A stretch of 64,000 nt of DNA from Thermoplasmata archaeon (GTDB lineage: Archaea > Thermoplasmatota > Thermoplasmata > Lutacidiplasmatales > UBA184). The position numbers and the translations under genes are program-made. How positions within the stretch are numbered: the first letter of the stretch is position 1; every line of letters begins with the position of its first letter. Where the stretch lies: the NCBI GenBank assembly GCA_028864975.1, contig JAGWLG010000015.1, forward strand, positions 1-64,000. Direction: 5' to 3'. The notes under the pieces are model-generated. The model did not search any database. It saw only the letters and a program-made list of their open reading frames with translations, and had not been told where the DNA came from. Below, piece by piece: positions 1 to 64,000 of the stretch.

Positions 1-626
1 TCCTTGAGCTTCGCGATCTTCTTCTTCAGGTCCGGGACGCGGGCGAGGAGGTGCTCTTCCTGAGCCTCCTTCTTGTCGTTCTCGTCGAGCTCGCGTAGAT
101 ACCGGGCGATCTTCTCATCCAGCGTAGCCAGGCTCTCCTTCAGGGAGTCAGGGGTGAAGTGCCGCTTCGGGGAGTTCATCGCCTTGAACTTGCTCCCATC
201 GACCGCGACGAGCTTGTCGTCGAGGAGATCGAGACGCCTACAGAGGGCGACCAGTTCCCGGAAGACCGGACGAATCTGGCCGACATTGTCCCGGCGGAAG
301 TCAGCGATGGTCTTGAAATCCGGAGCGAGCTTCCCCATGAGCCACATCACCTCGACGTTCCGCTGGCACTCGCGCTCGAGTCTTCGGGTGGAGCGGACCT
401 TGTTGAGGTAACCGTAGAGGTAGAGTTTGAGCAGGTCTGCGGGGTCGTAGGGGGGGCGGCCCTCGTCGAGCGGCTGCGCATGAGTGAACCCCATCGCTCG
501 CAGGTCCAGCGAGTCCACGAAGGCGTCGATGAAGCGGACGGAGTTGTCTTCGGTCACGTAGTCGTCCAGGGCCTCGGGGAAGAGGACCATCTGCTGACGA
601 TGGCAGCCCTCTACGAAGCCGCTCAT
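1..626 (-). CDS. IS1182-family transposase, N-terminal part (runs off window start; absent from ORF track)
   Basis: Manual translation from ATG 626: MSGFVEGCHRQQMVLFPEALDDYVTEDNSVRFIDAFVDSLDL...GRPPYDPADLLKLYLYGYLNKVRSTRRLERECQRNVEVMWLMGKLAPDFKTIADFRRDN, the DUF772/IS1182 signature. Confidence 0.92.
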   Translation of the reverse strand, partial: MSGFVEGCHRQQMVLFPEALDDYVTEDNSVRFIDAFVDSLDLRAMGFTHAQPLDEGRPPYDPADLLKLYLYGYLNKVRSTRRLERECQRNVEVMWLMGKLAPDFKTIADFRRDNVGQIRPVFRELVALCRRLDLLDDKLVAVDGSKFKAMNSPKRHFTPDSLKESLATLDEKIARYLRELDENDKKEAQEEHLLARVPDLKKKIAKLK

Positions 627-817
627 GACCTGCCCCCCGCGGACTCCTCCAGCCAGTCTTCGTCGGTGATCACGAGGTAGGCGGTCTTCCCGAGGAACTC
701 CTTCGGACAGGTTACCTTCGCGCCGGTGCCATGGGGAACGACGGGGCGCCGAACGAACCCGACAATCCCGTCGACTGTCAGCTTGGTCTTCCTCTCGAGT
801 TGGACTACTCTCGGCAT
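623..817 (-). CDS. DUF2080-family transposon-associated small protein
   Basis: 64 aa with V.PHGTGAKV.CPKEFLGKTAYLVI motif; stop overlaps the transposase start (ATGA). Confidence 0.8.
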   Translation of the reverse strand: MPRVVQLERKTKLTVDGIVGFVRRPVVPHGTGAKVTCPKEFLGKTAYLVITDEDWLEESAGGRS

Positions 818-818
818 A

Positions 819-837
819 ATGGCTCTATAAGAGCCAT
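819..837. promoter_or_regulatory. Inverted repeat (putative operator) just upstream of DUF2080 start
   Basis: ATGGCTCT-ATA-AGAGCCAT, perfect 8-bp arms, lying between a TATA-like TTATCTA (minus, ~842-848) and ATG 817. Confidence 0.5.
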
Positions 838-860
838 CTTCTAGATAACGCTACCTCGGG

Positions 861-876
861 GTTTTCACACACTCTG
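861..876. repeat. Putative terminal inverted repeat of the IS
   Basis: GTTTTCACACACTCTG resembles IS1182 termini; partner copy is not in the window. Confidence 0.65.
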
Positions 877-989
877 AATTGCGGTCGAATCCCAGACAGG
901 GCCGCCGCGAGTCGAGGGCAAGGCTGAAGAGCGCCCCGAAGCTACCCTCTGTCCCGGCCTCATCGTCGCGCGGTTCGCCACGGGCGGTA

Positions 990-1011
990 TCTGAACTTAG
1001 CTAAGTTTAGA
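990..1011. promoter_or_regulatory. 22-bp near-perfect palindrome
   Basis: TCTGAACTTAGCTAAGTTTAGA; core AACTTAGCTAAGTT (994-1007) is perfect and AT-rich in a GC-rich background. Confidence 0.45.
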
Positions 1012-1161
1012 CGCCGACGCGTCCACTACGCTTGACGGATCGGGCCGCCGAATAAAGTTGGAGCAGTGAGCCCGCTACGTCAAACGGATAATAGGCGATT
1101 ATTAGCCCCTTTGCCAATAATCACAAATAAACGGCAATAATCCTGAAAACCAAGGCGACAC

Positions 1162-2340
1162 GTGGACCCGATCGAGAATCCCTTCGCGCCCGGAGCCGGC
1201 TCGCCCCCTCCCGAGCTTGTGGGTAGGGACCAGATCATTGAGCAAGTCCGCATACTCGCCGAACGGGTAAAGCGCGGGAGGTCGGAGAAATCTGTCGTGT
1301 TAACAGGACTTCGAGGGGTCGGAAAGACTGTGCTCCTCAACAGGCTCGGTTCGGTCGCGAGCGAATTGGAATACCGGGTGGTTCAGTTCGAGGGACTTGA
1401 AGACAAGGCGTTCCTTGCCATCCTTGCTCCGCAACTGCGCAAGTTGTTGTACGATCTCGATCGCATGGCGGGTGCCGGCGACAAGGTACGACGGGGTTTG
1501 GCCGCCCTCAAGAGCCTCCTGTCGACCTTCAAGGTCTCCGTCGGGGAAGTGGGGATCGGTTTGGACATCAACGCGTCGCCAGGGGTTGCGGATAGCGGTG
1601 AGCTCGAGGTGGACCTTCCCGACCTCATGCAGTCCATCGGGGAAGCCGCGGTCGAACGTAAGACGGCCGTCGCCCTCCTGATCGACGAGCTGCAGTACCT
1701 GGACTCAGAGGAGCTGGGGGCACTCATCGTTTCGATGCATCGTATGCAGCAGAAGTCGCTACCCTTGATCTTGGTGGCCGCCGGCTTGCCGACCTTGCCG
1801 GCCCTCGCGGGGGAGGCGAAGTCGTACTCCGAAAGGCTCCTCAGCTACCCGGAATTGGGCCCTCTCTCGCGGGAGGATGCGGACAAGGCCGTTAGGGATC
1901 CCGTGGTAGAGCGAGAGGGCAGGATCCGCGCGGATGCGCTCGATGAGATCTACCGGCACACGCGTGGCTACCCCTATTTCATCCAGATGTGGGGATACCA
2001 GTCTTGGAATCGTGCTTCGAGGTTCCCCATCGAACTGGGGGACGTCAAGGCAGCGAGCACCGTCTCCGTCCAGGAACTCGACGCGAACTTCTTCCGAGTT
2101 CGCTTCGGTCGTCTCATCCCGAGCGAAAAACGATTCCTTCGAGGCATGGCCGAACTCGGGCCGGGTCCACATCCTACAGGGTCCGTGGCGGACGTACTGA
2201 AGATGCGGAGCACAAGCCTTGGGCCGGTCCGCGCTAGTCTCCTGAGAAAGGGGATGATCTACAGTCCCGCGCACGGTCAGTTGGCCTTCACAGTGCCTCT
2301 CTTTGACGAATTCATGCGACGGGCCATTCCCGACCTCTAA
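1162..2340 (+). CDS. AAA/P-loop ATPase with probable C-terminal winged helix
   Basis: NPFAPGAG..PPELVGR N-terminus, Walker A GLRGVGKT, Walker B LLIDELQ, GYPYFIQ helical motif; GTG start. Confidence 0.88.
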   Translation: MDPIENPFAPGAGSPPPELVGRDQIIEQVRILAERVKRGRSEKSVVLTGLRGVGKTVLLNRLGSVASELEYRVVQFEGLEDKAFLAILAPQLRKLLYDLDRMAGAGDKVRRGLAALKSLLSTFKVSVGEVGIGLDINASPGVADSGELEVDLPDLMQSIGEAAVERKTAVALLIDELQYLDSEELGALIVSMHRMQQKSLPLILVAAGLPTLPALAGEAKSYSERLLSYPELGPLSREDADKAVRDPVVEREGRIRADALDEIYRHTRGYPYFIQMWGYQSWNRASRFPIELGDVKAASTVSVQELDANFFRVRFGRLIPSEKRFLRGMAELGPGPHPTGSVADVLKMRSTSLGPVRASLLRKGMIYSPAHGQLAFTVPLFDEFMRRAIPDL

Positions 2341-2502
2341 CCTTGACTCGAGCGGCTCTTGGGATACCGGTGCGAAGGGGCCGACCCTTCACGACGTTCG
2401 AACCCCGATGCGCCCATCCCCTTCCCCCTTCCCTCGTGGAAGTCGTCCGGGGGAACACGATGCACCGAGCAGGTCGATGGCGCCGAGTCGATCATCCGGG
2501 GC

Positions 2503-3261
2503 CTATCCGGTCGGTTTCTTGACGATCTTGTAGTGATACCTGTGCTTCCAGCGTATCGAGGTCTTTCGATGATCGATGATGTAATCGATCGCCTTCTTGC
2601 CGAAGATGAAGCCGTAGGTTCGGAGCATCTTCTCCACCGTCCCATAGTTCGAGGTGGCGTAGAAGTCCTTGTGGCGGAACCCGAACTCCTTCGAGAACAT
2701 CGCATCAACAACGCCGAGCTCGTTGACATCCGCGATGACCTTGTCGAGCTCCCCACCGTACCAACCTGGTGGGATGGCCTTCACCACAATGAGCCCGCCA
2801 TTCTTCACCACTCGGGTCGCCTCCCGTGCGAAGGCGCGCCATCCTTCGGGAGGGTAGATCGCAAGGGTGATCCCCATCACGACGTCCACCGACCCGTCCT
2901 GAAGGGGCATGGAACGAGCGTCCCCGAGCAAGAACTCGACGTTGTCGGCCCCCTCTTCCTTTAGGGCTCGCTTGGCGACCGCCGCCATGGGCCGTTCGAT
3001 ATCGATCCCTATGACCTCCTTCGCGATTCTCGAAACCGGCAAGGAGGATTTTCCGGTCCCAGACCCTGCATCGAGGACCACCTTCTCCTTGAGGTCGAAG
3101 ATCTCGTGCACCTGCTTCTCACGTGTCCCTACTACCGATTCAAATTCGTGGTAAACCTCGGGATAGTCGCTGTAGAGGAGATCCCAACGATTCTCCACGG
3201 TGGGGACCGGGACTGTCCAGCGGGGATGGGTCACGATTTGGAGTCGTGGTTTGAATGGCAT
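2503..3261 (-). CDS. Class I SAM-dependent methyltransferase
   Basis: VLDAGSGTG motif I, IGIDIE motif II, GDARSMPLQDGSVD; start may lie slightly downstream. Confidence 0.88.
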   Translation of the reverse strand: MPFKPRLQIVTHPRWTVPVPTVENRWDLLYSDYPEVYHEFESVVGTREKQVHEIFDLKEKVVLDAGSGTGKSSLPVSRIAKEVIGIDIERPMAAVAKRALKEEGADNVEFLLGDARSMPLQDGSVDVVMGITLAIYPPEGWRAFAREATRVVKNGGLIVVKAIPPGWYGGELDKVIADVNELGVVDAMFSKEFGFRHKDFYATSNYGTVEKMLRTYGFIFGKKAIDYIIDHRKTSIRWKHRYHYKIVKKPTG

Positions 3262-3802
3262 AGGTCACGCTTGCCGGGGCAGACTTGTGGGAGTTCGCAT
3301 CCCAGAGATCAGGCCCCCGTGCCTAAGTCCAGGACCTCAAAGCATCTCTAGCCTGCGTGCCTCGCGAGAAGCTGGCGACCCTTTCCACGATCCTGGCGCG
3401 CGGAGCGCTCTCCTGCGGGTTCTCGACCGACCTCTCGACCATCTCACGCATCCTCGAGGTCACGGACGCCGGGTGGGTGGTCCGGTACGACGAAGCGCAG
3501 TGTGGAGGATCCTGACGCGCCAAGGTCCCTCCAGGCAGCGACCCTCGCGCCAAGCGAAGGAGAAGAACCAGGTCGCGGTTAGGAGCTGGAAACAACGCAA
3601 CTAGCCGCGCCCGAAAAAAGAGCCCAATGACGGCGAGCCGTAGTGGTGTTCATCGACGATAGATGCTCGGCTCAACGATGAGCCAATCCAACGGACTCTG
3701 GGCCAACACTTAGGGCGAGTTGTCGGTAGAAGGAGATGCCCCGGCTCTGGCCGTGGACATCTCCGCCCTGACACAGCTCCATGTTGCTGCCTCGAGCCCG
3801 GC

Positions 3803-4354
3803 CTAGGCTGGTAGGTCCAGCCACCAAACATTGACATGCAGTTGGCGCCCGCTCCCGGGCGGATACTCGCTGCTGATGTCTTCCTTCAGCCTGAACCTGA
3901 GGCGCTTGCACAGGGCGTTGGATGCGTGGTTGTCCACCGACGGGAAGGCTATGGCGGCACGGGGACCGTTGAGCTTGGTGAGCCGATCGACCACCTGCCG
4001 GGTCGCTGAGGTCGCAACTCCGCGCCCTTGATGCTCTGGAAGTACGAACCACCCCAACTCCCAAGCCTTCTGCCCCTTCCACTCGCTCTCCCAGTATCCC
4101 ACATTCCCGGCGGGGGTCTTTCCCGGGCCCACCAGGATAGTGTACTGGCACCCCGCGCGAGGTTCCGCCGACATGGAGATGAACAGCTTGTGGCGCTTCT
4201 GGATCCTCTCCGGGCTCTCTGGCCCGTTCAAGTGGACCATCTGACCCGGGTCGCCCAGTGTCTTCCCCAGGAGCCACATGTCGCCCTCCGCGTAGGGACG
4301 GATCGAGACCTGGGTTCCGGCTGACATGGAGCAGATGACCATCGGCTCAGGCAT
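3803..4354 (-). CDS. GNAT (RimJ/RimL-like) N-acetyltransferase
   Basis: ELGWFVLPEHQGRGVA acetyl-CoA motif, NHASNALCKRLRF; start at ATG 4354 or 4327 (ORF open to 4396). Confidence 0.88.
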   Translation of the reverse strand: MPEPMVICSMSAGTQVSIRPYAEGDMWLLGKTLGDPGQMVHLNGPESPERIQKRHKLFISMSAEPRAGCQYTILVGPGKTPAGNVGYWESEWKGQKAWELGWFVLPEHQGRGVATSATRQVVDRLTKLNGPRAAIAFPSVDNHASNALCKRLRFRLKEDISSEYPPGSGRQLHVNVWWLDLPA

Positions 4355-4597
4355 AACGCCTCGCCCAGCCGGGCCATGGTCCTCCTCGAGGGTCACTCTG
4401 GACGGGTCCGCTCATTCCAGGGCTCCGCGCACCTGCACGACGCGGCGACTGAACGGGGATGGGGCCCGAACTCAGGGCGCGTTTTCGGCGGGAGGTGTCA
4501 GGCTATTTTGTCAGGGGTCAGCCGGGGTCCTCGCCGACCATCACTGTCGGATTCGCTGCACCTAAACATATATGGATAGGGCGCCCGGGGGGTCATC

Positions 4598-5485
4598 ATG
4601 CGGATCATCCTCGATACGCGACCAAGAGCGGGAGCCGTCCGAGCTGACCGCGCGTGGGCCTTCTTCTGTCGCGGCACCCGATCGCTCAAGGGTGCGAGAG
4701 GATTCTGGGGGTTCACCAACTGGCTGTGGGATGAACTTGGACAAAGAGCGGGGCCGTTGAACGTAGCCGCGCGGGGACGCGTCCAAGTGTGCATGCCTTC
4801 GCTGAAGGACGACGCGCTCGACCTTCTCGTTCGGATCCTCTCCTTCTGGTGCTCAGACGTCCGAATGCGGCGTGGGAGCTCGCTCTCCGCGAACCTCTGG
4901 AGTCCACCCATCGTGAACCTGTTGAACGACCGAGGGAGAACCGGGGCAGCACGGGCGCTGTTCGGTGAGTTCAGCGACCAAGGTTCGAAAGAACTGAACC
5001 TGATGCCCATCCTCGGCCCTGGCCGCTCGTTCTTCAGCCTTCAGGTGATCAAGAAAGGGGACAGCTCCGCCCGCATGCACAGCCACACTTCGGTGGACGA
5101 GTACTACCTGATCTTGGAAGGAAAGGGCACCCTTCGGTTCAACGGCAAGAAGATCTCGGTGGGTCCGGGCGACCTCATCTCCAAGCCCACCGGCCCCGAT
5201 GCTGCAACGCATCTCAATGCAGATCGGGGAGGTCCCCTTCGGATCCTCGACATGGAGGTGTGGAACGACCGGTACCGAGGGAATGGCGCGCCGACCAAGG
5301 ACCTGATCTACTGGCCCGACTTCGACGAGGCGATGCTGCGGGGCCCGGGCTGGGAGGCGGGCCTTCCTACGCGCGCCCTGTTCTCGACCAAGGACATCGA
5401 GGATCACTGGAGCGATGCGTACCGACGCGCGAAGGACGGACATCGGGTGAGCCGCATACGCCCGACAGGACGACCCGGCCGCTGA
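4598..5485 (+). CDS. Cupin-domain protein with N-terminal extension
   Basis: HSHTSVDEYYLILEGKGTLRFNG...GPGDLI...H cupin motifs; ATATAT at 4568-4573 lies ~25 nt before ATG 4598. Confidence 0.8.
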   Translation: MRIILDTRPRAGAVRADRAWAFFCRGTRSLKGARGFWGFTNWLWDELGQRAGPLNVAARGRVQVCMPSLKDDALDLLVRILSFWCSDVRMRRGSSLSANLWSPPIVNLLNDRGRTGAARALFGEFSDQGSKELNLMPILGPGRSFFSLQVIKKGDSSARMHSHTSVDEYYLILEGKGTLRFNGKKISVGPGDLISKPTGPDAATHLNADRGGPLRILDMEVWNDRYRGNGAPTKDLIYWPDFDEAMLRGPGWEAGLPTRALFSTKDIEDHWSDAYRRAKDGHRVSRIRPTGRPGR

Positions 5486-5627
5486 CCTGACGGGGATGAG
5501 CATGGCCGTTTCGAGCTTCGCGGGTGTCACAGGGCTCTGACGAGGCGGTTAGTCCCAAAAGCCCGTGCTGGGCCGCGCGCTGAGGCACTTCGGGGGAGGA
5601 AGGACGCCCCCCATGGGTTCGGTTGAC

Positions 5628-6104
5628 CTAGAGAGACCACCTCTCGCCCGCGGCGCGTCTTGGAACGGCAGGCGAGGTCGGGGGCGGTTTGGACGCGCGC
5701 CCGAGGGTCCTACCTGGATCACCGACCTCGCTACGCCCCTTCGAGGCGAGGAGCCGCGGGACGAAACGAGCAGTGCGGAGCTCGCACCGTACGCCCAAGC
5801 GGCATATGGCCCCGGCAGGGAACCACGACTCCGGAGCGGGGAGCACGACGATCCTTCGGCACCCGTAGCAGTAGAGAAAATCGTCGGTCTCTCGAGTGAC
5901 CTCCCGTCCCCCGCAGTGCGGGCACCTCTCGAAGCTCCGTGCGAACGAAAGGTAGTCACCCTCCGCCTGGCGGACGGGGACGAACCTGCCGCTGGGGTCC
6001 TCGTGCGAACCGCACGACGGGCAGAACAGGTATCCCCCCTCGTCCACTTCGCACTCTGCCTTCTCACATACGTTGCAACGTCCGAACGAGCGGGCCAGCG
6101 CCAT
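5628..6104 (-). CDS. Hypothetical protein with tandem zinc-ribbon (CxxC) repeats
   Basis: ARSFGRCNVC...LFCPSC and ARSFERCPHC...LYCYGC; SD GAGGTG before ATG 6104. Confidence 0.72.
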   Translation of the reverse strand: MALARSFGRCNVCEKAECEVDEGGYLFCPSCGSHEDPSGRFVPVRQAEGDYLSFARSFERCPHCGGREVTRETDDFLYCYGCRRIVVLPAPESWFPAGAICRLGVRCELRTARFVPRLLASKGRSEVGDPGRTLGRASKPPPTSPAVPRRAAGERWSL

Positions 6105-6388
6105 ACCGACACCTCGTACCCCCCCGGTGGGCTCCGCCGAAGGGATGTCGAAGGATATTCACTCCCTACAGAGTACTTCTTCCCGCCCTATCGATGAGAA
6201 TACTTGGCTCTCGGTTCCCTGTCCTGAACCGGAGATTGCGACATTCGAACCGACATTTGGTCGGCGAGGTCGTCAATTCTGTTTGACCGCTCCGTCATCT
6301 CGCCACGAGAGGTAGACCGGTTGCGCAGGTTCGTATGTTGGCGAGTCCTCGACCGCCCGTTGCCTCCTTTAGCCGCGCCGACCCCCGG

Positions 6389-6994
6389 ATGCGTGCGGTC
6401 TGGGTTCACCTGCCCTTCCGGCGCTCGGGGTCCCTTCCCCTGCTCAACCTCATCCTGCTGTCGGCTGCCTTGGTCGCCAGCGCTCTCGCTATCGGTGGAG
6501 CGCTTTACTTTGCCAGCGCCCCTCCCGCAGCCCCGACCTCGGTCCAACAACTGACCCTCACCGTGAATGTTGTTCCTGGGACGGATCACACCTACTTCTC
6601 GCCAGGGAACCTTACGCTGAGGACCGGTGTGGTGAGGATCACGATCGTCGACTATGACACGGTCGCGGCGCAAGGGCCTCCGATGGCGGGGCAGGTCCGC
6701 GGGCTCATGGGAGGGACGGAGACCGTGCACTTCTCGCTAGCGGCGGCCCCTGTGCTCCTCTCCTCGATGAACTCCAACGACATCGCCCACACCTTCAGTG
6801 TGGCGGACGGGACCTACTACGACATCAACGCACCCGTGCCGGTCGCGGCGGGACCCGGAGCACCCTCCCAGGTCACCTTCCTCGTCTATTTTGCCCACCC
6901 TGGAGAGTTCACCTGGTGGTGTGGCGCGGTCTGCGGCTTCATGCCGATGTCCCCGGGCGGGGGGATGGCCGGCACCCTCACGATCACGTCGTAG
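6389..6994 (+). CDS. Membrane-anchored cupredoxin-like protein
   Basis: N-terminal hydrophobic helix, FSPGNLTL, AHTF, PGEFTWWCGAVCG..M...MAGTLTI cupredoxin-type C-terminus; ATG 6389 preferred (ORF open from 6335). Confidence 0.72.
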   Translation: MRAVWVHLPFRRSGSLPLLNLILLSAALVASALAIGGALYFASAPPAAPTSVQQLTLTVNVVPGTDHTYFSPGNLTLRTGVVRITIVDYDTVAAQGPPMAGQVRGLMGGTETVHFSLAAAPVLLSSMNSNDIAHTFSVADGTYYDINAPVPVAAGPGAPSQVTFLVYFAHPGEFTWWCGAVCGFMPMSPGGGMAGTLTITS

Positions 6995-7179
6995 GGACGC
7001 AAACGCGTCGCCAGCCCCGCAGCGAGGGCCGGGAGCGTCATAGGAGCTTACGGGTCGCCCGATCTTCCTCTCCCGTCAGGAAGTCCTACCACACCCGTGC
7101 GGGTCCCCCTCTCAACGGCCCCCTCCAAGCTCATATCCTCCGTTGGCTCCAGTAGTACCCGGGCTGCGAGAGAACCTCC

Positions 7180-8613
7180 ATGAGCGGGGCTTACCGTCAG
7201 TCAAGGGTCGACATCCCCGAAGTGTCCGTCCAGGAGCGGTGCTCCCACATGGGGGAGATCCTCCATGCCTACGACAGGGGGGAGGCCATCATGGAGGCCC
7301 AGCGCTGCCTCCAGTGCAGCATGCCCTACTGTGTGCAGGCCTGCCCGATCACCCAGGACTGCAAGGGATACATCGACATGGTCGCGCAGGGGCGGTTCGA
7401 CGATGCCGCCAGGGTCACGCTTCTGGGGAACCCTCTCGCGACGGTCCTTTGCAAGTCCTGCTACCATTACTGTGAGGAGGACTGCGTCAAGGGCGGAAAG
7501 GGGGTCGCCATCGCCATCCGCCACCTCAAACGTGCCTCGCTCCAGTTCGGGGACTCGGACCTGCAGTACGTGCCCATGCCCTCCCGTGGCGAGAGGGTCG
7601 CGGTGGTGGGCGGAGGACCTGCCGGGATCATGGCGACCTGGGAGCTCTGCCTTCGGGGGTACTCCGTGACCCTCTACGAGGCGCAACCCTTCCTGGGAGG
7701 ACAGGTCGAGACCATCCCTAAGTACCACTTGGACGGCGATGAGCTCGAGATCGACATGGCACGGTTCAAGAGGTTCGACCTCAAGATTGTCACGGGCAAG
7801 CGTTGCGGGGTGGATTTCACCCCGGAGCAGCTGCTGGCCGACGGGAACCTCGCGGTCTTCCTCGCGATCGGGGCTTCTGCCTCAGGACCCCTCAAGATCC
7901 CCGGAGAGGAGCTTCCAGGGGTCTTCCATGCTCTGCCTTTCCTGCTCAATGCGAACCACAACCCCGAGGGCTTCCTCGGACGTCGGGACCGCAAGGCGAT
8001 CATCATCGGGGGCGGGGATGTGGCGATGGACGCGGCCCGGTCCTGCATTCGGTTCTTCCCAGGACAACCTGTGACCGTCTGCTATCGCAGGAGCGAGGAG
8101 GAGATGCCGGCCTCCGAAGAGGAACGGGAAGGGATGTACATCGAGGGTGTGAAGTTCATGCCGTGGCGCGCCCCGGTCCGCATCCTGGGCAAGGACCACG
8201 TGGAAGGCCTCGTGGTCGCACGGACGGAGCTCGGCCCACCGGATGCCCGAGGGAAGAGGAGCGTCATCGTGCTGCCCAACACGGAGGAGACGATCCCCTG
8301 CGACACGATCATCGCAGCGGTCGGACAGGTCGCGGACCTGCGCGGCTTCCCCCAGGAACTGGACCTCAAGACCCCAAGAGGGTGGCCCGAGGGAAAGGCT
8401 TCGGACTGGGCCACCGGAGTTGAGGGGGTCTTTGCATCAGGTAACAAGTCCATCGTCTTCGCGATGAGCGCGGGGAGCCGTGCGGCAGAGGCCATTGACG
8501 CCTACCTCGCTAAGAAGCTCGGACGGGCAGTGATCCCCCGCCCCCACCCCTTCGGTGAACCCGTTCCCGTGCCGCCCCCCAGCGGCTACGGCGACCCGGC
8601 CTGGAGCCTCTGA
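7180..8613 (+). CDS. GltD/SudA(NfnB)-like Fe-S flavoprotein NAD(P)H oxidoreductase
   Basis: RCLQCSMPYCVQACP cluster motif, VAVVGGGPAG FAD site, IIGGGDVAMDAAR NADPH site, CYRR. Confidence 0.9.
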   Translation: MSGAYRQSRVDIPEVSVQERCSHMGEILHAYDRGEAIMEAQRCLQCSMPYCVQACPITQDCKGYIDMVAQGRFDDAARVTLLGNPLATVLCKSCYHYCEEDCVKGGKGVAIAIRHLKRASLQFGDSDLQYVPMPSRGERVAVVGGGPAGIMATWELCLRGYSVTLYEAQPFLGGQVETIPKYHLDGDELEIDMARFKRFDLKIVTGKRCGVDFTPEQLLADGNLAVFLAIGASASGPLKIPGEELPGVFHALPFLLNANHNPEGFLGRRDRKAIIIGGGDVAMDAARSCIRFFPGQPVTVCYRRSEEEMPASEEEREGMYIEGVKFMPWRAPVRILGKDHVEGLVVARTELGPPDARGKRSVIVLPNTEETIPCDTIIAAVGQVADLRGFPQELDLKTPRGWPEGKASDWATGVEGVFASGNKSIVFAMSAGSRAAEAIDAYLAKKLGRAVIPRPHPFGEPVPVPPPSGYGDPAWSL

Positions 8614-8646
8614 TCCCAGCGTCGCCTTCCTACAGCGGACGGCACG

Positions 8647-9531
8647 TTAGAGGGTCAGTCGACCCGTCATCACGACCACCACATGTCCCCCAACACGGAC
8701 CTTGGTGGGTCGCCCGCGGTCGATCCCCACCGTCACGGACATCTCACTCGGACGGCGGATCTCGATCCCCTGCTCGATCACGACCGTCTCCTCGGGTTGG
8801 ATCAGCTTGTGGATCAGCATCCAGGTCGCGGCGGGCCCCGCGGCCGACCCCGTCGCGGGGTCCTCGGAACCGGGGAAGATCATCCGCGCATGGAGCTTGG
8901 CCTGAGGGTCAACGGTGTCGCGGCAGACGAGGTAGAACAGCGTCCCGTCGGTCGTCTGCAAGTAGTGCTGCATGCGACGCACGTCCGGGTTGAGACGGGA
9001 GAGGAAGTCGAGCGATCGAAACGGGACGATGACGAAAGCGTTCCCCGTTGAGACCGTCTGAATGGGGTAGCTGGGGTCGAAGTCCTCGGCGACGCAGCCG
9101 AGCGCCTTCGCGACCTCCTCGGGACGGTGCAATCGTCCCACCCAGGGCTCGGGCTGAGTCATCTCCGCGTAGACGCGGGATTCCTCCCAGCCCTCGAACC
9201 GAACGGGAATCGTCCCGGAGTTGAGTTCCAGCGAGATCTCCTTGCGGCGGTCCTCTCTCGCTAGGACGGTCGCGGTTCCAAGGGAGGGGTGGCCCGCGAA
9301 GTTGAGCTCCTGGGAGAGCGTGAAGATCCGAGCACGGACCCCCTTCTCCCGCTCCACCTCAGGCTCGCGAGGGATCACGAAGGTCGTCTCGGAAAGTGCG
9401 GTCTCTCGCGCGAGGGCTTGCATTTCGGGGTCAGACAAGCCACGTGCGTCGTTGAAGACCGCGAGCTGATTGCCCTCCAGCGGGCGCTTAGAGAAGACGT
9501 CCACCCACGTGAACTCGAAGGTGCGCGACAA
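8647..9531 (-). CDS. PhzF-family isomerase/epimerase
   Basis: VDVF..RPLEGNQLAV, SETTF, ELNFAGHP, EDPATGSA; TTG 9531 with AGGGAG upstream preferred (alternative ATG 9588; ORF open to 9876). Confidence 0.9.
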   Translation of the reverse strand: MSRTFEFTWVDVFSKRPLEGNQLAVFNDARGLSDPEMQALARETALSETTFVIPREPEVEREKGVRARIFTLSQELNFAGHPSLGTATVLAREDRRKEISLELNSGTIPVRFEGWEESRVYAEMTQPEPWVGRLHRPEEVAKALGCVAEDFDPSYPIQTVSTGNAFVIVPFRSLDFLSRLNPDVRRMQHYLQTTDGTLFYLVCRDTVDPQAKLHARMIFPGSEDPATGSAAGPAATWMLIHKLIQPEETVVIEQGIEIRRPSEMSVTVGIDRGRPTKVRVGGHVVVVMTGRLTL

Positions 9532-9909
9532 TGCTCCCTGGCGGGGAGGGAGAGGGTTCAGGATGAAAACGTTCTGGTTGAGTCCCATGACCGCCTCGAA
9601 CCCAAAGGGCAGCTCAGGGGACGGGTCGCCCTCCAGTAGCCCCTCCTCCCCTGCCCGCGCCTTATCCCTTCGTTGAGCTCCTCCTCGCCTAGTCAGGCCC
9701 TCCACCATCGCCTTCAGGGCACACCGGGCAAGCTGCTTCGAGATTCGAAGCCCGCCAGCCGACACGGGGCCGGCCCTCCACCACGAAAACCTGACGGAGG
9801 AACGCTCTGAACCAGAGGGGGTAACGGACCCCCACGGGCTCTCCGGAAACCTCTCCGCTAGCCTGACAAGTGACAAAACGGTTATGTTCTCCCTGCGCGC
9901 ATCCCCGGC

Positions 9910-12900
9910 GTGCAGCCGGTTCCCAGTTCCGCCGTGCGCTACTCCAAGCCGAACGGATTCACCGAAACCACCTCGTTCCTTTGGACCGGGTTGCTCATAT
10001 TCCTCCTACTGTTGCTGCTCTCTCCCACTGGTACCGGGTCCGGACGTTCGCTCGCGCACGCGGCCGCTCCCTCAAGTGAACTGCGGGCGACGACCGCTCA
10101 CGACCTCGTTGGGTCGTCCTCAGTTCGAGCGTCCTGCTGGGTCCAACCGCTCTCCCCGGTCTCCTGCGCTTCACAGATTCCCTCGTCTCAGATTCGTTCT
10201 CCCACTGCCTCTTCGGACGGGGCAACGTCCCAGGTGCCTCTGGCCGGCTCGTTCTGGCGGCAGATCTGCTACACGGGCAATTGCGGCCCAGGCTCGCGTG
10301 AAAGCCCTATGGTCGCCTACGACCCCACGGATGGCTACCTTGTGCTCTTCGGAGGGTACAACGGCACCAGCGGGCAAGTGCTGGGGGACACATGGACCTA
10401 CACCTACCCGTCGGGCACTTGGACCCAGATCTTTCCGACGACCTCTCCACCCGCTCGCTATGACGGGCAATTGGCGTGGGACCCGGTGGACGGCTACCTG
10501 GTGCTCTTCTCCGGCTGCGGATCGTCAGCCTGCCCCCCGGGACTGACCGACACGTGGAAGTTCATCGGTGGTCAGTGGACCCAGCTCACTCCGACCACGA
10601 GTCCTGCCGGCCGGTACTTCTTCGGGCTGTCCTGGGACACGGCCGACAACTACATGCTCCTCTTCGGGGGCTACGGCTCGAGCGGCTACCAGGGGGATAC
10701 GTGGAAGTTCCTTGGGGGACAGTGGACCCAACTTGCCCCTGCCGCGAGCCCGCCCGCACGCCTCGACTTTGGGATGAGCGATGACCCCACCGACAGCCAA
10801 GTCGTTCTCTTCGGCGGGTACACCTCGTCAGGTGCGCTGGGCGACACCTGGACGTATTCTGGAGGGACCTGGACCCAGATCTTCCCGTCCACTCCTCCCC
10901 CGGCACTGACCCTCCAAAACCATCAGATGGACACGGACACCGGTTACCCGCTCATCTGGGGAGGGTACGACACCGCCACCAGCTCGTACGTCAGCACCAC
11001 TTGGACCTACGCCGCCGGACAATGGACACAGCAGAGCCCCTCGACTTCCCCTCCCGCCAAAGGCTGGGGGGCCATGAACTACTACGGCGGCGTGGGAACG
11101 ATCGACTTCGGTGGGTACAATCCGGCCACTGGCGACGTGGGAGATTCTTGGCTTTACGTGTCGGGGTTCCGTGCCTCGGCCACGGCGACGCCTGATCCGA
11201 CCGATGTGGGAGGTGCAGTGGCCTTCTCGGGTACGGCGAGCGGGGGCACTCCCCCTTACGTTTATGCCTGGGTCTACGGCGATGGAGGGAAAAGCGCCTA
11301 CATCTCGCCCACCCACACGTACAACTCGACCGGGAGCTTCGGTGCCCACTTCTGGACGAACGAAACAACCGGTCTCCTGCGCTCCCGAGAGGCCAACCTG
11401 TCGGTGGTCGTCAACAGCCTTCCAACCGTGGCCCCCACCGCCACCCCGAGCACTGTCGACGCCAAGGTGGGGATCACCTTCGCCTCCGGTGTGGCCGGTG
11501 GTGCACCGCCCTACACCGTCACTTGGAGGTTCGGGAACGGCGCGTCGGCGGTCGGTGACCCCATCTCCTACCCTTTCCCTAGCCCGGGATCTTACACGGT
11601 CCATGTCTGGGCGAACGATTCCTCGATCGGAAGAGCAACGGGGGCGGTGGCGGTCACCGTCAATCCCGCGTTGGTCTACTCGTCCAACGTCCACCCGCTT
11701 GCCCTGGACGTCGGGTCCAGCGCTCACTACTTCTCGAACGTGACGTCGGGCACTCCTCCGCGCTCATCGGCCTGGACCTTCGGTGATGGAGGGAGGGCGG
11801 CCACGGGGAACGCGAGCCACACCTACACCGCCGTCGGGACGTACGCCGCGGTCCTTTGGGCGAACGACTCCGGAGGGAGCGCCTGGTCCATGTGGTACAA
11901 CATCACGGTGAACCCGCTTCCTGGGGTCTCCATCGCGGCCACCTACCCGAACGTCGACGTAGGGGTCCTCGACTCGTTCGTTGAGACCACTTCTGGCGGG
12001 ACCGCCCCGTGGGCCTACGCGTGGAGGTTCGGAGATGGCGGAACCGCGGCCGCCTCTACCGCGACCCACACCTACACCGCCGTGGGTGCCTTCGTGGTCT
12101 CAGCATGGGCGAACGACAGTTCGGGGAACTCCGCGGTCTCTACCCTCGCAGTCACGGTCTATCCCCCCCTCGTGGCCTGGGCCAACGCCACCAAGACCAC
12201 CGTGGACCTGGGCATGGTCGATGGCTTCATCGCTGCTCACCGTGGTGGAGCGCCACCGGTTTCGATCACCTGGTCCCTTGGCGACGGGACCTGGGGCTCA
12301 GGGAGCCCCATATCGCATACGTACACGGCCCTCGGAAACTACACCGTGAATGCGTGGGTCAACGACTCGGGCGGGGGCCTCTGGTCGGGAGGCGGCTTTA
12401 CGGTCACGGTCAGCCGCGACCCTAGGATCTCCGCGAACGTGTCGAACCCAACCACCGACGTGGGTAATGTCGAAACCTTCTCCGTGGTGACCTGGGGTGG
12501 CAGCACACCCTATGCCTATCACTGGGCGTTCGGCGACGGGACCTCGAGCTCGCTCGCCTCTCCGACCCACGCCTTTAACGTCGCGGGCGCGTACTTCGCC
12601 CAGATCTGGGCCAACGACTCGGCGGGTGGGTCGGTGTCGACCCTGGTCCCCGTAGTCGTCCATCCTGCCCTTGTCGCCCACGCGTCGCCCGCCACGGCCT
12701 GGGCGGACGTGGGGGGACAGCTCGGGTTCGCGGGGTCCGCCAGGGGTGGCACAGCCCCCTACACCTTCGCTTGGAGCTTTGGAGACGGGTCGCGCGCCAC
12801 GGGCGCGGGAGCGGCCCACACCTACCTGAGCGCCGGGACCTACACGGGTAGCCTTTGGGTCAACGACTCCGCCGGGGGCGCGAGCTCCCAGACGATCACG

Positions 12901-14070
12901 GTCACGGTCAACCCTCCCCTCACGGTCACCCTCTCGGCCTCGCCGACCTCCCTGGACGTGGGGGCGACGACCTCTCTAGGTGCCACCGTGGGCGGCGGGA
13001 ACGCCTCGACCCTGACCTTCTCCTACTCCGGACTCCCGGGTGGCTGCGCGAGCTCGAACGCGAACCCGCTCTCGTGCCGACCCACCGTGGCCGGCAGCTT
13101 CGGGGTCGCTGTGCAGGTCTCGGACGGGCTTTCGACGGCGACCTCGCCCCCCGTGGTGGTCACCGTGGGTGGACCCCTGGCGGTCTCCCTCAGTTTCACC
13201 CCCTCCATCATCACCGTAGGACGGACGACGGTCGTAGCGGTGGCCGTTCTCGGGGGAACGGGAACTCTGTCTTTCACCTACACCGGTCTTCCCTCAGGCT
13301 GCAGCGGCCCCTCGGGTGCCAGCAGCTTCACTTGCCGGCCCGCCGCGTCGGGGACCGCGGTCGTGACCGTTCAGGCGACGGACGGATCAGGAGCGACCGG
13401 GCAAGCCAGCTCGCCGCTGATGGTGAACCCCGCCCCGTCCATCACGGCGTTCACCGCGACCCCCTCAACCGGGAACGTTGGATCCGCGATCACCTTCTCG
13501 GTCGCGGCCCAAGGAGGTACGGGGGCCCTTGTCTACTCTTATACTGGCCTGCCGACGGGGTGCAGCTCGGAGAACCTTGCGACCTTCAGCTGCACGCCGA
13601 CGATGGCGAACTCCTACGCGGTCGTCGCGACGGTCACCGACTCCCAAGGGGTTAGCGCCAACTCCACCACGCTGAGCGTCGTCGTCGCCGGGGCGATCTC
13701 GCCTGCCGTGGCAGCGAACCCGCTAGAGACCTTCGGCCTCCTCCTGATCGCGGTCGTGGTGGTGTTCCTGGCCCTCGCCTTGGTCGTGATGTTCCTCGGC
13801 CGCCGTCGCCGGGGCTCATCGCCGCAGACGGTAGCGCCACCCTCATCCAGCCCCGAAGCTGCTCCGGTAGCCCCCGCTCCTCCGAGCTCCCCGAGCTACT
13901 CTGAGGCAGCGCTTCCGCCGGAGGCCGCCCCGGCCCCGGTTTCCGCGACGACGTCCCCACCGTCGTCCACGACGGCGGCAGCTTCGCCGAGCTCGACCTG
14001 TCTCATCTGCGGTAGACCGATGGACGGGTCGGGCACCTGTGGTTCGTGCGGGTGGCAAGCTCCCCGGTAG
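9910..14070 (+). CDS. Large cell-surface protein A: signal peptide, Kelch-like propeller, 7 PKD, 3 GLPxGC Ig-like modules, TM helix, Pro-rich tail with CxxC-CxxC
   Basis: Repeats DTW.F.GG.WTQL.P..SP..R; seven W.[FYL]G[DN]G motifs; C-terminal TM then RRRR and CLIC...CGSC. Confidence 0.88.
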   Translation: MQPVPSSAVRYSKPNGFTETTSFLWTGLLIFLLLLLLSPTGTGSGRSLAHAAAPSSELRATTAHDLVGSSSVRASCWVQPLSPVSCASQIPSSQIRSPTASSDGATSQVPLAGSFWRQICYTGNCGPGSRESPMVAYDPTDGYLVLFGGYNGTSGQVLGDTWTYTYPSGTWTQIFPTTSPPARYDGQLAWDPVDGYLVLFSGCGSSACPPGLTDTWKFIGGQWTQLTPTTSPAGRYFFGLSWDTADNYMLLFGGYGSSGYQGDTWKFLGGQWTQLAPAASPPARLDFGMSDDPTDSQVVLFGGYTSSGALGDTWTYSGGTWTQIFPSTPPPALTLQNHQMDTDTGYPLIWGGYDTATSSYVSTTWTYAAGQWTQQSPSTSPPAKGWGAMNYYGGVGTIDFGGYNPATGDVGDSWLYVSGFRASATATPDPTDVGGAVAFSGTASGGTPPYVYAWVYGDGGKSAYISPTHTYNSTGSFGAHFWTNETTGLLRSREANLSVVVNSLPTVAPTATPSTVDAKVGITFASGVAGGAPPYTVTWRFGNGASAVGDPISYPFPSPGSYTVHVWANDSSIGRATGAVAVTVNPALVYSSNVHPLALDVGSSAHYFSNVTSGTPPRSSAWTFGDGGRAATGNASHTYTAVGTYAAVLWANDSGGSAWSMWYNITVNPLPGVSIAATYPNVDVGVLDSFVETTSGGTAPWAYAWRFGDGGTAAASTATHTYTAVGAFVVSAWANDSSGNSAVSTLAVTVYPPLVAWANATKTTVDLGMVDGFIAAHRGGAPPVSITWSLGDGTWGSGSPISHTYTALGNYTVNAWVNDSGGGLWSGGGFTVTVSRDPRISANVSNPTTDVGNVETFSVVTWGGSTPYAYHWAFGDGTSSSLASPTHAFNVAGAYFAQIWANDSAGGSVSTLVPVVVHPALVAHASPATAWADVGGQLGFAGSARGGTAPYTFAWSFGDGSRATGAGAAHTYLSAGTYTGSLWVNDSAGGASSQTITVTVNPPLTVTLSASPTSLDVGATTSLGATVGGGNASTLTFSYSGLPGGCASSNANPLSCRPTVAGSFGVAVQVSDGLSTATSPPVVVTVGGPLAVSLSFTPSIITVGRTTVVAVAVLGGTGTLSFTYTGLPSGCSGPSGASSFTCRPAASGTAVVTVQATDGSGATGQASSPLMVNPAPSITAFTATPSTGNVGSAITFSVAAQGGTGALVYSYTGLPTGCSSENLATFSCTPTMANSYAVVATVTDSQGVSANSTTLSVVVAGAISPAVAANPLETFGLLLIAVVVVFLALALVVMFLGRRRRGSSPQTVAPPSSSPEAAPVAPAPPSSPSYSEAALPPEAAPAPVSATTSPPSSTTAAASPSSTCLICGRPMDGSGTCGSCGWQAPR

Positions 14071-14074
14071 GACC

Positions 14075-17000
14075 ATGAGAGGACCCATGATCTCCACACA
14101 AGGAAGTTCCATGAAGTGCGAAAGAAGAGTCTCGAAGGAAGACGAAGGAGCCAAGACGGACCGAACGAACGACCCGCGGACCGGCCGAGGCAAGGCCCTC
14201 CTCTCCGTGCTGGCCCTCGCGCTGTTGGTGGTCTACTTGCCTAGCCCCGTATCTGCGTCAGCTACAGCTCCGCTGCCCCACGAGATCGCCCAAGGGCAGC
14301 ATGGTCCGATTGCGGCAGCTCCGCTTCGTGGTCCCTCGATCCCGAACCTCCCACCGTGGCACGGACCAAGGACCCAGCTCTTCGCGTGGGGATCCGATCA
14401 ACAAGCCAACTTCATGGGAGTTTACCGACCGGCTCCATACGCTCCACAAACGCCAGCCTCCGCGCCCGCACCACGTTCCCCCGCGACCGCTGGAGCCTAC
14501 TTCAACGGCACGATCGGGTTGTACGGGGTGGACGACAACGCTCCCAACCCATGTGGGTGCGCCCCACCGGACACCACGAACTCCGTGGGCGCGGGGTACG
14601 TCGTCGAGATGGCCAATACCGCTAGCGAGATGTGGACGACCTCCGGAACCGTCGCTCAGCCCTCGACCCCGCTCACCACCCTCTTCGGAACTTCGGACTC
14701 GCTTTCGGACCCACAGGTCCAATACGATCCCATCTCGGGCCGTTGGTTCGCAGAGATCCTTTCGGTGACGACCTTCGGAAACGTCTTCTTCGCGGTCTCC
14801 CAAACGAGCAACCCCACAGGCTCGTGGTACCAGTATTCGGTCAGTATGCCCATCACCGGGGACCTTCCCGACCAGTGTGTCATCGGGGTCGATGCCAACA
14901 CCGTCGTCCTGTCCGGGAACGACTTCGCCGGCGGCTCGAGCTTCGTGGGTGCGGTCTTTTTCGTCATCAACAAGACCCAGGCCGTCGCAGGGAGCGCGCC
15001 CACCTACGCGGTCGATGGTCCCGGAAGCACGTCCTACGCGTCCATCCACCCTGCGCGGGAGCTCTCCCTCTCCAACACGATCTACATGGTCGGTCGGGGC
15101 AACAACGTGGGCGGCTCCCCCACGACCCTGGTCTACATGACGATCACCGGGGCACCGCCCAGCGCGTTCACGTTCACCTACCAGAACATCACGACCACGG
15201 GCAGCATGCCCGGCGGCGCTCCTCAACCGGGAGGTTCCGTCAACGTCGATGATGAACGGGTCGTCACGGCTACGTGGCTCAACGGGAACTTCTGGGCCGC
15301 CGCGAACGAAGGGACCTGCACCGGAGGCGATGCCGTCTGCCTCCACTTGTGGGAGTTCACCGCGACGGGTCCGACGGCGACCGTGGTCAACGATTTCATC
15401 TGGTCGCCTGCGGGGGGTCTCAGCGGGTACTACCCAGCCGTCACGCTGAGCTTGAGCGGCAATCTTGGGGTCGTCTACAGCTTCTCGGACGCCTCGACGT
15501 ATCCCTCCGTGGCGATCACGGGATGGTCCCCTTCCGACGGGACGAACCTGGAAGCGCCCACCGTCGTCCACCCGGGCACGTCGAACGAGCTCGCCGGCAG
15601 GTTCGGGGACTACTCCGGGGCGGCGACTGACACGTCCACGAACATCTTCTGGGTCTCGGGAGAGTACATCACCCCCGCCTCGTACTGGAACACTTGGGTC
15701 CAGAGCTTCTCGATGCCGGGCTTCATCGCCAATAGCCTCGTGACCCCAAATCCGGTTGACGTGGGGGTTCCGGTCTACTTCAACGGGACGGCGTCAGGCG
15801 GCACCGCTCCTTTCACCTTCCGCTGGGTCTATGGCGACGGTGGCCCTACGAGCTCTGCGCGGAACCCCTCGCACATCTACAATGCGACCTGCAGCTGCGC
15901 CGGGCACTTCTGGATCAACGAGACGTCCGGTTTGCTGCGCTCCCGCGAAGCGAACTTTACGGTCACGGTCAACGCACTTCCGACCGCCACCCTCCGTGCC
16001 ACCCCCAATCCGACCGATGTCGGGATCAACGCCACCTTCACCTCGGTCGTGACAGGTGGGACCTCGCCCTTCGCCTACGCCTGGTCGTTCGGGGATGGGT
16101 TCCAGAGCACCAGCGCCTCTCCGGTGCACCAGTATTCCGCCGCCGGGACCTACGCGGCACAGCTCTGGGTGAACGACTCTGGGGGAGGGAGCGGCCACGT
16201 CACAGGCTCGATCGTGGTGAATCCTCAGCCTAGCATCACCTTCAGCGCCACTCCTGTGCCCGTGGACGCTGGCGTTGGGGTCGTCCTGACCTCGAGCATC
16301 GCGGGGGGCACAGGGCTTGTGAACATCACCTGGGTCCTTGGGGATGGGAACGTCGCGACAGGCCCGACGGTCGCTCACACGTATGCGCTGCGCGGGAACT
16401 ACACGGTCCGTGCCTGGGCCAACGATTCGATCGGAGGGACTGGGAACAGCACTCAGGTGATCGTGGTCAATCCGTACCTCGCACTCCTGCTCGTTTCCGC
16501 CTCGCCCCTGGTCCTCGACGTGGGCAGGCCCGTGACCTTCGGGGCATCCTACTGGGGAGGCACGGCGAGCTACACCTACGAATGGAGGTTCGGCGATGGG
16601 ACCACCGCAGCGACGATCAGCCCCGTCCATGCCTTCCTGTCGGCCGGCTCCCCCCTCGTACGGTTCTGGCTGAACGACAGTGGCGGAGGTTCCGCGACGG
16701 CCCAGGTCTCCATCACGGTGAACCCGGCCCTGACCATCTCCTCGTTCCAAGGGTCGTGGACCGGAGGGGCCAGGAACGCCCTGGACAAAGGGCAGACCGT
16801 CTCGCTCTCGGCCAGCGTCACGGGGGGGACCGGCTCCTACAGCTACCTCTATTCCGGGCTCCCCACAGGCTGCACGAGCTGGAACTTCGCGACCATCTCC
16901 TGCGCTCCGAATGAGACAGGGAACTTCACGGTCGAGCTCAAGGTCACCGACCAGAACGGAGCGTCCGCGTTCTCCAACACGACCTTCGTCGTCAATCCAC

Positions 17001-17878
17001 CGTTGTCGGTCGGCTCGTTCTGGGCATCTCCCGCCATCGATACCGTGAACGGACCGACGACCCTGACCGTTGTCGCGGTGCACGGGACCCCGGGCTACCG
17101 CTACAGCTTCCCGATCCTGCCCCCGGGTTGCTCGATCTCCACGAACGCGTCGGTGAGCTGCTCCCCCACGACCGTTGGGACCAACTCCGCCGAGGTCCGG
17201 GTTACCGACGCGGTCGGCGTCAACGCGTTCGCGAACACGACCTTCCTCGTGAACCCGAGCCCGCAGGTGCTGAGCTTCGTGGCCACCCCGAGCACGGTCA
17301 CCGCGGGCGACCTGGTCAGCTTCACGGTCACGGCGAGCGGTGGAACGGCGCCATACAGCTACGCGTACACTGGCTTGCCTTCGGGGTGCTCGCTCTCGGG
17401 GAACGGAGGGAGCTGCCACCCGAGCTCCACGGGGAAGTTCACCGTACAGGTTACCGTAACGGACTCCAACGGACAGAAGGGGACGGCGGTCACGACCGTG
17501 ACCGTGAACGCCCCGCCGGGCATCTTCGCCGGAGGGCTCTATTCCTTCGGGTTCCTCTGGACCCTCCTGGCCCTGCTCGCGATCGTCGTCCTGGTGTTCG
17601 TCATCTTGGTGCTTCGGAGATACCGTGCGCTCAAGGGCCAGACCCCGACGTACGCACCCGGTGGCGGAGCCGCGACCACCTCCTACGAGAGCACCGATCA
17701 TTCGGTCGCCCCGTCCCCGGAGGGGCACGCCTTCCCCAACGAACCTGCGCCCACATCCGAGCAGACGCAACCGGGCTTCGCGCCCCCGCCGCCCCCACCC
17801 AGCTCCTCGTCGCCCCCGCCGCCGCCTCCGCCGCCACCGCCTTCGGGAACCGGCGGCATGGGAGGGTGGCCACAATGA
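14075..17878 (+). CDS. Large cell-surface protein B: PPD-type N-terminal beta domain, 4 PKD, 3 (G/I)LPxGC modules, TM, poly-Pro tail
   Basis: Signal LLSVLALALLVVYL; APPDTTNSVGAGYVVEMAN, SDPQVQYD, RFGDYSG; W.[FYL]GDG x4; start ATG 14075 or 14087. Confidence 0.88.
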   Translation: MRGPMISTQGSSMKCERRVSKEDEGAKTDRTNDPRTGRGKALLSVLALALLVVYLPSPVSASATAPLPHEIAQGQHGPIAAAPLRGPSIPNLPPWHGPRTQLFAWGSDQQANFMGVYRPAPYAPQTPASAPAPRSPATAGAYFNGTIGLYGVDDNAPNPCGCAPPDTTNSVGAGYVVEMANTASEMWTTSGTVAQPSTPLTTLFGTSDSLSDPQVQYDPISGRWFAEILSVTTFGNVFFAVSQTSNPTGSWYQYSVSMPITGDLPDQCVIGVDANTVVLSGNDFAGGSSFVGAVFFVINKTQAVAGSAPTYAVDGPGSTSYASIHPARELSLSNTIYMVGRGNNVGGSPTTLVYMTITGAPPSAFTFTYQNITTTGSMPGGAPQPGGSVNVDDERVVTATWLNGNFWAAANEGTCTGGDAVCLHLWEFTATGPTATVVNDFIWSPAGGLSGYYPAVTLSLSGNLGVVYSFSDASTYPSVAITGWSPSDGTNLEAPTVVHPGTSNELAGRFGDYSGAATDTSTNIFWVSGEYITPASYWNTWVQSFSMPGFIANSLVTPNPVDVGVPVYFNGTASGGTAPFTFRWVYGDGGPTSSARNPSHIYNATCSCAGHFWINETSGLLRSREANFTVTVNALPTATLRATPNPTDVGINATFTSVVTGGTSPFAYAWSFGDGFQSTSASPVHQYSAAGTYAAQLWVNDSGGGSGHVTGSIVVNPQPSITFSATPVPVDAGVGVVLTSSIAGGTGLVNITWVLGDGNVATGPTVAHTYALRGNYTVRAWANDSIGGTGNSTQVIVVNPYLALLLVSASPLVLDVGRPVTFGASYWGGTASYTYEWRFGDGTTAATISPVHAFLSAGSPLVRFWLNDSGGGSATAQVSITVNPALTISSFQGSWTGGARNALDKGQTVSLSASVTGGTGSYSYLYSGLPTGCTSWNFATISCAPNETGNFTVELKVTDQNGASAFSNTTFVVNPPLSVGSFWASPAIDTVNGPTTLTVVAVHGTPGYRYSFPILPPGCSISTNASVSCSPTTVGTNSAEVRVTDAVGVNAFANTTFLVNPSPQVLSFVATPSTVTAGDLVSFTVTASGGTAPYSYAYTGLPSGCSLSGNGGSCHPSSTGKFTVQVTVTDSNGQKGTAVTTVTVNAPPGIFAGGLYSFGFLWTLLALLAIVVLVFVILVLRRYRALKGQTPTYAPGGGAATTSYESTDHSVAPSPEGHAFPNEPAPTSEQTQPGFAPPPPPPSSSSPPPPPPPPPPSGTGGMGGWPQ

Positions 17879-20800
17879 GGACGAGTCTCGTGGCTTCGTT
17901 CCTCGGCGTGGTCGTCGTCCTCGCCCTGGCCGCGTTGATGCTCGTGCCGACGGTGCCCTCCACCAGTGTGAGTGTCAGAGATACGTCAGCGAGGCTCCCG
18001 CACGGGTTCGATACCGCGCAAGTGGGTGCGGCAGCCCTTCCATGCATGCTCCGGCCCGCGATGATGCTTCATTGCACCTCCTCGGGAGCAAGCGTGTCGG
18101 GGGTCGCTCGGGGGGTTGTCTCGTCTTCGGCGTGGTCGAGCGCCTCTCCATCTCCCTTCTGGAAGGAGATCTGTGGAACGGGAGGGTGCGGGTTGGGCGA
18201 CCGGGAGGACCCGCAGGCCGCCTTCGATCCTATCGACAATGAGGTGGTGCTCTTCGGGGGTGTCAACGCCTCAGGGTCCGGGACGGTCTACGGCGATACG
18301 TGGACGTTCGCTAACGGCGTATGGACCCAGATCTTTCCTGCCGTCTCCCCCCCTGCGCGCTTCGACGGCGTCATGACCTGGGACGCGGCGGACGGGTACA
18401 TCGTCCTCTTCAGCGGGTGCGCGAGCCTCGCGGGATGTCCTCCGGCCCTGACGGACACTTGGAGCTTCATTGGGGGGGTTTGGACCCAGCTCACACCGAC
18501 GTCGGTGCCGACAGGACGCTTCTTCGGTTCCATGGCGTGGGACGGAGTCGACAACTATGACCTCTTGTACGGGGGATACAGCAGCGCCGGTTTCCTGGGT
18601 GACACCTGGAGCTTCGTCGGCGGTCAGTGGACCCAGCTCACTCCCACCACCACGCCGGGCCTCCGCTACGCCATGGGCCTGGCCTGGGACCCTTCGGATG
18701 GGTACGATGTGCTCTTCGGAGGGGACAGTTCGACAAGCGGGCAGGTCGGAGACACCTGGTCCTACGTGGGCGGCGTCTGGACCCAGCTCGCCCCCACCAC
18801 CTCGCCCCCGGCCCGTGGACTTCAGAACAGTCAGATGGATACCGACGGCGGATCCCCCTTGATCTGGGGGGGGTATGACTTCAACACCGGCCAGTGCTTT
18901 GCCGACACCTGGACCTTCGCGGGAGGTCAATGGACCCAACAGTCCCCAACGACCTCTCCTCCACCCAAGGGTTGGGGGTTGGTGGTGGGAACGCCGGCGG
19001 GGAGCCTCACCATCGGCGGATACCAGTGCGGTCTCAGCGATGTCGGGGACACCTGGCAGTACATCTCTGGCCCCCACGTCTCCACACCCGTCCCTTCACC
19101 CGCGAACCCTGAGTCCGGAGTGAAGGTCACGTTCACCTCATCGGTGCTCTACGCGGGTACCTCTCCGGACACCTTGTCCTGGACCTGGGCCCCCGCCAAA
19201 TGGATCCAGTGCACACCTTCCACCTCCCTCTACCTGAACTGCACCCCGCTGCGGGAAGGGAACTACTCCATCACCATCCACATCACAGATGCCACCGGGA
19301 TGACGGGAAGCGCCACCCTATCCCCGTTCTTCGTCTCCAGGGGCCCTCAGGTCAGCCAGCCTCAACCCACTCGGGTCAAGCTCGATGTGGGACAGACCGT
19401 GACGCTCACGTCCACCCTCGTGTACGCGGGGTCGGGAAGCGACACCTTCTCCTGGAGCTCCTCGGGTAGCGGGATGGGGTGCGCGGTCTCGTCCACCTTG
19501 ACCGACACCTGCAAGCCCACGGCAGCAGGGACCTACAATGTCACGGCCTACGTGTCCGACGGGGTGGGGCAAGGCTGGAACACCTCGGTCAACATCGTGG
19601 TCTCGGCGCTACCCGCTTCGAACGCACCGATACCCTGGCCTGGCCCCAGCGCGGACGTCGGACAGACGGTCCGCTTCTCCGCCAACATCACCAACGTCGG
19701 CTCCGGGGGCGACAAGTTCAGTTGGACCTTCGCTCCCGCTCAGGGGCTTGACTGTTCGGCGAGCTTCTCGGTCAGCACCGTCTGCGCGACGGCCACCGCA
19801 GGCTGGTACAATGTTAGTTTCAACATGGTGGACTCGAACGGGGGTCAGGGCTTCGGGACGCTAGGGTTCCAGGTCTTCGCCCTGCCGAACCTGAGCGCCC
19901 CCAGTCCCAGCAAGACGAGCGTCGATGTGGGGCAGACCGTCAGCTTCTCGCCCACGGTCAATTGGGCGGGTTCGGGCGGGCTCTCCTACCTCTGGAACTC
20001 CTCCGGCGACGGGTTTGGATGCGGGGCGAACACGCTGGGAAGCTACTCCTGCACCCCTTCGACCGCGGGAACCTACTCCGTGGCCACCCGGGGAACGGAT
20101 TCGAACGGAGGAGTAGGACGCAGCGTGTCGTTGGCGTACACGGTGTTCGCCCTTCCCCAGGCCACCGCCCCCATGCCGTCGAACCTGCATCCGCAGGTCG
20201 GTGAGAGCATCACCTTCTCCACCTCTCTGCTCTCCCACGGCTCGGGCGGGGTCGTCTACAGTTGGACCTCTTCCTCGAGCCAGCTCGGCTGCGCATCCTC
20301 GACCTCGGGGAACCTGACCTGCACGCCGTCGGCTACGGGGAGCTACACCGTGACGGTGACCGTAAAGGACTCGAACCACGGTTGGTCGAGCGTGATCTCG
20401 CTTCCGGTTTCCGTGACCAATACGCTCACGCTCTCGGTCTCAGCGTCCCCCACCAGCGGTACAGCCCCAGTCCAGGTGACCTTCACGAGCGCACCCTCCG
20501 GAGGGACGGCGCCCTACCTCTATACCTGGAAGTTCGGGGACGACTCCGCCGCGGCCAACGAGCCCAGCCCGACCCACACCTACGCATCTGGGGGAACGTT
20601 CCTCGTCAGCGTTTGGGTGAACGACTCGGCGGGCCACTCCGCCACGGACACCGTCTCCGTCTCGGTCCTCGCGCCTGCGAGCCCATCGGTCTTCTCCGTC
20701 ATCCCTGGAGGAATGGTTACCTTCGCTCTGCTCCTCCTTCTGGCGGTCGTGATCATCGCAGCCATGGTCCTGCTTTATCGACGGGCTCGACACCACGCGG

Positions 20801-20889
20801 TCGCCGCGGCGGCCGCCACCTCCTCTGCGACCTACGCGCCGTCGCCCACCTCGACCGGCCCGGGAGGCTCCACCGAGCCTCCGGCCTAG
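17875..20889 (+). CDS. Large cell-surface protein C: Kelch-like propeller, 5 Cys-bridged Ig-like modules, 1 PKD, TM
   Basis: True start ATG 17875 overlaps the stop of B (ATGA); signal MRTSLVASFLGVVVVLALAALML; propeller closely similar to protein A. Confidence 0.88.
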   Translation: MRTSLVASFLGVVVVLALAALMLVPTVPSTSVSVRDTSARLPHGFDTAQVGAAALPCMLRPAMMLHCTSSGASVSGVARGVVSSSAWSSASPSPFWKEICGTGGCGLGDREDPQAAFDPIDNEVVLFGGVNASGSGTVYGDTWTFANGVWTQIFPAVSPPARFDGVMTWDAADGYIVLFSGCASLAGCPPALTDTWSFIGGVWTQLTPTSVPTGRFFGSMAWDGVDNYDLLYGGYSSAGFLGDTWSFVGGQWTQLTPTTTPGLRYAMGLAWDPSDGYDVLFGGDSSTSGQVGDTWSYVGGVWTQLAPTTSPPARGLQNSQMDTDGGSPLIWGGYDFNTGQCFADTWTFAGGQWTQQSPTTSPPPKGWGLVVGTPAGSLTIGGYQCGLSDVGDTWQYISGPHVSTPVPSPANPESGVKVTFTSSVLYAGTSPDTLSWTWAPAKWIQCTPSTSLYLNCTPLREGNYSITIHITDATGMTGSATLSPFFVSRGPQVSQPQPTRVKLDVGQTVTLTSTLVYAGSGSDTFSWSSSGSGMGCAVSSTLTDTCKPTAAGTYNVTAYVSDGVGQGWNTSVNIVVSALPASNAPIPWPGPSADVGQTVRFSANITNVGSGGDKFSWTFAPAQGLDCSASFSVSTVCATATAGWYNVSFNMVDSNGGQGFGTLGFQVFALPNLSAPSPSKTSVDVGQTVSFSPTVNWAGSGGLSYLWNSSGDGFGCGANTLGSYSCTPSTAGTYSVATRGTDSNGGVGRSVSLAYTVFALPQATAPMPSNLHPQVGESITFSTSLLSHGSGGVVYSWTSSSSQLGCASSTSGNLTCTPSATGSYTVTVTVKDSNHGWSSVISLPVSVTNTLTLSVSASPTSGTAPVQVTFTSAPSGGTAPYLYTWKFGDDSAAANEPSPTHTYASGGTFLVSVWVNDSAGHSATDTVSVSVLAPASPSVFSVIPGGMVTFALLLLLAVVIIAAMVLLYRRARHHAVAAAAATSSATYAPSPTSTGPGGSTEPPA

Positions 20890-21131
20890 GGGGGCCTGGG
20901 GGTCGCTCCTCCGAGATGGGAGCGCACCATCCTCTCCGTCTGAACGCGAACCTCCTCTCAGGACGCATCCCGAGAACGCATCGGCACACGTCCCAGGGTC
21001 GTCGTCACGGGACCCGTGACGAAGTTCACGAGGAGCCCCCAGCGAGTTCGTGGGGGAGGTAGCGGCAACGGGACCCCTCGGGCTCCCTTCGCGGCCGTTC
21101 CCTTAATGGGGCACGCCGCGTAAGCCCCTCC

Positions 21132-21605
21132 ATGACGGATGGATCCGCCGTCGCGCTCGCGGTCGATGGATCGGAGGAATCGAAAAGGGCGTTGGACCTT
21201 GCATGTCAACTCTGCCGAGGTCTAGGGGCCTCTCTCGTCATCATCACGGTGGTCCCTCCACCCCCCATTTATCCCATGGAGACCGTCCCCCTCGTGATCG
21301 AGCCACCACACCTGCTCGAGGCCTACCAGAAGGCCCTCGGCAACGCGGTCGGAGATGCCCGCGCTCAGGGGGTGGCTTCGGTCGAGTCCAAGCTCTTGGA
21401 AGGGCCGGTCGTGGACTCGATCGTCCAGTTCTTGAAGGAGGCCCAACCTCGCATGCTCGTCATGGGGGCGCGGGGACTGTCCGCGGGTGCCCGGCTCTTC
21501 CTCGGCAGCGTCTCCGACGGCGTCGTGCACCATGCGCCGTGCCCGGTGCTCATTGTACGGGACGGGCGCTCCGCGACCTCGAAGGTCAAGGAGGATAGCG
21601 CATGA
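21132..21605 (+). CDS. Universal stress protein (UspA family)
   Basis: ALAVDGSEES, MLVMGARGLS...FLGSVSDGVVHHAPCPVLIV; CTTAAT ~25-30 nt upstream. Confidence 0.93.
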   Translation: MTDGSAVALAVDGSEESKRALDLACQLCRGLGASLVIITVVPPPPIYPMETVPLVIEPPHLLEAYQKALGNAVGDARAQGVASVESKLLEGPVVDSIVQFLKEAQPRMLVMGARGLSAGARLFLGSVSDGVVHHAPCPVLIVRDGRSATSKVKEDSA

Positions 21606-22249
21606 AGGTGGGGATCCTGGGGAGCGGGGATGTGGCGAGGGCGCTGGGTCGGGGGTTCGCTTCCCGAGGACATGACGTCATGCTTGGCTCGCGAGAGCCC
21701 GAGAGTGAGAAGCTTAGGACCTGGAAGAAGGAGGTCGGAGGGCGAGGATCGACCGGGACCTCTGAGCAGGCCGCCACCCACGGCGAGATGATCCTCGTTT
21801 GCGTTCACGGGACCGGAGCGGAGGAAGCGGTCTCGACCGCGGGCCCCGATCACTTCCAGGGGAAGGTCGTTATCGATACGACCAATCCGTTGGACACCTC
21901 GCGAGGGTTCCCCCCAGGCCTGTTCGTGGGGATCACCGACTCCCTGGGAGAGCGCCTCCAACGAAAGCTCCCTGGCGCGAAGCTGGTGAAGGCCTTCAAC
22001 ACCATTTCCTCGGTCCAGATGGTCGACCCCAAGTTCCCTGGGGGGGCCCCGGAGCTCATGATCTGCGGGAACGATGCAGGGGCGAAGGCCCGGGTCACGG
22101 AGGTCGCGAAGGAGCTCGGGTGGCCAGGTACCCTCGACCTGGGTGGCATCGAGGCCTCCCGATGGATGGAGGCGTTCGTGCCGCTGTGGGTGACCGTCGG
22201 GATGAAGCTCAACACCTGGCACCACGCCGCGAAGTGGGTGCACCCGTAG
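21602..22249 (+). CDS. NADPH-dependent F420 reductase-like oxidoreductase (F420_oxidored family)
   Basis: VGILGSGDVA, LGSR, VIDTTNPL, LVKAFNT, ICGND; ATGA-coupled to usp. Confidence 0.88.
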   Translation: MKVGILGSGDVARALGRGFASRGHDVMLGSREPESEKLRTWKKEVGGRGSTGTSEQAATHGEMILVCVHGTGAEEAVSTAGPDHFQGKVVIDTTNPLDTSRGFPPGLFVGITDSLGERLQRKLPGAKLVKAFNTISSVQMVDPKFPGGAPELMICGNDAGAKARVTEVAKELGWPGTLDLGGIEASRWMEAFVPLWVTVGMKLNTWHHAAKWVHP

Positions 22250-22297
22250 GTCCGGCCCTCTGCGGAGGGTGCGTGGCCCCGAATGAGCACTCGAGGT

Positions 22298-22543
22298 TCA
22301 GCCCGGGGGACGAGGCGGAGCCTCGAACGCTGAGTTGATCGCACCCTGTAGAGGGTCGAAGGTGATCTCCAGGCTCGAGCCATCCTTGCAGACGAACTCT
22401 ACCTTCACCTTGTTCTGAGGCTGGACCCCGTAGCGTTTGAAGGCGTACCTCAGCTCTCCGGCCAATGCAGCAGCGTCTCCCGCGTCCATGGACGTACCCG
22501 GTGGGGCGACCGCAAGGAGCAAAAAAGTCCTCTGCTCGCGCAC
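22298..22543 (-). CDS. Small hypothetical protein
   Basis: 81 aa directly downstream of the ROK gene, globular composition (LRYAFKRYGV...VKVEFVCKDGSSLEITFDP); GTG 22543 or ATG 22489. Confidence 0.5.
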   Translation of the reverse strand: MREQRTFLLLAVAPPGTSMDAGDAAALAGELRYAFKRYGVQPQNKVKVEFVCKDGSSLEITFDPLQGAINSAFEAPPRPPG

Positions 22544-22554
22544 AAGAGGGCCGC

Positions 22555-23523
22555 CTACCTCCCACTCTTACGAGTTCGAGCGAGCAGGATCGCACCCATC
22601 GAGTTGCGATGCTTCCAGGAGCGACTTCGGCAGAACCGGACGCGTCCGCGAAGAGAGGGGAGGAGGGAGGCCTGGAACGCCCGACGGATCCCCTGCTCGT
22701 ATCCCGGGGCCTTGTGGAGGAGACGTCCCCCCAGCACGACCCTGGGGACCCCGAGGACGTTGACGACCGAACCCAGCACCTCTCCGAGCGCCTCGGCTGC
22801 CGTGTCTCGGGCCCTGCGGCAGGCGATGTCTCCCTCTTCCGCGAGTCGAAGGAGGTCCCAAGCGGTCAATGCAGATCCTGCGCGCTCCCGCAGGGCACGA
22901 CCCAGACCTGACCTTGGGGAGCTTCGGGCGAGGCGGACCGCCGTCTCGGCCAGAGCACGACCTCCTGCGAGCGCCTCTACACATCCACGCTTTCCACACC
23001 CACAACGACGTGCAAAGCCGTGGACCCTGACGTGCCCGAGCTCCCCCCCGGTACCCCACACGCCGCGTTGAAGGACCCCTCCCATGACCAGCCCGCCACC
23101 GATGCCTGTACCCAACACCACATAGAGCAGGTCGGAAGGGGGACCCCGCCCCAGCTCGTGCTCCGCCCAGGCCGCGCAGTTCGCATCGTTCTCGACCAGG
23201 ACCCGGCGTCCGAGCGCCTTCGAGAGCATCTGCGGGGCGGACCTCCCGAGCCAGTCCGGATTGTTCGGGGCGAAGGTCACCCTGCCTTTTCGGCCTTCGA
23301 GCACTCCCGGGAAGGCGACCCCTACGGTCCCGACGACTCGACATCGTTCGAAGGCCGTGGCCCCGTCCGCCGCAGCTCGGACCGCCTGCAGGGTGCCTTC
23401 GGCCCCGTTCTGGGGATTATGGGGCTGCACGACAGAGGCGCGGACGCGCCCGCGGGCGTCGAGCGTCACCGCTGCGACGTGCGAGCCTCCGATGTCCACG
23501 CCCAAACGGACCGATAGCGCCAC
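22555..23523 (-). CDS. ROK-family sugar kinase (glucokinase-like)
   Basis: GVDIGGS, ENDANCAAWAE, GTGIGGG, GELGH, CGCGKRGCVE. Confidence 0.93.
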   Translation of the reverse strand: MALSVRLGVDIGGSHVAAVTLDARGRVRASVVQPHNPQNGAEGTLQAVRAAADGATAFERCRVVGTVGVAFPGVLEGRKGRVTFAPNNPDWLGRSAPQMLSKALGRRVLVENDANCAAWAEHELGRGPPSDLLYVVLGTGIGGGLVMGGVLQRGVWGTGGELGHVRVHGFARRCGCGKRGCVEALAGGRALAETAVRLARSSPRSGLGRALRERAGSALTAWDLLRLAEEGDIACRRARDTAAEALGEVLGSVVNVLGVPRVVLGGRLLHKAPGYEQGIRRAFQASLLPSLRGRVRFCRSRSWKHRNSMGAILLARTRKSGR

Positions 23524-23582
23524 GGTTCCCCCAGGAAAGAGCGCATATAACCGGAGAGGGGTCCCATTCGAGAACGGGAACG

Positions 23583-24185
23583 ATGGCGCAGATCGAGTTC
23601 GGAGGGACCCGGGTCCGGGTTCTCCAAGGGGACCTTTGCGACCAGGACACGGACGCCATCGTCAACGCCGCCAACTCCTCGTTGATGGGCGGAGGGGGGG
23701 TAGACGGGGCGATCCATGCTCGTGGTGGACCCCAGATCGCCGAGGCTTGCCGACGCATCCTGGAGAGCGAGTGGCCGGGCGGACTTCCGGCGGGGAAGGC
23801 CGTCATCACGGCCGGGGGAAGACTTCCCGCCCGGCACGTCATCCATACGGTAGGTCCGGTCTGGCGAGGAGGCGAGTCCCTCGAGGAGATGATCCTCGCG
23901 GACGCCTATCGGAACTGCCTCTCGCTCGCGGTCGCGAGGGACCTCAGAACGATCGCCTTCCCCGCCATCAGCGCAGGGGCGTACGGGTATCCGATCGAGA
24001 AGGCGGCGCGGGTCGCCTTGGGAACGACCCGGGTGTTCCTGGTCGGCGGGCTCAACATCCCTCCACCGGGTCGCGTGCGGAGGTCGACGCTCGAGGAGGT
24101 CCGTTTTGTCCTCTTCCGGAGCGAGGATAGAGAAGTGTACGAGCGGGCCCTACGGGAGATCTTTGCGCTCGCAGGCCCCGACTGA
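23583..24185 (+). CDS. Macro-domain O-acetyl-ADP-ribose deacetylase / ADP-ribosylhydrolase (YmdB-like)
   Basis: DAIVNAANSSLMGGGGVDGAIH, VIHTVGP, FPAISAGAYGYP; CATATAA in the divergent promoter. Confidence 0.95.
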   Translation: MAQIEFGGTRVRVLQGDLCDQDTDAIVNAANSSLMGGGGVDGAIHARGGPQIAEACRRILESEWPGGLPAGKAVITAGGRLPARHVIHTVGPVWRGGESLEEMILADAYRNCLSLAVARDLRTIAFPAISAGAYGYPIEKAARVALGTTRVFLVGGLNIPPPGRVRRSTLEEVRFVLFRSEDREVYERALREIFALAGPD

Positions 24186-24262
24186 AGCTCCGGGCGTGCA
24201 GAGGTCGGAGCTACCGGAGCCACCGCGGCGTTCATAGACTTCGGACGTTCACGGGTGACGAA

Positions 24263-27200
24263 GTGCCGGCAGAACCCGCGACCTCCGACCCCCTGACGCA
24301 GGCGATCCCCCTGATCGGGCGGGGAGCGGAGACGCGTCAGCTTCGGCAAGCCCTCGACTCGGCCTTGGCCGGCCGAGGCTCGGCGTGGACCCTGGAGGGT
24401 CCGGGGGGGATCGGAAAGACCCGGCTCCTCCGATGGATGGAATCGTCCGCCCGTGGTGAGGGGTTCGAGGTGCTCTGGGGCTACTGCCTCAAAGAGACCA
24501 TCTCACCATTCTTCGCGTTCGAACAGGTCTTTCGGCCCCGGGCGACGGGGGTCGGAGCGACCGCGACGTCCTCGGGGGCCGTGGAGGGCAAGTCCGTGGT
24601 AGGACGCGAGCTCCCAGCCGTGGGGAACCTCCCTTCGGTCCTCATTCTGGAGGAAGAGAGGCCCCGACGGATCTTCGAAATGGTTCGGAAGTACGGTCCT
24701 GAGACCCCGACGCTCCTGCTCTCCCGTGAACGCCCCTCCACGTTGCGGCTGAAGGACCCCTCCCTGGACCCGGGAACGACCATCCTCTGGCTCTCCCGGT
24801 CCGAGGGAGAGGATGTGGTCCCACCTTCCCAGATGGACGCCCTGGGAGAGAGGCTCCAGCTGCACTTGGTCCGCCATCCCGGGGCGATCGTCGCGGTCAG
24901 CGGGCTCGAATACCTGGTCAGTCAGAACGCGTTCTTGCCCGTCCTGCGCCTGCTCCAGTTCCTCCGCGACACGGCGGAGAGCTCGGGGGGCCATCTGCTG
25001 ATCTCCCTCCCCTCTGCCGCGTTCGAGGCCCGGGAGCTGTCCCTGCTGGAAGGGGAGGGCGAGGTGCTCCGTCCGTCGACCGCGCCCCCGGTGCCCCCAG
25101 GGGCCCCCGAGTCCCACCCGTCTGAGCGCGGCGGAGTATCCCCGGGGCCGGAGGCCCCCGCGACCACGCTGCTCCGGTACCTCGACCAGCTGGAGCGCAC
25201 CTCTTCGACCCGCCCTGCGCTCCTCATCGTCGATGATCTCCAATGGGCGGACGCCCAGAGCGCGCTGACCTTCCAGTTCCTCGCACGCAATCTGGGTTCG
25301 CTCCGGGTCGTGCTTGTGGCGGGACTCCGAGATGAGGCGACCGAAGGCTCCGGGAGCGGAGAGACCTCGCTCTCTTCCTCCCTGGAGTCGCTCCGCCACC
25401 AGGGGCATCTTCGCTCGCTTTCCCTGGGGGGCCTCGCCGAATCGGAGATGATGGAGCTGATCGATCGCCGATTGGGCGGCCCGCTCCGGCTCGACGCGCA
25501 TGACCAGGAGTTCCGGGACTTCCTCCAGCGTTCCGGAGGGAACCCTTTCTTCCTCCTCGAGACGGTTGAGCAGCTTCGCGACGAGGGATGGGTCCGACGG
25601 CAGGACGGAGCGTTCACGCTCACCTCCCCCGGGTCTGCTGGCGGGGCCGCGGCCGAGGGGCCGGGTACCGCTCAGCTCCCCGCGACCATCCGAAAGCTGG
25701 TCGGCCACCGCATCGCACACTTGCCTGCGGACCTTCGCCGAACGCTCGAGGTCGCGTCGGTCGTCGGGAGCGAGTTCGAGATGGCCCCGCTCGTCTCGGT
25801 GCTGGGTCGCTCCCAAGTGGAGGTCGAGGGTCAGCTCAAGGCCCTCCATGAGCGTTACCGCCTGCTCGAAACGATCCCAGGGACCCCCCGGTATGCCTTC
25901 GGGCACCCTCTCGTGTGGGAGGCGACCCGACTGACCCTCCCGAAGGAAGACCTCGCGAAGATCGCCCAGCAGCTCGCCGCCTGGTGGGCGACCAGCCGAC
26001 CGGAGGATGTCGAGCTCATCGCCCGCTTGTACCACGATGCCCGGGACGGGAAGGAGGGCATCCCATGGTTCCGACGCGCGGCGGAGCAGGCGAAGAGATC
26101 CTTGGCGGCGGACGCGCTCCTGACCTACTTCCGCTGGTGGAAGGAGCTCACCGGCCACACCGAAGGGGAGGTGGAAGCCCTGCTCACCTCGCTCTATGAA
26201 GCGAACTGGCACATCGCGACCTCGGGCGCATTCCGAGAGGCCATCGAGCTGGCGGAACTGGCTGAGACCCTTCCCGTGAACGAGCAGCAGCGCTGGCTCG
26301 TGGAGCTCGGCACCGCGGATCTCCTGGGTCAACGCGATGCCGCCCGGGGCGCGGCCATCCTAGAACGGCTGACGCGCGAGTTCGAGGCGGCGGGGCCCCG
26401 AGTCCCGCTGGGTCTTCGCAGCCATCTCCAAGTGGCGAGAGGCTCGCAGTTCCTGGCCCAGGGACGGTTCGAGGAGGCGGTCGGGCTCCTCCTGCCCACC
26501 CTCTCGGCACCACCGACCTCTCCCGAGCTCCTGCGCCTCCAGGTCCGCGTCATGCTCCAGGCTCCGGCAGCGCTCCTGGGCGCGAACCGGAGGGAGGAGG
26601 CCCGCGAGATCTTCGCGCAATTCCGTGCCGAGCGGCTCGACCGCCGGCTGGAGGGCGAGGGGCTTGGCGCTCGCGGGGCGCTCGGAGGTATCCTCTCCAG
26701 CGAGGCCCAGCTCCTCCTGCTCGAAGGGGACGTCCCGGGGGCGATCGCGCGCTTCCAGGAAGCCATCGACCACATGCGGCAGACCGGCATCCTTCGATGG
26801 CTCACGGTCGCGCTCTCCTTCCAGGCGGAGGCTCTGCTGGAGCGAGGGGACCTCGCGGCCGCGAGGGCCTCGCTCGACGAGGCCCGCGCGCTTTCGGACA
26901 AGTTCGAATTCGCACAGGGAGCGGCCAGCGAGCGCTGGGGACGCGGGCTTCTCCATCTCCAGTCGAAGGCGTGGGACCTCGCGAGGTCGGCCTTCGAGGA
27001 TGCGCTCCAACGCTATGCGCTCCTGGGAGATCCCGACGCCCCGGAGGTGCGCCTCGGCCTGGCCCGGGTCCGCTCCGAGACCGGTGACCCGACGGGCGCC
27101 CTCGAGGACCTTCGAAGGCTCGAGCCTTCGGTGGCGAGGATGGAGAGCCGTTGGCGTCCACAATTCTACCGCTTCCGGTCGCGGGTTCGCGGTCGACTTG

Positions 27201-27412
27201 GCGACGCACGCGGCGCCCGGGAGGACCTCGAGAAAGGTCTCGAGCTCGCGCGGGCCTCCGGGAACCGGCTCGCGGAAGGCTTTCTGCTGGGCGCTCTCGG
27301 GCGCTGGGAAAGGACCCGAGGTGAGGGGGCCCGAGCTGACGAGTTCCAACACCGCGCTGCCTCTCTGCTCCGGGCCTGCGGTGTCGAGCGGGACCCCTGG
27401 GTGCTCGTCTGA
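24263..27412 (+). CDS. STAND-class NTPase with DUF835 inserted in the NTPase domain, helical/wH domains and TPR-like C-terminus
   Basis: Walker A GPGGIGKT; DUF835 signature (WLS...SGLEYLVSQNAFLPVLRLLQFLRD...AFEARELSLL); Walker B LIVDDLQWAD; GGNPFFL; FGHPLVWE. Confidence 0.87.
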   Translation: MPAEPATSDPLTQAIPLIGRGAETRQLRQALDSALAGRGSAWTLEGPGGIGKTRLLRWMESSARGEGFEVLWGYCLKETISPFFAFEQVFRPRATGVGATATSSGAVEGKSVVGRELPAVGNLPSVLILEEERPRRIFEMVRKYGPETPTLLLSRERPSTLRLKDPSLDPGTTILWLSRSEGEDVVPPSQMDALGERLQLHLVRHPGAIVAVSGLEYLVSQNAFLPVLRLLQFLRDTAESSGGHLLISLPSAAFEARELSLLEGEGEVLRPSTAPPVPPGAPESHPSERGGVSPGPEAPATTLLRYLDQLERTSSTRPALLIVDDLQWADAQSALTFQFLARNLGSLRVVLVAGLRDEATEGSGSGETSLSSSLESLRHQGHLRSLSLGGLAESEMMELIDRRLGGPLRLDAHDQEFRDFLQRSGGNPFFLLETVEQLRDEGWVRRQDGAFTLTSPGSAGGAAAEGPGTAQLPATIRKLVGHRIAHLPADLRRTLEVASVVGSEFEMAPLVSVLGRSQVEVEGQLKALHERYRLLETIPGTPRYAFGHPLVWEATRLTLPKEDLAKIAQQLAAWWATSRPEDVELIARLYHDARDGKEGIPWFRRAAEQAKRSLAADALLTYFRWWKELTGHTEGEVEALLTSLYEANWHIATSGAFREAIELAELAETLPVNEQQRWLVELGTADLLGQRDAARGAAILERLTREFEAAGPRVPLGLRSHLQVARGSQFLAQGRFEEAVGLLLPTLSAPPTSPELLRLQVRVMLQAPAALLGANRREEAREIFAQFRAERLDRRLEGEGLGARGALGGILSSEAQLLLLEGDVPGAIARFQEAIDHMRQTGILRWLTVALSFQAEALLERGDLAAARASLDEARALSDKFEFAQGAASERWGRGLLHLQSKAWDLARSAFEDALQRYALLGDPDAPEVRLGLARVRSETGDPTGALEDLRRLEPSVARMESRWRPQFYRFRSRVRGRLGDARGAREDLEKGLELARASGNRLAEGFLLGALGRWERTRGEGARADEFQHRAASLLRACGVERDPWVLV

Positions 27413-28594
27413 TCAGCGAGAAGCGCCGAGCAGCTTGCGTGCCGCGACGACCTTCAGGATCTCATCGGTCCCGTGGGCGGAGGTCCCGGAACGGACGTCC
27501 CTCCAGCGCTGTTCGTGGGGGAGCCGCGAAGAGTACCCGGCGCCCCCGTGGAACTGCATCGCGTGGTCCAGGACCTTGAGCGCGGTCGAGTTCCCGAGCC
27601 ACTTCGCGAGAGCGGCCTCCGCCGAGACCTCCTCGTGCCGATGCCAGCGGGCAAGGACATCCCAGGCGAAGAGCCGGGCGGAGCGAAGTTGGGCATGGTC
27701 CTCCACCAGAGGGAAGGAGACCCCCTCGAAGGAAGAGAGCGGCCGTCCGAAGGCGTTCCGGGAGGCCACGTGCTGTCGGGTCTCCCCCCAGGAAGCCCTC
27801 GCGACGGAGAGGTAGAGGAGGCCGAGCAGCGCTCGTTCGGGTGTCAGCTCCTCCATGAAATAGGAGAAGCCTTTGCCCTCTTCCCCGACCCGAGAACCTG
27901 ACGGAACCTGCACGTGATCATAGTGGACGGTGCCGCGGCGCATCCACTTCTCCCCCAGGTCCTCGCTGAGCTCGTGCGAGATCCCTCGGAGGTCCTGAGG
28001 CACGAGGAAGAGCGAGATCCCTTTCGCGCCCTCCCCGGGTGCGGTCTTAGCGTAGACGAGGGCAGCCTGTGCATCCTCCGCAAAGGCCACCTCGCTCTTG
28101 GTCCCGGAGATCACGTAGAGGTCGCCTTCGCGCTCGGCACGGGTGGAGAGGGCGGCGGCGTCAGAGCCGGCATGGGGCTCGGTCACCTGATTGGCGATGA
28201 GCAGCTCTCCTCGGAGGAGCGGACGGTACCACCTTTCCAGAAGTTCCGGGGACCCATGGAGGAGCGGCGAACAGAACTCGGGCTGAAGGACCAACTTGGC
28301 GAAGACGCTACCCCCCAGGAACCCGATCTCCTCGATGAGCGCAGCTTCATCGAGGACCGACCAGGCTTGGCCCCCGACCGAGGTCGGAGCACGAGGCCCG
28401 AGCCATCCTCGTGCCGCGAGGGCCTTCCACTCCCTCTGGGGGAAGGAGGGATGGCGGTCAAGCTCGCTATAGCGTCGTGCAAGGTCCAAGGCGAGAGCGA
28501 ACTCCCGAACCTCCTTTCGCAGCGCCGGTGCGCGTGGGGTAGCGAACGGGGAGGCAGGGTCGATCTCGGAGGCCGGCTCGGGAGTTCCGTTCAT
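27413..28594 (-). CDS. Acyl-CoA dehydrogenase
   Basis: VTEPHAGSD, ISGTKS, LTPER, QFHGGAGY; true start ATG 28594 overlapping the CaiB stop (track ORF over-extends to 29110). Confidence 0.92.
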   Translation of the reverse strand: MNGTPEPASEIDPASPFATPRAPALRKEVREFALALDLARRYSELDRHPSFPQREWKALAARGWLGPRAPTSVGGQAWSVLDEAALIEEIGFLGGSVFAKLVLQPEFCSPLLHGSPELLERWYRPLLRGELLIANQVTEPHAGSDAAALSTRAEREGDLYVISGTKSEVAFAEDAQAALVYAKTAPGEGAKGISLFLVPQDLRGISHELSEDLGEKWMRRGTVHYDHVQVPSGSRVGEEGKGFSYFMEELTPERALLGLLYLSVARASWGETRQHVASRNAFGRPLSSFEGVSFPLVEDHAQLRSARLFAWDVLARWHRHEEVSAEAALAKWLGNSTALKVLDHAMQFHGGAGYSSRLPHEQRWRDVRSGTSAHGTDEILKVVAARKLLGASR

Positions 28595-29952
28595 GGACTC
28601 CCTTCGTGGAGGGCACCGCCACCGTCCCTCGCTCGTTTCGGGTCCGGTCGGTACTCCCCCACGACCCCCGCTTGGCGGAGCGCCTTGCGCGCCGGTTCGG
28701 AGAGGCCGAGGATGCCGGAGAGCACCGCGTCGTTGTCCTGGCCCAGCCAGGGACCCCCACGCCAGACCCGCCCCGGGGTCCGGGAGAGCTTGGGAGCGAC
28801 CCCGGCGCCGCGCACAGGCCCCAGGACCGGGTCCTCCCATCCGAGCAACATCTCGCGGGCCCTGAACTGGGGATTCTCCGCGATCTCTTGCATGCCCAGG
28901 ATGGGAGCGAAAGCGACGTCGTTCTGAAGCCCCAGCTCCTCGAGGTCGTGGACTGACCTGGCGCGGGTGAACTCCCGGAGACGCAGATCGATCCGATCCC
29001 GGTCTGAGAGGCGTCCCTCCATGGTCCTCCAAGAAGGCTCCTCGGGGAGGCCTACTAGCGATCTCAGCTTCTCCCAGCTGAGGGGGGTGGGAGCCGCCAA
29101 GGCGACCCACCCGTCGCGTGCGGGATAGATTCCGTAAGGGTACAGTCGCGGGTGGGCGGCCCCGTGCCTCTGCCGGACCTCGCCCCGGGAGAAGTAGTCC
29201 ACCGCCATGTTCTCCATCATCAGGAAGAAGAGCTCGTAGGCGGCCACGTCCACGACCTGCCCTTCCCCGGTCCGCTCGGCGTGGTGGAGGGCCATGAGCG
29301 CCGCCGTCGCTGCGCCCAGGCCGGTCACGAGGTCATTGATCGCGGTCCCGCTCTGCATCGGAGGCTTCGGGTCGGGCTCTCCCTGGCAAGCGAGGTAGCC
29401 GCTCATCGCCTGGGCGATGAGGTCGTAGGACGCGCGCCGAACGTATCGTGGGTCGCCGGTCTGGCCGAAGCCGGAAACGTGGACGATCACCAAGGCGGGA
29501 TTGGCCTCGAGGACGGTCGCGTCGGAGAGACCCAACTTGTCGAAGGTCCCCGGGCGTGAGGCGTCGATCCAGATCTGGGAGCGCTCCAAGAGGTCGAGCA
29601 GCAGCTCGCGCCCCTTGGCGGTCGTCAGGTCCAGGCCGAGGGAGAGCTTGTTGCGGCCGTACTGGACCCAGGACTCGGAGACCTGTCCCGCGGAGGGGGC
29701 CCCGACCGGGAGGAGTGGGGGAAGCAATCGGGAAGGGTCGACGTAGGAAGGGCCGAACGGAGGTCCTTCCACGTGGACCACCTCGGCCCCAAAGTCGGCC
29801 AGGAAGGTGGCCGCCCAGGGCCCTGCGACCACCCGTCCGGTATCGACGACCCGCACATCTTGGAGGGGCCCGTAGACGGGTGGGACCCGCCGTTCCTCGG
29901 ACGGCGGGACGGACGCCCCGGCGCCCTTCGGGCTGGGGGCGGAGGCCACCAC
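28591..29952 (-). CDS. CaiB/BaiF family III CoA-transferase
   Basis: LQDVRVVD...AGPWAA.FLADFGAEV, GRNKLSLGLDL, HVSGFGQTG, D169-type catalytic Asp in AINDLVTG; GTG 29952 fits TTATCC ~25 nt upstream (ORF open to 29994). Confidence 0.9.
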   Translation of the reverse strand: MVASAPSPKGAGASVPPSEERRVPPVYGPLQDVRVVDTGRVVAGPWAATFLADFGAEVVHVEGPPFGPSYVDPSRLLPPLLPVGAPSAGQVSESWVQYGRNKLSLGLDLTTAKGRELLLDLLERSQIWIDASRPGTFDKLGLSDATVLEANPALVIVHVSGFGQTGDPRYVRRASYDLIAQAMSGYLACQGEPDPKPPMQSGTAINDLVTGLGAATAALMALHHAERTGEGQVVDVAAYELFFLMMENMAVDYFSRGEVRQRHGAAHPRLYPYGIYPARDGWVALAAPTPLSWEKLRSLVGLPEEPSWRTMEGRLSDRDRIDLRLREFTRARSVHDLEELGLQNDVAFAPILGMQEIAENPQFRAREMLLGWEDPVLGPVRGAGVAPKLSRTPGRVWRGGPWLGQDNDAVLSGILGLSEPARKALRQAGVVGEYRPDPKRARDGGGALHEGSP

Positions 29953-30054
29953 GCCTCGCGTGGGGACCCCCCCGGGATAATCCGGGAGGTTCACCGGTGC
30001 ACCTCGCGACGCTTATGGCCGAGGCCCGGTCCCCGTCCTCGGAGTCGGGAACGC

Positions 30055-30831
30055 GTGTCCGGTTCACCCTGGGACCTCTCCCCCAAGGAGTTCTGCGAGG
30101 AACTGGCCCGGTACAAGCTCGCCCACCACCCCTTCCGGACCCATCCTTTCTTCCGGGAGTGGGAAGAAGGCAAGCTTCCCCTTGACCACATCCGCGCCTG
30201 GGCGCCCCAGTTCTACGCCTGGCTCTGTGTGATTCCAAGAGCTTACGCGCTCCGGTTCGCCCAGCTTCCTTGGGACGACGCGCACGCGAAGTACCGCGAC
30301 ATGCTCCTCGAACACCTGACCGAGGAGGCCGGCTACCCTTCGGAGCAACACCGACCTCACCCCGAGCTCTTCCTGAACTTCTGCAAGGGGATCGGGCTGT
30401 CGCGCGAGAAGGTGCAGTCGACCCCCTGGCTCCCAGGGACCTACCTCGCGGTCGATGACTTCCTCTACGTCAACCACTACGAGCCGTTCTACGTCTCCGC
30501 CGCAGGGTCCTCCGAGCCCCCGAACGTCGAGCTCTGCGAGCGACTTCTCCCCACCCTTCGGAACGTCTACAAGGTCCCCGAAGCGAACCTCGAGTACTAT
30601 GTCATGCACGGGGAGCTGGACAAGGAGCATAGCCAGCTCGTGAACTCGATCGTCGCCGATTTCGCGGGAGAGGGCCCCCAGACACGCCGGAGGATGTGGG
30701 AGGCGATGTTGCGCGGGATCGGAGTGCACCAGGCCCTGGTCGATGGGGTTCTCTGGTCCCTCCGAGCCATCCCCCCGAGGTCTCTCAAAGCGAACATGAT
30801 CCCTCCCGCAACGCTGTCACGAACCCGTTGA
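30055..30831 (+). CDS. Heme-oxygenase-like diiron protein (PqqC/TenA/CADD-like)
   Basis: HPFF.EW.EG, EHLTEEAG....H.ELF, SE, YVMHGELDKEH ligand pattern; GTG 30055 after CTTATG promoter. Confidence 0.8.
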   Translation: MSGSPWDLSPKEFCEELARYKLAHHPFRTHPFFREWEEGKLPLDHIRAWAPQFYAWLCVIPRAYALRFAQLPWDDAHAKYRDMLLEHLTEEAGYPSEQHRPHPELFLNFCKGIGLSREKVQSTPWLPGTYLAVDDFLYVNHYEPFYVSAAGSSEPPNVELCERLLPTLRNVYKVPEANLEYYVMHGELDKEHSQLVNSIVADFAGEGPQTRRRMWEAMLRGIGVHQALVDGVLWSLRAIPPRSLKANMIPPATLSRTR

Positions 30832-30982
30832 TCTTCGGTTCTGGCACCTTCTCGACGTTCGCTGAACGGCCCAATCCCGACCCGGGGTCCGAGAAGAGGG
30901 CTCACTCCTCGGGCGGACCCTCCCCGGTGAGGGGGAACCGGCTTGACGCCACGTTCTCTCTCCAGGCCGGCGGGCCCGAGAT

Positions 30983-31474
30983 ATGTCGACGATCCAGGCG
31001 AAGGCGACATGGAAGGGAAGTTACGAGACTTGGCTGGAGGACGGAAGGGGTCACAGCGTCGGGGTCGACCTCCCTCACGACGAGGGGGGTTCCGACACCG
31101 GAACCTCCGCGCTCGAGCTTCAGGTCCTCTCTCTGGCGGGTTGCATCAGCACCATCTTCGCGCTCGTTGCGAAACGCCGTCGGCTCCGCTACCAGGGGCT
31201 CACGATCGAACTGGAAGCGCACCGCCCTCGTGGGGCCCCCACCGTGACGGCCGTGAATGGGACGTTCACCATCGAATCCGACGACGACCCGGGGGCCATC
31301 GACACGTCGCTGCAGATCACGGTCCGAACCTGCCCCGTGGGGGTCATCTACGAAAAGGCGGGGATCCCGGTCTCCATTCGGACCGTCGTTCGCCCGATGG
31401 TCGCCACCGCTCAGGCGGAGCGATCGGGCGTCCCCGCCGGGAACGGGCCCACCGAGGGGCCTGCTCTCACCTGA
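30983..31474 (+). CDS. OsmC-family protein
   Basis: DLPHDEGGSDTGTSALEL...LAGC and TCPV conserved Cys pair. Confidence 0.88.
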   Translation: MSTIQAKATWKGSYETWLEDGRGHSVGVDLPHDEGGSDTGTSALELQVLSLAGCISTIFALVAKRRRLRYQGLTIELEAHRPRGAPTVTAVNGTFTIESDDDPGAIDTSLQITVRTCPVGVIYEKAGIPVSIRTVVRPMVATAQAERSGVPAGNGPTEGPALT

Positions 31475-31564
31475 GCCGCCTGGAACGACTCCCGGGGGCC
31501 ACACGAAGGCGGGCTAACGCCTAATCTCCTCCGCCCCCATCGTAGGGAAGGCTCGACGCCCACC

Positions 31565-32356
31565 ATGGCGCCCAAGGACCTCTACCGGCTGCTGGGGGTG
31601 CCCTCCTACGCCTCCCAGGAGCGCATACGGACCGCCTACCGCAAGATGGTCCGCCGCTACCATCCCGACGTCTACCACGGGGACGCCGATGTGGCCCATG
31701 CCAACTTCCGAGAGCTCACGGAGGCGTACGATCTGCTCACCGACCCTTCCCGTCGGCGCGAGTACGACCGAAGGCGGGAGGAGGAACTGGCCGCAGCGGA
31801 GGTCCTCGACGCGGAGCAGCATCGTCGATGGCTGCACTTCCCTCCCCCCGAGACCTCCGCCACTCCCACCATTGAGGGACGCGGTGGCCTCCAGACCTTC
31901 CGTAAGGCCTTTCGCAAGGCGAACGAGCAGCGGCTCTCCCGCCAGGACATCTCTCGTAGGACGAAGCTCCTCCTGGTGGCGGGTTTCGCGACCTTCTGTG
32001 CGGTCCTTCTCCTTCTGGTTGCGGTCCCCGTCTCCCAGCCCTTCTCGTTCTCCCAGGCCCCGGCTCCCGGCTGTGGGAACGGAGGAGGGGCCACCTACCA
32101 GTTCCTTCGTGGGGACCGAGTCACCCTGGCGTGGACCGTCCTGTCCGGGAACTTCACGAACACTTCGACGCTGGACGTCCAAGTGACGGGCTCGGCAGGC
32201 ACAGTGTCCATGGAGAGCGAGGCGCTACCAGGTTCCTCCGGGACCTACTCCTTCGTGGCGGATGGGAACGCGTACCAGTTCGCCAGCTGCTATTGGGGGC
32301 GCGGCTCCATCTCCGAGGTCCAGTTCAGCGGGAACTTCGTGGGGCCTCTGGTCTGA
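31565..32356 (+). CDS. J-domain protein with TM helix and C-terminal beta-rich domain
   Basis: DLYRLLGV...IRTAYRKMVRRYHPD...AYDLLTDP.RRREYD; hydrophobic LLLVAGFATFCAVLLLLVAV. Confidence 0.85.
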   Translation: MAPKDLYRLLGVPSYASQERIRTAYRKMVRRYHPDVYHGDADVAHANFRELTEAYDLLTDPSRRREYDRRREEELAAAEVLDAEQHRRWLHFPPPETSATPTIEGRGGLQTFRKAFRKANEQRLSRQDISRRTKLLLVAGFATFCAVLLLLVAVPVSQPFSFSQAPAPGCGNGGGATYQFLRGDRVTLAWTVLSGNFTNTSTLDVQVTGSAGTVSMESEALPGSSGTYSFVADGNAYQFASCYWGRGSISEVQFSGNFVGPLV

Positions 32357-32409
32357 GCTCCCCTTGGGGGGGCCGGGGCCAACGCCGTTCTTGGCGGGGC
32401 GCCCGCGAC

Positions 32410-32832
32410 CTATGCGAGCGCGATGTCGAGCCGGTCGAGCAACGCCCGGACGTGCTCCGGACCGATCGGTTTCCGCAGGTAGGCCTCCACCCGAAGCCCC
32501 TGAGCATTGAGCTCCTCGAGCTCGGGAAGCGAGCCGGTCAGGACCACGACGGGCAGACTCGAGGTCTTCGGGCGCGAGCGGATCTCCCCCAGGAAGTCGA
32601 CGCCCGACATGCCGGGCAGGTGCAGGTCAAGGAACACGATATCGGGCAGGTTGTCTTCAGAGGAGGTGCTCCAGCGCTGCAGCAGCTCCAGAGCGGCCTC
32701 GCCCGAGGTCGCGGTCATACTGGAGACGTCCAGCCCGGACCGCTGGAACACCTCCTGCATGTAGCGAGCGTCTCCGGGGTTGTCCTCGACGAGCAGGACG
32801 TGGAGCTTCCGGGTCGATCCTAAGGTGGCCAT
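32410..32832 (-). CDS. Single-domain response regulator (receiver)
   Basis: LLVEDNPGD, VFLDLHLPGMSG, VVLTGS, LRKP. Confidence 0.92.
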   Translation of the reverse strand: MATLGSTRKLHVLLVEDNPGDARYMQEVFQRSGLDVSSMTATSGEAALELLQRWSTSSEDNLPDIVFLDLHLPGMSGVDFLGEIRSRPKTSSLPVVVLTGSLPELEELNAQGLRVEAYLRKPIGPEHVRALLDRLDIALA

Positions 32833-32983
32833 GTGCGACGAGTGACGGGGGCAAGCCGTCTAAGGAGTCCATGGAGGAGGGGATATAGGGGAGGCCCGTA
32901 TCCATGCGTATAGCTGACCGCCCGGCGCCGACCCCGGACTCCCGCCTACAAGCCTGAAATACGGTCGGAGGCTGGAGCCTTCG

Positions 32984-33052
32984 ATGACCATTCCGAGCGG
33001 AACAGCCAAGGCTGCGCGCGCGGGCGGTCGGTATTTCTGGTCCTGGTGGTGA
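32984..33052 (+). CDS. Putative attenuation leader peptide MTIPSGTAKAARAGGRYFWSWW (22 aa; below ORF-track cutoff)
   Basis: ATG 32984 preceded by GGAGG (32967-71) and GGAG (32974-77); codons TAT TTC TGG TCC TGG TGG TGA at 33032-33052; 107 nt upstream of the aro/trp operon. Confidence 0.85.
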   Translation: MTIPSGTAKAARAGGRYFWSWW

Positions 33053-33159
33053 GCGGAGGCGCCGAACCGGCCTCCTCCTCAGCGTCCACCAAGACTTGAT
33101 GAGCAGGACGGTCCGGTACCTCCCTCGCCTCTCCGGGAACGGAAGGAGAGAAGGAACGG
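33023..33159 (+). promoter_or_regulatory. Putative attenuator RNA with alternative helices; one helix covers the SD of the first operon gene
   Basis: 33044-60 pairs with 33070-91 or with 33119-29; 33129-34 CTCTCC pairs with GGAGAG 33145-50; no U-tract. Confidence 0.62.
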
Positions 33160-33918
33160 ATGAACGGCAAGGAGCTGCGCCTGCGTCGACTCTTCCCTAG
33201 CCCACGGGCCCGACTCTTTGCGGTCCCCTTGGACCACAGCTTGTCGGTCGGACCCATCGAGGGGCTCCGCCAGTTGGAGCCTACGGCGCGATCGCTCCAG
33301 GAGGGCGGCGTGCGCTGCCTCATCGTTCACAAGGGGGGGGTTCGGACCATCGCCGCCTCGCTCATGCCCTCCACCCTCTTGGGGGTCCACCTCTCCGCCT
33401 CGACCTCCCTGGCCCAGGATACGGGGCGGAAGCGGATCGCAGGGACGGTCGCGGAAGCGGTCCGACTCGGCGCGGACCTGGTGAGCGTTCAGGTCAACTT
33501 TGGGGACCCGGCAGAGGGCGAGATGCTGGAGGACCTCGGGCACATGGCCGAGGAGTGCGAGGCGCTGGGGATGCCGCTCCTCTGCATGACCTACGTCAGA
33601 TCGAAGGGCAAGGAGATCGAAGAGGCGGCGCTCGCCCACGCGTGCCGGGCCGCCGCGGACCTGGGGGCCGACGTCATCAAGACCAACTTCCCGAGCTCCC
33701 ACGGGTTCCGCAGGCTCGTAGAGAGTACCCCCGTGCCCGTCCTCGTGGGGGGGGGGCCGAAGCTCGACCGGGAGGAGGACCTCCTCCAACTCGTCCGAGA
33801 CGCGACCGAAGCGGGTGCGCGAGGCATCTGCATCGGGAGGAACCTGTTCCAATCGTCGGACATTGTCGCGACCGCTCGCAAGGTCGCTTCGACGCTCGAC
33901 GGGGTCGCCAAGGGCTGA
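33160..33918 (+). CDS. aroA': 2-amino-3,7-dideoxy-D-threo-hept-6-ulosonate (ADH) synthase, class I aldolase (MJ0400-like)
   Basis: VPLDHS, AVRLGADLVSVQVNFG, GMPLLCMTY, ADLGADVIKT (Schiff-base Lys), GRNLFQ; first gene of an aro cluster. Confidence 0.87.
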   Translation: MNGKELRLRRLFPSPRARLFAVPLDHSLSVGPIEGLRQLEPTARSLQEGGVRCLIVHKGGVRTIAASLMPSTLLGVHLSASTSLAQDTGRKRIAGTVAEAVRLGADLVSVQVNFGDPAEGEMLEDLGHMAEECEALGMPLLCMTYVRSKGKEIEEAALAHACRAAADLGADVIKTNFPSSHGFRRLVESTPVPVLVGGGPKLDREEDLLQLVRDATEAGARGICIGRNLFQSSDIVATARKVASTLDGVAKG

Positions 33919-33929
33919 GGGAGCAACGC

Positions 33930-34964
33930 ATGGACCGACAGAGGATCGTCCTGGAGCTCGAGGCGGGCGAGGCCGGCGAACGGCTTCGTGGGTACGCCGA
34001 ACGACGCGGGTTCCACCGGTTCCTCCTTGCGGTCGGCGCAGCGAAGTCCACCCTGGTCGGACGTGAGGTCGTCCTGCGCAAAGGGACCGCTCTTCGATTC
34101 CCCGGTGGGGGAGGGGAAGGCGAGGTGCTCCGGGTGGCCCGCCCTGCGGACCTCGAAGGGGTGCTTCGGGCGCTTCAGGCCCGGCCCCTGGTCCTGGTCG
34201 AATTCGATCGCGAGCGGGTCATCCCTCTGGAGAATCTCATCGCCATGCGGCAGACCGCGGGGGAACACGCTCCGGGGGCCCTTTGGGTCCGCGCCCAACG
34301 TGCCGAGGAAGTGCCGGGCCTCCTAGGTGCCCTGGAGCATGGTTCGGACGGAGCGGTCGTGGCCGTCTCGGTGACGGAAGAGATCGACCGGCTCGAGGCC
34401 CACATCGATCGCCCCCGACTCGAGCTCTCCTGGAAGATCGCCCAGGTCGCACGCGTGACGCCCGGGGGGATCGGGGAGCGCGTGGTGGTCGACACGACCA
34501 GTCTGCTTGCCGAGGACGAGGGGATGCTCGTGGGGAGCCAGGGTGCGTTCCTCCTCCTGGTGGCTTCCGAGGCGCAAGGGTCGCGCTACACGAGACCCCG
34601 ACCGTTCCGCGTCAACGCGGGAGCGGTGCACTCCTACACGCTGCTCGCCGATGGAACGACCCGCTACCTTAGCGAACTGGAGGCCGGGGACCGCGTGGTC
34701 GTGGCCCGGCCCCGAGGAGACGCGAGGAGCGTCCGCGTCGGTCGGCTCAAGATCGAGCGTCGCCCCTTCACCCTGGTCGAGGTCAAGGTGGGCGCCCGTC
34801 GCTACACCCTCTTCCTCCAGGAGGCGGAGACGGTGCGCCTGACCACGCCCAAGGGTCCCAAGCCCGTCCCGGAGCTCTCGATACGCGACCGCTTGCTGGG
34901 GGTCGAACTTCCCGCCGCACGCCACTTTGGCATGGCCGTGCACGAGACGATCCTGGAGCGCTAG
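33930..34964 (+). CDS. aroB': 3-dehydroquinate synthase type II (MJ1249-like)
   Basis: GERVVVDT, EGMLVGS, RPFRVNAGAVHSY, YLSEL, VGRLKIERRP, RHFG; true start ATG 33930. Confidence 0.95.
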   Translation: MDRQRIVLELEAGEAGERLRGYAERRGFHRFLLAVGAAKSTLVGREVVLRKGTALRFPGGGGEGEVLRVARPADLEGVLRALQARPLVLVEFDRERVIPLENLIAMRQTAGEHAPGALWVRAQRAEEVPGLLGALEHGSDGAVVAVSVTEEIDRLEAHIDRPRLELSWKIAQVARVTPGGIGERVVVDTTSLLAEDEGMLVGSQGAFLLLVASEAQGSRYTRPRPFRVNAGAVHSYTLLADGTTRYLSELEAGDRVVVARPRGDARSVRVGRLKIERRPFTLVEVKVGARRYTLFLQEAETVRLTTPKGPKPVPELSIRDRLLGVELPAARHFGMAVHETILER

Positions 34965-34967
34965 GAG

Positions 34968-36560
34968 ATGGGAGCGCGGGACCACGCGATCGACCCCGAG
35001 GTCCTCGCCCCCCGGCCCGGACATCCGCTCCTCGTGGCGACCCTCCCTGGCCGGAAGGCGGAGGACCTTCGAACCGAAGTGCAGCAAGCTGCCGAGGCTG
35101 GCGCCGACCTGGTCGAGTTCCGCCTGGATCGGTTGTCGCGGGGAGAGGTGGGGAGGCTCGAGAGGGTGCATGAGCTGCCGCTCCTGCACCCTTGGGTCCC
35201 CGCGATCGCCACGCTGCGCTCGAAGGCCGAAGGGGGAGAAGGCCCGGACGACCTCCCCTCGCGCCGTAAGCTCGTCCTGGAGGCCCTCGACTCGCTTCCG
35301 TTCAGTTTCGTCGACCTCGAGGTCGCGCGCGATCTGCCGATGCGGGAGGAGCTCCGGAGCGCGGAAGGCCGCCGGCTCGGGGTCGTGGGCTCGGCCCACC
35401 TGCCCGCCGGGACCCCTACGGAGAAGGCGGTCCGGACCCTTCGTGCGGCGATGCAGGGGAACGAGGTGGCCAAGGTCGTTCTCCCGGCTCCCGCGGGCCA
35501 GGTGGTCCGAGAGATCCTCCCGGCCCTGGAAAGTTTCCGAGGCTCTCCCTATGTTTGTCACACGACCGGGGGTGCCGGGTCGCTGCTCCGTGTCCTCGCG
35601 CCACGCCTCGGGATGGCCTGGGTCTACTGCCGCCTACCGGGCGACCGCGGGGTGGCGGAGGTCGAACGCTCTCAGGTCCCCCTCGATCGGATGCGGCGCT
35701 TCATCAACTCCGGTCCGGAGGCCCCCTGGATGGCGGTCGTCGGGAACCCTATCGGCCACACTCTCTCCCCCGACCTTCAGGCCTCCTTCCTGAAAGCGAC
35801 CCATACCGAGGGCATCTACGTCGCGCTCGAGCTCACGTCCGAGGAGGAGTTCATGACCGTCCTCCCGGCCCTCCGACGCTACGGGCTGCGGGGGGTGAAC
35901 GCGACCCGTCCGTTCAAGCGGGCCGCGTATCAGCTAGCCAAGGTCCGTAGCGAACACGCCAGCGCTAGCGCGGCGGTGAACACGCTCGTCGCGGACCCTG
36001 CCGATCCTACGGGGTTCCGTGGGCACAACACGGACGTCTCCGCCCTGCTTCGCTGGTGGGGAGAGCTCGAGAAGGCGGGGACCCCGCTGGACCGGGTCCT
36101 GGTGGTGGGGACCGGGGGGGCCGCGCGCGCGGCGGTGCTCGCGAGCGTCCTTCACGGAGCCCAGGTCTTCGTCCTGGGCCGCCGCCCCGAGCGGGTCCAG
36201 GAGCTGGTCCATGACTTCCCTCCCGAGACGGTGCACGCGATCCCGCCGGGGTCCCTGCGAGAGTTCCCGCTCGTCGTCCACGCCACCCCCGTGGGCCAGG
36301 AGGGGGAGGAAGGGGGGGTCCTCGAGGTCCCCCTACAACGTGCTCTCGGAAGCGGAAGCCTCTTGGTCGACCTCGTGTACCGCCCTCGAGCGTCCACCGT
36401 GCAAGACCTGGTGAAGGCCCCTGGCGCCCGCTACGTCGACGGGATGCGGATGCTCGTTTACCAGGCTGCCGAAACCTTCCGTCTTTTCACCGGGACCCAG
36501 GTCCCCGACCGTCTGGTCGAGGAGTGGGTAGCCCCCGCTGCCGAGGGGGTGGCGGCATGA
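34968..36560 (+). CDS. aroDE: Bifunctional type I 3-dehydroquinate dehydratase / shikimate dehydrogenase
   Basis: N: GADLVEFRLD, ATLRSKAEGG, SAH, VAKV. C: GNPIGHTLSP, AVNT, GHNTD, GTGGAARA, DLVYRP, DGMRMLVYQA. Confidence 0.92.
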   Translation: MGARDHAIDPEVLAPRPGHPLLVATLPGRKAEDLRTEVQQAAEAGADLVEFRLDRLSRGEVGRLERVHELPLLHPWVPAIATLRSKAEGGEGPDDLPSRRKLVLEALDSLPFSFVDLEVARDLPMREELRSAEGRRLGVVGSAHLPAGTPTEKAVRTLRAAMQGNEVAKVVLPAPAGQVVREILPALESFRGSPYVCHTTGGAGSLLRVLAPRLGMAWVYCRLPGDRGVAEVERSQVPLDRMRRFINSGPEAPWMAVVGNPIGHTLSPDLQASFLKATHTEGIYVALELTSEEEFMTVLPALRRYGLRGVNATRPFKRAAYQLAKVRSEHASASAAVNTLVADPADPTGFRGHNTDVSALLRWWGELEKAGTPLDRVLVVGTGGAARAAVLASVLHGAQVFVLGRRPERVQELVHDFPPETVHAIPPGSLREFPLVVHATPVGQEGEEGGVLEVPLQRALGSGSLLVDLVYRPRASTVQDLVKAPGARYVDGMRMLVYQAAETFRLFTGTQVPDRLVEEWVAPAAEGVAA

Positions 36561-37453
36561 GCGCCGCAGGTCCGGTGACGATGGGGCCGACGCTTCGTGA
36601 CGGCGCCTGGGGCGCCATCTCCTTCCTGAACGCGATCCCCCAGGGGATCGGCTGTGCCGCCGCGATCTCCCTTCCCGTCACGGTCGAGGTCCAGTACGTC
36701 CCGGCTCCGCCGCAGAGCAAGCCCTGGCTCGACACCACCGAGGGGGAGGCGACCCCGCTCCTGCGCTGGACCCTGGACAAGGTCTACGAGAGCGTTCCCG
36801 TCCCTCCCATCTACAAGTTCCATGTGGCGGTGAGGTCGGGGGTTCCCCCCCAAAAGGGCCTCAAGAGCTCCTCGGCGGTCTCCGTCGCCCTCGCGCGGGC
36901 GCTGCGTCGGGTCCTAGGCCAGAGCCCGACCCCTGCGGAAGTCGCCACGCTCTCCGCCAAGGCGGCCCTGGCGGCGGGGGTCTCGGTCACCGGCGCCTTC
37001 GACGACGCGCTCGCGTGCGCCATGGGCGGCGTGGTGGTCGCTGACGTCCGGGCGCACTGGCAGATGCTCTCCACCGAGGTCCCTTCGGGACTTCAGGCCC
37101 TCCTCTGGATACCGGAGACCACCCGCCCCGACCTTGCGAAGCGGAGCTCCGAGCTGAGGGCGCCCGACATGAACGCCAAGGAGGCGGTCCGCCTCGCGCT
37201 CCGGGGCGACTATCTCAAGGCGATGAAGTACAACTCGCTCGTCGTGGAGCGGGCGTTGGGTTACGATTACGCCAAGTTACGCGAGGCCGGGCTCACCAAG
37301 GGAGCGCTGTCGGCCGGGGTCACCGGGAACGGTCCGGCGGTGGCCTTCGTCTGCCCCCGGGAGCTGACCCCGCAGGTGGCCTCCGCCCTACCATGGCAGG
37401 GCGCGAAGCTGCTCACGGCGGAGTTCGTGCGCCCCGGGGTGGTGCCCGCGTGA
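36557..37453 (+). CDS. aroK: Archaeal shikimate kinase (GHMP family)
   Basis: GAISFLNAI..GIG, PPQKGLKSSSA, SVTGAFDD, AGVTGNGPA; ATG 36557 (ATGA overlap). Confidence 0.93.
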   Translation: MSAAGPVTMGPTLRDGAWGAISFLNAIPQGIGCAAAISLPVTVEVQYVPAPPQSKPWLDTTEGEATPLLRWTLDKVYESVPVPPIYKFHVAVRSGVPPQKGLKSSSAVSVALARALRRVLGQSPTPAEVATLSAKAALAAGVSVTGAFDDALACAMGGVVVADVRAHWQMLSTEVPSGLQALLWIPETTRPDLAKRSSELRAPDMNAKEAVRLALRGDYLKAMKYNSLVVERALGYDYAKLREAGLTKGALSAGVTGNGPAVAFVCPRELTPQVASALPWQGAKLLTAEFVRPGVVPA

Positions 37454-38904
37454 TGGTGCCTGCCGAACGTCAACGACCCGCAAGGACCGCCACTTCGCCG
37501 GACCCCGAAGCGGCTCTTCTCAGGTTGAATGAGGGTGCGGGCCTGCCGCCGCTTCCAGGACGGGTCGTGGTCACCCCGGGCACCGCCCGCGGGACGCTGA
37601 CCGCTCCACCTTCCAAGAGCTACACCCACCGCGCGCTCGTCGTCGCCGCGCTCGCCGAGGGACCCACGAGGGTGATCGGGGGGCTCCGGAGCGAGGACAC
37701 GCTGGCCAGCCTTCGGGCGGTCATCAGGTTGGGTGGGCAGCTGCGGGCAGCCCCCCCTGAGGCGCCTCCGGGAGGGGAAAGCGTCCTTCCTCCGCTCGCG
37801 CTCGACCCTCTCCCCCTGGGCCCGAGTCATGGAGGGGTGGCGGAGATCGACACCGCCGAGTCCGGGACCACCCTGCGGCTCTTTAGCGCCGTCGCCGCGC
37901 TCCTCCCTCGTACCTCCCGCTTCTCCGGGAGTCCTTCTCTCGCCCGGCGCCCTCTGGGTGGGCTCCTCCAAGCCCTTGCTTGTCTGGGGGCCAGCTTCGA
38001 TGGCCCTCCTCCAGGTCGGTCCCTACCCTTCTCGGTCCGCGGGCCGCTCCACGGGGGGAGCGTCTCGGTCTCCGGGAGCGAAAGTAGCCAGTTCACTTCC
38101 GCGCTGCTCATCGCGCTCCCTTGCCTTGCGGAGGGCTCCGAGCTCCAGGTCGCAGGTGCGAGGGTGAGCCTTCCGTACGTGGAGGCAACGCTCGAGGTCC
38201 TGCGACAGCAAGGAGTGCACATCGAGAGCGCGCCCTCCAACCGCTACGTCATCCCGGGCGGTCAGCGCTACCGGGGAGGCCACCTCACGGTCACGGGCGA
38301 CGCCTCCTCCGCCGCGTACTTCCTCGCCTTGGGCGCCATCCAAGGTGGGCCCATCACGGTCAAAGGGGTTGACCTGCACGTCCCGCAGGCCGACCTGGCC
38401 CTGCTCCCTGTGCTCGAACGTGCAGGGGCACGCGTCCGTCGCGGCGAACGGGAGCTCACCGTGGAGCGCCGCGGGGGAAGGCTCTCGCCCTTCGAGGTCG
38501 ACCTGACGGCCTCGCCCGATCTTGCCCCCCTTCTGGCCGTCGTGGCCGCCTTCGCCCAGGGGCGATCAAAGCTGCTCGGGGCTTCCCATCTCGAGGCCAA
38601 GGAGAGCGACCGTCGACAGGGCTCCTTGAGGCTGGCCCAGGCGCTGGGCGCGAGCGCACGAGCGACCGAGGAAGGTATCGAGGTCGAGGGCCCCGTTCAG
38701 GTGTGCTCGCTGGACCTGAGGGACCTCTCGGACCACCGGATGTTCATGAGCGCCGCGGTCGCCGCTGCCGCCCTCAAGGAGCCCTCGACGCTCGAAGACC
38801 CCCGGGTGGTGCGCAAGTCCTACCCGGGTTTCCTGGAGGACCTGGGGAGCCTGGGGATACAGGTCGAAGGCGCTCGGGGGGGAGCTCCTGGGAGGTCGAC
38901 ATGA
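37450..38904 (+). CDS. aroA: EPSP synthase
   Basis: PPSKSYTHR, ESGTTLR, SSQFTSALL, GDASSAAYF, KESDR, DHRM, KSYPGF; GTG 37450 or ATG 37453. Confidence 0.95.
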   Translation: MMVPAERQRPARTATSPDPEAALLRLNEGAGLPPLPGRVVVTPGTARGTLTAPPSKSYTHRALVVAALAEGPTRVIGGLRSEDTLASLRAVIRLGGQLRAAPPEAPPGGESVLPPLALDPLPLGPSHGGVAEIDTAESGTTLRLFSAVAALLPRTSRFSGSPSLARRPLGGLLQALACLGASFDGPPPGRSLPFSVRGPLHGGSVSVSGSESSQFTSALLIALPCLAEGSELQVAGARVSLPYVEATLEVLRQQGVHIESAPSNRYVIPGGQRYRGGHLTVTGDASSAAYFLALGAIQGGPITVKGVDLHVPQADLALLPVLERAGARVRRGERELTVERRGGRLSPFEVDLTASPDLAPLLAVVAAFAQGRSKLLGASHLEAKESDRRQGSLRLAQALGASARATEEGIEVEGPVQVCSLDLRDLSDHRMFMSAAVAAAALKEPSTLEDPRVVRKSYPGFLEDLGSLGIQVEGARGGAPGRST

Positions 38905-39989
38905 GGATGGCGATCGGGGAAGCGCTCCGTCTCACCCTCTTTGGCTCAAGCCACGGTCCCGTCGTGGGTGCCGTGCTCGAGGGTCTCCCCGCGGGGACCC
39001 CTGTCGACCTTGAGGCGGTCCAGCGCGAGCTGGACCGTAGGCGCCCCATCGGTCGCGCGCTCGCGACCAAGCGGCGGGAAGAGGACCAGCTCCGAGTGGA
39101 ATCCGGGCTCGTCAACGGACGCACCACGGGAGACCCGCTCGTCGGGGTGGTCGAGAACCGGGACGTCCGGCGAGGGCCATACCGAGAGCTCGAGGACGTC
39201 CCTCGACCCGGGCATGCGGACTTCCCCGCGAGGATGCGATACGGCGAGGCCTTCGACCTTTCCGGAGGGGGGATCTTCTCCGGCCGGATGACCGTGGGGC
39301 TGGTCTTTGGAGGGGCGGTCGCCCGAGGCCTCCTCTCCCCTCAGGGGATCGATGTGCTCGCCTTCACCCGCTCCTTGGGAGGGGTCGACGCCTCGGCGGC
39401 CTCGCTCGAGCGACGGCTCCCTGAGCTTCGTGCCGACGTGCTGTCGCACGAGGTGGGGTGCCCGGACCTGTCCGCGTCCAAGCGGATGTCGGAGGCGATC
39501 GAGCGCGCACGGAAGGACGGCGACAGCGTCGGGGGTGTCATCGAGGTGCGGGCTGAGGGGCTGCCCGTCGGGGTGGGCGAGCCGTTCTTCGACTCGGTCG
39601 AGAGCACCCTCGCCCATGCGCTCTTCTCGGTCCCGGCGGTCAAGGGGGTCGAGTTCGGCGCGGGATTCACGGCCGCAAGGATGCGCGGGAGCGAGCACAA
39701 CGACCCGTTCTTCGTGGAGGACGGACGGGTCCGTAGCCGCACCAACCACGCCGGAGGCATCCTGGGGGGGCTCACCACGGGAATGCCCCTGGTGGCGCGG
39801 GTCGTGGTCAAGCCCACCTCCTCGATCGCCAAGGAGCAGGAGTCCGTCTCGCTGAGCACGAAGTCCTCACGTAGGCTTGTGGTCAAGGGGCGGCACGACC
39901 CATGTATCGTCCCGCGTGCGGTCCCCGTGGTGGAGAACCTCACCGCGTTCGTGCTGGCGGACCTGATGGCCCGCGGGGGGTTCCTGTGA
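38901..39989 (+). CDS. aroC: Chorismate synthase
   Basis: FGSSHG, PRPGHAD, GGGIFSGR, KDGDSVGG, VPAVKGVEFG, NHAGGILGG, KPTSSI, GRHDPC. Confidence 0.96.
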   Translation: MRMAIGEALRLTLFGSSHGPVVGAVLEGLPAGTPVDLEAVQRELDRRRPIGRALATKRREEDQLRVESGLVNGRTTGDPLVGVVENRDVRRGPYRELEDVPRPGHADFPARMRYGEAFDLSGGGIFSGRMTVGLVFGGAVARGLLSPQGIDVLAFTRSLGGVDASAASLERRLPELRADVLSHEVGCPDLSASKRMSEAIERARKDGDSVGGVIEVRAEGLPVGVGEPFFDSVESTLAHALFSVPAVKGVEFGAGFTAARMRGSEHNDPFFVEDGRVRSRTNHAGGILGGLTTGMPLVARVVVKPTSSIAKEQESVSLSTKSSRRLVVKGRHDPCIVPRAVPVVENLTAFVLADLMARGGFL

Positions 39990-41074
39990 GCGAAGCGCGC
40001 CGGAGGACGGTGCTCCTGGGCGCGAGCGGCTGGATCGGGCAGCACTTCGCGCGGTTGTTGGACGACCATCCGTACTTCGACTCCCCGATCCTGACCGGGG
40101 CGACGAGCGCGGGGAAGAGCCTGGGCGAGCTCTGGCAGCTGGCGGACCAGCCCGTGCCCCAGGGGCTCGCAGAATCGAAGATCGAGAGGTTGACCCCTGC
40201 GGAGATCGCGCGGAGGGGGGTCGAGGTCGCCTTCAGCGCCCTTCCTTCGGGGGAGGCCGGAGCCTTCGAGGCCGAGCTCGCCCGCCGGGGGGTCGCCGTC
40301 TTCTCCAACGCTTCCGCGCATCGGATGGACCCCCAGGTCCCCTTGGTCATCCCCGAGATCAACGGGGACCATCTCGACGCCATCGAACGGCAGCCGTGGG
40401 AAGGCAGCATCGTCACGAACTCGAACTGTTCTACGGCAGGCCTCGTGCTGGCCCTCGCTCCCCTGGTGCCCTTGCTCCGGCCCAAGGAGGTCTTCGTGGC
40501 GACCTACCAGGCCCTCTCCGGGGCAGGCTACCCTGGGGTCCCCTCCCTGTCGATCGAGGACAACGTCCTTCCGTTCATCGCGGAGGAGGAGGAGAAGATG
40601 GAGCGTGAGACCGCGAAGATCCTGGGGGGCTTTCGGGGCGGACGTTTCCGTCCCCTCTCGCTTCCCGTGAGCGCGCACTGCGCTCGCGTAGGCTCCCGGG
40701 AGGGCCACCTCGAGGCCGTGACCCTCAAGGCCGGGACCCCTGCCAAGGCCTCGGAGATCGTTCGGGCTTGGGAGGACTTCCAACCCCTCTCCCCTCGAGC
40801 GCGTGGCGACCGTGAAACGCTCCCGACCGCCCCTGATCACCCCGTGGTCTACCGGCGGGAGGTGGACCGTCCTCAGCCCATCCGCGACCGTTGGGCCGGG
40901 ACCCCCGCGCGCGCACGGGGCATGGCCGTGAGCGTCGGCCGCCTCCGGGTCGACCGTGAGCATGTCCGGTTCTTCACGCTCTCGCACAACGCGGTCCGAG
41001 GGGGAGCTGGTGGGAGCGTGCTCAATGCCGAGCTCGCCCTTCGGAAGGGGCTTCTCGGAGGGCGACGGAGATGA
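39986..41074 (+). CDS. asd: Aspartate-semialdehyde dehydrogenase (archaeal type)
   Basis: GASGWIGQ, FSALPS, SNASAHRM, VTNSNCST (catalytic Cys), YQALSGAGY, HNAVRGGAGG; GTGA overlap. Confidence 0.95.
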   Translation: MSEARRRTVLLGASGWIGQHFARLLDDHPYFDSPILTGATSAGKSLGELWQLADQPVPQGLAESKIERLTPAEIARRGVEVAFSALPSGEAGAFEAELARRGVAVFSNASAHRMDPQVPLVIPEINGDHLDAIERQPWEGSIVTNSNCSTAGLVLALAPLVPLLRPKEVFVATYQALSGAGYPGVPSLSIEDNVLPFIAEEEEKMERETAKILGGFRGGRFRPLSLPVSAHCARVGSREGHLEAVTLKAGTPAKASEIVRAWEDFQPLSPRARGDRETLPTAPDHPVVYRREVDRPQPIRDRWAGTPARARGMAVSVGRLRVDREHVRFFTLSHNAVRGGAGGSVLNAELALRKGLLGGRRR

Positions 41075-42456
41075 CCACGGAAGCGCTTTGCGTCGTCAAG
41101 TACGGAGGGGCCGCCCTCGGTTCGGAGGAGAGCCTCCGGGACGTGATCCGTGAACTGCGAGCTCGCAAAGGCCCCATCGTAACGGTCGTTTCCGCACGGG
41201 AAGGGGTCACGGACCTGCTCAAGGCGGCGACCGCCGACCCCGCGAGCCGCGCTCGGCACGAAGAGGTCCTTCGCAAGCTCACCGCGCTCCATGCGGGGGG
41301 ACCCCGAGAGGTTACGCTCGCGCTGCGCGCGCTCGAACGGCAGCTCACCCGTCTGCGGAGCGCGATGCGTCAGCTGCCTCCCAGGGCCCGCCGCTACCCC
41401 TCCACCCGCGCGCCGGTCGTCCTTTCGGACGCTATCCTCGCGCAGGGAGAGCGCCTGGCGGCGCATTGGTTCGCCGACCGTCTCCGACATGGGCGGGTAG
41501 CGGCACGGGCCTTGGAAGCGGACCTGATCGGGCTCTCGACGGACGACCACCACGGCGAGGCGATCGTCCTGCTCGACCGGTCGGAGCTCCCGGTCCGCCG
41601 CGCCGTGACGCCCCTGCTGAGGCGGGGCCAGGTGCCGGTGGTCACCGGGTTCCTGGGCCGATCTCCCTCCGGGAAGGTCGCGACGCTCGGCCGAGGAGGG
41701 TCGGACTACTCGGCGACGTGCCTCGGGTACCTTCTCGGGGCCTCCCGCGTGGAGCTGGTCAAGAAGGACGTCTCGATCCTTACAGCGGACCCCCGCATCG
41801 TCCCGGCCGCCCGGCCTCTCTCGCGCCTCTCCTACGAGGAGGCGGAGGAGCTGGCGCAGTTTGGCGCCAAGGTCCTCCACCCGCTCACCGTCGAGCCCGC
41901 CCGCGCGCGTGGCGTCGAGGTCGTGATCCGCTCCCTCGAGGACCCGACCAGGACCACGACCATCGGACCCGCCCTTCCGGGGGAAGGCATCCGGGCCTTG
42001 ACGCTCCTTTCGCCCACGGCGATGCTCCTGCTCCGCGTTCCGGGGGGGCGCCAGCGGAGGGGGGTGATCGCCGAGGTGAGCCGCACGCTCGCCGCGGCGG
42101 AGGTGAACGTCATCACGATGTTCACCTCCTCGGCCCTCCTGATCGTGCTCGTTGAGATGGCCTCGGGCCGCAAGGCCCGCAGGGCCTTGGACCCGTTCGC
42201 TCGGGGGGACGGGGCCTCGCTGGAAGGGCCGCTGGAGGCCGCCCTGGTGACCGCGATCGGGGAGGGGGTGCTCGCGGACCTCGGAGGGCTTCCGGGGGAC
42301 GTGGCCTCCCGGGCGCTCGGGGTCTCGGCGACCTCCCGGACCCTCTCCTTCGCCGTGCCCATGGCCTCGGGTCGCGAATCGCTCGTGAGCCTCCACCGTG
42401 CCCTGGTCGAGCTTCCCCGAGCGGTCACGCTCGAGGGCACCGTCCGGGGCACCTGA
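41071..42456 (+). CDS. lysC: Aspartate kinase with ACT domains
   Basis: VKYGG, VVSA..GVTD, GER, TLGRGGSDYSA, TADPRIV, LSYEEA.ELA.FGAKVLHP. Confidence 0.92.
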   Translation: MTTEALCVVKYGGAALGSEESLRDVIRELRARKGPIVTVVSAREGVTDLLKAATADPASRARHEEVLRKLTALHAGGPREVTLALRALERQLTRLRSAMRQLPPRARRYPSTRAPVVLSDAILAQGERLAAHWFADRLRHGRVAARALEADLIGLSTDDHHGEAIVLLDRSELPVRRAVTPLLRRGQVPVVTGFLGRSPSGKVATLGRGGSDYSATCLGYLLGASRVELVKKDVSILTADPRIVPAARPLSRLSYEEAEELAQFGAKVLHPLTVEPARARGVEVVIRSLEDPTRTTTIGPALPGEGIRALTLLSPTAMLLLRVPGGRQRRGVIAEVSRTLAAAEVNVITMFTSSALLIVLVEMASGRKARRALDPFARGDGASLEGPLEAALVTAIGEGVLADLGGLPGDVASRALGVSATSRTLSFAVPMASGRESLVSLHRALVELPRAVTLEGTVRGT

Positions 42457-42471
42457 AAGGGGGAGCATGCG

Positions 42472-43758
42472 ATGCCGGCACCCACCCCCCGAGCCGGCCC
42501 CCACCGCGACCCGTGGTGGAACTTCGTTCGTCGGAGCGCGGAGGACCCCGCGAGCGCCTTCTACTTCGAGCGGGGGGCCTCCCCCGGTCGGAGCGGACGC
42601 TACTCGTTCTTCGGGTTCGGCCCGTCCGAGCGAGAGGAATGGTCCGAACCTCGGGACGTGTCGGCCTCGCGCCTCCGCGTCCGGGGGAACGACCCACATC
42701 GCGCGGACGGAAGCTGGGTCGGGTTCGTCGGGTTCGACGCCGTAGGGCTTTTCGAACCTCTGCTCGGGCCCTCGACCCCCCGAGGCTCACCCTTCCCGGT
42801 CGCCCTGTTCGACCGGTACCCGCATGTCGAGCACGCCCACCATCTTGGGGCCCCCGAAAGGGGGGCCGCGCCCGGTCTTCCCCCGAGCCCCGAAGTTGGT
42901 GAGGTCGAGGACTCCACAACGCGCGACCGCTTCGAGCGCTCGGTGGAGCATCTCCGCGAGGCGATCTACGACGGCGAGGCCTTCCAGGTCGTCCTCGCGC
43001 ACCGGCGGTCCCGGCGCTTCAGGGGGAGCCTGCTCCCGGTGGTCGACCGCCTGCGTCGCGAGGAGCACTTCGCCTTCCTGTACTATCTCCGCATCGTGGA
43101 CGGGACCTCGGCAGGAGGAACGCCCATCGAGATCGCGGGGGCGTCGCCCGAGTCCGTAGTCGAGATCCGGGACGGGACGGTCGCGGTCAACCCGATCGCC
43201 GGGACCCGCCCCCTCCCCGCCCCCACGCGGGGACCCGCGGCCCGCCTTCCGTTGGACAAGGACCCCAAGGAGCTCGCGGAGCACCGGATGCTCGTCGATC
43301 TCGCCCGCAACGATATCGGACGGGTCTCCCAGGTGGGGAGCGTCCACCTCTCTCGACGTGAGACCCGCGTGCCTTACGCACGTCTGGAGCACCTCGTCAG
43401 CCGGGTCGTCGGCCGTCTGAGCAACGGCGCGAGCGCGATCGACGCGCTGGTCGCGACCTTCCCGGCGGGGACGGTGAGCGGGGCGCCCAAGATCCGTGCC
43501 ACCGAGCTTTTGCGCAGGGAGGAGCGGTCCTGGCGCGGGACGTACGGGGGGACGGTCGGGATCGTGACCCCCGGCGGGGAGGCCGATTTCGCGCTCGCGA
43601 TCCGCTCGGCCGCCGCGGCCCGGGGCCGGGTCTACACGCAGGCCGGAGCGGGGATCGTCCACCTCTCGAAACCCGCCCAGGAATGGGAGGAGACCCTCGC
43701 CAAGCTGGCGACCGTCGAGCGGGCCCTCGAGGGAAAGATACGGAGGGTCCGGCGTTGA
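42472..43758 (+). CDS. trpE: Anthranilate synthase component I
   Basis: GEAFQVVL, GASPE, PIAGTR, DPKELAEHRMLVDLARND, FPAGTVSGAPKIRA, AIR, QAGAGIV. Confidence 0.93.
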   Translation: MPAPTPRAGPHRDPWWNFVRRSAEDPASAFYFERGASPGRSGRYSFFGFGPSEREEWSEPRDVSASRLRVRGNDPHRADGSWVGFVGFDAVGLFEPLLGPSTPRGSPFPVALFDRYPHVEHAHHLGAPERGAAPGLPPSPEVGEVEDSTTRDRFERSVEHLREAIYDGEAFQVVLAHRRSRRFRGSLLPVVDRLRREEHFAFLYYLRIVDGTSAGGTPIEIAGASPESVVEIRDGTVAVNPIAGTRPLPAPTRGPAARLPLDKDPKELAEHRMLVDLARNDIGRVSQVGSVHLSRRETRVPYARLEHLVSRVVGRLSNGASAIDALVATFPAGTVSGAPKIRATELLRREERSWRGTYGGTVGIVTPGGEADFALAIRSAAAARGRVYTQAGAGIVHLSKPAQEWEETLAKLATVERALEGKIRRVRR

Positions 43759-44342
43759 AGCTCGTGCTCATCGACCATCAGGATTCCTTCGTCTACAACC
43801 TCGCCCAGGCCCTCGGTCGGCTTGGGGCCGAGGTCGTCACGCTGCGCTCGAGCCTTCCGCTGCGAGCGGTCCTGCGCGAGGACCCGGACCTCCTCGTCCT
43901 CTCCCCGGGGCCGGGCCATCCTTCGGACCCCCGAACGATGGGAGTGACCCCTCGACTGCTTTCCCGGGGAGGGCTGGCGCGCGAGCTCCCCACGCTGGGG
44001 GTCTGTCTGGGACACCAGGCGATCGGTGCGGCGTTCGGAGGGACGGTGCACCGAGGCCCCTACCCCTGCCACGGAGAGACCTCGCGGGTCCTGCATCACC
44101 GAGAAGGGCTCTACGAAGGGGTCCCCAGCCCCTTCTCGGCGGCCCGGTACCACTCTCTGGTCGTGGACCGCCACGACCTCCCCGCCGAGCTCGAGGAAAC
44201 GAGCTGGGAGGCGGGTGGAGTACTGATGGGCCTGCGCCACCGGACGCTTCCCATCGAGGGCGTTCAGTTCCACCCCGAGTCCTATCTTACGCGGTACGGC
44301 GATAGGCTCCTCGGGAACTTCCTGAAGAGGGCCCGCCGATGA
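43755..44342 (+). CDS. trpG: Anthranilate synthase component II (glutamine amidotransferase)
   Basis: IDHQDSF, SPGPG, GVCLGHQ, RYHSL, QFHPES; TTG 43755 (TTGA overlap). Confidence 0.95.
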   Translation: MKLVLIDHQDSFVYNLAQALGRLGAEVVTLRSSLPLRAVLREDPDLLVLSPGPGHPSDPRTMGVTPRLLSRGGLARELPTLGVCLGHQAIGAAFGGTVHRGPYPCHGETSRVLHHREGLYEGVPSPFSAARYHSLVVDRHDLPAELEETSWEAGGVLMGLRHRTLPIEGVQFHPESYLTRYGDRLLGNFLKRARR

Positions 44343-45412
44343 ACGTGGATCCCTCGACAGGACCCGCGGCCTTGCAGCACCTGGTCCAGGGGGAGGACCT
44401 CGGACCTGAGGAGGCCCGAGAGGTCGCCGAGGGTCTGTTGACGGGGGCCTTCCCCCCGGAGGTCGTGGCGTCCCTCCTCACGGCCCTGGCTGCGAAAGGA
44501 GAGAGCCCGGAGGAGCTCTACGCCTTCTCCTCGACCCTGCGGGCGCGAGCTCGACCCTTCCCGGGACCCGCGGAGGCCGGGGCCGTGGACCTGTGCGGGA
44601 CGGGGGGGGCGAAGACGCCGACGTTCAACATCTCGACGGTCAGCGCCTTCGTCCTCGCGGGGGCGGGCGTCCCGGTCGCCAAACATGGGAACGTCTCCGC
44701 CCGAAGGCCGTGCGGGTCCTCGGACGTACTGAGCGCCCTAGGGCTTCCGGTCCTTCGCTCCGTGGCCTTCGCCGAGGCCTCCTGGAGGAAGGAACGGCTC
44801 TGCTTCCTCCATGCTCCGCTCTTCCATGCCGCGACCCGGAGCGTGGCGCCGGTCCGCAAGGCGCTTGGGCTCCGGACCATCTTCAATCAGCTGGGGCCTC
44901 TCACGAACCCTGCAGGGGTCTCGACGCAGCTCGTAGGGTGTTTCTCGAGGGAGTATGCCCGGCGGGTCACCCCCGTGCTCCACCGGTTGGGCGTGCACCG
45001 GTCCCTCGCGGTCCACGGGAAGGGAGGGATGGACGAGCTCAGCTCCAAGGGGACGGACTGGCTCCTCCGATCGGTCGAAGCGAGCGGTGAGGGCGGGGGC
45101 GCGACCGAGGTCTCGATCGACCCTTCCACGCTCCTGTCGCCCGAGGAGCGCCGTGGCGACCTTCGTCCCCGGTCGCCTGGGGAGGCGGCCGAGCTCACGC
45201 GGGCGGTCCTCTCGGGAGAAGGGGACGGAGCGGTCCGCGGGGCCGTCCTGCTGACCGCAGGGGCCGCGATATGGCTTCACGGCTCCGCCCCCGAGCTGCC
45301 GAGTGGCGTGGCGTTGGCGAGGTCGGCCCTTCAGGACGGCCGGGCGCTCGACAAGCTCCAGAAGCTCCAAGCGCTCGCCCGCTCCCAGGACTGGCCGGAG
45401 GGGTCCCCTTGA
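44339..45412 (+). CDS. trpD: Anthranilate phosphoribosyltransferase
   Basis: DLCGTGG, FNIST, KHGN, GSSD, RTIFNQLGPL.NP, GMDE. Confidence 0.96.
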   Translation: MNVDPSTGPAALQHLVQGEDLGPEEAREVAEGLLTGAFPPEVVASLLTALAAKGESPEELYAFSSTLRARARPFPGPAEAGAVDLCGTGGAKTPTFNISTVSAFVLAGAGVPVAKHGNVSARRPCGSSDVLSALGLPVLRSVAFAEASWRKERLCFLHAPLFHAATRSVAPVRKALGLRTIFNQLGPLTNPAGVSTQLVGCFSREYARRVTPVLHRLGVHRSLAVHGKGGMDELSSKGTDWLLRSVEASGEGGGATEVSIDPSTLLSPEERRGDLRPRSPGEAAELTRAVLSGEGDGAVRGAVLLTAGAAIWLHGSAPELPSGVALARSALQDGRALDKLQKLQALARSQDWPEGSP

Positions 45413-46287
45413 GCCCACGGTCTCCCACGAACCCGGCACGGGCCGACGCGAAGTCCGCTCCAGGGAACTTCCTGGACACCATGGTGAAGACGGTGGAGGA
45501 GGAACTGCGCGCGGGGCTCTACGCACGGCGCCCACCCCGAGGGGACGAGCCCCCGCCGGGACGTCCCCGGTTCGCGGAGGCCCTTCATCGGGTCTCGGAG
45601 GGGCCGGCCTTGATGGTGGAGCTCAAGCATGCCTCCCCCGGGCGCTCGCAGCCGCGGCTTCCTGCGCTCTCTCCGGAGCGTTTCGTTCGGGTGTGCGAGG
45701 ACGCGGGGATCAGCGCGCTCTCGGTGATCCCTCAGCCCTACGAGTTCGGAGGCAACCTGGAGGAGTTCGGGAAGGTCGCCCACCTATCCCGTCTGCCGCT
45801 CCTTTTCAAGGACTTCATCATCGATGAGGCCCAGATCCAGGCCGCGAAAGTGCACGGAGCTTCGGCGGTCCTGCTCCTCGCCCGGCTCGCGCGCGCCCAG
45901 TCCCTGCACGGCAACCTGGAAGGGCTGGTGAAGGCGGCCCATGCTCGAGGGCTGGAGACCCTGGTGGAAGTGCATGCGAAGGCCGAGGTACCCCTAGCGC
46001 TCAGCTCCGGGACGGACGCCCTTGGGGTCAACGCCCGAGACCTCGGAACGCTCCACCTGGACCCTCGCTCCGCGCTGCCGGTGCTGCGCGAGCTGCGCAA
46101 GGACCCCCGGCCGCTCGTGGCCATGAGCGGCGTGGAAGGACCGCGCGAGGTGGCCCTCTACGGCGCCTCGGGGGCCGACGCGATCCTCATCGGGACGGCC
46201 TTCGCGCGTTCCCACGACCCGCTCGCGTTCCTGCGGGGCCTGCGTGCGGAGCCCCCCCGCAACGAGGCCGCGGTGGGGGACCGTTGA
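45409..46287 (+). CDS. trpC: Indole-3-glycerol-phosphate synthase
   Basis: ELKHASP, FGG..E, LFKDFIID..QI, LVEVH, GVNARDL, MSG, LIG; TTG 45409 (alternative ATG 45481). Confidence 0.93.
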   Translation: MSPRSPTNPARADAKSAPGNFLDTMVKTVEEELRAGLYARRPPRGDEPPPGRPRFAEALHRVSEGPALMVELKHASPGRSQPRLPALSPERFVRVCEDAGISALSVIPQPYEFGGNLEEFGKVAHLSRLPLLFKDFIIDEAQIQAAKVHGASAVLLLARLARAQSLHGNLEGLVKAAHARGLETLVEVHAKAEVPLALSSGTDALGVNARDLGTLHLDPRSALPVLRELRKDPRPLVAMSGVEGPREVALYGASGADAILIGTAFARSHDPLAFLRGLRAEPPRNEAAVGDR

Positions 46288-46967
46288 CCCGATCGCAGGA
46301 CCGACCGCTGGTGAAGGTCTGTGGTCTCCGGACCTCACGAGACCTCGAGGCCGCGGAAGGAGCGGACCTCATTGGGGTCGTGGTGGAGGTGCCGGGGTCT
46401 CCCCGATCGGTATCGCTCAGAGAAGCGGAGGCCCTCTTCGAGCTCGCCCGAGGACGCTTCGATCGCGTGGCCGTCATGTGGGGCCCAGATGCAACTCGGA
46501 TCCGGGAGGTCCTTCGTGTAGCGGCCCCCGACCTCGTACAGGTGCACGGACCAGTCCCGACGGGGTTGAAGGAGGAAGAAGTGGGCAAGGTGGTCCCCTC
46601 CCTAGCGGTCCCGCAGGCCACCCCTCGGGACGCCCCTGCACCGGTGAAGGTGCCCGATGAGGGGGGGTACCCCTTCCTCCATCTGGACACCGCGGGAGGA
46701 CCGCTACCTGGGGGGACGGGACAGCGTTCCGATTGGTCCCTTTGCAGAGATCTCGTGGTCTCGCACCCTACGCAACGGTTTCTTCTGGGCGGTGGTCTCA
46801 CACCTGAGAACGTGGCGGAAGCGATCGAGCGGGTCCAGCCGCATGGCGTCGACGTCTCGAGCGGGGTCGAGGAGCGACCCGGGGTGAAGTCCCGCGAGAA
46901 GGTCGAGCGATTCCTTCGGGCCTCCCTTTCGGCCACGAAGCGTGGTAGGAGCGCGCGCGATGCCTGA
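46284..46967 (+). CDS. trpF: Phosphoribosylanthranilate isomerase
   Basis: [37 protein letters not shown]. Confidence 0.94.
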
Positions 46968-48129
46968 GTGGTACGGCCCCTTCGGAGGTACGTTCGTTCC
47001 GGAGACCCTCGTCCCCGCGCTGCAGGAGCTTGAGTCCGCCTGGCGCTCGGCGAGGAAGGACCCGGCCTTCAAGAGGGAGTTCCAGCGCCTGGCACGGGAG
47101 TGGGGAGGACGGCCGACCCCCCTCTACTTTGCCGAGAACCTGACCCGGGAGGTCGGTGGCGCGCAGATCTACCTCAAACGAGAGGACCTCGTCCACGGTG
47201 GAGCGCACAAGTTCAACAACGCCTTGGGGCAGGGGCTGCTGGCGAAGCGCCTCGGGAAGACCCGACTGATCGCCGAAACGGGCGCGGGACAGCACGGCGT
47301 CGCCACGGCCATGGTCGGAGCCAAGCTCGCGCTCCGGACCGAGGTGTACATGGGGGCCGTCGACATGGAACGCCAGAAGCCCAACGTCCAGCGCATGCGG
47401 CTCCTGGGCGCCACGGTTCGGCCCGTCGACCACGGGGGGAAGACGCTCAAGGAAGCGATCAACGAGGCGTTCCGGGATTGGATCACGAACGTCCAGTCCA
47501 CCTACTACCTGCTCGGGAGCGCGGTGGGTCCTCATCCGTTCCCTTCGATCGTGTGCGAGTTCCAGTCCGTGATCGGACGGGAGATCTTGCAGCAGGCGCG
47601 AAGCGCGTGGAAGGCGCTACCGGACCTGGTCGTCGCCTGCGTGGGCGGAGGCTCCAACGCCATCGGGACCTTCCACCCGCTGCTCAAGACCCCGGCGAAG
47701 CTTCTCGGGGTGGAGGCGGCGGGTTCGGGAGCCCCCCAAGCGGTCGGGTCCGCCTCCCTCACCAAGGGGCGGCCGGGGGTCCTGCAAGGGATGCGGACCT
47801 ACCTGCTCCAGGACGCGGAAGGCCAGATCCTGGAGACCGATTCCATCGCCGCGGGTCTCGACTACGCCGGCGTGGGGCCGGAGCACGCGTACCTGAAAGA
47901 GACGGGCCGGGTGGAGTACACGTCGGCGACCGACACGCAGGCGCTCGAGGCGTTCCATCGCCTGGCGAGGACGGAGGGCATCCTTCCGGCCCTCGAGCCT
48001 TCTCATGCCCTTGCCGAAGCGATCCGACGCGCCGCGACCATGCCGAAAGAGGCACGTATCGTGGTGACCCTCTCGGGGAGGGGCGACAAGGATCTGGAGG
48101 TGGTCGGCCAGCATGCCTCACCTGGGTGA
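46960..48129 (+). CDS. trpB: Tryptophan synthase beta chain (TrpB1 type)
   Basis: YG.FGG.FVPE, LKREDL.H.GAHKFNN (PLP Lys), [35 protein letters not shown]. Confidence 0.97.
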
Positions 48130-48934
48130 GGTCCTAGCGTCCCGCCGGGCCGAGAGGACGCCCTCGCTCTTGGTCTACATGATGGCGGGGTCGGTCCCGG
48201 ACGAGCGTTTCCTCGCCACCGTCGACGCGCTCAAGGGCGTCGGGGTCACGGGTCTCGAGCTAGGTTTCCCCTTCAGCGACCCCATGGCCGAAGGTCCGGT
48301 GATCCAGAAGGCGGCCTCCGATGCTCTCGCTCGTGGTTTCCACTGGCCGGACCTGCTCCGTCTGCTTCGTTCCTGCTCGGAGAAGCTCCCGTGTGCGGTC
48401 ATGACCTACACGAACCCTATCGTCCAGCGAGGAGAGCTCTCCGCGCTGCAGGACCTCGCGAGCGCCGGAGGGAGCGCGCTGATCCTTCCGGACCTCCCCG
48501 TCGAGGCGCTGGCTCCCTTCCGAAGGGCCCGCCAGACCACACGCGTGGACACGGTCCTGCTAGCGTCGCCGGCGACTCAGGCAGAAAGATTGCGGACCCT
48601 TGTCGTTCGGACCGAGGGGTTCCTCTACCTGGTCTCCCGCTACGGCACCACGGGCGCAGGGGGAGGGAACACTCCCTCGACCCAGGGTCGGGAGGGGGAG
48701 CTCCGCCCGCTCCTCGATGCGTCCCACGCCCTACGCCCGAAGCTCCCCGTTCTCGTCGGGTTCGGGGTCTCCACTCCCGAAGATGTCCGTCGACACCTCT
48801 CGGCGGGGGCCGACGGCGTTGTCGTGGGAAGCGCGGTCCAGCGGCGTTTGAGCGAAGGAGAGAGCCCGCAGGGCATCGCGGGATATGTGAGAGGCCTCTG
48901 CGATGGGCTCACATCCAAGGGCCCGTCCGCCTGA
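48113..48934 (+). CDS. trpA: Tryptophan synthase alpha chain
   Basis: [50 protein letters not shown]. Confidence 0.96.
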
Positions 48935-49111
48935 GGGCGGGCAAGTTCGCGCACCAGCGTTGAGGGCTGGACAGTGGCCCAGGGGTTAGCTGCAGGAGAG
49001 GACCCAGGCGCCGAGATCGAAGCAACGAGTGGAATCAAGAGCTCCTGACAGGCATCCGGTGGGGTTGGACCTCGCGACCGGAGTCATGTCGGGAGCTGCT
49101 GCTGAAAATCA

Positions 49112-50236
49112 CTATGGGCGCATCCGCTCGAGATGCAGGTATCGAGGAGCCGAATCTCCCGGCGGGAGCGAGGCCAGGAGGAGCTGCTTGCGCACGCCCT
49201 GGGCGAGACGGATCGCCCTGGCCACCTCGGGCCAGGGGGCGCTCCAGTTCGCGGGCACCACGTGAACGAGGTAGCGAGCGTGGCTGCTCGCCGGATCGTG
49301 CTCGTACGCGCGAAAGTGCGCTCCGTACTTGAACCCCGTCTTCGGCACCAGCCCCTGGGCGCGCAAGTGCTGATAGACCGGGAGGCGGGCGAGAAGGTCA
49401 GGCTCGGTCTGCGAGGCCTTCGACTCGAAATCCTTCGGAAGGAGCATGCCCGTCCCCTTCGAGGACTGGAGGGTCAACCGACCCTCTCGCTCGAGGTAGA
49501 GTGCTTCGAGCAGAGAGAGCTCCAGGCGTTCACCGATCTTGCTCCCGAAATGCTCGCTCTTGTCCAGGGCCTGCGCCTGAGCGGCGTCGAAGATGCTGAC
49601 GCGGTCCCCGAGCAGGACGCCGTCGACCTTGCTCAGGGGGTTTGGGGGTGGGCTCTCCCCATGCGGGAGAACCTCGCGCACGCGGTAGTAGGTGAGGTCG
49701 CTCTCCTCGTCGATGATCCCTACGAGCAGCGTCCGTCGTGCTCCGCGCACCTGCGCGAGATGTTCGGTCAGCTCGGGAAGGCAGAAGGGGACCCGTTCCG
49801 ACCGGGACTCGACCCACCATTTCGAGGGGGTCTTGCTCGGGGTCCCCCCACGCGGGAGGAGCGAGAACTCGAGGGGGGGCGCGCCGCGAAGGACGACATA
49901 TCCTCGTTGCCGGAGGTCGCGGTAGACCAGGTAGCGGATCTCGAACGCACTGTCCCGTACGTGGGCCTGGGCCAGCAGGTCTCGGAATCCCACCGAGACC
50001 CCGTCGGGGCCGTGGACCTTCAGCCGCTCCATCTCGGTGAGGTAGACCGTCTCGAGAGGGTCGAGCTCGAGAGCGCCACCCGGGACCACGTTACCGTAAC
50101 CCCCACGACCATGCAGCGCGGAGCCGGCGGTCGGGTCTTCGATGCGAGAACCGCCGTCAGCACGGAGCGCCGCGGAAGGGACCTGGGCGGCGCCCTCGGG
50201 CCGGGAGGAGGGTTCCATGCGAGCGCCCTGCAACAT
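49112..50236 (-). CDS. endA: tRNA-splicing endonuclease, two-unit (alpha2) euryarchaeal type
   Basis: Two LS/LxxxE..YL repeats; C-terminal KTGFKYGAHFRAY...HARYLV...RK catalytic Tyr/His/Lys; TGATG overlap with pyrE. Confidence 0.93.
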   Translation of the reverse strand: MLQGARMEPSSRPEGAAQVPSAALRADGGSRIEDPTAGSALHGRGGYGNVVPGGALELDPLETVYLTEMERLKVHGPDGVSVGFRDLLAQAHVRDSAFEIRYLVYRDLRQRGYVVLRGAPPLEFSLLPRGGTPSKTPSKWWVESRSERVPFCLPELTEHLAQVRGARRTLLVGIIDEESDLTYYRVREVLPHGESPPPNPLSKVDGVLLGDRVSIFDAAQAQALDKSEHFGSKIGERLELSLLEALYLEREGRLTLQSSKGTGMLLPKDFESKASQTEPDLLARLPVYQHLRAQGLVPKTGFKYGAHFRAYEHDPASSHARYLVHVVPANWSAPWPEVARAIRLAQGVRKQLLLASLPPGDSAPRYLHLERMRP

Positions 50237-50955
50237 CAGGCGCTCCCCACGGCCCCCGCGGCGCTCGTCGGGGGCAGCGAGGCCTTGGGGGGCTCCCGGG
50301 ACTTGCTCTGAAGCTGCTCGACCACGCCCTGCATGCCCTTCTGGACCAGGAGGATCTCGTTCTCGTTCAGCGAACCCATCGTCCGGGCGCGGGCGAGGAG
50401 GTGGGAGAGGTCGGTGAGCGTGAACCAGGAGAGGCCTTCCGCGTTCATCCTCTCCTCCGCTTGCGGCAGTCCGTAGGTGACGATCGCCGTCGCCGCGAGC
50501 ACCTTGGCACCCGTGGCCCTGAGCTGCCTAGCCGCCCCGACCAAGGAACTGGCGGTGGAGATCAGGTCCTCGATCACGACGACCCGGGAGCCGGAGGGGA
50601 GGACCCCCTCGACCGCGCGACCGAGCCCGTGGTCCTTCGCTTCCGACCGGACGTAGACCATGGGGAGGTGGAGCTTCTCGGCCAAGAGCGCCGCATGGGG
50701 GATCCCTGCCGTCGCGACCCCCGCCAGCACCTGGGCGTCCGGGCAGCGGGTCAGGATCAGCTGGGCCCAGGAGGCGATGACCTGCTCTCGCACGTCCGGA
50801 AAGGACAGGACCTTGCGGTTGTCGCAGTAGATCGGGGACCTCACGCCCGAGGCCCAGGTGTAGAGCTCGCGGGGGGAGAGCGTCACCGCCCCGATCTGAA
50901 GGAGGTGGCCGGCCACCTCATCGGCCACCGCCGCCGCGGTCGTCGACCCGGGCAT
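50236..50955 (-). CDS. pyrE: Orotate phosphoribosyltransferase
   Basis: WASG..SPIYCDNR, GVATAGIP, YVRSEAK.HG, VVIEDLISTASS. Confidence 0.95.
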   Translation of the reverse strand: MPGSTTAAAVADEVAGHLLQIGAVTLSPRELYTWASGVRSPIYCDNRKVLSFPDVREQVIASWAQLILTRCPDAQVLAGVATAGIPHAALLAEKLHLPMVYVRSEAKDHGLGRAVEGVLPSGSRVVVIEDLISTASSLVGAARQLRATGAKVLAATAIVTYGLPQAEERMNAEGLSWFTLTDLSHLLARARTMGSLNENEILLVQKGMQGVVEQLQSKSREPPKASLPPTSAAGAVGSA

Positions 50956-50958
50956 GGT

Positions 50959-51546
50959 TCACCAGGGGACCCGCTTCGCGCCGATAAAGTAACCCACCCA
51001 GTTGAAGCTCGTGTGAAGAAAGAGCGTGAGCAGGAGGACCCACGCCACGGTGAGCAGTCCCGGGAGGGTCCCTGGCCAGAAAGCGGCGGAGAAGAGCGAG
51101 GGGGTCAAGAGACCGAGCAGGACCATGGGAACGATCAGGAAGGGGAGCTGGTCCAAGAGCGGGAAGGGCGCACTGCTTTCGCGGGCCATCCTCCGCTTGA
51201 AGAACGACCCGACGGCGTCGCCGGTGAGGGCACCGAACCCTAGCAACAACAGGGGGACGAAGGACCCTCCCCAGGTGCTCGCGAAGGCGGGGACGAGTTG
51301 GAGCGAGGGGGGCGCCATGAGGATCAGCCAAGCCTGAAAGGCCCCTACGGCCACGCCGACCCCGCCTCCGATGAGGAATCCCAGCCAGGTCTTGGACCGA
51401 CCCAGGACCCTGCGGCCGTCGCGCCAGAGAAGGCCACCATCCATTGCGGGGCCCTTGCCTCGAGAGAGCGTCGCCGCCGCGTTGGCGACGTACGCGGGGA
51501 TCAGCACCCAGAGCGAGGAGGCGAAGAGCAGCAGCAGGGGCTCCAC
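50959..51546 (-). CDS. carS: CDP-archaeol synthase
   Basis: PAYVANAAA, MDGG, DGRRVLGRSKTW.G, GDAVGSFFKRR, PLLDQL.F, NWVGY..GAK.VPW; GTG start 25 nt below TATA. Confidence 0.95.
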   Translation of the reverse strand: MEPLLLLFASSLWVLIPAYVANAAATLSRGKGPAMDGGLLWRDGRRVLGRSKTWLGFLIGGGVGVAVGAFQAWLILMAPPSLQLVPAFASTWGGSFVPLLLLGFGALTGDAVGSFFKRRMARESSAPFPLLDQLPFLIVPMVLLGLLTPSLFSAAFWPGTLPGLLTVAWVLLLTLFLHTSFNWVGYFIGAKRVPW

Positions 51547-51570
51547 GGGAACGGGCCGGGACGGAACCGC

Positions 51571-51576
51571 CTATAA
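51571..51576 (-). promoter_or_regulatory. TATA box for probable leaderless carS-pyrE-endA transcript
   Basis: TTATAG (minus) overlapping the STAND2 stop codon, 25 nt upstream of GTG 51546. Confidence 0.55.
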
Positions 51577-54500
51577 TGGCTTGGCCGCAGGTTCGGGGGC
51601 CCCGCCGGTCCCCTTCGAAGAGGTCGTCAGGCGAGCGAGCGTCTCGCGCATCTGGCGCTCTACGACCGGGTTCTTGAAGGAGATCGCGGCTGCCAGGGCC
51701 TTCTCTGCCGCGACACGGCAACGGTCCTCCAGGCCTCTCCTCTCGAAGAACCGAACCATAGAGGGCAACTGGGAGACCGCGGCAGCGCCATGGTCGAAGA
51801 CGCCCTCCCGCGCGAGGGCGTCGTAGGTGGCGAGGGCCTCGTTCAGGTTCCCCGCCTCTCCCTTCATTTCGGCGACGAGGAGCTGACACTCCCAGATGTC
51901 GTCGTTCCGCTGCATCGCCAGCGCCTCCTGGAGCGACCGCTCGGCCCACTGGACCGCGGCGGGGGCGTTCTTCCGTGTCCCTTCGGAGCGTGCGATGAGG
52001 AACGCCCCGCAGCATCGGACACGCGGAACGTCGAACTTCGTCCCAAGGTCCCAGAGGTGACGCCCCACCTGTTCGGCCTCCTCGGCCTTCCCGGCCTCGA
52101 CCAGAGAGATCGCGGCGTTGTACTCGTAGATGGCGGCGTTCGTGAAGCTCCCCGCCCGGCGAGCGTGGTCGGCGGCCTTCTCCGCCATTTCCCGCATGCC
52201 CACCGCATCGCCCCTGGCCTCGGCCATCATGCCCTGGAGGTTGTAGGCCTGCGCCACGGTCGCGTCGTCGTCCTGTGCGGTCTCCAAGACCTCTCCGAGC
52301 CAAGCCTCTGCCCGATCGGGCCGTCCCAGAACGTAGTGACACCAGGCCCCGTGGGTCAACGCTCTCCCCCTCGTCTCAGGGCTGACCTCGGACTTGGGCG
52401 CCTCCACGATGGAGGTCAGCAGGGTCATCGCGCGCTCGTGATCGCCCTGTTGCATCCATAGGTACGCCTGGAAGCTTTCGAGGTCGTGGCGAAGTCGGGC
52501 CGGGACGTCGCTCCCGCGGCGCTGGAACTCCCCCTCCAGCTCGTTGGCGATGCGTCGGGCCTCCTGGGTATCGAAAGGATCGGTGGCGCGAGCGAGGGCC
52601 TCGCGGGCGGCCCATCGAAGGCGGTCCGAGAGGGGCTCGGTCAAGAGCTCGAGCAGGGACCGACGGGCGTGCCGCGGCCCTCCGATACGGGAGAGCCGTC
52701 CTGCCGCTTGGATCTCGGACTCGACCTGGCCCTCTTCGCCGGGATGGGCCGCGGAGCGACGTAGCTCCCGCATCCAGGAAAGATAGGTCGACGCGGACTC
52801 GGGGAGGGAGGCCGCGAGCGAGCGCTCGAGCGCTCTGCGCACCCAGGGCAGCCCTCGGTCGAGGTCTCCCGAAGCATGCCCGAGCCTCGCCAGGGTCTCC
52901 ACCTCCTCGGAACGGTGCTCCTCCCACCAGTCGAGAAGGGCCAGGGCCTCTTCCTTCCGACGGGCGATGGAGAGCTCCCCCATCGTGACCTCCCAGACCA
53001 GGGGGTGGGAGAAGGACCATCGCGAGCCCGGCGATTCGATCGAGGGTTCGAGCAGCCGCCTACGGTGGACCAAGGACTCGACGTTCCGCTGCGCCTCTTG
53101 CAAGCTCGACCTTCTCACCGCGGCGACCGGGGGAAGGTCGAACTCGCTTCCCGCGACCGCGGCGCTGTCAAGGAAGGCCCTTTCCTCCGCCGGAAGTCGG
53201 CCGATCCGTTGCAGGACCATCCTACGCAAGGATGGGGGTACGGTCGCCAGAAGCGCATCGGAACCGTGAGGGGCGCGCGCGAACCGGTATCCGTTGCCAT
53301 CCTCCTCCAGCGTGCCTTCTTCCCGAAGTTGGACAAAGATCTCGCGGAGGAAGTAGGGGTTGCCTTCCGTCCGCCGTAGCAGCTCTCGCACCTCCACCTC
53401 GCCCGAGGTCGGGGAGAGCGAGCCCCCCAGGACCTCCTTCAGGAGGGACCGAGCCTCTTCCTCCCCGAAACCTCGCAGCGCGATCCGTTCAAGCAGCCCC
53501 TCGCGAGAGAGCATCTCCAGTCGCTCCGAGAGCGAACCCCCTTCCTCCTCCGCGTTCGCCGGGATCTCCTCTTCCCGGGCACCCCCCACCAACAACACGG
53601 GGAGGTCACGGAGGTTCCTGGCGAGGAACTGGAACGCGGTCCCGGATTGGGGGTCGGCCCAGTGAAGGTCATCGACGACGACGAGCTGGGGGGCTTCCCG
53701 TGCCGCACTTTCCAGCGCCTGCAGGTACCTCAACAGCGTGGCGGACGGGCTCTCGGCTCCCCCGCCAGCGACCTGGGGGGTCACCCCCTCGGGGCTCGCA
53801 ACGGGCCGGATGACCTCGGCATCCGACTCGAGGAGCGAGACCTCGCGTTTCTCGAAGGCCGAGGGATTGATCGCGACGAGAAGATGTCCGTCGGCCTCTT
53901 GCGCGAGGTCCCGAAGGAACTGGAGCAACCGGAGCACCGCCGCGAAACTGTTCTGGCTCGTCAGGTACTCGATCCCGTCCACCGCCACGACGCCCCCAGG
54001 GTGCTCCTTGAGATGACGCGCGGTACGTTCTCCTAGGGTGTCGAGGTCTCCTGGCGTGACGCGGCCCTCTCCCTCCATCCGGGTGATCCAAAGCGGATGT
54101 GTCCCTGGGGGAAGGGTCTGGCCCCGTTCCTTGAGCGACCCAGGATTCTCTCGTGTCACCAACAGTAGCGCACACTCTCGGGGAAGCGCGGACAGGGTTG
54201 CACGAAAGCGGCGAGGCCGTTCGTCCTCGAAGAGCGTATAGGCGCCGAGCTCCCCGGCCGGGACTGCGCTCGAGGCAGGGCTCCCTGGATCGGTTGCCCC
54301 CCCCTTCGAAGCCCTCCGTCGGAAGACCTGCTCGAAGACGAAGAAAGGGGCCACCGACTCCTGCAGGCCGTTCCCCCAGGAGACCTGGAAACCGCTCGAC
54401 AAGGCCTCCCGTTCGAGCCAGCGGAGCAGCCGCGTCTTGCCCATCCCACCGGGCCCGAGCACCAGACACGAGTTCCCGTGTCCTTGGCGGGCGGCAGCCA

Positions 54501-54591
54501 GACCACGCTGAAGGCGACCCATCTCCGCCCTGCGGCCGATGAGGGAGGAGGGGGAAGCCGTCGCCACTCCTTCCCCGGAGGTCGCGCTCAC
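51571..54591 (-). CDS. Second STAND-DUF835-TPR protein (paralogue of 24263-27412)
   Basis: GPGGMGKT; DGIEYLTSQNSFAAVLRLLQFLRD; VVDDLHWAD; EGNPYFL; FSHPLVWE; TPR-like tail. Confidence 0.87.
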   Translation of the reverse strand: MSATSGEGVATASPSSLIGRRAEMGRLQRGLAAARQGHGNSCLVLGPGGMGKTRLLRWLEREALSSGFQVSWGNGLQESVAPFFVFEQVFRRRASKGGATDPGSPASSAVPAGELGAYTLFEDERPRRFRATLSALPRECALLLVTRENPGSLKERGQTLPPGTHPLWITRMEGEGRVTPGDLDTLGERTARHLKEHPGGVVAVDGIEYLTSQNSFAAVLRLLQFLRDLAQEADGHLLVAINPSAFEKREVSLLESDAEVIRPVASPEGVTPQVAGGGAESPSATLLRYLQALESAAREAPQLVVVDDLHWADPQSGTAFQFLARNLRDLPVLLVGGAREEEIPANAEEEGGSLSERLEMLSREGLLERIALRGFGEEEARSLLKEVLGGSLSPTSGEVEVRELLRRTEGNPYFLREIFVQLREEGTLEEDGNGYRFARAPHGSDALLATVPPSLRRMVLQRIGRLPAEERAFLDSAAVAGSEFDLPPVAAVRRSSLQEAQRNVESLVHRRRLLEPSIESPGSRWSFSHPLVWEVTMGELSIARRKEEALALLDWWEEHRSEEVETLARLGHASGDLDRGLPWVRRALERSLAASLPESASTYLSWMRELRRSAAHPGEEGQVESEIQAAGRLSRIGGPRHARRSLLELLTEPLSDRLRWAAREALARATDPFDTQEARRIANELEGEFQRRGSDVPARLRHDLESFQAYLWMQQGDHERAMTLLTSIVEAPKSEVSPETRGRALTHGAWCHYVLGRPDRAEAWLGEVLETAQDDDATVAQAYNLQGMMAEARGDAVGMREMAEKAADHARRAGSFTNAAIYEYNAAISLVEAGKAEEAEQVGRHLWDLGTKFDVPRVRCCGAFLIARSEGTRKNAPAAVQWAERSLQEALAMQRNDDIWECQLLVAEMKGEAGNLNEALATYDALAREGVFDHGAAAVSQLPSMVRFFERRGLEDRCRVAAEKALAAAISFKNPVVERQMRETLARLTTSSKGTGGAPEPAAKPL

Positions 54592-54731
54592 GGGCGGGGC
54601 GGAACCCTCCGGAGGACTTAGTCATCACGGGGTCGACCTGTGCATGGTTTCGCGACCTCTTCCCGTACCTCCAAAGGGGATGGGTTCCCCTTTCGCAGTC
54701 CGAAGGGGCCAACATGCCCGCAAGTCACCGT

Positions 54732-55117
54732 ATGGACCGAGCCGCGCCAGCGCCTCGCCCCTGGATAAGGAGCACCGCGGTGGTCGTCTCTAGCAGGAAG
54801 CGCGCTCTCGACGGCTATGTTCACGAGCTCGGTCTGGTACCAGTCCACCAGGGGGGCCACTGGGTGACCGTGGGACGCAGGGGACGCGGAGGAGCGCTCC
54901 ACCTATGCCAACTTTCCGAGCTCGACTCGACCGCACCCCTTGAGCCCGGGAACCCGGGTGTTCTTCTCTTCCTGCGCGGGGACTTCCAACGAGCTGTCGG
55001 AAACTTCGCGACCGCGGGGTGCCATTCGAGGAAGGGCCCACCCTGTAGCCATGGGGGTGGGATGCCACCATCCGAGACCCGGACGGCAACGAGCTCCTGC
55101 TCATGCCGGCTCCTTGA
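54732..55117 (+). pseudogene. VOC/glyoxalase-family pseudogene
   Basis: IRSTAVVVS...WVTV...LHL in one frame; frameshift near 54990-54992 to SCRKLRDRGVPFEEGPTL*PWGWDATIRDPDGNELLL with in-frame TAG at 55046-48. Confidence 0.8.
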
Positions 55118-55196
55118 GGGGCCGACCAGGGTTCGACCTCGGCCCGCGACCCTTTGCGCAACGGTTTATCAGCTGAAGAGCTCCCAATTCCCGGAC

Positions 55197-55877
55197 GTGG
55201 CAGCGACCCGGACCCCCTCCACCGGCCGAGAGTCTGGGGAGGAGCTCCTCATCGTCTTTGGCCACGTGCCGAGCCTGGGCGTGGGACTCAAGGAGATCAC
55301 GCGCGCCCACGGTCCCCAGGCCGCTTACAGTCTGCAACGCCACCTTCTGGACACGTGCTTGCAACATGCGAGCGAGGTCGCCGTGCGCAAGTGGTTCCGC
55401 TACCCTGTGGGAACGCCCGCTCCCCCCTTGGCGAACGACTGGTCCTCCCGCCCCCACGAACCGGGTCCCATTGGAGAGCTGATCACCGTTGCGATGGCCG
55501 AGGGCTTTGAACGGGGCTTCCAGCGGATCGTCCTGTTCTACGCCGACTGCCCCTCGCTCGTCCCAGAGTTCTTGGAGAGCGCTTTCGAGGCGCTGGAGAA
55601 CGGGGATGACCTGGTCCTGGGCCCGACCCGTCGCGGTGGCCTCTACCTCGTTGGCGCTGACCGAAAGGTCGGGGACCTCTTCGGCAGCCTTCCCTGGGGT
55701 ACCCATCAGGTCTTTGCGGTCGCCCAACGCCACGCCCAAGAAGGGCATCTCAGGGTGTTCGTTCTGCCCCCGAAGGTCGCCGTGGAATACCTCGAGGACT
55801 GGCGCGAGGCGGCCTCCGAGGGGTGGATCCCGCCCCCACCGGTGGTTTCCGGAGGATCTGGGCGACCGGAAGGATGA
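55197..55877 (+). CDS. DUF2064 / TIGR04282-like glycosyltransferase-fold protein
   Basis: ADCP.L, AF.AL, LVLGP...GG.YLVG, F..LPWGT..V; GTG 55197 ~27 nt after TTTATC. Confidence 0.75.
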   Translation: MAATRTPSTGRESGEELLIVFGHVPSLGVGLKEITRAHGPQAAYSLQRHLLDTCLQHASEVAVRKWFRYPVGTPAPPLANDWSSRPHEPGPIGELITVAMAEGFERGFQRIVLFYADCPSLVPEFLESAFEALENGDDLVLGPTRRGGLYLVGADRKVGDLFGSLPWGTHQVFAVAQRHAQEGHLRVFVLPPKVAVEYLEDWREAASEGWIPPPPVVSGGSGRPEG

Positions 55878-56076
55878 GGCTCGTCGAGCCGTCATTCGGC
55901 GAGCCGCGATCTCCATCCGCCCTCCTTCTGACGGCGAAGGCGATCGCCTAGGTGCCCCATGGCCTCGAAGGAAGTTCCGCGGCTTCAGTTGCGGCCGCGT
56001 CAGCTTCATTAGGGGGGCTAGGCGATAGGCCGCGCGCGGGCCCCTTGGGCCTTCCCATCGACCAAGGTCCACATCC

Positions 56077-56799
56077 ATGTCCGGAGCGGTGAACCCGTCA
56101 TCCGCGGCCTCCCGGGTCTCCAGTTTCGCCTTTGTACAGCTTCCGGAGCTCGAACCTCGACGCTACCAGGTCCTGGTGGTCGACGATGACGAGTCTGCGC
56201 TCCAGCTCATCGAGCACTGCCTGAAGAGCGCGACGGACTTCGAGTGCGAAGCCTCGCTCGCCAAGGACGCCGCGGAGGCGAAGAGCAAGCTCTCCTCAGA
56301 CCGCTTCGATGCGGTGCTCGCCGACCAGATGATGCCGGGGGAGAACGGCATCGAGCTCCTGATGCACGTGAAGGAGGAGTATCCCCAGACCCTTCGTATC
56401 CTGATCACGGCCTACTCGAGCCTGGGCGCGGTCCTGCGCGCCGTGAACCTTGCCCAGGTCCACAGCTACATCGAGAAGCCCTTCGACCCTCGCCACCTCA
56501 ATCGCGCGGTCTACGAGGCTCTGTTACGGCGCCAAGAGCGGCAGAAGACGCAGGTGATGAACGCGAGATCGGTGGAGGACGCGCTCCAGATGCTCCAAGG
56601 CCTCGAGCGTGCACTGGGAGGGGCCCCGACGCGCCCGGACGGGGCGGGAGTGACCTTCACGTTTGACTCCCCCGTCGACTTTAACCAGTTCATCTTCGAG
56701 ATCCTTCAAGCGAAGGCTTCGGTGATCAAGGACGTTCACGTCTTCGAAGGACGATTCCACGTGATGGTCTCCATCCAGTCCACCTCGGGTAAGGCGTGA
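56077..56799 (+). CDS. Response regulator receiver with short C-terminal extension
   Basis: VLVVDDD, VLADQMMPG.NG, ILITAY, YIEKPF. Confidence 0.88.
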   Translation: MSGAVNPSSAASRVSSFAFVQLPELEPRRYQVLVVDDDESALQLIEHCLKSATDFECEASLAKDAAEAKSKLSSDRFDAVLADQMMPGENGIELLMHVKEEYPQTLRILITAYSSLGAVLRAVNLAQVHSYIEKPFDPRHLNRAVYEALLRRQERQKTQVMNARSVEDALQMLQGLERALGGAPTRPDGAGVTFTFDSPVDFNQFIFEILQAKASVIKDVHVFEGRFHVMVSIQSTSGKA

Positions 56800-56835
56800 C
56801 CGGGCGCCCTGCGCCCGGGCCGACGCGAACGGGGC

Positions 56836-57213
56836 CTACCTTGGAACGAAGAGCAGGGAGATCGAGTTCACGCAGTGGCGCGTGTTCCGTGGCGTGAACC
56901 CCTCCCCTTCGAAGACGTGGCCCAGGTGGCCGCCGCAGCGAGCGCAGGTGATCTCGACCCGCTGCCCGTCCGCGTCCGTCTCGCGGTGGACGGCTCCGGG
57001 GACCTCCTGGTCGAAGGAGGGCCACCCGCAGCCCGCATCGAACTTGTCGTCGGAGCGGTAGAGTGGGGTCCCACACCGCTTGCACACGTAGGTCCCCGAC
57101 TTCCATTGCTTCTCGTACTCCCCCGAGAAGGGCGCCTCGGTCCCCTTGTGGAGGATGACCCTCTCTTCTTCACGTGTGAGTTTTCGGAGACCGGGGGCGG
57201 CGGCGCCCGACAT
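56836..57213 (-). CDS. msrB: Methionine-R-sulfoxide reductase
   Basis: [41 protein letters not shown]. Confidence 0.97.
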
Positions 57214-57275
57214 GGAACGAGGAGCCCCCCGGCCCTCTTCAAGCTAGGGGAGGACGCAGCCTCTACCCGAACCGG

Positions 57276-57431
57276 TCAGGGGGTCGGGACAGGGCAGGAG
57301 GGGCAGCAAGCTGTAGCCGTGGAGCAGCAAGCGCAGCAACGGCAGCAACCCCCCTCGCACTGACAACAGCTGCAAGAGGGTCGGAAGGGTGGTGCTGCGC
57401 GTGCGCCGGCAAGTGTCTGAGCCGCGTTCAT
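57276..57431 (-). CDS. Cys-rich metallothionein-like peptide (51 aa, 13 Cys; below ORF-track cutoff)
   Basis: MNAAQTLAGARAAPPFRPSCSCCQCEGGCCRCCACCSTATACCPSCPVPTP; CTTAAG at 57461-66, ~30 nt upstream of ATG. Confidence 0.7.
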   Translation of the reverse strand: MNAAQTLAGARAAPPFRPSCSCCQCEGGCCRCCACCSTATACCPSCPVPTP

Positions 57432-57539
57432 GGCTACAGGCATCTCAGGCGGGGCCCCACCTTAAGCCCTCCCGGGCACGGTAGCAGCCTCCGTCCACTA
57501 CCATGCCCGGGCTGCCACCCCCGCGGTCGCATTCCCGCC

Positions 57540-58277
57540 CTACGAAGGGGAAGGAGGGGCCTCGTCGGCCCCAGCATTGTCCAGCTGTTCGGAGAACTCC
57601 ACCCCGCTCGACGGCCCCAGGAGGTGCCCCGCCTTCGTCCGCTTCGTCTCGAGATACCGACGGTTGTGCGGGTTGGGGGGGATGACGATCGGGATACGTC
57701 CTTCGACCTCGATCCCGTGGAACTTGAGGTCCGCGATCTTGTCAGGGTTGTTCGACATGAGCTGGATCGACCGGACGTTGAGCGAGTTCAGCATGTGGGC
57801 GGCCACCTCGTAGTCGCGTTCGTCGGGGCGGAAACCGAGCGCGCGGTTCGCTTCGATCGTGTCCAGCCCTTGCTCCTGGAGTTGGTAGGCCTTGATCTTG
57901 TTCTCGAAGCCGATGCCCCTTCCCTCCTGCCGGAGGTAGAGGACGATCCCCAGGTCCCGCTTGCCGATCTCCTTGAGGGCCTGCTCGAGCTGGTCGCGGC
58001 AATCGCAGCGCAGGGACCCCAGGGCATCTCCCGTCAGGCATTCGGAGTGCAGCCGCACGGGAACGTGCTGCTGTCCCAGTGGGTCACCGCGGACGAGCGC
58101 CGCGTGCTCCTTCCCGTCGAAGGGGCTGTGGAAGGCCACGACCTGGAAGTCTCCGAAGCGCGTAGGAAGGTCGGCGATCGCGGTGATCCGGACGCAGACA
58201 TGCTTCCCGCCTTCAGAGCAATCGTGGTCCTTGTTCTCCTCCAGGACACGCTCGACGGTCGCGTGAGGAATGGCCAT
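57540..58277 (-). CDS. ribA: GTP cyclohydrolase II
   Basis: RLHSECLTGD..GS.RCDCR.QL, YLRQEGRGIG..NKIKAY, DT.EAN, DERDY, NNPDK; ATG 58277 (ORF open to 58298). Confidence 0.96.
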   Translation of the reverse strand: MAIPHATVERVLEENKDHDCSEGGKHVCVRITAIADLPTRFGDFQVVAFHSPFDGKEHAALVRGDPLGQQHVPVRLHSECLTGDALGSLRCDCRDQLEQALKEIGKRDLGIVLYLRQEGRGIGFENKIKAYQLQEQGLDTIEANRALGFRPDERDYEVAAHMLNSLNVRSIQLMSNNPDKIADLKFHGIEVEGRIPIVIPPNPHNRRYLETKRTKAGHLLGPSSGVEFSEQLDNAGADEAPPSPS

Positions 58278-58432
58278 GTGGAGCGCCCTCGGGACCACCG
58301 AGACCAGACCACGAACGGCTCAAAAGGACGAGGTTCGCGCCCGTTCGCTCAGGACGGAGGTCCCATAAGCTCCGCCTTGCATGGGCGGGGTCCCCCCGAA
58401 GGCAGAGTAGGAGCGATGAGCCCAGACCTGCC

Positions 58433-59725
58433 ATGATGGACCGCAGCCACCTCTCCTTCGGCTTCCTCCCGGGGGCCCAAGCTCCTAGCTATCGACGGGT
58501 TCTGCGCACACCCTCTCTTGGGTTGCTCTGGGCGAGCCAGCTCGTGAGCCAGTCCGGGGACTACGTCTTCGATGTGGCCCTGATCTGGTATGTCGCCCAG
58601 CGGTCGGCCCTCTCGCCGCTCGACATCGCCTCGGTCAGCATCGCCGCCTTCGTTCCTTGGATCGTGCTCTCTCCCCTGATCGGAACCCTGATCGACGAGT
58701 CGAACCGAAGGACCGCCCTCCTGGTGAGCAATCTGGTCCAGGCCGCGGTGGTCGGCCTGCTGGCCTACCTGGTCCTTGTGCGGGCTTTCGCGCTCGGGCC
58801 CATCCTCGTCCTGGTCATGGTCCTGAACTCGGGGGGGGTCGCCGTAGGGGTCTCTGCGCGCTCGATGCTCGCCCACATCGTGGCCAAGGAGGACCTCTCC
58901 GCCGCGAACGGGATCTTCTTCTTCTCGAACAGCGCGAACCAGCTCCTGGGCTTCAGCCTGGGGGGGGTCGTGGTGGCGCTCGCGGGAAGCGCCCTCCCGA
59001 TCGAGTACGACGCGTTGACCTTCGTGGTCGCGGCCGCCCTGGTGATCAGCATCGCCCCGAAGGCCGGGGAGGTCCCGCCCCTCCCCGGAGGGCGGGAACC
59101 GGGTCCCTGGTGGAAGAGGTTCTGGCCCGACCTGAAAGCGGGGGCCAGCTACGTTCATGGCCACCAGACCCTCCGACGCATGCTCCTGATGGTGACCTTC
59201 TCGACCTTCGTCCTCAACGGCTACACGGTCCTCTCGGTCCTCTACGTTTACGACGTGGTCGGGTCGCACAGCGCGCTGTCCTACGGGGCGTTCCTGGCGT
59301 CCATGGCGGCGGGGGGCACCCTCGGCTCGATCCTTATCGGACGGATCGATGCTCGGGCCCATGTGGGAACGGCGCTCTTTCTCGGGACCGGAGGTCTCGG
59401 GGCCATCACCGCCCTCCTGGGCGTGGCCCACTTCCTCGCTCTGGGACTCCTCCTCGCCTTCCTCCTGAACGCTTCCGGGGCACTCGTTACGGTCTCAAGC
59501 TCCTCTTGGATCCAAGCCCAGGTCCCCGAGGCGCTGCAAGCCCGCGTCTGGGGCTACACCGGGCTCACGCGCGCGGGGGCCCCGGCAGGGGCGGCGCTCG
59601 TCGGTGGACTTGCGAGTGGGGGGTACACCGTCCCAGCAATCATGCTCGGGGTGGGGCTCGGCGTACTCGCTCTGGTCGGGGTCCTCCATGTGGCGTTCCG
59701 CGACCTTCGGAGCGTCAGCTACTGA
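58433..59725 (+). CDS. MFS transporter (MFS_3 / drug-H+ antiporter-like)
   Basis: About 12 hydrophobic segments; LVSQSGD, GTLIDESNRR (motif A), QARVWG. Confidence 0.88.
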   Translation: MMDRSHLSFGFLPGAQAPSYRRVLRTPSLGLLWASQLVSQSGDYVFDVALIWYVAQRSALSPLDIASVSIAAFVPWIVLSPLIGTLIDESNRRTALLVSNLVQAAVVGLLAYLVLVRAFALGPILVLVMVLNSGGVAVGVSARSMLAHIVAKEDLSAANGIFFFSNSANQLLGFSLGGVVVALAGSALPIEYDALTFVVAAALVISIAPKAGEVPPLPGGREPGPWWKRFWPDLKAGASYVHGHQTLRRMLLMVTFSTFVLNGYTVLSVLYVYDVVGSHSALSYGAFLASMAAGGTLGSILIGRIDARAHVGTALFLGTGGLGAITALLGVAHFLALGLLLAFLLNASGALVTVSSSSWIQAQVPEALQARVWGYTGLTRAGAPAGAALVGGLASGGYTVPAIMLGVGLGVLALVGVLHVAFRDLRSVSY

Positions 59726-59796
59726 GCGGGCCCACGCTCGACAGGGTCGCCGGTCGCGCGGCGAACGACCTGTGCGAGACTCTGGAAGTGCGCGGT

Positions 59797-62700
59797 TCAG
59801 CTCTCGTGGTAGTCGTCCGGCTCCGTCCCCTCGTCGGGGGGAACTGGGGTGGACGCTGGGACGGGGGGGAGCGGAGTCTCCGGGCCACCTGGCGTTGGCG
59901 ACGGTGCAGAGGCCGAGGGTGGTGTCGGCTCGGAGACATCGTCCGAGCTCTTCGAGGGACCCCCAGTGCCACCGGCCGAGGGCTTGCCGCCCCCGCGACG
60001 GTTCCTCAGGAGCAAGACGAGCAGGAGCAACCCGAGGATGGCCACCACGGCGATCAGAGCCAGCTCACCGGAGATGCCGCTCGCTCCGAACAAGGAGGTC
60101 GTGAGAGTCGGTTTCGCCCCGACGTTGACCGTCGAGGTCGCGGAACTCGTCACCCCGAGCGAATCCGACACGACCACTTTCACCGAGCTGTTCCCAACGA
60201 CGGTCGGGCGGCAGACAATGGTCGCCGAGTTGGAGCTCGCGCATCCCGCAGGGAGACCCGTCCAGCTGTAGCTGAGGCTCCCCGTTCCACCCGCGGCGGA
60301 GGCCGAGAACGTCACGAGGCCTCCCAGCGTCAAGCTCGAGGGGCTTGCGACGAGCGACACCGTCGGGTCCGCGCTCACGGTCACCACAACGACCGAGGTG
60401 CCCGTGCGACCTTGGGTGTCCGTCGCGGTCAACGTCGCGGTGAAGGTGCCCGGCGCCGAGTAGGTGTGGTTCGCGTAGCGCCCGGTCGCGCTCGACCCGT
60501 CACCGAAGGTCCAGGAGAACGTGCTGGCACCGGTGCCCTGGGCAGCGAAGCCGCCGAAGGCGACGGCGCTGCCCACATCGGTCGTGGCAGGAGCCGCGCT
60601 GCCGGTGACGGCGAGAGCCTGCGCGACCTGGACCGTCACCGAGCTCGAGGAGGTGCCTCCCACCGAGTCGTTGACGATCAACGCGACTCGGAAGCTCCCC
60701 GCGAGAGAGAACGTGTGCCTGGGCGTGGGGGAGGTCGAGAAGCCCCCGTCACCGAAGTTCCACAGGTAGGTGTAGGGGCCCGTGCCGCCCGTCTGGGAGC
60801 CGGTGAAGGAGACCGGGACCCCCGTGTCCGTCGCGGTGGGGGTCGCACTGGCCGATGCCCCCAGAGCCGCGTTCACGGTCACCGTCAAGATGGCCGTCCC
60901 GACCCCGCCGTGTGTGTCGTTCGCCCAGACCGTCACGGTGTAGCTTCCCGCCGACGCGAAAGCGTGGGAGATGGAGGCTGTAGCAGCTCCGGTGGAGCCG
61001 TCCCCGAACCACCAAGCGTAGGAGAGCGTCCCGGTGCCGCCGGTGGCGGTCGAAGCAAAGGCGACAGGGATGGCCACGTCCGTCGTCAGGGGGGTCCCTG
61101 AGGCCGTCACGCTCGGGGCCGCCTGTACGGTGACCACGACCGTAGAGGTCGAGCTCTGAGCGCGGGCGTCCGTGACCGTGAGGGTGGCGGTGTAGGTCCC
61201 CGGCGCCGTGTAGGTGTGGTTGCCGTAGCGGGCCGCCGAGGTGCCGGTGTCGCCGAAGCTCCAGGCATAGGTGTCGGCACCCGTCCCTCCCGAGGCGAAT
61301 CCACCGAAGGAGACGGGGACGCCAACATCCGTCGCACCGGTGCTCGAGCTTGCGACCACCGAAACGGCGACGTTCACGGTCATCGGGACCGACGCACTCG
61401 AGGTTCCTCCGACCGCGTCCGTGACCGTCAGGGTGGGAGTGTACGTTCCCGCGGTAGCATAGACATGGTTGGGGGAGGCGACCGTCGAGTACCCGCCGTC
61501 CCCGAAGTTCCAGAGGTAGGTGTACGCACCCGTGCCGGCCGCGCCCGAGCCCACGAACGCGACGGTCAAGCCCGCGTCCGTCGTTGCGGGGGTGGCACTG
61601 GCGGAGGCCGCGAGGACCGCGTTCACGAGGACCGAGGCCGTGGCCATGGCGGTCCCGCCCACGGTGTCGTTCACCCAGAGGACCGCGGTGTAGGTCCCCG
61701 CCGCAGCGTAGATGTGCGAGGGTTGGGCCAGCGAGCTGGTCAGGCCGTCGCCGAAGCGCCAGGCGTAGGTGAGGCTACCTGTTCCGCCGCTCGCCGTGGA
61801 CGCGAAAGCGACGCCGATACCGGCATCGGTGGCCCCGGGGGTCACGCTTGTGGTGGCGGCGAGGGCTGCGTTCACGGTGACCGGGAGGGTCGCAGCCGTC
61901 GCGACCACGCCCTGGGCGTCGGTGACGGCCAGGGTCGCGGTGTAGGTACCCGACACGTTGTAGGTGTGTGTCGGAGCGGTCGCGTGCGAGACCGGGGTCG
62001 AATCCCCGTAGTTCCAGATGTAGGTGAAAGGACCGACACCACCCGTCAGGGAGGACACGAAGGCCACCGGGACGCCGACATCGGTGGGAGAGGGGGCGGC
62101 GGAGTCCGAAACCGCCGGGTCGGCGACGACCGTGATCGAGACGGTGCTCGTCGAGGTTTGACCCACGGCGTCCGTCACCGTCAGGACCACGCTGTAGCTC
62201 CCGGGCGCGACGAACGCATGGCTTGGGTTCTGGGCCGAGGAGGAGCTACCGTCCGCGAAGTTCCACGCGTACCCGTAGGCCGTCGTCCCGAGGGTCGCGG
62301 AACCGAGGAAGGCGACTGGTACGCCCGCGTCCACCGTCGTCGGCGTCCCGCTCGCGCTCGCGATGGGGTCGGCGTTCACGGTCAGGGAGAGCGTGTGAGT
62401 CGCGGTGGTTCCCAAACTGTCGGTCACGGTGAGGACGACCGTATAGGCGGTGGCCGTAGTGTAAGTGTGCGTCGGGTTCGAGGCCGTGCTCGTGGTCGAG
62501 TCGCCGAAGTCCCAGGCGTAAGTGTAGGGGGCCGTTCCGAAGGTTACGCCGGAGGTGAAAGCGACCGGGGTCCCCACGTCGGTCGGGTTAGGCGCGGCCG
62601 TGAAGGTGACGCCGGGCACCTCGTTCACCGCGACCGCGACGGGCTGGGAAGAGACCGCACCGACCGCGTCCGTCACCGTGAAGATGGCCGAGAAGGTCCC

Positions 62701-64000
62701 GGAGACGTTGTAGACGTGCGTCGGAGTCAGGTATCCCGAGGAGGGGCTCCCGTCGCCATAGTTCCAGCTGTAGGCCAGGGGGGCGGTGCCGCCGCTCACG
62801 GAGCCCGTGAAGGCTACGGTAGTACCCACGTCTGCAGGGTTAGGCGCGGCTAGACCCGCGGCGGTCGGGAGGGCGTTCACCGTGATCCCGACCGTAGAGA
62901 TACTGGTGAGCCCGATCGCGTCCGTGACAGTGAGGCTCGCCGTGTAGGTCCCCGCAAGAGCGTAGGCGTGACTGGGACGCTGAGCCGTGCTCGTCCCCCC
63001 GTCGCCGAAAGTCCAGGCGTAGGTGTATCCCGGCTGCCCGCCCGTCGCGCTGCCCGCGAAGCTCACGGGGAGGCCCACATCCGTGGAGGTGGGGGCGGCC
63101 CCCGCGGTCGCCACGAGACCTGTCACGACGTTGATGCTGAACGACTGCCAGGCTACGGTCCCGATGTTGTCGAGGACCGTCTCGGTCGCCGTGAAGGTCC
63201 CCGTCGCGCTGTACGTGTGGTTCACGTAGCGCCCGGTCGTCGAGGTGGAGTCCCCGAAGGTCCAGCTGTAGCTGTATCCGGGTGATCCCCCGACCGCCCA
63301 GGTCGAGAAATCGACCACGAGCGGCACGGCCCCCGCACTCGGGGTGGCCGAACCACGGAGCGTTAGCGGCGTTGGACCCACCTTGACCTGGTTCATGGTC
63401 GAGCCCACCACGCCCCTACTATCCGTCACGGTCAGGGTCGCGCTGAAGGGTCCGGAGCTGTTGTAGACATGGACCGGGTTCCTTGCCGCGCTCGTGGCCC
63501 CGTCGCCGAAATCCCAGGACCACGTGTAAGGCGCGAGCCCTCCACTGACCGAGCCGTTGAAGGCCACGTTGAGGGGGGCCATGCCCGTGGCCGGGGTGAA
63601 CGTGAAGCTCGGCGCAACCTGGCTCCAAGAGACCTGGAGCGAGATCTGGGCATTGGCCACGCTACCGTTCGCATCCATGACCATCAGCATCGCCCCGAAA
63701 CCACCGCTCCCGTTGTAGACGTGGGTCGGGTCCGCATACAACGAGCCGAGGGATCCGTCGCCGAAGTTCCAACGGTACGTGTACGGCCCGGTACCTCCCC
63801 ACGCCCCTCCCGTGAACACCACGGTGGTGGGAGCGAACCCAGCGGTGGGCGTGGCCTGTGCCCAGGCGGAGAGCGGGACGGAGCCAGAGCCGACAATCAC
63901 GACGACGTTCGCACCCGTGGACGTCCCCGAAGAGTCCGTAACGGAGAGCTGGACCGTGAAGGTCCCGCTGGCGTTGTAGGTATGAACGGGAGTGGGCGAG
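59797..64000 (-). CDS. Giant PKD-repeat cell-surface protein D (5' end beyond window)
   Basis: 14 W.[FY][GA]D motifs plus a partial repeat at 63901-64000 (frame open to the edge), one GLPAGC module, TM ELALIAVVAILGLLLLVLLL-RNRR, Pro/acidic tail. Confidence 0.9.
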   Translation of the reverse strand, partial: SPTPVHTYNASGTFTVQLSVTDSSGTSTGANVVVIVGSGSVPLSAWAQATPTAGFAPTTVVFTGGAWGGTGPYTYRWNFGDGSLGSLYADPTHVYNGSGGFGAMLMVMDANGSVANAQISLQVSWSQVAPSFTFTPATGMAPLNVAFNGSVSGGLAPYTWSWDFGDGATSAARNPVHVYNSSGPFSATLTVTDSRGVVGSTMNQVKVGPTPLTLRGSATPSAGAVPLVVDFSTWAVGGSPGYSYSWTFGDSTSTTGRYVNHTYSATGTFTATETVLDNIGTVAWQSFSINVVTGLVATAGAAPTSTDVGLPVSFAGSATGGQPGYTYAWTFGDGGTSTAQRPSHAYALAGTYTASLTVTDAIGLTSISTVGITVNALPTAAGLAAPNPADVGTTVAFTGSVSGGTAPLAYSWNYGDGSPSSGYLTPTHVYNVSGTFSAIFTVTDAVGAVSSQPVAVAVNEVPGVTFTAAPNPTDVGTPVAFTSGVTFGTAPYTYAWDFGDSTTSTASNPTHTYTTATAYTVVLTVTDSLGTTATHTLSLTVNADPIASASGTPTTVDAGVPVAFLGSATLGTTAYGYAWNFADGSSSSAQNPSHAFVAPGSYSVVLTVTDAVGQTSTSTVSITVVADPAVSDSAAPSPTDVGVPVAFVSSLTGGVGPFTYIWNYGDSTPVSHATAPTHTYNVSGTYTATLAVTDAQGVVATAATLPVTVNAALAATTSVTPGATDAGIGVAFASTASGGTGSLTYAWRFGDGLTSSLAQPSHIYAAAGTYTAVLWVNDTVGGTAMATASVLVNAVLAASASATPATTDAGLTVAFVGSGAAGTGAYTYLWNFGDGGYSTVASPNHVYATAGTYTPTLTVTDAVGGTSSASVPMTVNVAVSVVASSSTGATDVGVPVSFGGFASGGTGADTYAWSFGDTGTSAARYGNHTYTAPGTYTATLTVTDARAQSSTSTVVVTVQAAPSVTASGTPLTTDVAIPVAFASTATGGTGTLSYAWWFGDGSTGAATASISHAFASAGSYTVTVWANDTHGGVGTAILTVTVNAALGASASATPTATDTGVPVSFTGSQTGGTGPYTYLWNFGDGGFSTSPTPRHTFSLAGSFRVALIVNDSVGGTSSSSVTVQVAQALAVTGSAAPATTDVGSAVAFGGFAAQGTGASTFSWTFGDGSSATGRYANHTYSAPGTFTATLTATDTQGRTGTSVVVVTVSADPTVSLVASPSSLTLGGLVTFSASAAGGTGSLSYSWTGLPAGCASSNSATIVCRPTVVGNSSVKVVVSDSLGVTSSATSTVNVGAKPTLTTSLFGASGISGELALIAVVAILGLLLLVLLLRNRRGGGKPSAGGTGGPSKSSDDVSEPTPPSASAPSPTPGGPETPLPPVPASTPVPPDEGTEPDDYHES

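What the first reader, a model, noticed from the sequence alone, without database searches (positions are those of the whole stretch)
32967..33052. Candidate archaeal attenuation leader peptide (…RYFWSWW-stop) ahead of a 15-gene aromatic operon
Seen: a 22-codon ORF with its own SD ends in Tyr-Phe-Trp-Ser-Trp-Trp immediately before its stop, 107 nt upstream of aroA'. Five of the last six codons are aromatic, none occur in the first 16, and all three aromatic amino acids derived from chorismate are represented. Established: in bacteria, such short ORFs rich in the end-product amino acid (trpL, pheL) are ribosome-stalling sensors; archaeal transcription and translation are coupled, and characterised archaeal trp control uses repressors such as TrpY. 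Inference: this is a ribosome-mediated attenuator sensing mainly Trp plus Phe/Tyr, in front of archaeal-type aro genes. To my knowledge such a system is not established in Archaea; a literature check is needed.
Basis: partly seen in the sequence, partly recalled or inferred. Interest (0 to 1): 0.93.

Follow-up and report, generated by a model that had tools for sequence, protein, structure and literature searches.

The report
Tryptophan-sensing leader peptide in Thermoplasmatota archaea
A 22-codon mini-gene ending in tryptophan codons, followed by a switchable RNA fold, sits in front of the shikimate-tryptophan operon of this archaeon and about 80 relatives; it looks like the ribosome-based amino-acid sensors known from bacteria, and I found no published archaeal example.

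Summary
The uORF is real (32984-33052, MTIPSGTAKAARAGGRYFWSWW*, 107 nt before aroA') and is not chance. The same element precedes aroA' in 81 of 100 assessable genomes of this family. These are relatives of Thermoplasmata archaeon UBA184, order Lutacidiplasmatales. It is 22-24 codons long, variable except for a terminal W-x-W or WW, and always ends in UGA.

A TATA box centred about 27 nt upstream of the uORF ATG is conserved. Only the Trp codons are conserved; the Tyr and Phe codons are not.

Two nt after the stop an SD-like GGGAGG begins. It can pair locally, which leaves a CCUCCC tract free to mask the aroA' SD. Alternatively it pairs with that tract in a long hairpin, which frees the SD. 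No oligo-U terminator is present.

The leader follows the trp genes. Relatives without it lack trpB or keep the trp genes elsewhere. In one genome with a split operon it precedes trpE, not aroA'.

Best reading: a ribosome-read Trp sensor acting through RBS masking. The direction and kinetics of the switch are inferred. I found no archaeal report in the papers searched. Earlier unchecked notes of this scan describe Trp leaders in Asgard archaea on other DNA.

The parts
32950..32961 (+). Archaeal promoter: purine-rich BRE-like AAG followed by the TATA box TGAAATA (32955-32961). It ends 22 nt before the uORF ATG, so the box centre is about -27 relative to 32984.
   Evidence: Across 78 orthologous leaders positions -29 to -25 are at least 95% A/T and position -34 is 92% A/T.
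32984..33052 (+). Leader ORF (uORF) of 22 codons, probably translated from a leaderless 5' end.
   Evidence: Orthologues are 22-24 codons in 60 of the 63 second-batch loci, have variable bodies, and all end in TGA.
33038..33052 (+). Sensor codons TGG TCC TGG TGG followed by the TGA stop (W19, S20, W21, W22, stop).
   Evidence: Trp occupies the last sense codon in 78 of 78 leaders and the -3 position in 76 of 78. TGG makes up 1.7% of codons in this genome.
33050..33081 (+). Local hairpin ('protector'). The stop codon plus GGAGGC pairs with GCCUCC..CUCA. It is the first structure able to form as the RNA is made.
   Evidence: it is the MFE for transcripts ending 28-48 nt after the stop, about -15 kcal/mol. 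In relatives the median is -21.5 kcal/mol and 93.5% of cells are paired.
33051..33126 (+). Long imperfect hairpin ('rod', anti-sequestor). The SD-like 5' strand pairs with the pyrimidine strand at 33093-33126. It is mutually exclusive with the local hairpin.
33119..33134 (+). Pyrimidine anti-SD tract CCUCCCUCGCCUCUCC. It pairs either with the GGAGG strand of the rod or with the aroA' SD.
33141..33162 (+). Purine-rich Shine-Dalgarno region (GGAAGGAGAGAAGGAA) and the ATG of aroA'.
   Evidence: The 3' end of the 16S rRNA in this genome reads ...GGAUCACCUCCU.
33160..48934 (+). Controlled operon: aroA', aroB', aroD-E, aroK, aroA, aroC, asd, ask, trpE, G, D, C, F, B, A.
   Evidence: Several junctions overlap by 4 nt.

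Best explanation
This is a ribosome-mediated, tryptophan-specific leader (attenuator) of the aro-trp operon, and it probably acts on translation initiation of aroA'. Transcription probably starts at the uORF ATG, so a ribosome loads on the 5' end without a leader and reaches the terminal Trp codons while RNA polymerase is making the next 100 nt. Two nt after the stop lies an SD-like strand, B (GGGAGG...). Strand B has two partners. One is a neighbouring strand C, giving a local hairpin that forms first. The other is a distal pyrimidine strand E (...CCUCCC), giving a long rod that is thermodynamically best. When B is locked in the local hairpin, E pairs with the aroA' Shine-Dalgarno sequence and closes it. 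When B pairs with E, the SD is open. Inferred kinetics: with plentiful Trp-tRNA the ribosome terminates and leaves quickly, the local hairpin snaps shut, the anti-SD masks the SD, and the operon is off. With scarce Trp-tRNA the ribosome dwells on the last Trp codons. Its 3' edge, about 15-16 nt beyond the first P-site nucleotide, then covers the 5' part of B, so the local hairpin cannot form. Inner rod pairs form instead, the rod closes once the ribosome moves on, and the SD stays open, so the operon is on. Overlapping gene junctions, and possibly polarity, would spread the decision to all 15 genes. Shown by computation: the conserved uORF, the promoter spacing, the two alternative folds and their effect on predicted SD accessibility, and the co-occurrence with trp genes. 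Inferred: that the uORF is translated, that the ribosome stalls, the direction of the switch, and its kinetics.
For: (1) Conservation. A 22-24 codon ATG ORF ending W-x-W or WW-TGA lies 91-115 nt before aroA' in 15 of 24 plus 66 of 76 family genomes, covering five genera. The body is variable and length changes keep the reading frame. Three named MAGs, including UBA184, show it as well. (2) Specificity. No convincing case appeared upstream of aroA' in 77 loci from other archaea and bacteria. A covariance model hit only this family among 151 genomes of the class, and the two outside hits lie inside coding regions. (3) Link to Trp. Of the 81 genomes with the leader, 76 have TrpB, and it lies about 13 kb downstream on the same strand where contigs allow. 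The five without TrpB are 59-81% complete. The 14 leader-less genomes of g5 and g4 have no TrpB at E<=1e-80 although they are 83-97% complete. In G010, where the trp operon is separate, a 23-codon uORF ending WGW-TGA with the same TATA box and rod precedes trpE, not aroA'. (4) Promoter. The TATA box sits at -30 to -24 from the uORF ATG in essentially all loci. In Haloferax most transcripts are leaderless, and a ribosome protects about 16 nt from the first P-site nucleotide (PMC7261190). (5) Switch. For the rod, 76.3% of cells are paired against 71.3% in shuffles. Its covariation score is 0.24 against 0.17 in shuffles and 0.08-0.12 with slid partners, and 21 pairs change on both sides. For the local hairpin, 93.5% of cells are paired against 39-58% when slid. 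It is the MFE of short transcripts. Predicted SD accessibility has a median of 0.59 in the rod state. It is 0.18 with the local hairpin enforced and 0.20 with 9 nt after the stop covered; covering those 9 nt lowered it in 62 of 78 leaders. In 52 of 68 leaders the SD then pairs with exactly the released anti-SD. (6) The anti-SD CCUCC is present at the 16S 3' end.
Against: There is no experimental data, and the organisms are uncultured. All structures are predictions in 65-70% GC RNA, where stable folds come easily; the whole own-genome leader has a z-score of only -2.6. The alignment used for the covariation counts was fitted to the model. The genomes are kin, so counts and p-values overstate independence. 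The direction of the switch is not settled by the folding. In a purely thermodynamic model a ribosome waiting at the last Trp codon also uncovers the anti-SD. In the own locus predicted SD accessibility is the same (0.47) with the first Trp codon or the stop codon in the A site. Blocking another part of the rod closes the SD equally well. The sequestor hairpin exceeds composition-matched shuffles only moderately, with z<-1 in 53% of leaders. Three g3 genomes have trp operons without a leader. Two genomes keep only one Trp codon. Hairpin-dependent effects on archaeal RNA polymerase and the timing of coupling are unknown here.
Confidence: 0.68

Rival explanations
1. Termination-arrest sensor of the TnaC or fungal arginine-attenuator-peptide type. 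The nascent 22-23 residue peptide ending W-x-W senses free tryptophan in the ribosome and slows release at the UGA stop. The arrested ribosome holds the SD-like strand open, so the anti-SD masks the aroA' SD while Trp is high.
For: The UGA stop is invariant in 78 of 78 leaders, against 62% of genes genome-wide. The length is near-invariant at 23 codons. The CUC Leu codon is invariant in 63 of 63, against 54% usage. The helix always starts 2 nt after the stop. Covering 9 nt after the stop lowers predicted SD accessibility from 0.57 to 0.20. This reading gives the homeostatic direction without needing a kinetic trap.
Against: Apart from the Trp residues the peptide is poorly conserved. Positions -4 to -8 vary through first-codon-position changes while the nucleotides NCC-UGG are kept, which points to constraint on the RNA rather than on the peptide. 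No archaeal arrest peptide is known to me. The invariance may also be partly inherited, because the genomes are kin.
Confidence: 0.14
2. The same leader peptide acts mainly on transcription. The position of the ribosome decides whether RNA polymerase is terminated in the leader or early in aroA', for example by factor-dependent termination on untranslated RNA (FttA/aCPSF1 polarity). The SD-masking hairpin is only the trigger or is secondary.
For: Transcription and translation are coupled in archaea, and polarity exists there; this is established knowledge and was not tested here. One decision has to reach 15 genes. The trpE leader of G010 carries a U5 run inside the rod.
Against: There is no oligo-T tract of 5 or more after the structures in the own leader or in the consensus of 65 leaders. 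The conserved 3' element is an anti-SD:SD pair.
Confidence: 0.1
3. The conserved RNA is a protein-binding, tRNA-binding or ligand-binding element (riboswitch-like or TRAP-like), or a DNA operator. The uORF is incidental or only loads ribosomes.
For: A 21-nt stretch, GGGAGGCGCCGGGAGGGCGCC, is almost invariant in about 60 species of one genus. That is more conserved than its pairing partner. It contains two GGCGCC palindromes.
Against: The in-frame ATG at the predicted transcription start, the frame-preserving length changes and the Trp codons at fixed distance from the helix are all conserved across five genera. There is no Rfam match. Invariance is expected for a strand with two alternative partners.
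Confidence: 0.06
4. Chance ORF in a GC-rich 5' UTR with no regulatory role.
For: GC-rich DNA has few stop codons, so a 22-codon frame is open by chance about 60% of the time (my estimate from base composition).
Against: About 7e-4 such ORFs are expected at this place. The ORF is conserved in 81 genomes and is lost together with the trp genes.
Confidence: 0.02

Closest known systems
Enterobacterial trpL leader-peptide transcription attenuator (Rfam RF00513 Trp_leader) and the predicted actinobacterial trp leaders (PMC1262725)
   Same: A short ORF with tandem or near-tandem Trp codons close to its stop sits in front of Trp biosynthesis genes. Mutually exclusive RNA pairings begin at the end of the ORF. 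A first hairpin forms if no ribosome is in the way.
   Different: The host is an archaeon with a TATA/BRE promoter. The uORF is probably leaderless. There is no terminator hairpin with a U-run and no Rfam match. The last element is an anti-SD:SD hairpin. The Trp codons are the very last codons before the stop. The operon also carries the shikimate pathway, asd and aspartate kinase.
Mycobacterial leaderless polycysteine short ORFs (Cys 'ribulon'; Canestrari et al., bioRxiv 10.1101/834739)
   Same: A leaderless sensory short ORF is the first cistron. Cognate codons are clustered. [quoted passage not shown]
   Different: That system is bacterial and senses Cys rather than Trp. There the stalled ribosome directly blocks the strand that pairs with the RBS. 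Here an SD-mimic strand, a local 'protector' hairpin and a 75-nt rod lie in between. The mycobacterial system is experimentally tested and this one is not.
ermCL/ermC and cat leader translational attenuation
   Same: The position of a ribosome on a leader ORF re-pairs a chain of complementary segments and exposes the downstream SD.
   Different: Stalling there is drug- and peptide-dependent rather than dependent on amino-acid supply, and the systems are bacterial.
TnaC (E. coli) and the fungal arginine attenuator peptide
   Same: They are uORFs of 24-25 codons, similar to the 23 codons here. Regulation happens at the uORF stop codon. TnaC responds to tryptophan.
   Different: Those peptides have conserved residues along the chain and sense the free amino acid. 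Here only the terminal Trp residues are conserved. TnaC induces a catabolic operon through Rho.
TrpY repressor of Methanothermobacter (the characterised archaeal trp control; from my own knowledge)
   Same: Trp-dependent control of an archaeal trp operon.
   Different: TrpY is a DNA-binding protein acting at the promoter. No such protein is implied here. The two are not exclusive, and I did not look for a TrpY homologue.

Membership tests
Leader-peptide (ribosome-mediated) attenuators, broad sense | Short ORF in the 5' leader of an amino-acid biosynthesis operon | tested here: met
   The uORF at 32984-33052 lies 107 nt before aroA' and the 15-gene aro-trp operon.
Leader-peptide (ribosome-mediated) attenuators, broad sense | Clustered codons for the pathway's end product | tested here: met
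   Three Trp codons in the last four positions here, and two or three in relatives. TGG is 1.7% of codons genome-wide.
Leader-peptide (ribosome-mediated) attenuators, broad sense | Regulatory codons and reading frame conserved in orthologous loci while the rest of the peptide varies | tested here: met
   Found in 81 of 100 family genomes. Trp is at -1 in 78 of 78 and at -3 in 76 of 78. Positions 2-15 are variable.
Leader-peptide (ribosome-mediated) attenuators, broad sense | Mutually exclusive RNA structures starting at the end of the ORF, within reach of a ribosome | tested here: met
   The local hairpin and the rod share the strand that begins 2 nt after the stop.
Leader-peptide (ribosome-mediated) attenuators, broad sense | The uORF is translated, and ribosomes stall on it when the amino acid is scarce | not testable with these tools
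   Needs Ribo-seq, toeprinting or reporters.
Classical transcription attenuator (trpL type, Rfam Trp_leader RF00513) | Terminator hairpin followed by a U-run as the regulated element | tested here: not met
   No terminator-like site lies after the uORF. The only hit is inside the uORF and is not conserved. The consensus of 65 leaders has no T-run of 5 or more.
Classical transcription attenuator (trpL type, Rfam Trp_leader RF00513) | Match to the Rfam covariance model | tested here: not met
   Only three chance-level hits to unrelated families, with E of 1.7 or more and far below the gathering scores.
Translational attenuators (ermCL type; mycobacterial leaderless Cys sORFs) | The SD or start codon of the downstream gene is sequestered by an upstream complementary strand in one of the alternative folds | tested here: met
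   Predicted SD accessibility is 0.59 in the rod state and 0.18 in the local-hairpin state. The SD pairs with the released anti-SD in 52 of 68 leaders. In G010 the trpE start region is masked in the same way.
Translational attenuators (ermCL type; mycobacterial leaderless Cys sORFs) | The stall site is placed so that the stalled ribosome favours the open fold | tested here: inconclusive
   With a 16-nt downstream footprint, a ribosome waiting at the last Trp codon covers 4-7 nt of strand B. That prevents the full local hairpin but also uncovers the anti-SD while the ribosome sits there. The direction depends on kinetics.
Translational attenuators (ermCL type; mycobacterial leaderless Cys sORFs) | Leaderless sensory ORF (Cys sORF class) | tested here: inconclusive
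   The TATA box centred about 27 nt before the ATG in all loci predicts a start at the ATG. No 5'-end data are available.
Regulatory arrest peptides (TnaC, AAP) | Conserved peptide residues that act in the exit tunnel | tested here: not met
   Only the Trp residues are conserved. Residues -4 to -8 vary, whereas the nucleotides are constrained.

The most novel reading that the evidence does not exclude
Archaea of this family gauge tryptophan with the ribosome itself, without a regulatory protein. In the most novel form the ribosome is arrested at the invariant UGG-UGA end of a 23-codon leaderless peptide (free-Trp or release-factor dependent, TnaC-like). That arrested ribosome holds an SD mimic open so that an anti-SD shuts the 15-gene operon. 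This would be an archaeal termination-arrest sensor with a translational output, and neither component has been described in Archaea.
Probability: 0.14. Interest if true: 0.92.

Novelty: new variant of a known kind. Interest (0 to 1): 0.82.

Why it matters
Leader-peptide attenuation is the textbook example of regulation that depends on coupled transcription and translation. It is treated as a bacterial invention. The characterised archaeal control of trp genes uses repressor proteins.

A conserved Trp-codon leader in some 80 genomes of soil Thermoplasmatota has three implications:
- It would show that archaeal ribosomes are used as amino-acid gauges.
- It would give a concrete, mutable element for testing coupling, leaderless initiation and SD masking in Archaea.
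- It would explain how one 15-gene operon is tuned to Trp, although it makes the shikimate pathway, its own aspartate-semialdehyde supply and tryptophan.

The gain-and-loss pattern also offers a ready annotation rule, because the leader goes wherever the trp genes go. It flags many family members as probable Trp auxotrophs.

Tried and rejected
**Approaches that gave nothing**
- RNAalifold on plain MAFFT alignments of all genera gave almost no consensus. On the tool's alignment of one genus it found only the local hairpin. On my own alignment of the same genus it found the rod. I therefore built a model from a hand-mapped rod and re-aligned with it.
- Rfam gave only chance hits.
- The terminator and sigma-70 scans found nothing relevant.

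**Other leaders in this genome**
- Two scans searched for short ATG ORFs behind an A/T box and ahead of a long GC3-rich ORF. They returned only this uORF, or 80 candidates with no run of any one amino acid.
- Weak covariance-model hits elsewhere in the genome, with E of 0.003 or more, were not followed up.

**Candidates outside the family**
- A W-rich frame upstream of a Methanoculleus aroA' lies inside the preceding paralogous aldolase gene.
- A Methanocellales frame is unsupported.
- Covariance-model hits in G277 and G254 lie inside coding regions.

**Readings rejected**
- A shunt or re-initiation role for the rod would give the wrong regulatory direction.
- The uORF as a functional small protein does not fit its variable body.

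Full report
**Observation**

The ORF is present as described. It spans 32984-33052 on the + strand, has 22 codons, reads MTIPSGTAKAARAGGRYFWSWW and stops at TGA. The stop ends 107 nt before an ATG at 33160.

NCBIfam scans identify the downstream genes as ADH synthase (aroA'), dehydroquinate synthase II, a fused aroD-aroE, archaeal shikimate kinase, EPSP synthase, chorismate synthase, aspartate-semialdehyde dehydrogenase, aspartate kinase and trpE-G-D-C-F-B-A. That makes 15 co-oriented genes ending at 48934. A divergent response-regulator gene ends the intergenic region at 32832. The genome is archaeal, 3.6 Mb in 124 contigs, 67% GC.

Only 15 short ATG ORFs in the whole genome end in W-x-W or WW. 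That gives about 7e-4 expected by chance in this spacer, and none of the other 14 resembles a leader.

**Conservation**

I searched AroA' in relatives and read the upstream DNA. The first 24 family genomes gave 15 with an ATG ORF of 21-23 codons. These ORFs end 94-115 nt before aroA' and terminate in WW, WWW or W-x-W followed by TGA. They cover five genera, at 54-78% AroA' identity.

A second batch of 76 assessable loci gave 63 clear cases. Three more are variants: two have lost the first Trp codon and one has a GTG start. Lengths are 23 codons in 47 loci, 22 in 7 and 24 in 6. The peptide bodies are unrelated except for a weak G-R-x-A pattern. Length changes keep the frame.

Trp is the last sense codon in 78 of 78 leaders and occupies -3 in 76 of 78. 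The stop is TGA in all 78, against 62% of genes genome-wide. The Leu between the Trp codons is always CUC, against 54% usage. The Tyr and Phe of the window's own peptide are not found even in the same genus.

Named MAGs with the element include Thermoplasmata archaeon UBA184. UBA184 belongs to the order Lutacidiplasmatales, a group of high-GC soil archaea (PMC9287336).

Outside the family I found no convincing case:
- 77 aroA' loci from other archaea and bacteria gave nothing.
- A covariance model over 151 genomes of the class hit only this family. Its two outside hits lie inside coding regions.

**The promoter makes the uORF leaderless**

In every locus an A/T island (consensus cTAAATAg, here TGAAATA at 32955-32961) occupies -30 to -24 relative to the uORF ATG. 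A conserved A lies at -34, and an A/T position at -11 is shared by 82% of leaders. An archaeal TATA box is centred about 26-27 nt before the start site (established knowledge). Transcription should therefore begin at or next to the ATG.

In Haloferax about 70% of transcripts are leaderless (PMC7261190). In this genome the general upstream profile also shows an A/T bump near -28 to -30.

**RNA switch**

Two nt after the stop begins an SD-like strand, B. It reads GGAGGC here and GGGAGGCGCC... in the largest genus.

Folding growing transcripts shows the order in which structures can form. A local hairpin of B with the next strand C is the best structure until about 60 nt after the stop. It has -15 kcal/mol here and a median of -21.5 kcal/mol in relatives. 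After that point a long rod becomes best. In the rod B pairs with a distal pyrimidine strand E, and C pairs with strand D.

On a model-fitted alignment of 79 leaders the two structures score as follows:

| Measure | Rod | Local hairpin |
|---|---|---|
| Cells paired | 76.3% | 93.5% |
| Cells paired in shuffles | 71.3% (0 of 500 shuffles reach it) | 91.1% (0 of 500 shuffles reach it) |
| Cells paired with slid partners | 45-64% | 39-58% |
| Covariation score | 0.24 (0.17 shuffled, 0.08-0.12 slid) | 0.051 (0.041 shuffled; sequence nearly invariant) |
| Pairs changing on both sides | 21 | 3 |

Near-invariance of the local hairpin is what one expects of strands that must fit two partners.

Strand E ends in CCUCCC. 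This is complementary to B and also to the aroA' SD. The 16S rRNA of this genome ends in CCUCCU.

Across 78 leaders the predicted probability that the SD core is unpaired has these medians:

| Condition | Median P(SD unpaired) |
|---|---|
| Rod state, no constraint | 0.59 |
| Local hairpin enforced | 0.18 |
| 9 nt after the stop held single-stranded | 0.20 (lower in 62 leaders, higher in 6) |

In 52 of 68 leaders the SD then pairs with exactly the released anti-SD. The median energy of this hairpin is -10.9 kcal/mol. Its flanks differ between lineages but stay complementary (UUCG/CGAA, CUCG/CGAG).

There is no oligo-T terminator and no Rfam family match.

**Link to tryptophan**

This is the strongest functional evidence.
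- Of the 81 genomes with the leader, 76 have TrpB. Where contigs allow, TrpB lies about 13 kb downstream on the same strand. The other five genomes are 59-81% complete.
- All 14 leader-less genomes of genera g5 and g4 lack TrpB at E<=1e-80, although they are 83-97% complete. There aroA' follows the upstream PqqC-like gene directly.
- In genus g3 the trp operon lies on another contig.
- In one g3 genome, G010, a 23-codon uORF ending WGW-TGA precedes trpE by 90-99 nt and does not precede aroA'. It has the same TATA spacing and the same stop-plus-2-nt rod. Its released strand can mask the trpE start region.

The element therefore follows the trp genes, not the shikimate genes. Three other g3 genomes have no leader before trpE.

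**Mechanism**

The two-state switch and its coupling to the end of the uORF are well supported. The direction of the switch is inferred.

An archaeal ribosome protects about 16 nt from the first P-site nucleotide. With the last Trp codon in the A site it covers 4-7 nt of B. With the stop codon in the A site it covers 7-10 nt. With the first Trp codon of a W-x-W leader in the A site it covers none of B.

I favour a kinetic model parallel to trpL:
- Quick termination lets the strong local hairpin form first. The anti-SD then closes the SD, so the operon is off. The same outcome is expected with no translation at all.
- A ribosome dwelling on the terminal Trp codons prevents the full local hairpin. 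Inner rod pairs form, as predicted for this ribosome position. The rod then closes once the ribosome moves on and holds the anti-SD, so the operon is on.

A purely thermodynamic reading is ambiguous. In the own locus predicted SD accessibility is 0.47 with either the first Trp codon or the stop codon in the A site.

The invariant UGA, the invariant CUC and the fixed 23-codon length are not explained by the simple model. They keep a TnaC-like termination-arrest reading alive.

The signal could spread to 15 genes through overlapping junctions and through polarity. That part is inference.

**Comparison and novelty**

The closest tested analogue in mechanism is the mycobacterial leaderless polycysteine sORF class. 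There, stalled ribosomes prevent RBS sequestration (10.1101/834739). In logic the element resembles trpL, but it fails two defining features of the classical class, the terminator and the Rfam model.

Six full-text searches found no report of leader-peptide attenuation in Archaea. Subscription-only papers were not searched.

Earlier unchecked notes of this scan describe Trp leader ORFs in Asgard archaea on other DNA. I did not test them and they are not evidence here. The present element differs from those as described in three ways: it is in another phylum, it is leaderless, and it ends in W-x-W-UGA.

The unpublished genomes G171-G173 enter only the tallies.

Noticed in passing
window 39902-42456: Aspartate-semialdehyde dehydrogenase and aspartate kinase are embedded between aroC and trpE. 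They would supply the aspartate semialdehyde used by ADH synthase (aroA').
   Followed up: partly
relatives G007, G012, G017, G022, G043 (genus g5) and G050, G052, G054, G071, G074, G075, G077, G086, G153 (g4): These genomes keep aroA' but have no TrpB at E<=1e-80 although they are 83-97% complete. They are probably Trp auxotrophs. Their aroA' follows the PqqC/TenA-like gene directly, with no leader.
   Followed up: partly
window 29773-30831 (+): This PqqC/TenA-like gene (C-terminus ...MLRGxxxHxxLVDGVL) is the conserved upstream neighbour of the aro operon across the family. In this window three genes have been inserted between it and the leader: an OsmC-like gene, a DnaJ-domain membrane protein and a response regulator.
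   Followed up: no
L191:2882-2953 (G010 contig C4): A second home for the leader: a 23-codon uORF ending WGW-TGA lies 90-99 nt before a stand-alone trpEGDCF(BA) operon. Its rod contains a U5 run, which the aroA' leaders lack.
   Followed up: partly
window 33035-33054 and the same place in 78 leaders: Nucleotide-level invariance is unexplained by coding. The stop is always UGA, the middle codon is always CUC, and the codon before the first Trp is always NCC while its amino acid varies. The pairing partner or binding partner of this stretch is unknown.
   Followed up: partly
11 nt before the uORF ATG in 78 leaders (window about 32973): A single A/T position shared by 82% of leaders sits in an otherwise G+C-rich spacer between the TATA box and the start. 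It may be a promoter-proximal element.
   Followed up: no
L117 (G164) and L177 (G067): Two leaders have the first Trp codon changed to GGG, which leaves one Trp codon, while the rest of the leader is intact. They are natural variants that could show how many sensor codons are needed.
   Followed up: no
L192-L194 (G005, G020, G015): In three g3 genomes trpE follows directly after a gene for a protein with repeated CPxCG zinc-ribbon motifs, and no leader is present.
   Followed up: no

Follow-up and report, generated by a model that had tools for sequence, protein, structure and literature searches.

Leader-peptide attenuation is a textbook bacterial mechanism, and its classical examples, such as enterobacterial trpL (RF00513), place tandem Trp codons by the stop codon of a short leader ahead of a Trp operon, where overlapping helices exclude one another and the ribosome on the last codons decides between them. 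The arrested leader ribosome can also act on translation: in the ermCL/ermC and cat leaders it remodels the hairpins and frees a downstream Shine–Dalgarno (SD) sequence, the arrest being drug- and peptide-dependent. In the tna operon, TnaC is a Trp-related short ORF in which ribosome occupancy at the UGA stop is the signal; it carries conserved arrest residues, controls the access of Rho and serves a catabolic operon. Leaderless polycysteine short ORFs of mycobacteria have been shown experimentally to attenuate cysteine genes at the level of translation (Canestrari et al., bioRxiv 10.1101/834739). The trp/aro regulators described in Archaea, TrpY of Methanothermobacter and Tar/TK0271 of Thermococcus, are DNA-binding proteins that act at promoters (PMC6737238), and no example of an archaeal leader-peptide attenuator was found in the literature searched.

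The element described here lies upstream of an archaeal aro–asd–ask–trp operon and shares with trpL the tandem Trp codons by the stop, the overlapping exclusive helices, the predicted decision by a ribosome on the last codons and the association with Trp genes. Unlike trpL, it has neither a U-tract terminator hairpin nor an Rfam match; its last helix is an SD sequestor and its proposed output is translation, its host is an archaeon in which a TATA promoter precedes a leader mRNA that is probably leaderless, and no “1:2” hairpin is conserved. The closest described architecture is that of the mycobacterial polycysteine ORFs, in which a leaderless short ORF forms the first cistron and carries regulatory codons that specify the pathway's final product; those ORFs are bacterial and concern Cys, whereas the present element concerns Trp and adds a decoy that competes for one anti-SD strand, with a 110-nt rod as the open form. 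The proposed element would resemble ermCL/ermC and cat in that a held leader ribosome frees a downstream SD, but only Trp codons are conserved in its coding part, and the conserved peptide of TnaC is likewise missing. TrpY and Tar/TK0271 serve the same pathway and the same aromatic amino-acid response in Archaea; here, the candidate regulator is an RNA and leader-peptide device.

The operon, its promoter and the leader ORF

The window, meaning the whole 64,000-nucleotide stretch of DNA that was analysed, belongs to the G+C-rich genome of an archaeon. The public genomes nearest to it are metagenome-assembled genomes of Thermoplasmata from soil and peat, one family record bearing the name Candidatus Lutacidiplasma silvani; none of these organisms is in culture. 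Its aro–asd–ask–trp operon of 15 genes begins with aroA' (2-amino-3,7-dideoxy-D-threo-hept-6-ulosonate synthase, ADH synthase; 33160..33918, + strand) and extends to about 48934. Following aroA' are aroB', aroD–aroE, an archaeal shikimate kinase, EPSP synthase and chorismate synthase, and then aspartate-semialdehyde dehydrogenase, aspartate kinase and trpEGDCFB (trpE to trpB were scanned); judged from its ORF, trpA would complete the operon as trpEGDCFBA. The aro genes, asd/aspartate kinase and the trp genes are joined in a single co-oriented cluster (33160–48934), and asd and aspartate kinase supply aspartate-semialdehyde, a precursor in the archaeal ADH route. In five genera, trpE is found 8.9–9.5 kb downstream of aroA' on the same strand. 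The neighbour directly upstream of the leader promoter is a divergent gene for a stand-alone CheY-like receiver-domain protein (32410–32832, − strand); several relatives have instead a co-oriented gene there, whose product ends ...MWDAMLRGFALHRLL....

A predicted TATA-like box (CTGAAATA; 32954..32961, + strand) ends 22 nt before the ATG of a leader ORF of 22 codons plus UGA (32984..33052, + strand), whose translation ends Y-F-W-S-W-W-stop. The Tyr codon (33032–34) and the Phe codon (33035–37) directly precede the first Trp codon (33038–40), two further Trp codons follow (33044–46 and 33047–49), and the stop occupies 33050–52, a clustering of Trp codons in a short leader ORF of the kind that defines trpL-type attenuators. 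The usual archaeal distance between TATA box and start sets the transcription start relative to the TATA box; as the TATA-to-ATG spacing here and in 46 of 61 homologues is 22–24 nt, the usual distance, transcription would begin at or next to the leader ATG, and the operon mRNA is probably leaderless. No sigma-70 promoter was found in the promoter scan.

Between the leader stop and the aroA' start lie 107 untranslated nucleotides. The terminator scan found no U-tract terminator after the leader, as the first-pass annotation had noted in remarking that no oligo-U follows any of the hairpins, so that the intrinsic terminator of the trpL type is absent; the sole terminator-like match sits within the leader ORF, with the tail TATTTCT, and those homologues that were read by eye show no oligo-T ahead of aroA'. 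Any transcriptional control would therefore have to be factor-dependent. A scan of 32000–34000 against Rfam gave no match better than E = 3 and none to Trp_leader (RF00513).

Homologous leaders were collected by way of AroA' homologues in relatives and the upstream regions of the same layout, which gave 61 distinct leaders ahead of aroA' from Thermoplasmata genomes of five genera in one family. Every one of them ends in W-x-W, WW or WWW followed by UGA, a stop codon that makes up 58% of stops genome-wide; the WW and WWW endings belong to the window's own genus and W-x-W is found elsewhere, with x mostly Leu (CUC) and otherwise UCC, GCC, CCC or GUC. The leader ORF has 23 codons in 42 of the 61 (22 in the window), and a TATA box with the consensus ..TAAATA stands 22–24 nt before the leader ATG in 46. 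Beyond the terminal W-x-W the peptide is not conserved, the N-terminal 15–18 residues varying freely while the frame is kept. The spacing from TATA box to ATG, together with the kept frame and length, lends indirect support to translation of the leader ORF. The window leader is alone among the 61 in having Tyr and Phe codons directly ahead of its Trp codons, and the middle codon of W-x-W (homologues of 33038–33049; alignment A2, columns about 13–22) always has the form N-Y-C.

Conservation continues past the stop codon, where the layout reads NN-GGGAGG-CGCC-GGGAG-GGCGCC, with the aroA' ATG 93–115 nt further on. The motif formed by the Trp codons, the stop and GGGAGG occurs in 96 of 151 family genomes at about one copy per genome (the count includes one match each from the unpublished genomes G044 and G062, on which no other result here depends), and a reversed control gave almost no matches. 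It was not found in one genus of the family, and another genus gave a single match with one mismatch; the leader is absent from six aroA' loci of other families. A search of the window's own genome for further copies returned 7 one-mismatch matches against 12 for the reversed control, none of them credible.

Two mutually exclusive folds of the leader mRNA

The first-pass annotation had proposed that mutually exclusive helices link the Trp codons and the stop of the leader with the SD of aroA', and all the pairings that it named are present in the window. They can be resolved into two folds that compete for one segment (33053..33064, + strand). This segment holds an SD look-alike, GGAGG (33055–59), referred to here as the decoy. 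The 3' end of the 16S rRNA in the window's own genome reads GGAUCACCUCCU, and since its tail is CCUCCU, GGGAGG is a true SD look-alike. Most homologues carry the decoy at a fixed distance after the stop, as UGA-NN-GGGAGG; the window has one G fewer.

The MFE fold of 33023–33165, fold L, is one long imperfect hairpin, a 110-nt rod (33034..33145, + strand) in which 33034–33086 pairs with 33093–33145 and which includes the Phe, Trp and stop codons and the decoy. The pairs GGUGAG 33048–53:CUCGCC 33124–29 and GGAGG 33055–59:CCUCC 33119–23 belong to this rod, so that the 33048–59:33119–29 helix drawn in the first-pass annotation as an alternative lies inside the MFE fold. Fold S is the best fold that retains the local hairpin P1 (33044..33091, + strand) and is 7.8 kcal/mol less stable than fold L in the window. 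P1 is built from 33044–49:33086–91 (UGGUGG with CCACCA), 33053–54:33082–83, 33055–59:33074–78 (GGAGG with CCUCC) and 33061–64:33068–71. The decoy thus has its partner at 33074–78 in fold S and at 33119–23 in fold L, and the segment 33053–33064, which is the 5' arm of P1 as well as the 5' strand of the long-range helix, can serve one fold only, in the manner of the exclusive helices of trpL.

The choice of fold also settles the partner of a pyrimidine-rich anti-SD strand (33111..33135, + strand), composed of GUCCG (33111–15) and CCUCCCUCGCCUCUCC (33119–34), which pairs with the decoy in fold L and with the aroA' SD and AUG region in fold S. The aroA' ribosome-binding site (33140..33162, + strand) comprises the SD AGGAGA/GGAGAG (33144–50) and the start codon (33160–62). 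In fold S, a compound hairpin of 33111–33135 with 33140–33161 buries the SD and the A and U of the AUG, the sequestration in a helix that characterises translational attenuation. The pairing of CUCUCC 33129–34 with GGAGAG 33145–50, which the first-pass annotation saw covering the aroA' SD, arises as described once the end of the leader is masked. Its 33023–32:33061–72 pairing can form in the window but is not conserved among the homologues; its 33040–45:33104–09 pairing is another that the window sequence allows.

The fold of the window is modestly unusual by itself, with z-scores of −2.12 and −2.25 under shuffling and 4–6 of 200 shuffles folding equally well; the case therefore rests on conservation in the homologues. 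Helix pairing was scored on a sequence-only alignment (A2), with slid partners and shuffles as controls. The core of the long-range helix (17 pairs) is paired in 86.8% of cells, compared with 49–69% when the partners are slid, and contains 35 doubly changed cells, a count that, like the covariation score, was reached by 0 of 500 shuffles. The compensatory changes (among them the pair types GC37/AU13/GU11, GC36/CG9 and GC26/CG8) supply the covariation that the first-pass annotation had named as a check; they are distributed clade-wise and thus represent few independent events. For the long-range duplex, cognate strands give −41.9 kcal/mol against −37.9 kcal/mol for swapped strands (3.9 better), and 0 of 10000 permutations did as well.

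P1 begins 5 nt past the stop in the homologues, where the corresponding helix is paired in 95.2% of cells (43–65% when slid) and varies little. RNAalifold, applied to sequence-only MAFFT alignments of the whole leader, found P1 alone. In most homologues the P1 stem (window 33053–33075) carries the palindrome GGCGCC on both arms; its conservation, far beyond the needs of a helix, is consistent with each base taking part in two pairings, and a role in protein binding may also be possible. The middle codon of W-x-W and the next U form a second short anti-SD (CUCU or UCCU); many of the predicted duplexes show it paired with the aroA' SD where the rod has its base.

Of 60 homologues, 58 have the SD-sequestering hairpin (mean 12 bp), and its stems are diverse (among them CCUUCG:CGAAGG, CCCUCGC:GCGAGG, CUGUG:CACAG, UCCCCC:GGGGGA). 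RNAalifold on the last 45 nt returned no pairs and no alignable consensus for this hairpin; its register and loop length differ between lineages and do not lend themselves to a column-wise test, and an alignment-free partner swap was therefore used. With whole tails, cognate partners gave −16.0 kcal/mol and swapped partners −14.4 kcal/mol, and 18 of 10000 permutations did as well; with the arms of the hairpin, 0 of 20000 permutations did as well, a figure biased by the definition of the arms on the cognate fold. SD occlusion reaches only z = +1.0 when compared with dinucleotide shuffles of the upstream strand, because any C/U-rich strand pairs with an SD, and the non-random part of the occlusion is chiefly the C/U-rich strand itself.

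A counterpart of the classical “1:2” hairpin, in which upstream leader codons would pair with the decoy, was rejected, as cognate and swapped partners gave −29.5 and −29.3 kcal/mol, 3001 of 10000 permutations did as well, and the partner positions were scattered.

These comparisons bear on the alternative that G+C-rich sequence happens to be complementary here by chance and that nothing is regulated. The modest z-scores of the window fold (−2.1 to −2.25) and of SD occlusion agree with it, as does the ability of the G+C-rich leader codons to pair equally well with non-cognate partners. Chance is nevertheless disfavoured and can be regarded as most improbable, since the same arrangement recurs in 61 leaders and in 96 of 151 family genomes, one copy per genome, with compensatory changes in the long-range helix and fixed spacing; the motif-copy counts in the window's own genome and in the family also speak against a mobile or repeated element.

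A conserved structure need not sense ribosomes, and the element might instead be a binding site for a protein or ligand, or an element in the stability or processing of the mRNA, with the short ORF incidental. The sequence of P1 and the decoy is conserved far past what the helices require, as such a site would be, and the translation of the leader is a prediction from sequence. An incidental ORF would hardly keep its frame, length and terminal Trp codons while its other codons diverge, or a fixed distance from its ATG to the TATA box; the double duty of each base in two pairings accounts for the strong sequence conservation equally well, and no Rfam family matches. This alternative is accordingly considered unlikely.

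The first-pass annotation also suggested that factor-dependent termination, for example by FttA/aCPSF1 acting on the pyrimidine tracts 33071–80 and 33119–34, might be the output. FttA in Archaea terminates transcription when it is not coupled to translation. On this account the primary output would be transcriptional, the choice of fold or the 107-nt untranslated gap setting factor-dependent termination (FttA/aCPSF1-type polarity), or a pause ahead of or inside aroA', with SD occlusion secondary. Long C/U-rich single strands are indeed exposed in only one of the two folds, and a closed aroA' SD would invite FttA polarity in any case, so that this effect may accompany a translational output. 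However, both tracts are paired strands of conserved helices, better explained by the anti-SD pairing than as FttA/aCPSF1 sites, and the region with which the pyrimidine tract has its conserved, co-varying pairing is that of the SD and start, which indicates translation initiation as the target; no U-tract of the kind reported to aid archaeal termination follows the leader of the window. A primarily transcriptional output thus appears rather unlikely, and SD occlusion, the other output that the first-pass annotation had considered, gains plausibility from the hairpin found in nearly all homologues and from the dependence of SD accessibility on the position of the ribosome.

Ribosome position and access to the aroA' SD

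This dependence was computed for 26 representatives that are <75% identical over the 50 nt before the aroA' start and are related to one another. Across them, folds S and L are near-isoenergetic, with a mean difference (L minus S) of −2.1 kcal/mol (sd 4.9), and the six SD nucleotides are paired to a different extent, 4.8 of 6 in fold S vs 2.9 of 6 in fold L. The direct-path barrier from S to L amounts to 19–36 kcal/mol (an upper bound), suggesting that the fold chosen first persists.

When a ribosome footprint (A site −15 to +11) was imposed in folding, the cost of opening the SD was found to rise towards the end of the leader ORF. It is 3.1–3.5 kcal/mol with the A site at codons −8 to −3, 4.1 at −2, 5.5 at −1 (the last Trp codon) and 5.8 at the stop, and the step therefore falls within W-x-W-stop. 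Across the footprint runs, the first Trp codon gives 3.1–3.8 kcal/mol and the last Trp codon and the stop 5.0–5.8 kcal/mol; the free RNA is also open. The first Trp codon differs from the stop by −2.0 to −2.7 kcal/mol over three footprint lengths and is the lower of the two in 20–23 of the 26, according to the cut-off; the nominal p of about 5e-5 (Wilcoxon) and the permutation figures overstate the significance, because the representatives are related. Predicted accessibility thus varies with the stall position; the first-pass annotation had listed independence from that position among the outcomes that would speak against its proposal.

In the window, opening the SD costs 0.6–1.5 kcal/mol with the A site at codons −8 to −5 (the Tyr and Phe codons among them) and 3–6.5 kcal/mol from the first Trp codon on, so that the step lies 1–2 codons further upstream than in the homologues. 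For the first Trp codon of the window, the value ranges from 1.5 to 6.7 kcal/mol with the assumed footprint length.

Two features of these calculations constrain the physiology. The ribosome-free RNA at equilibrium has an SD-opening cost of 3.0 kcal/mol, as open as the stalled state, and of the Trp codons only the last is universally conserved, a position at which a stall is predicted to leave the SD closed. Repression in Trp excess would therefore need either a kinetic trap in fold S or a high occupancy of the stop codon.

The second of these routes leads to a different reading, in which the switch would report the dwell of the ribosome at the invariant Trp–UGA junction in place of a classical stall further upstream, a ribosome parked on the last Trp codon or the stop covering the decoy and shutting the operon while all other states leave it open. 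In its TnaC-like form, a peptide ending in W-x-W together with free Trp would slow release at the UGA when Trp is abundant, the parked ribosome would cover the decoy and the SD would close, and no parking would occur when Trp is scarce. The footprint calculations suit this form, as SD closure is predicted only for a ribosome on the last codon or on the stop, with the free RNA and upstream stalls leaving the SD open; the UGA and the C-terminal Trp are invariant (61/61), and the physiological direction comes out right without a kinetic trap. Known arrest peptides, however, require conserved residues along the tunnel, and outside W-x-W the leader peptide has none; the invariance of UGA, moreover, can be explained by pairing or by its part in the SD-like GGUGA. 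A sensor of dwell at the junction is therefore given a low probability, and its TnaC-like form in particular is judged very unlikely.

The proposed attenuator, a candidate Phe leader and their implications

The reading preferred here, which can be called fairly probable, is that the element is a leader-peptide attenuator with a translational output. When the decoy is free, it would capture the anti-SD strand to form fold L, leaving the real aroA' SD freer; when the decoy is locked in P1, the anti-SD strand would close the real SD and the start codon, as in fold S. A ribosome with its A site on the last Trp codon or the stop would cover the decoy, and the anti-SD strand would then shut the aroA' SD. 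A ribosome that halts earlier, on the first Trp codon in most homologues or on the Tyr and Phe codons in the window, would let the decoy take the anti-SD strand, and the SD would open. Stalling at UGG codons when Trp-tRNA is scarce would in this way lead to more translation of aroA', and the aro, asd/ask and trp genes further downstream would rise as well, by coupling and by being shielded from polarity.

Fold S would be the co-transcriptional default, because P1 is transcribed about 50 nt ahead of the anti-SD strand and forms first, and a ribosome that dwells long at the Trp codons would prevent P1 from closing before the rod nucleates, giving fold L. The result would be the logic of a classical attenuator with an SD sequestor in place of the terminator. 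The ON/OFF logic, which the first-pass annotation could not read by eye, appears to be narrowed by these results rather than settled; the response direction and the kinetic route given here are proposals.

A genome-wide scan for a TATA box followed by a leaderless short ORF rich in one amino acid returned the Trp leader and one Phe-rich candidate only. The latter lies outside the window on contig C29 of the same genome (L119:4052–4108, − strand) and is an 18-codon ORF ending F-F-P-Y-F-UGA, with a TATA-like box (TAGAAATAG) 26 nt before its ATG; it ends 37 nt before an ORF of 337 aa that encodes a fusion of prephenate dehydratase and chorismate mutase. By analogy with the Trp leader, it may be a Phe sensor on the same principle; it shows no obvious RNA motif similar to that of the Trp leader. 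Searches of family relatives (24 at E <= 1e-25; 15 at E <= 1e-8) found no homologue of this prephenate dehydratase gene, and a search with PF02153 (prephenate dehydrogenase) gave weak partial matches only. Among the family genomes searched, the window's own is thus the only one in which a prephenate dehydratase was found, and its Trp leader is the one with Tyr and Phe codons directly before the Trp codons. The codon content of the leader may track the aromatic end products of the organism, in what is a single case set against relatives' genomes that are 64–100% complete.

Were dwell at the UGA the signal after all, the element would represent a new decoy-based coupling of termination kinetics to the initiation of the next gene, in Archaea. 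If the preferred reading of a translational leader-peptide attenuator is true, archaeal ribosomes can serve as amino-acid sensors on leaderless mRNAs, and attenuation can operate without a bacterial-type terminator, through competition among decoy SD, anti-SD and SD. A single Trp sensor would then govern a 15-gene operon for chorismate, its aspartate-semialdehyde precursor and tryptophan. The element is short and sharply delimited, which makes the model directly testable and provides a search image for other archaeal attenuators.
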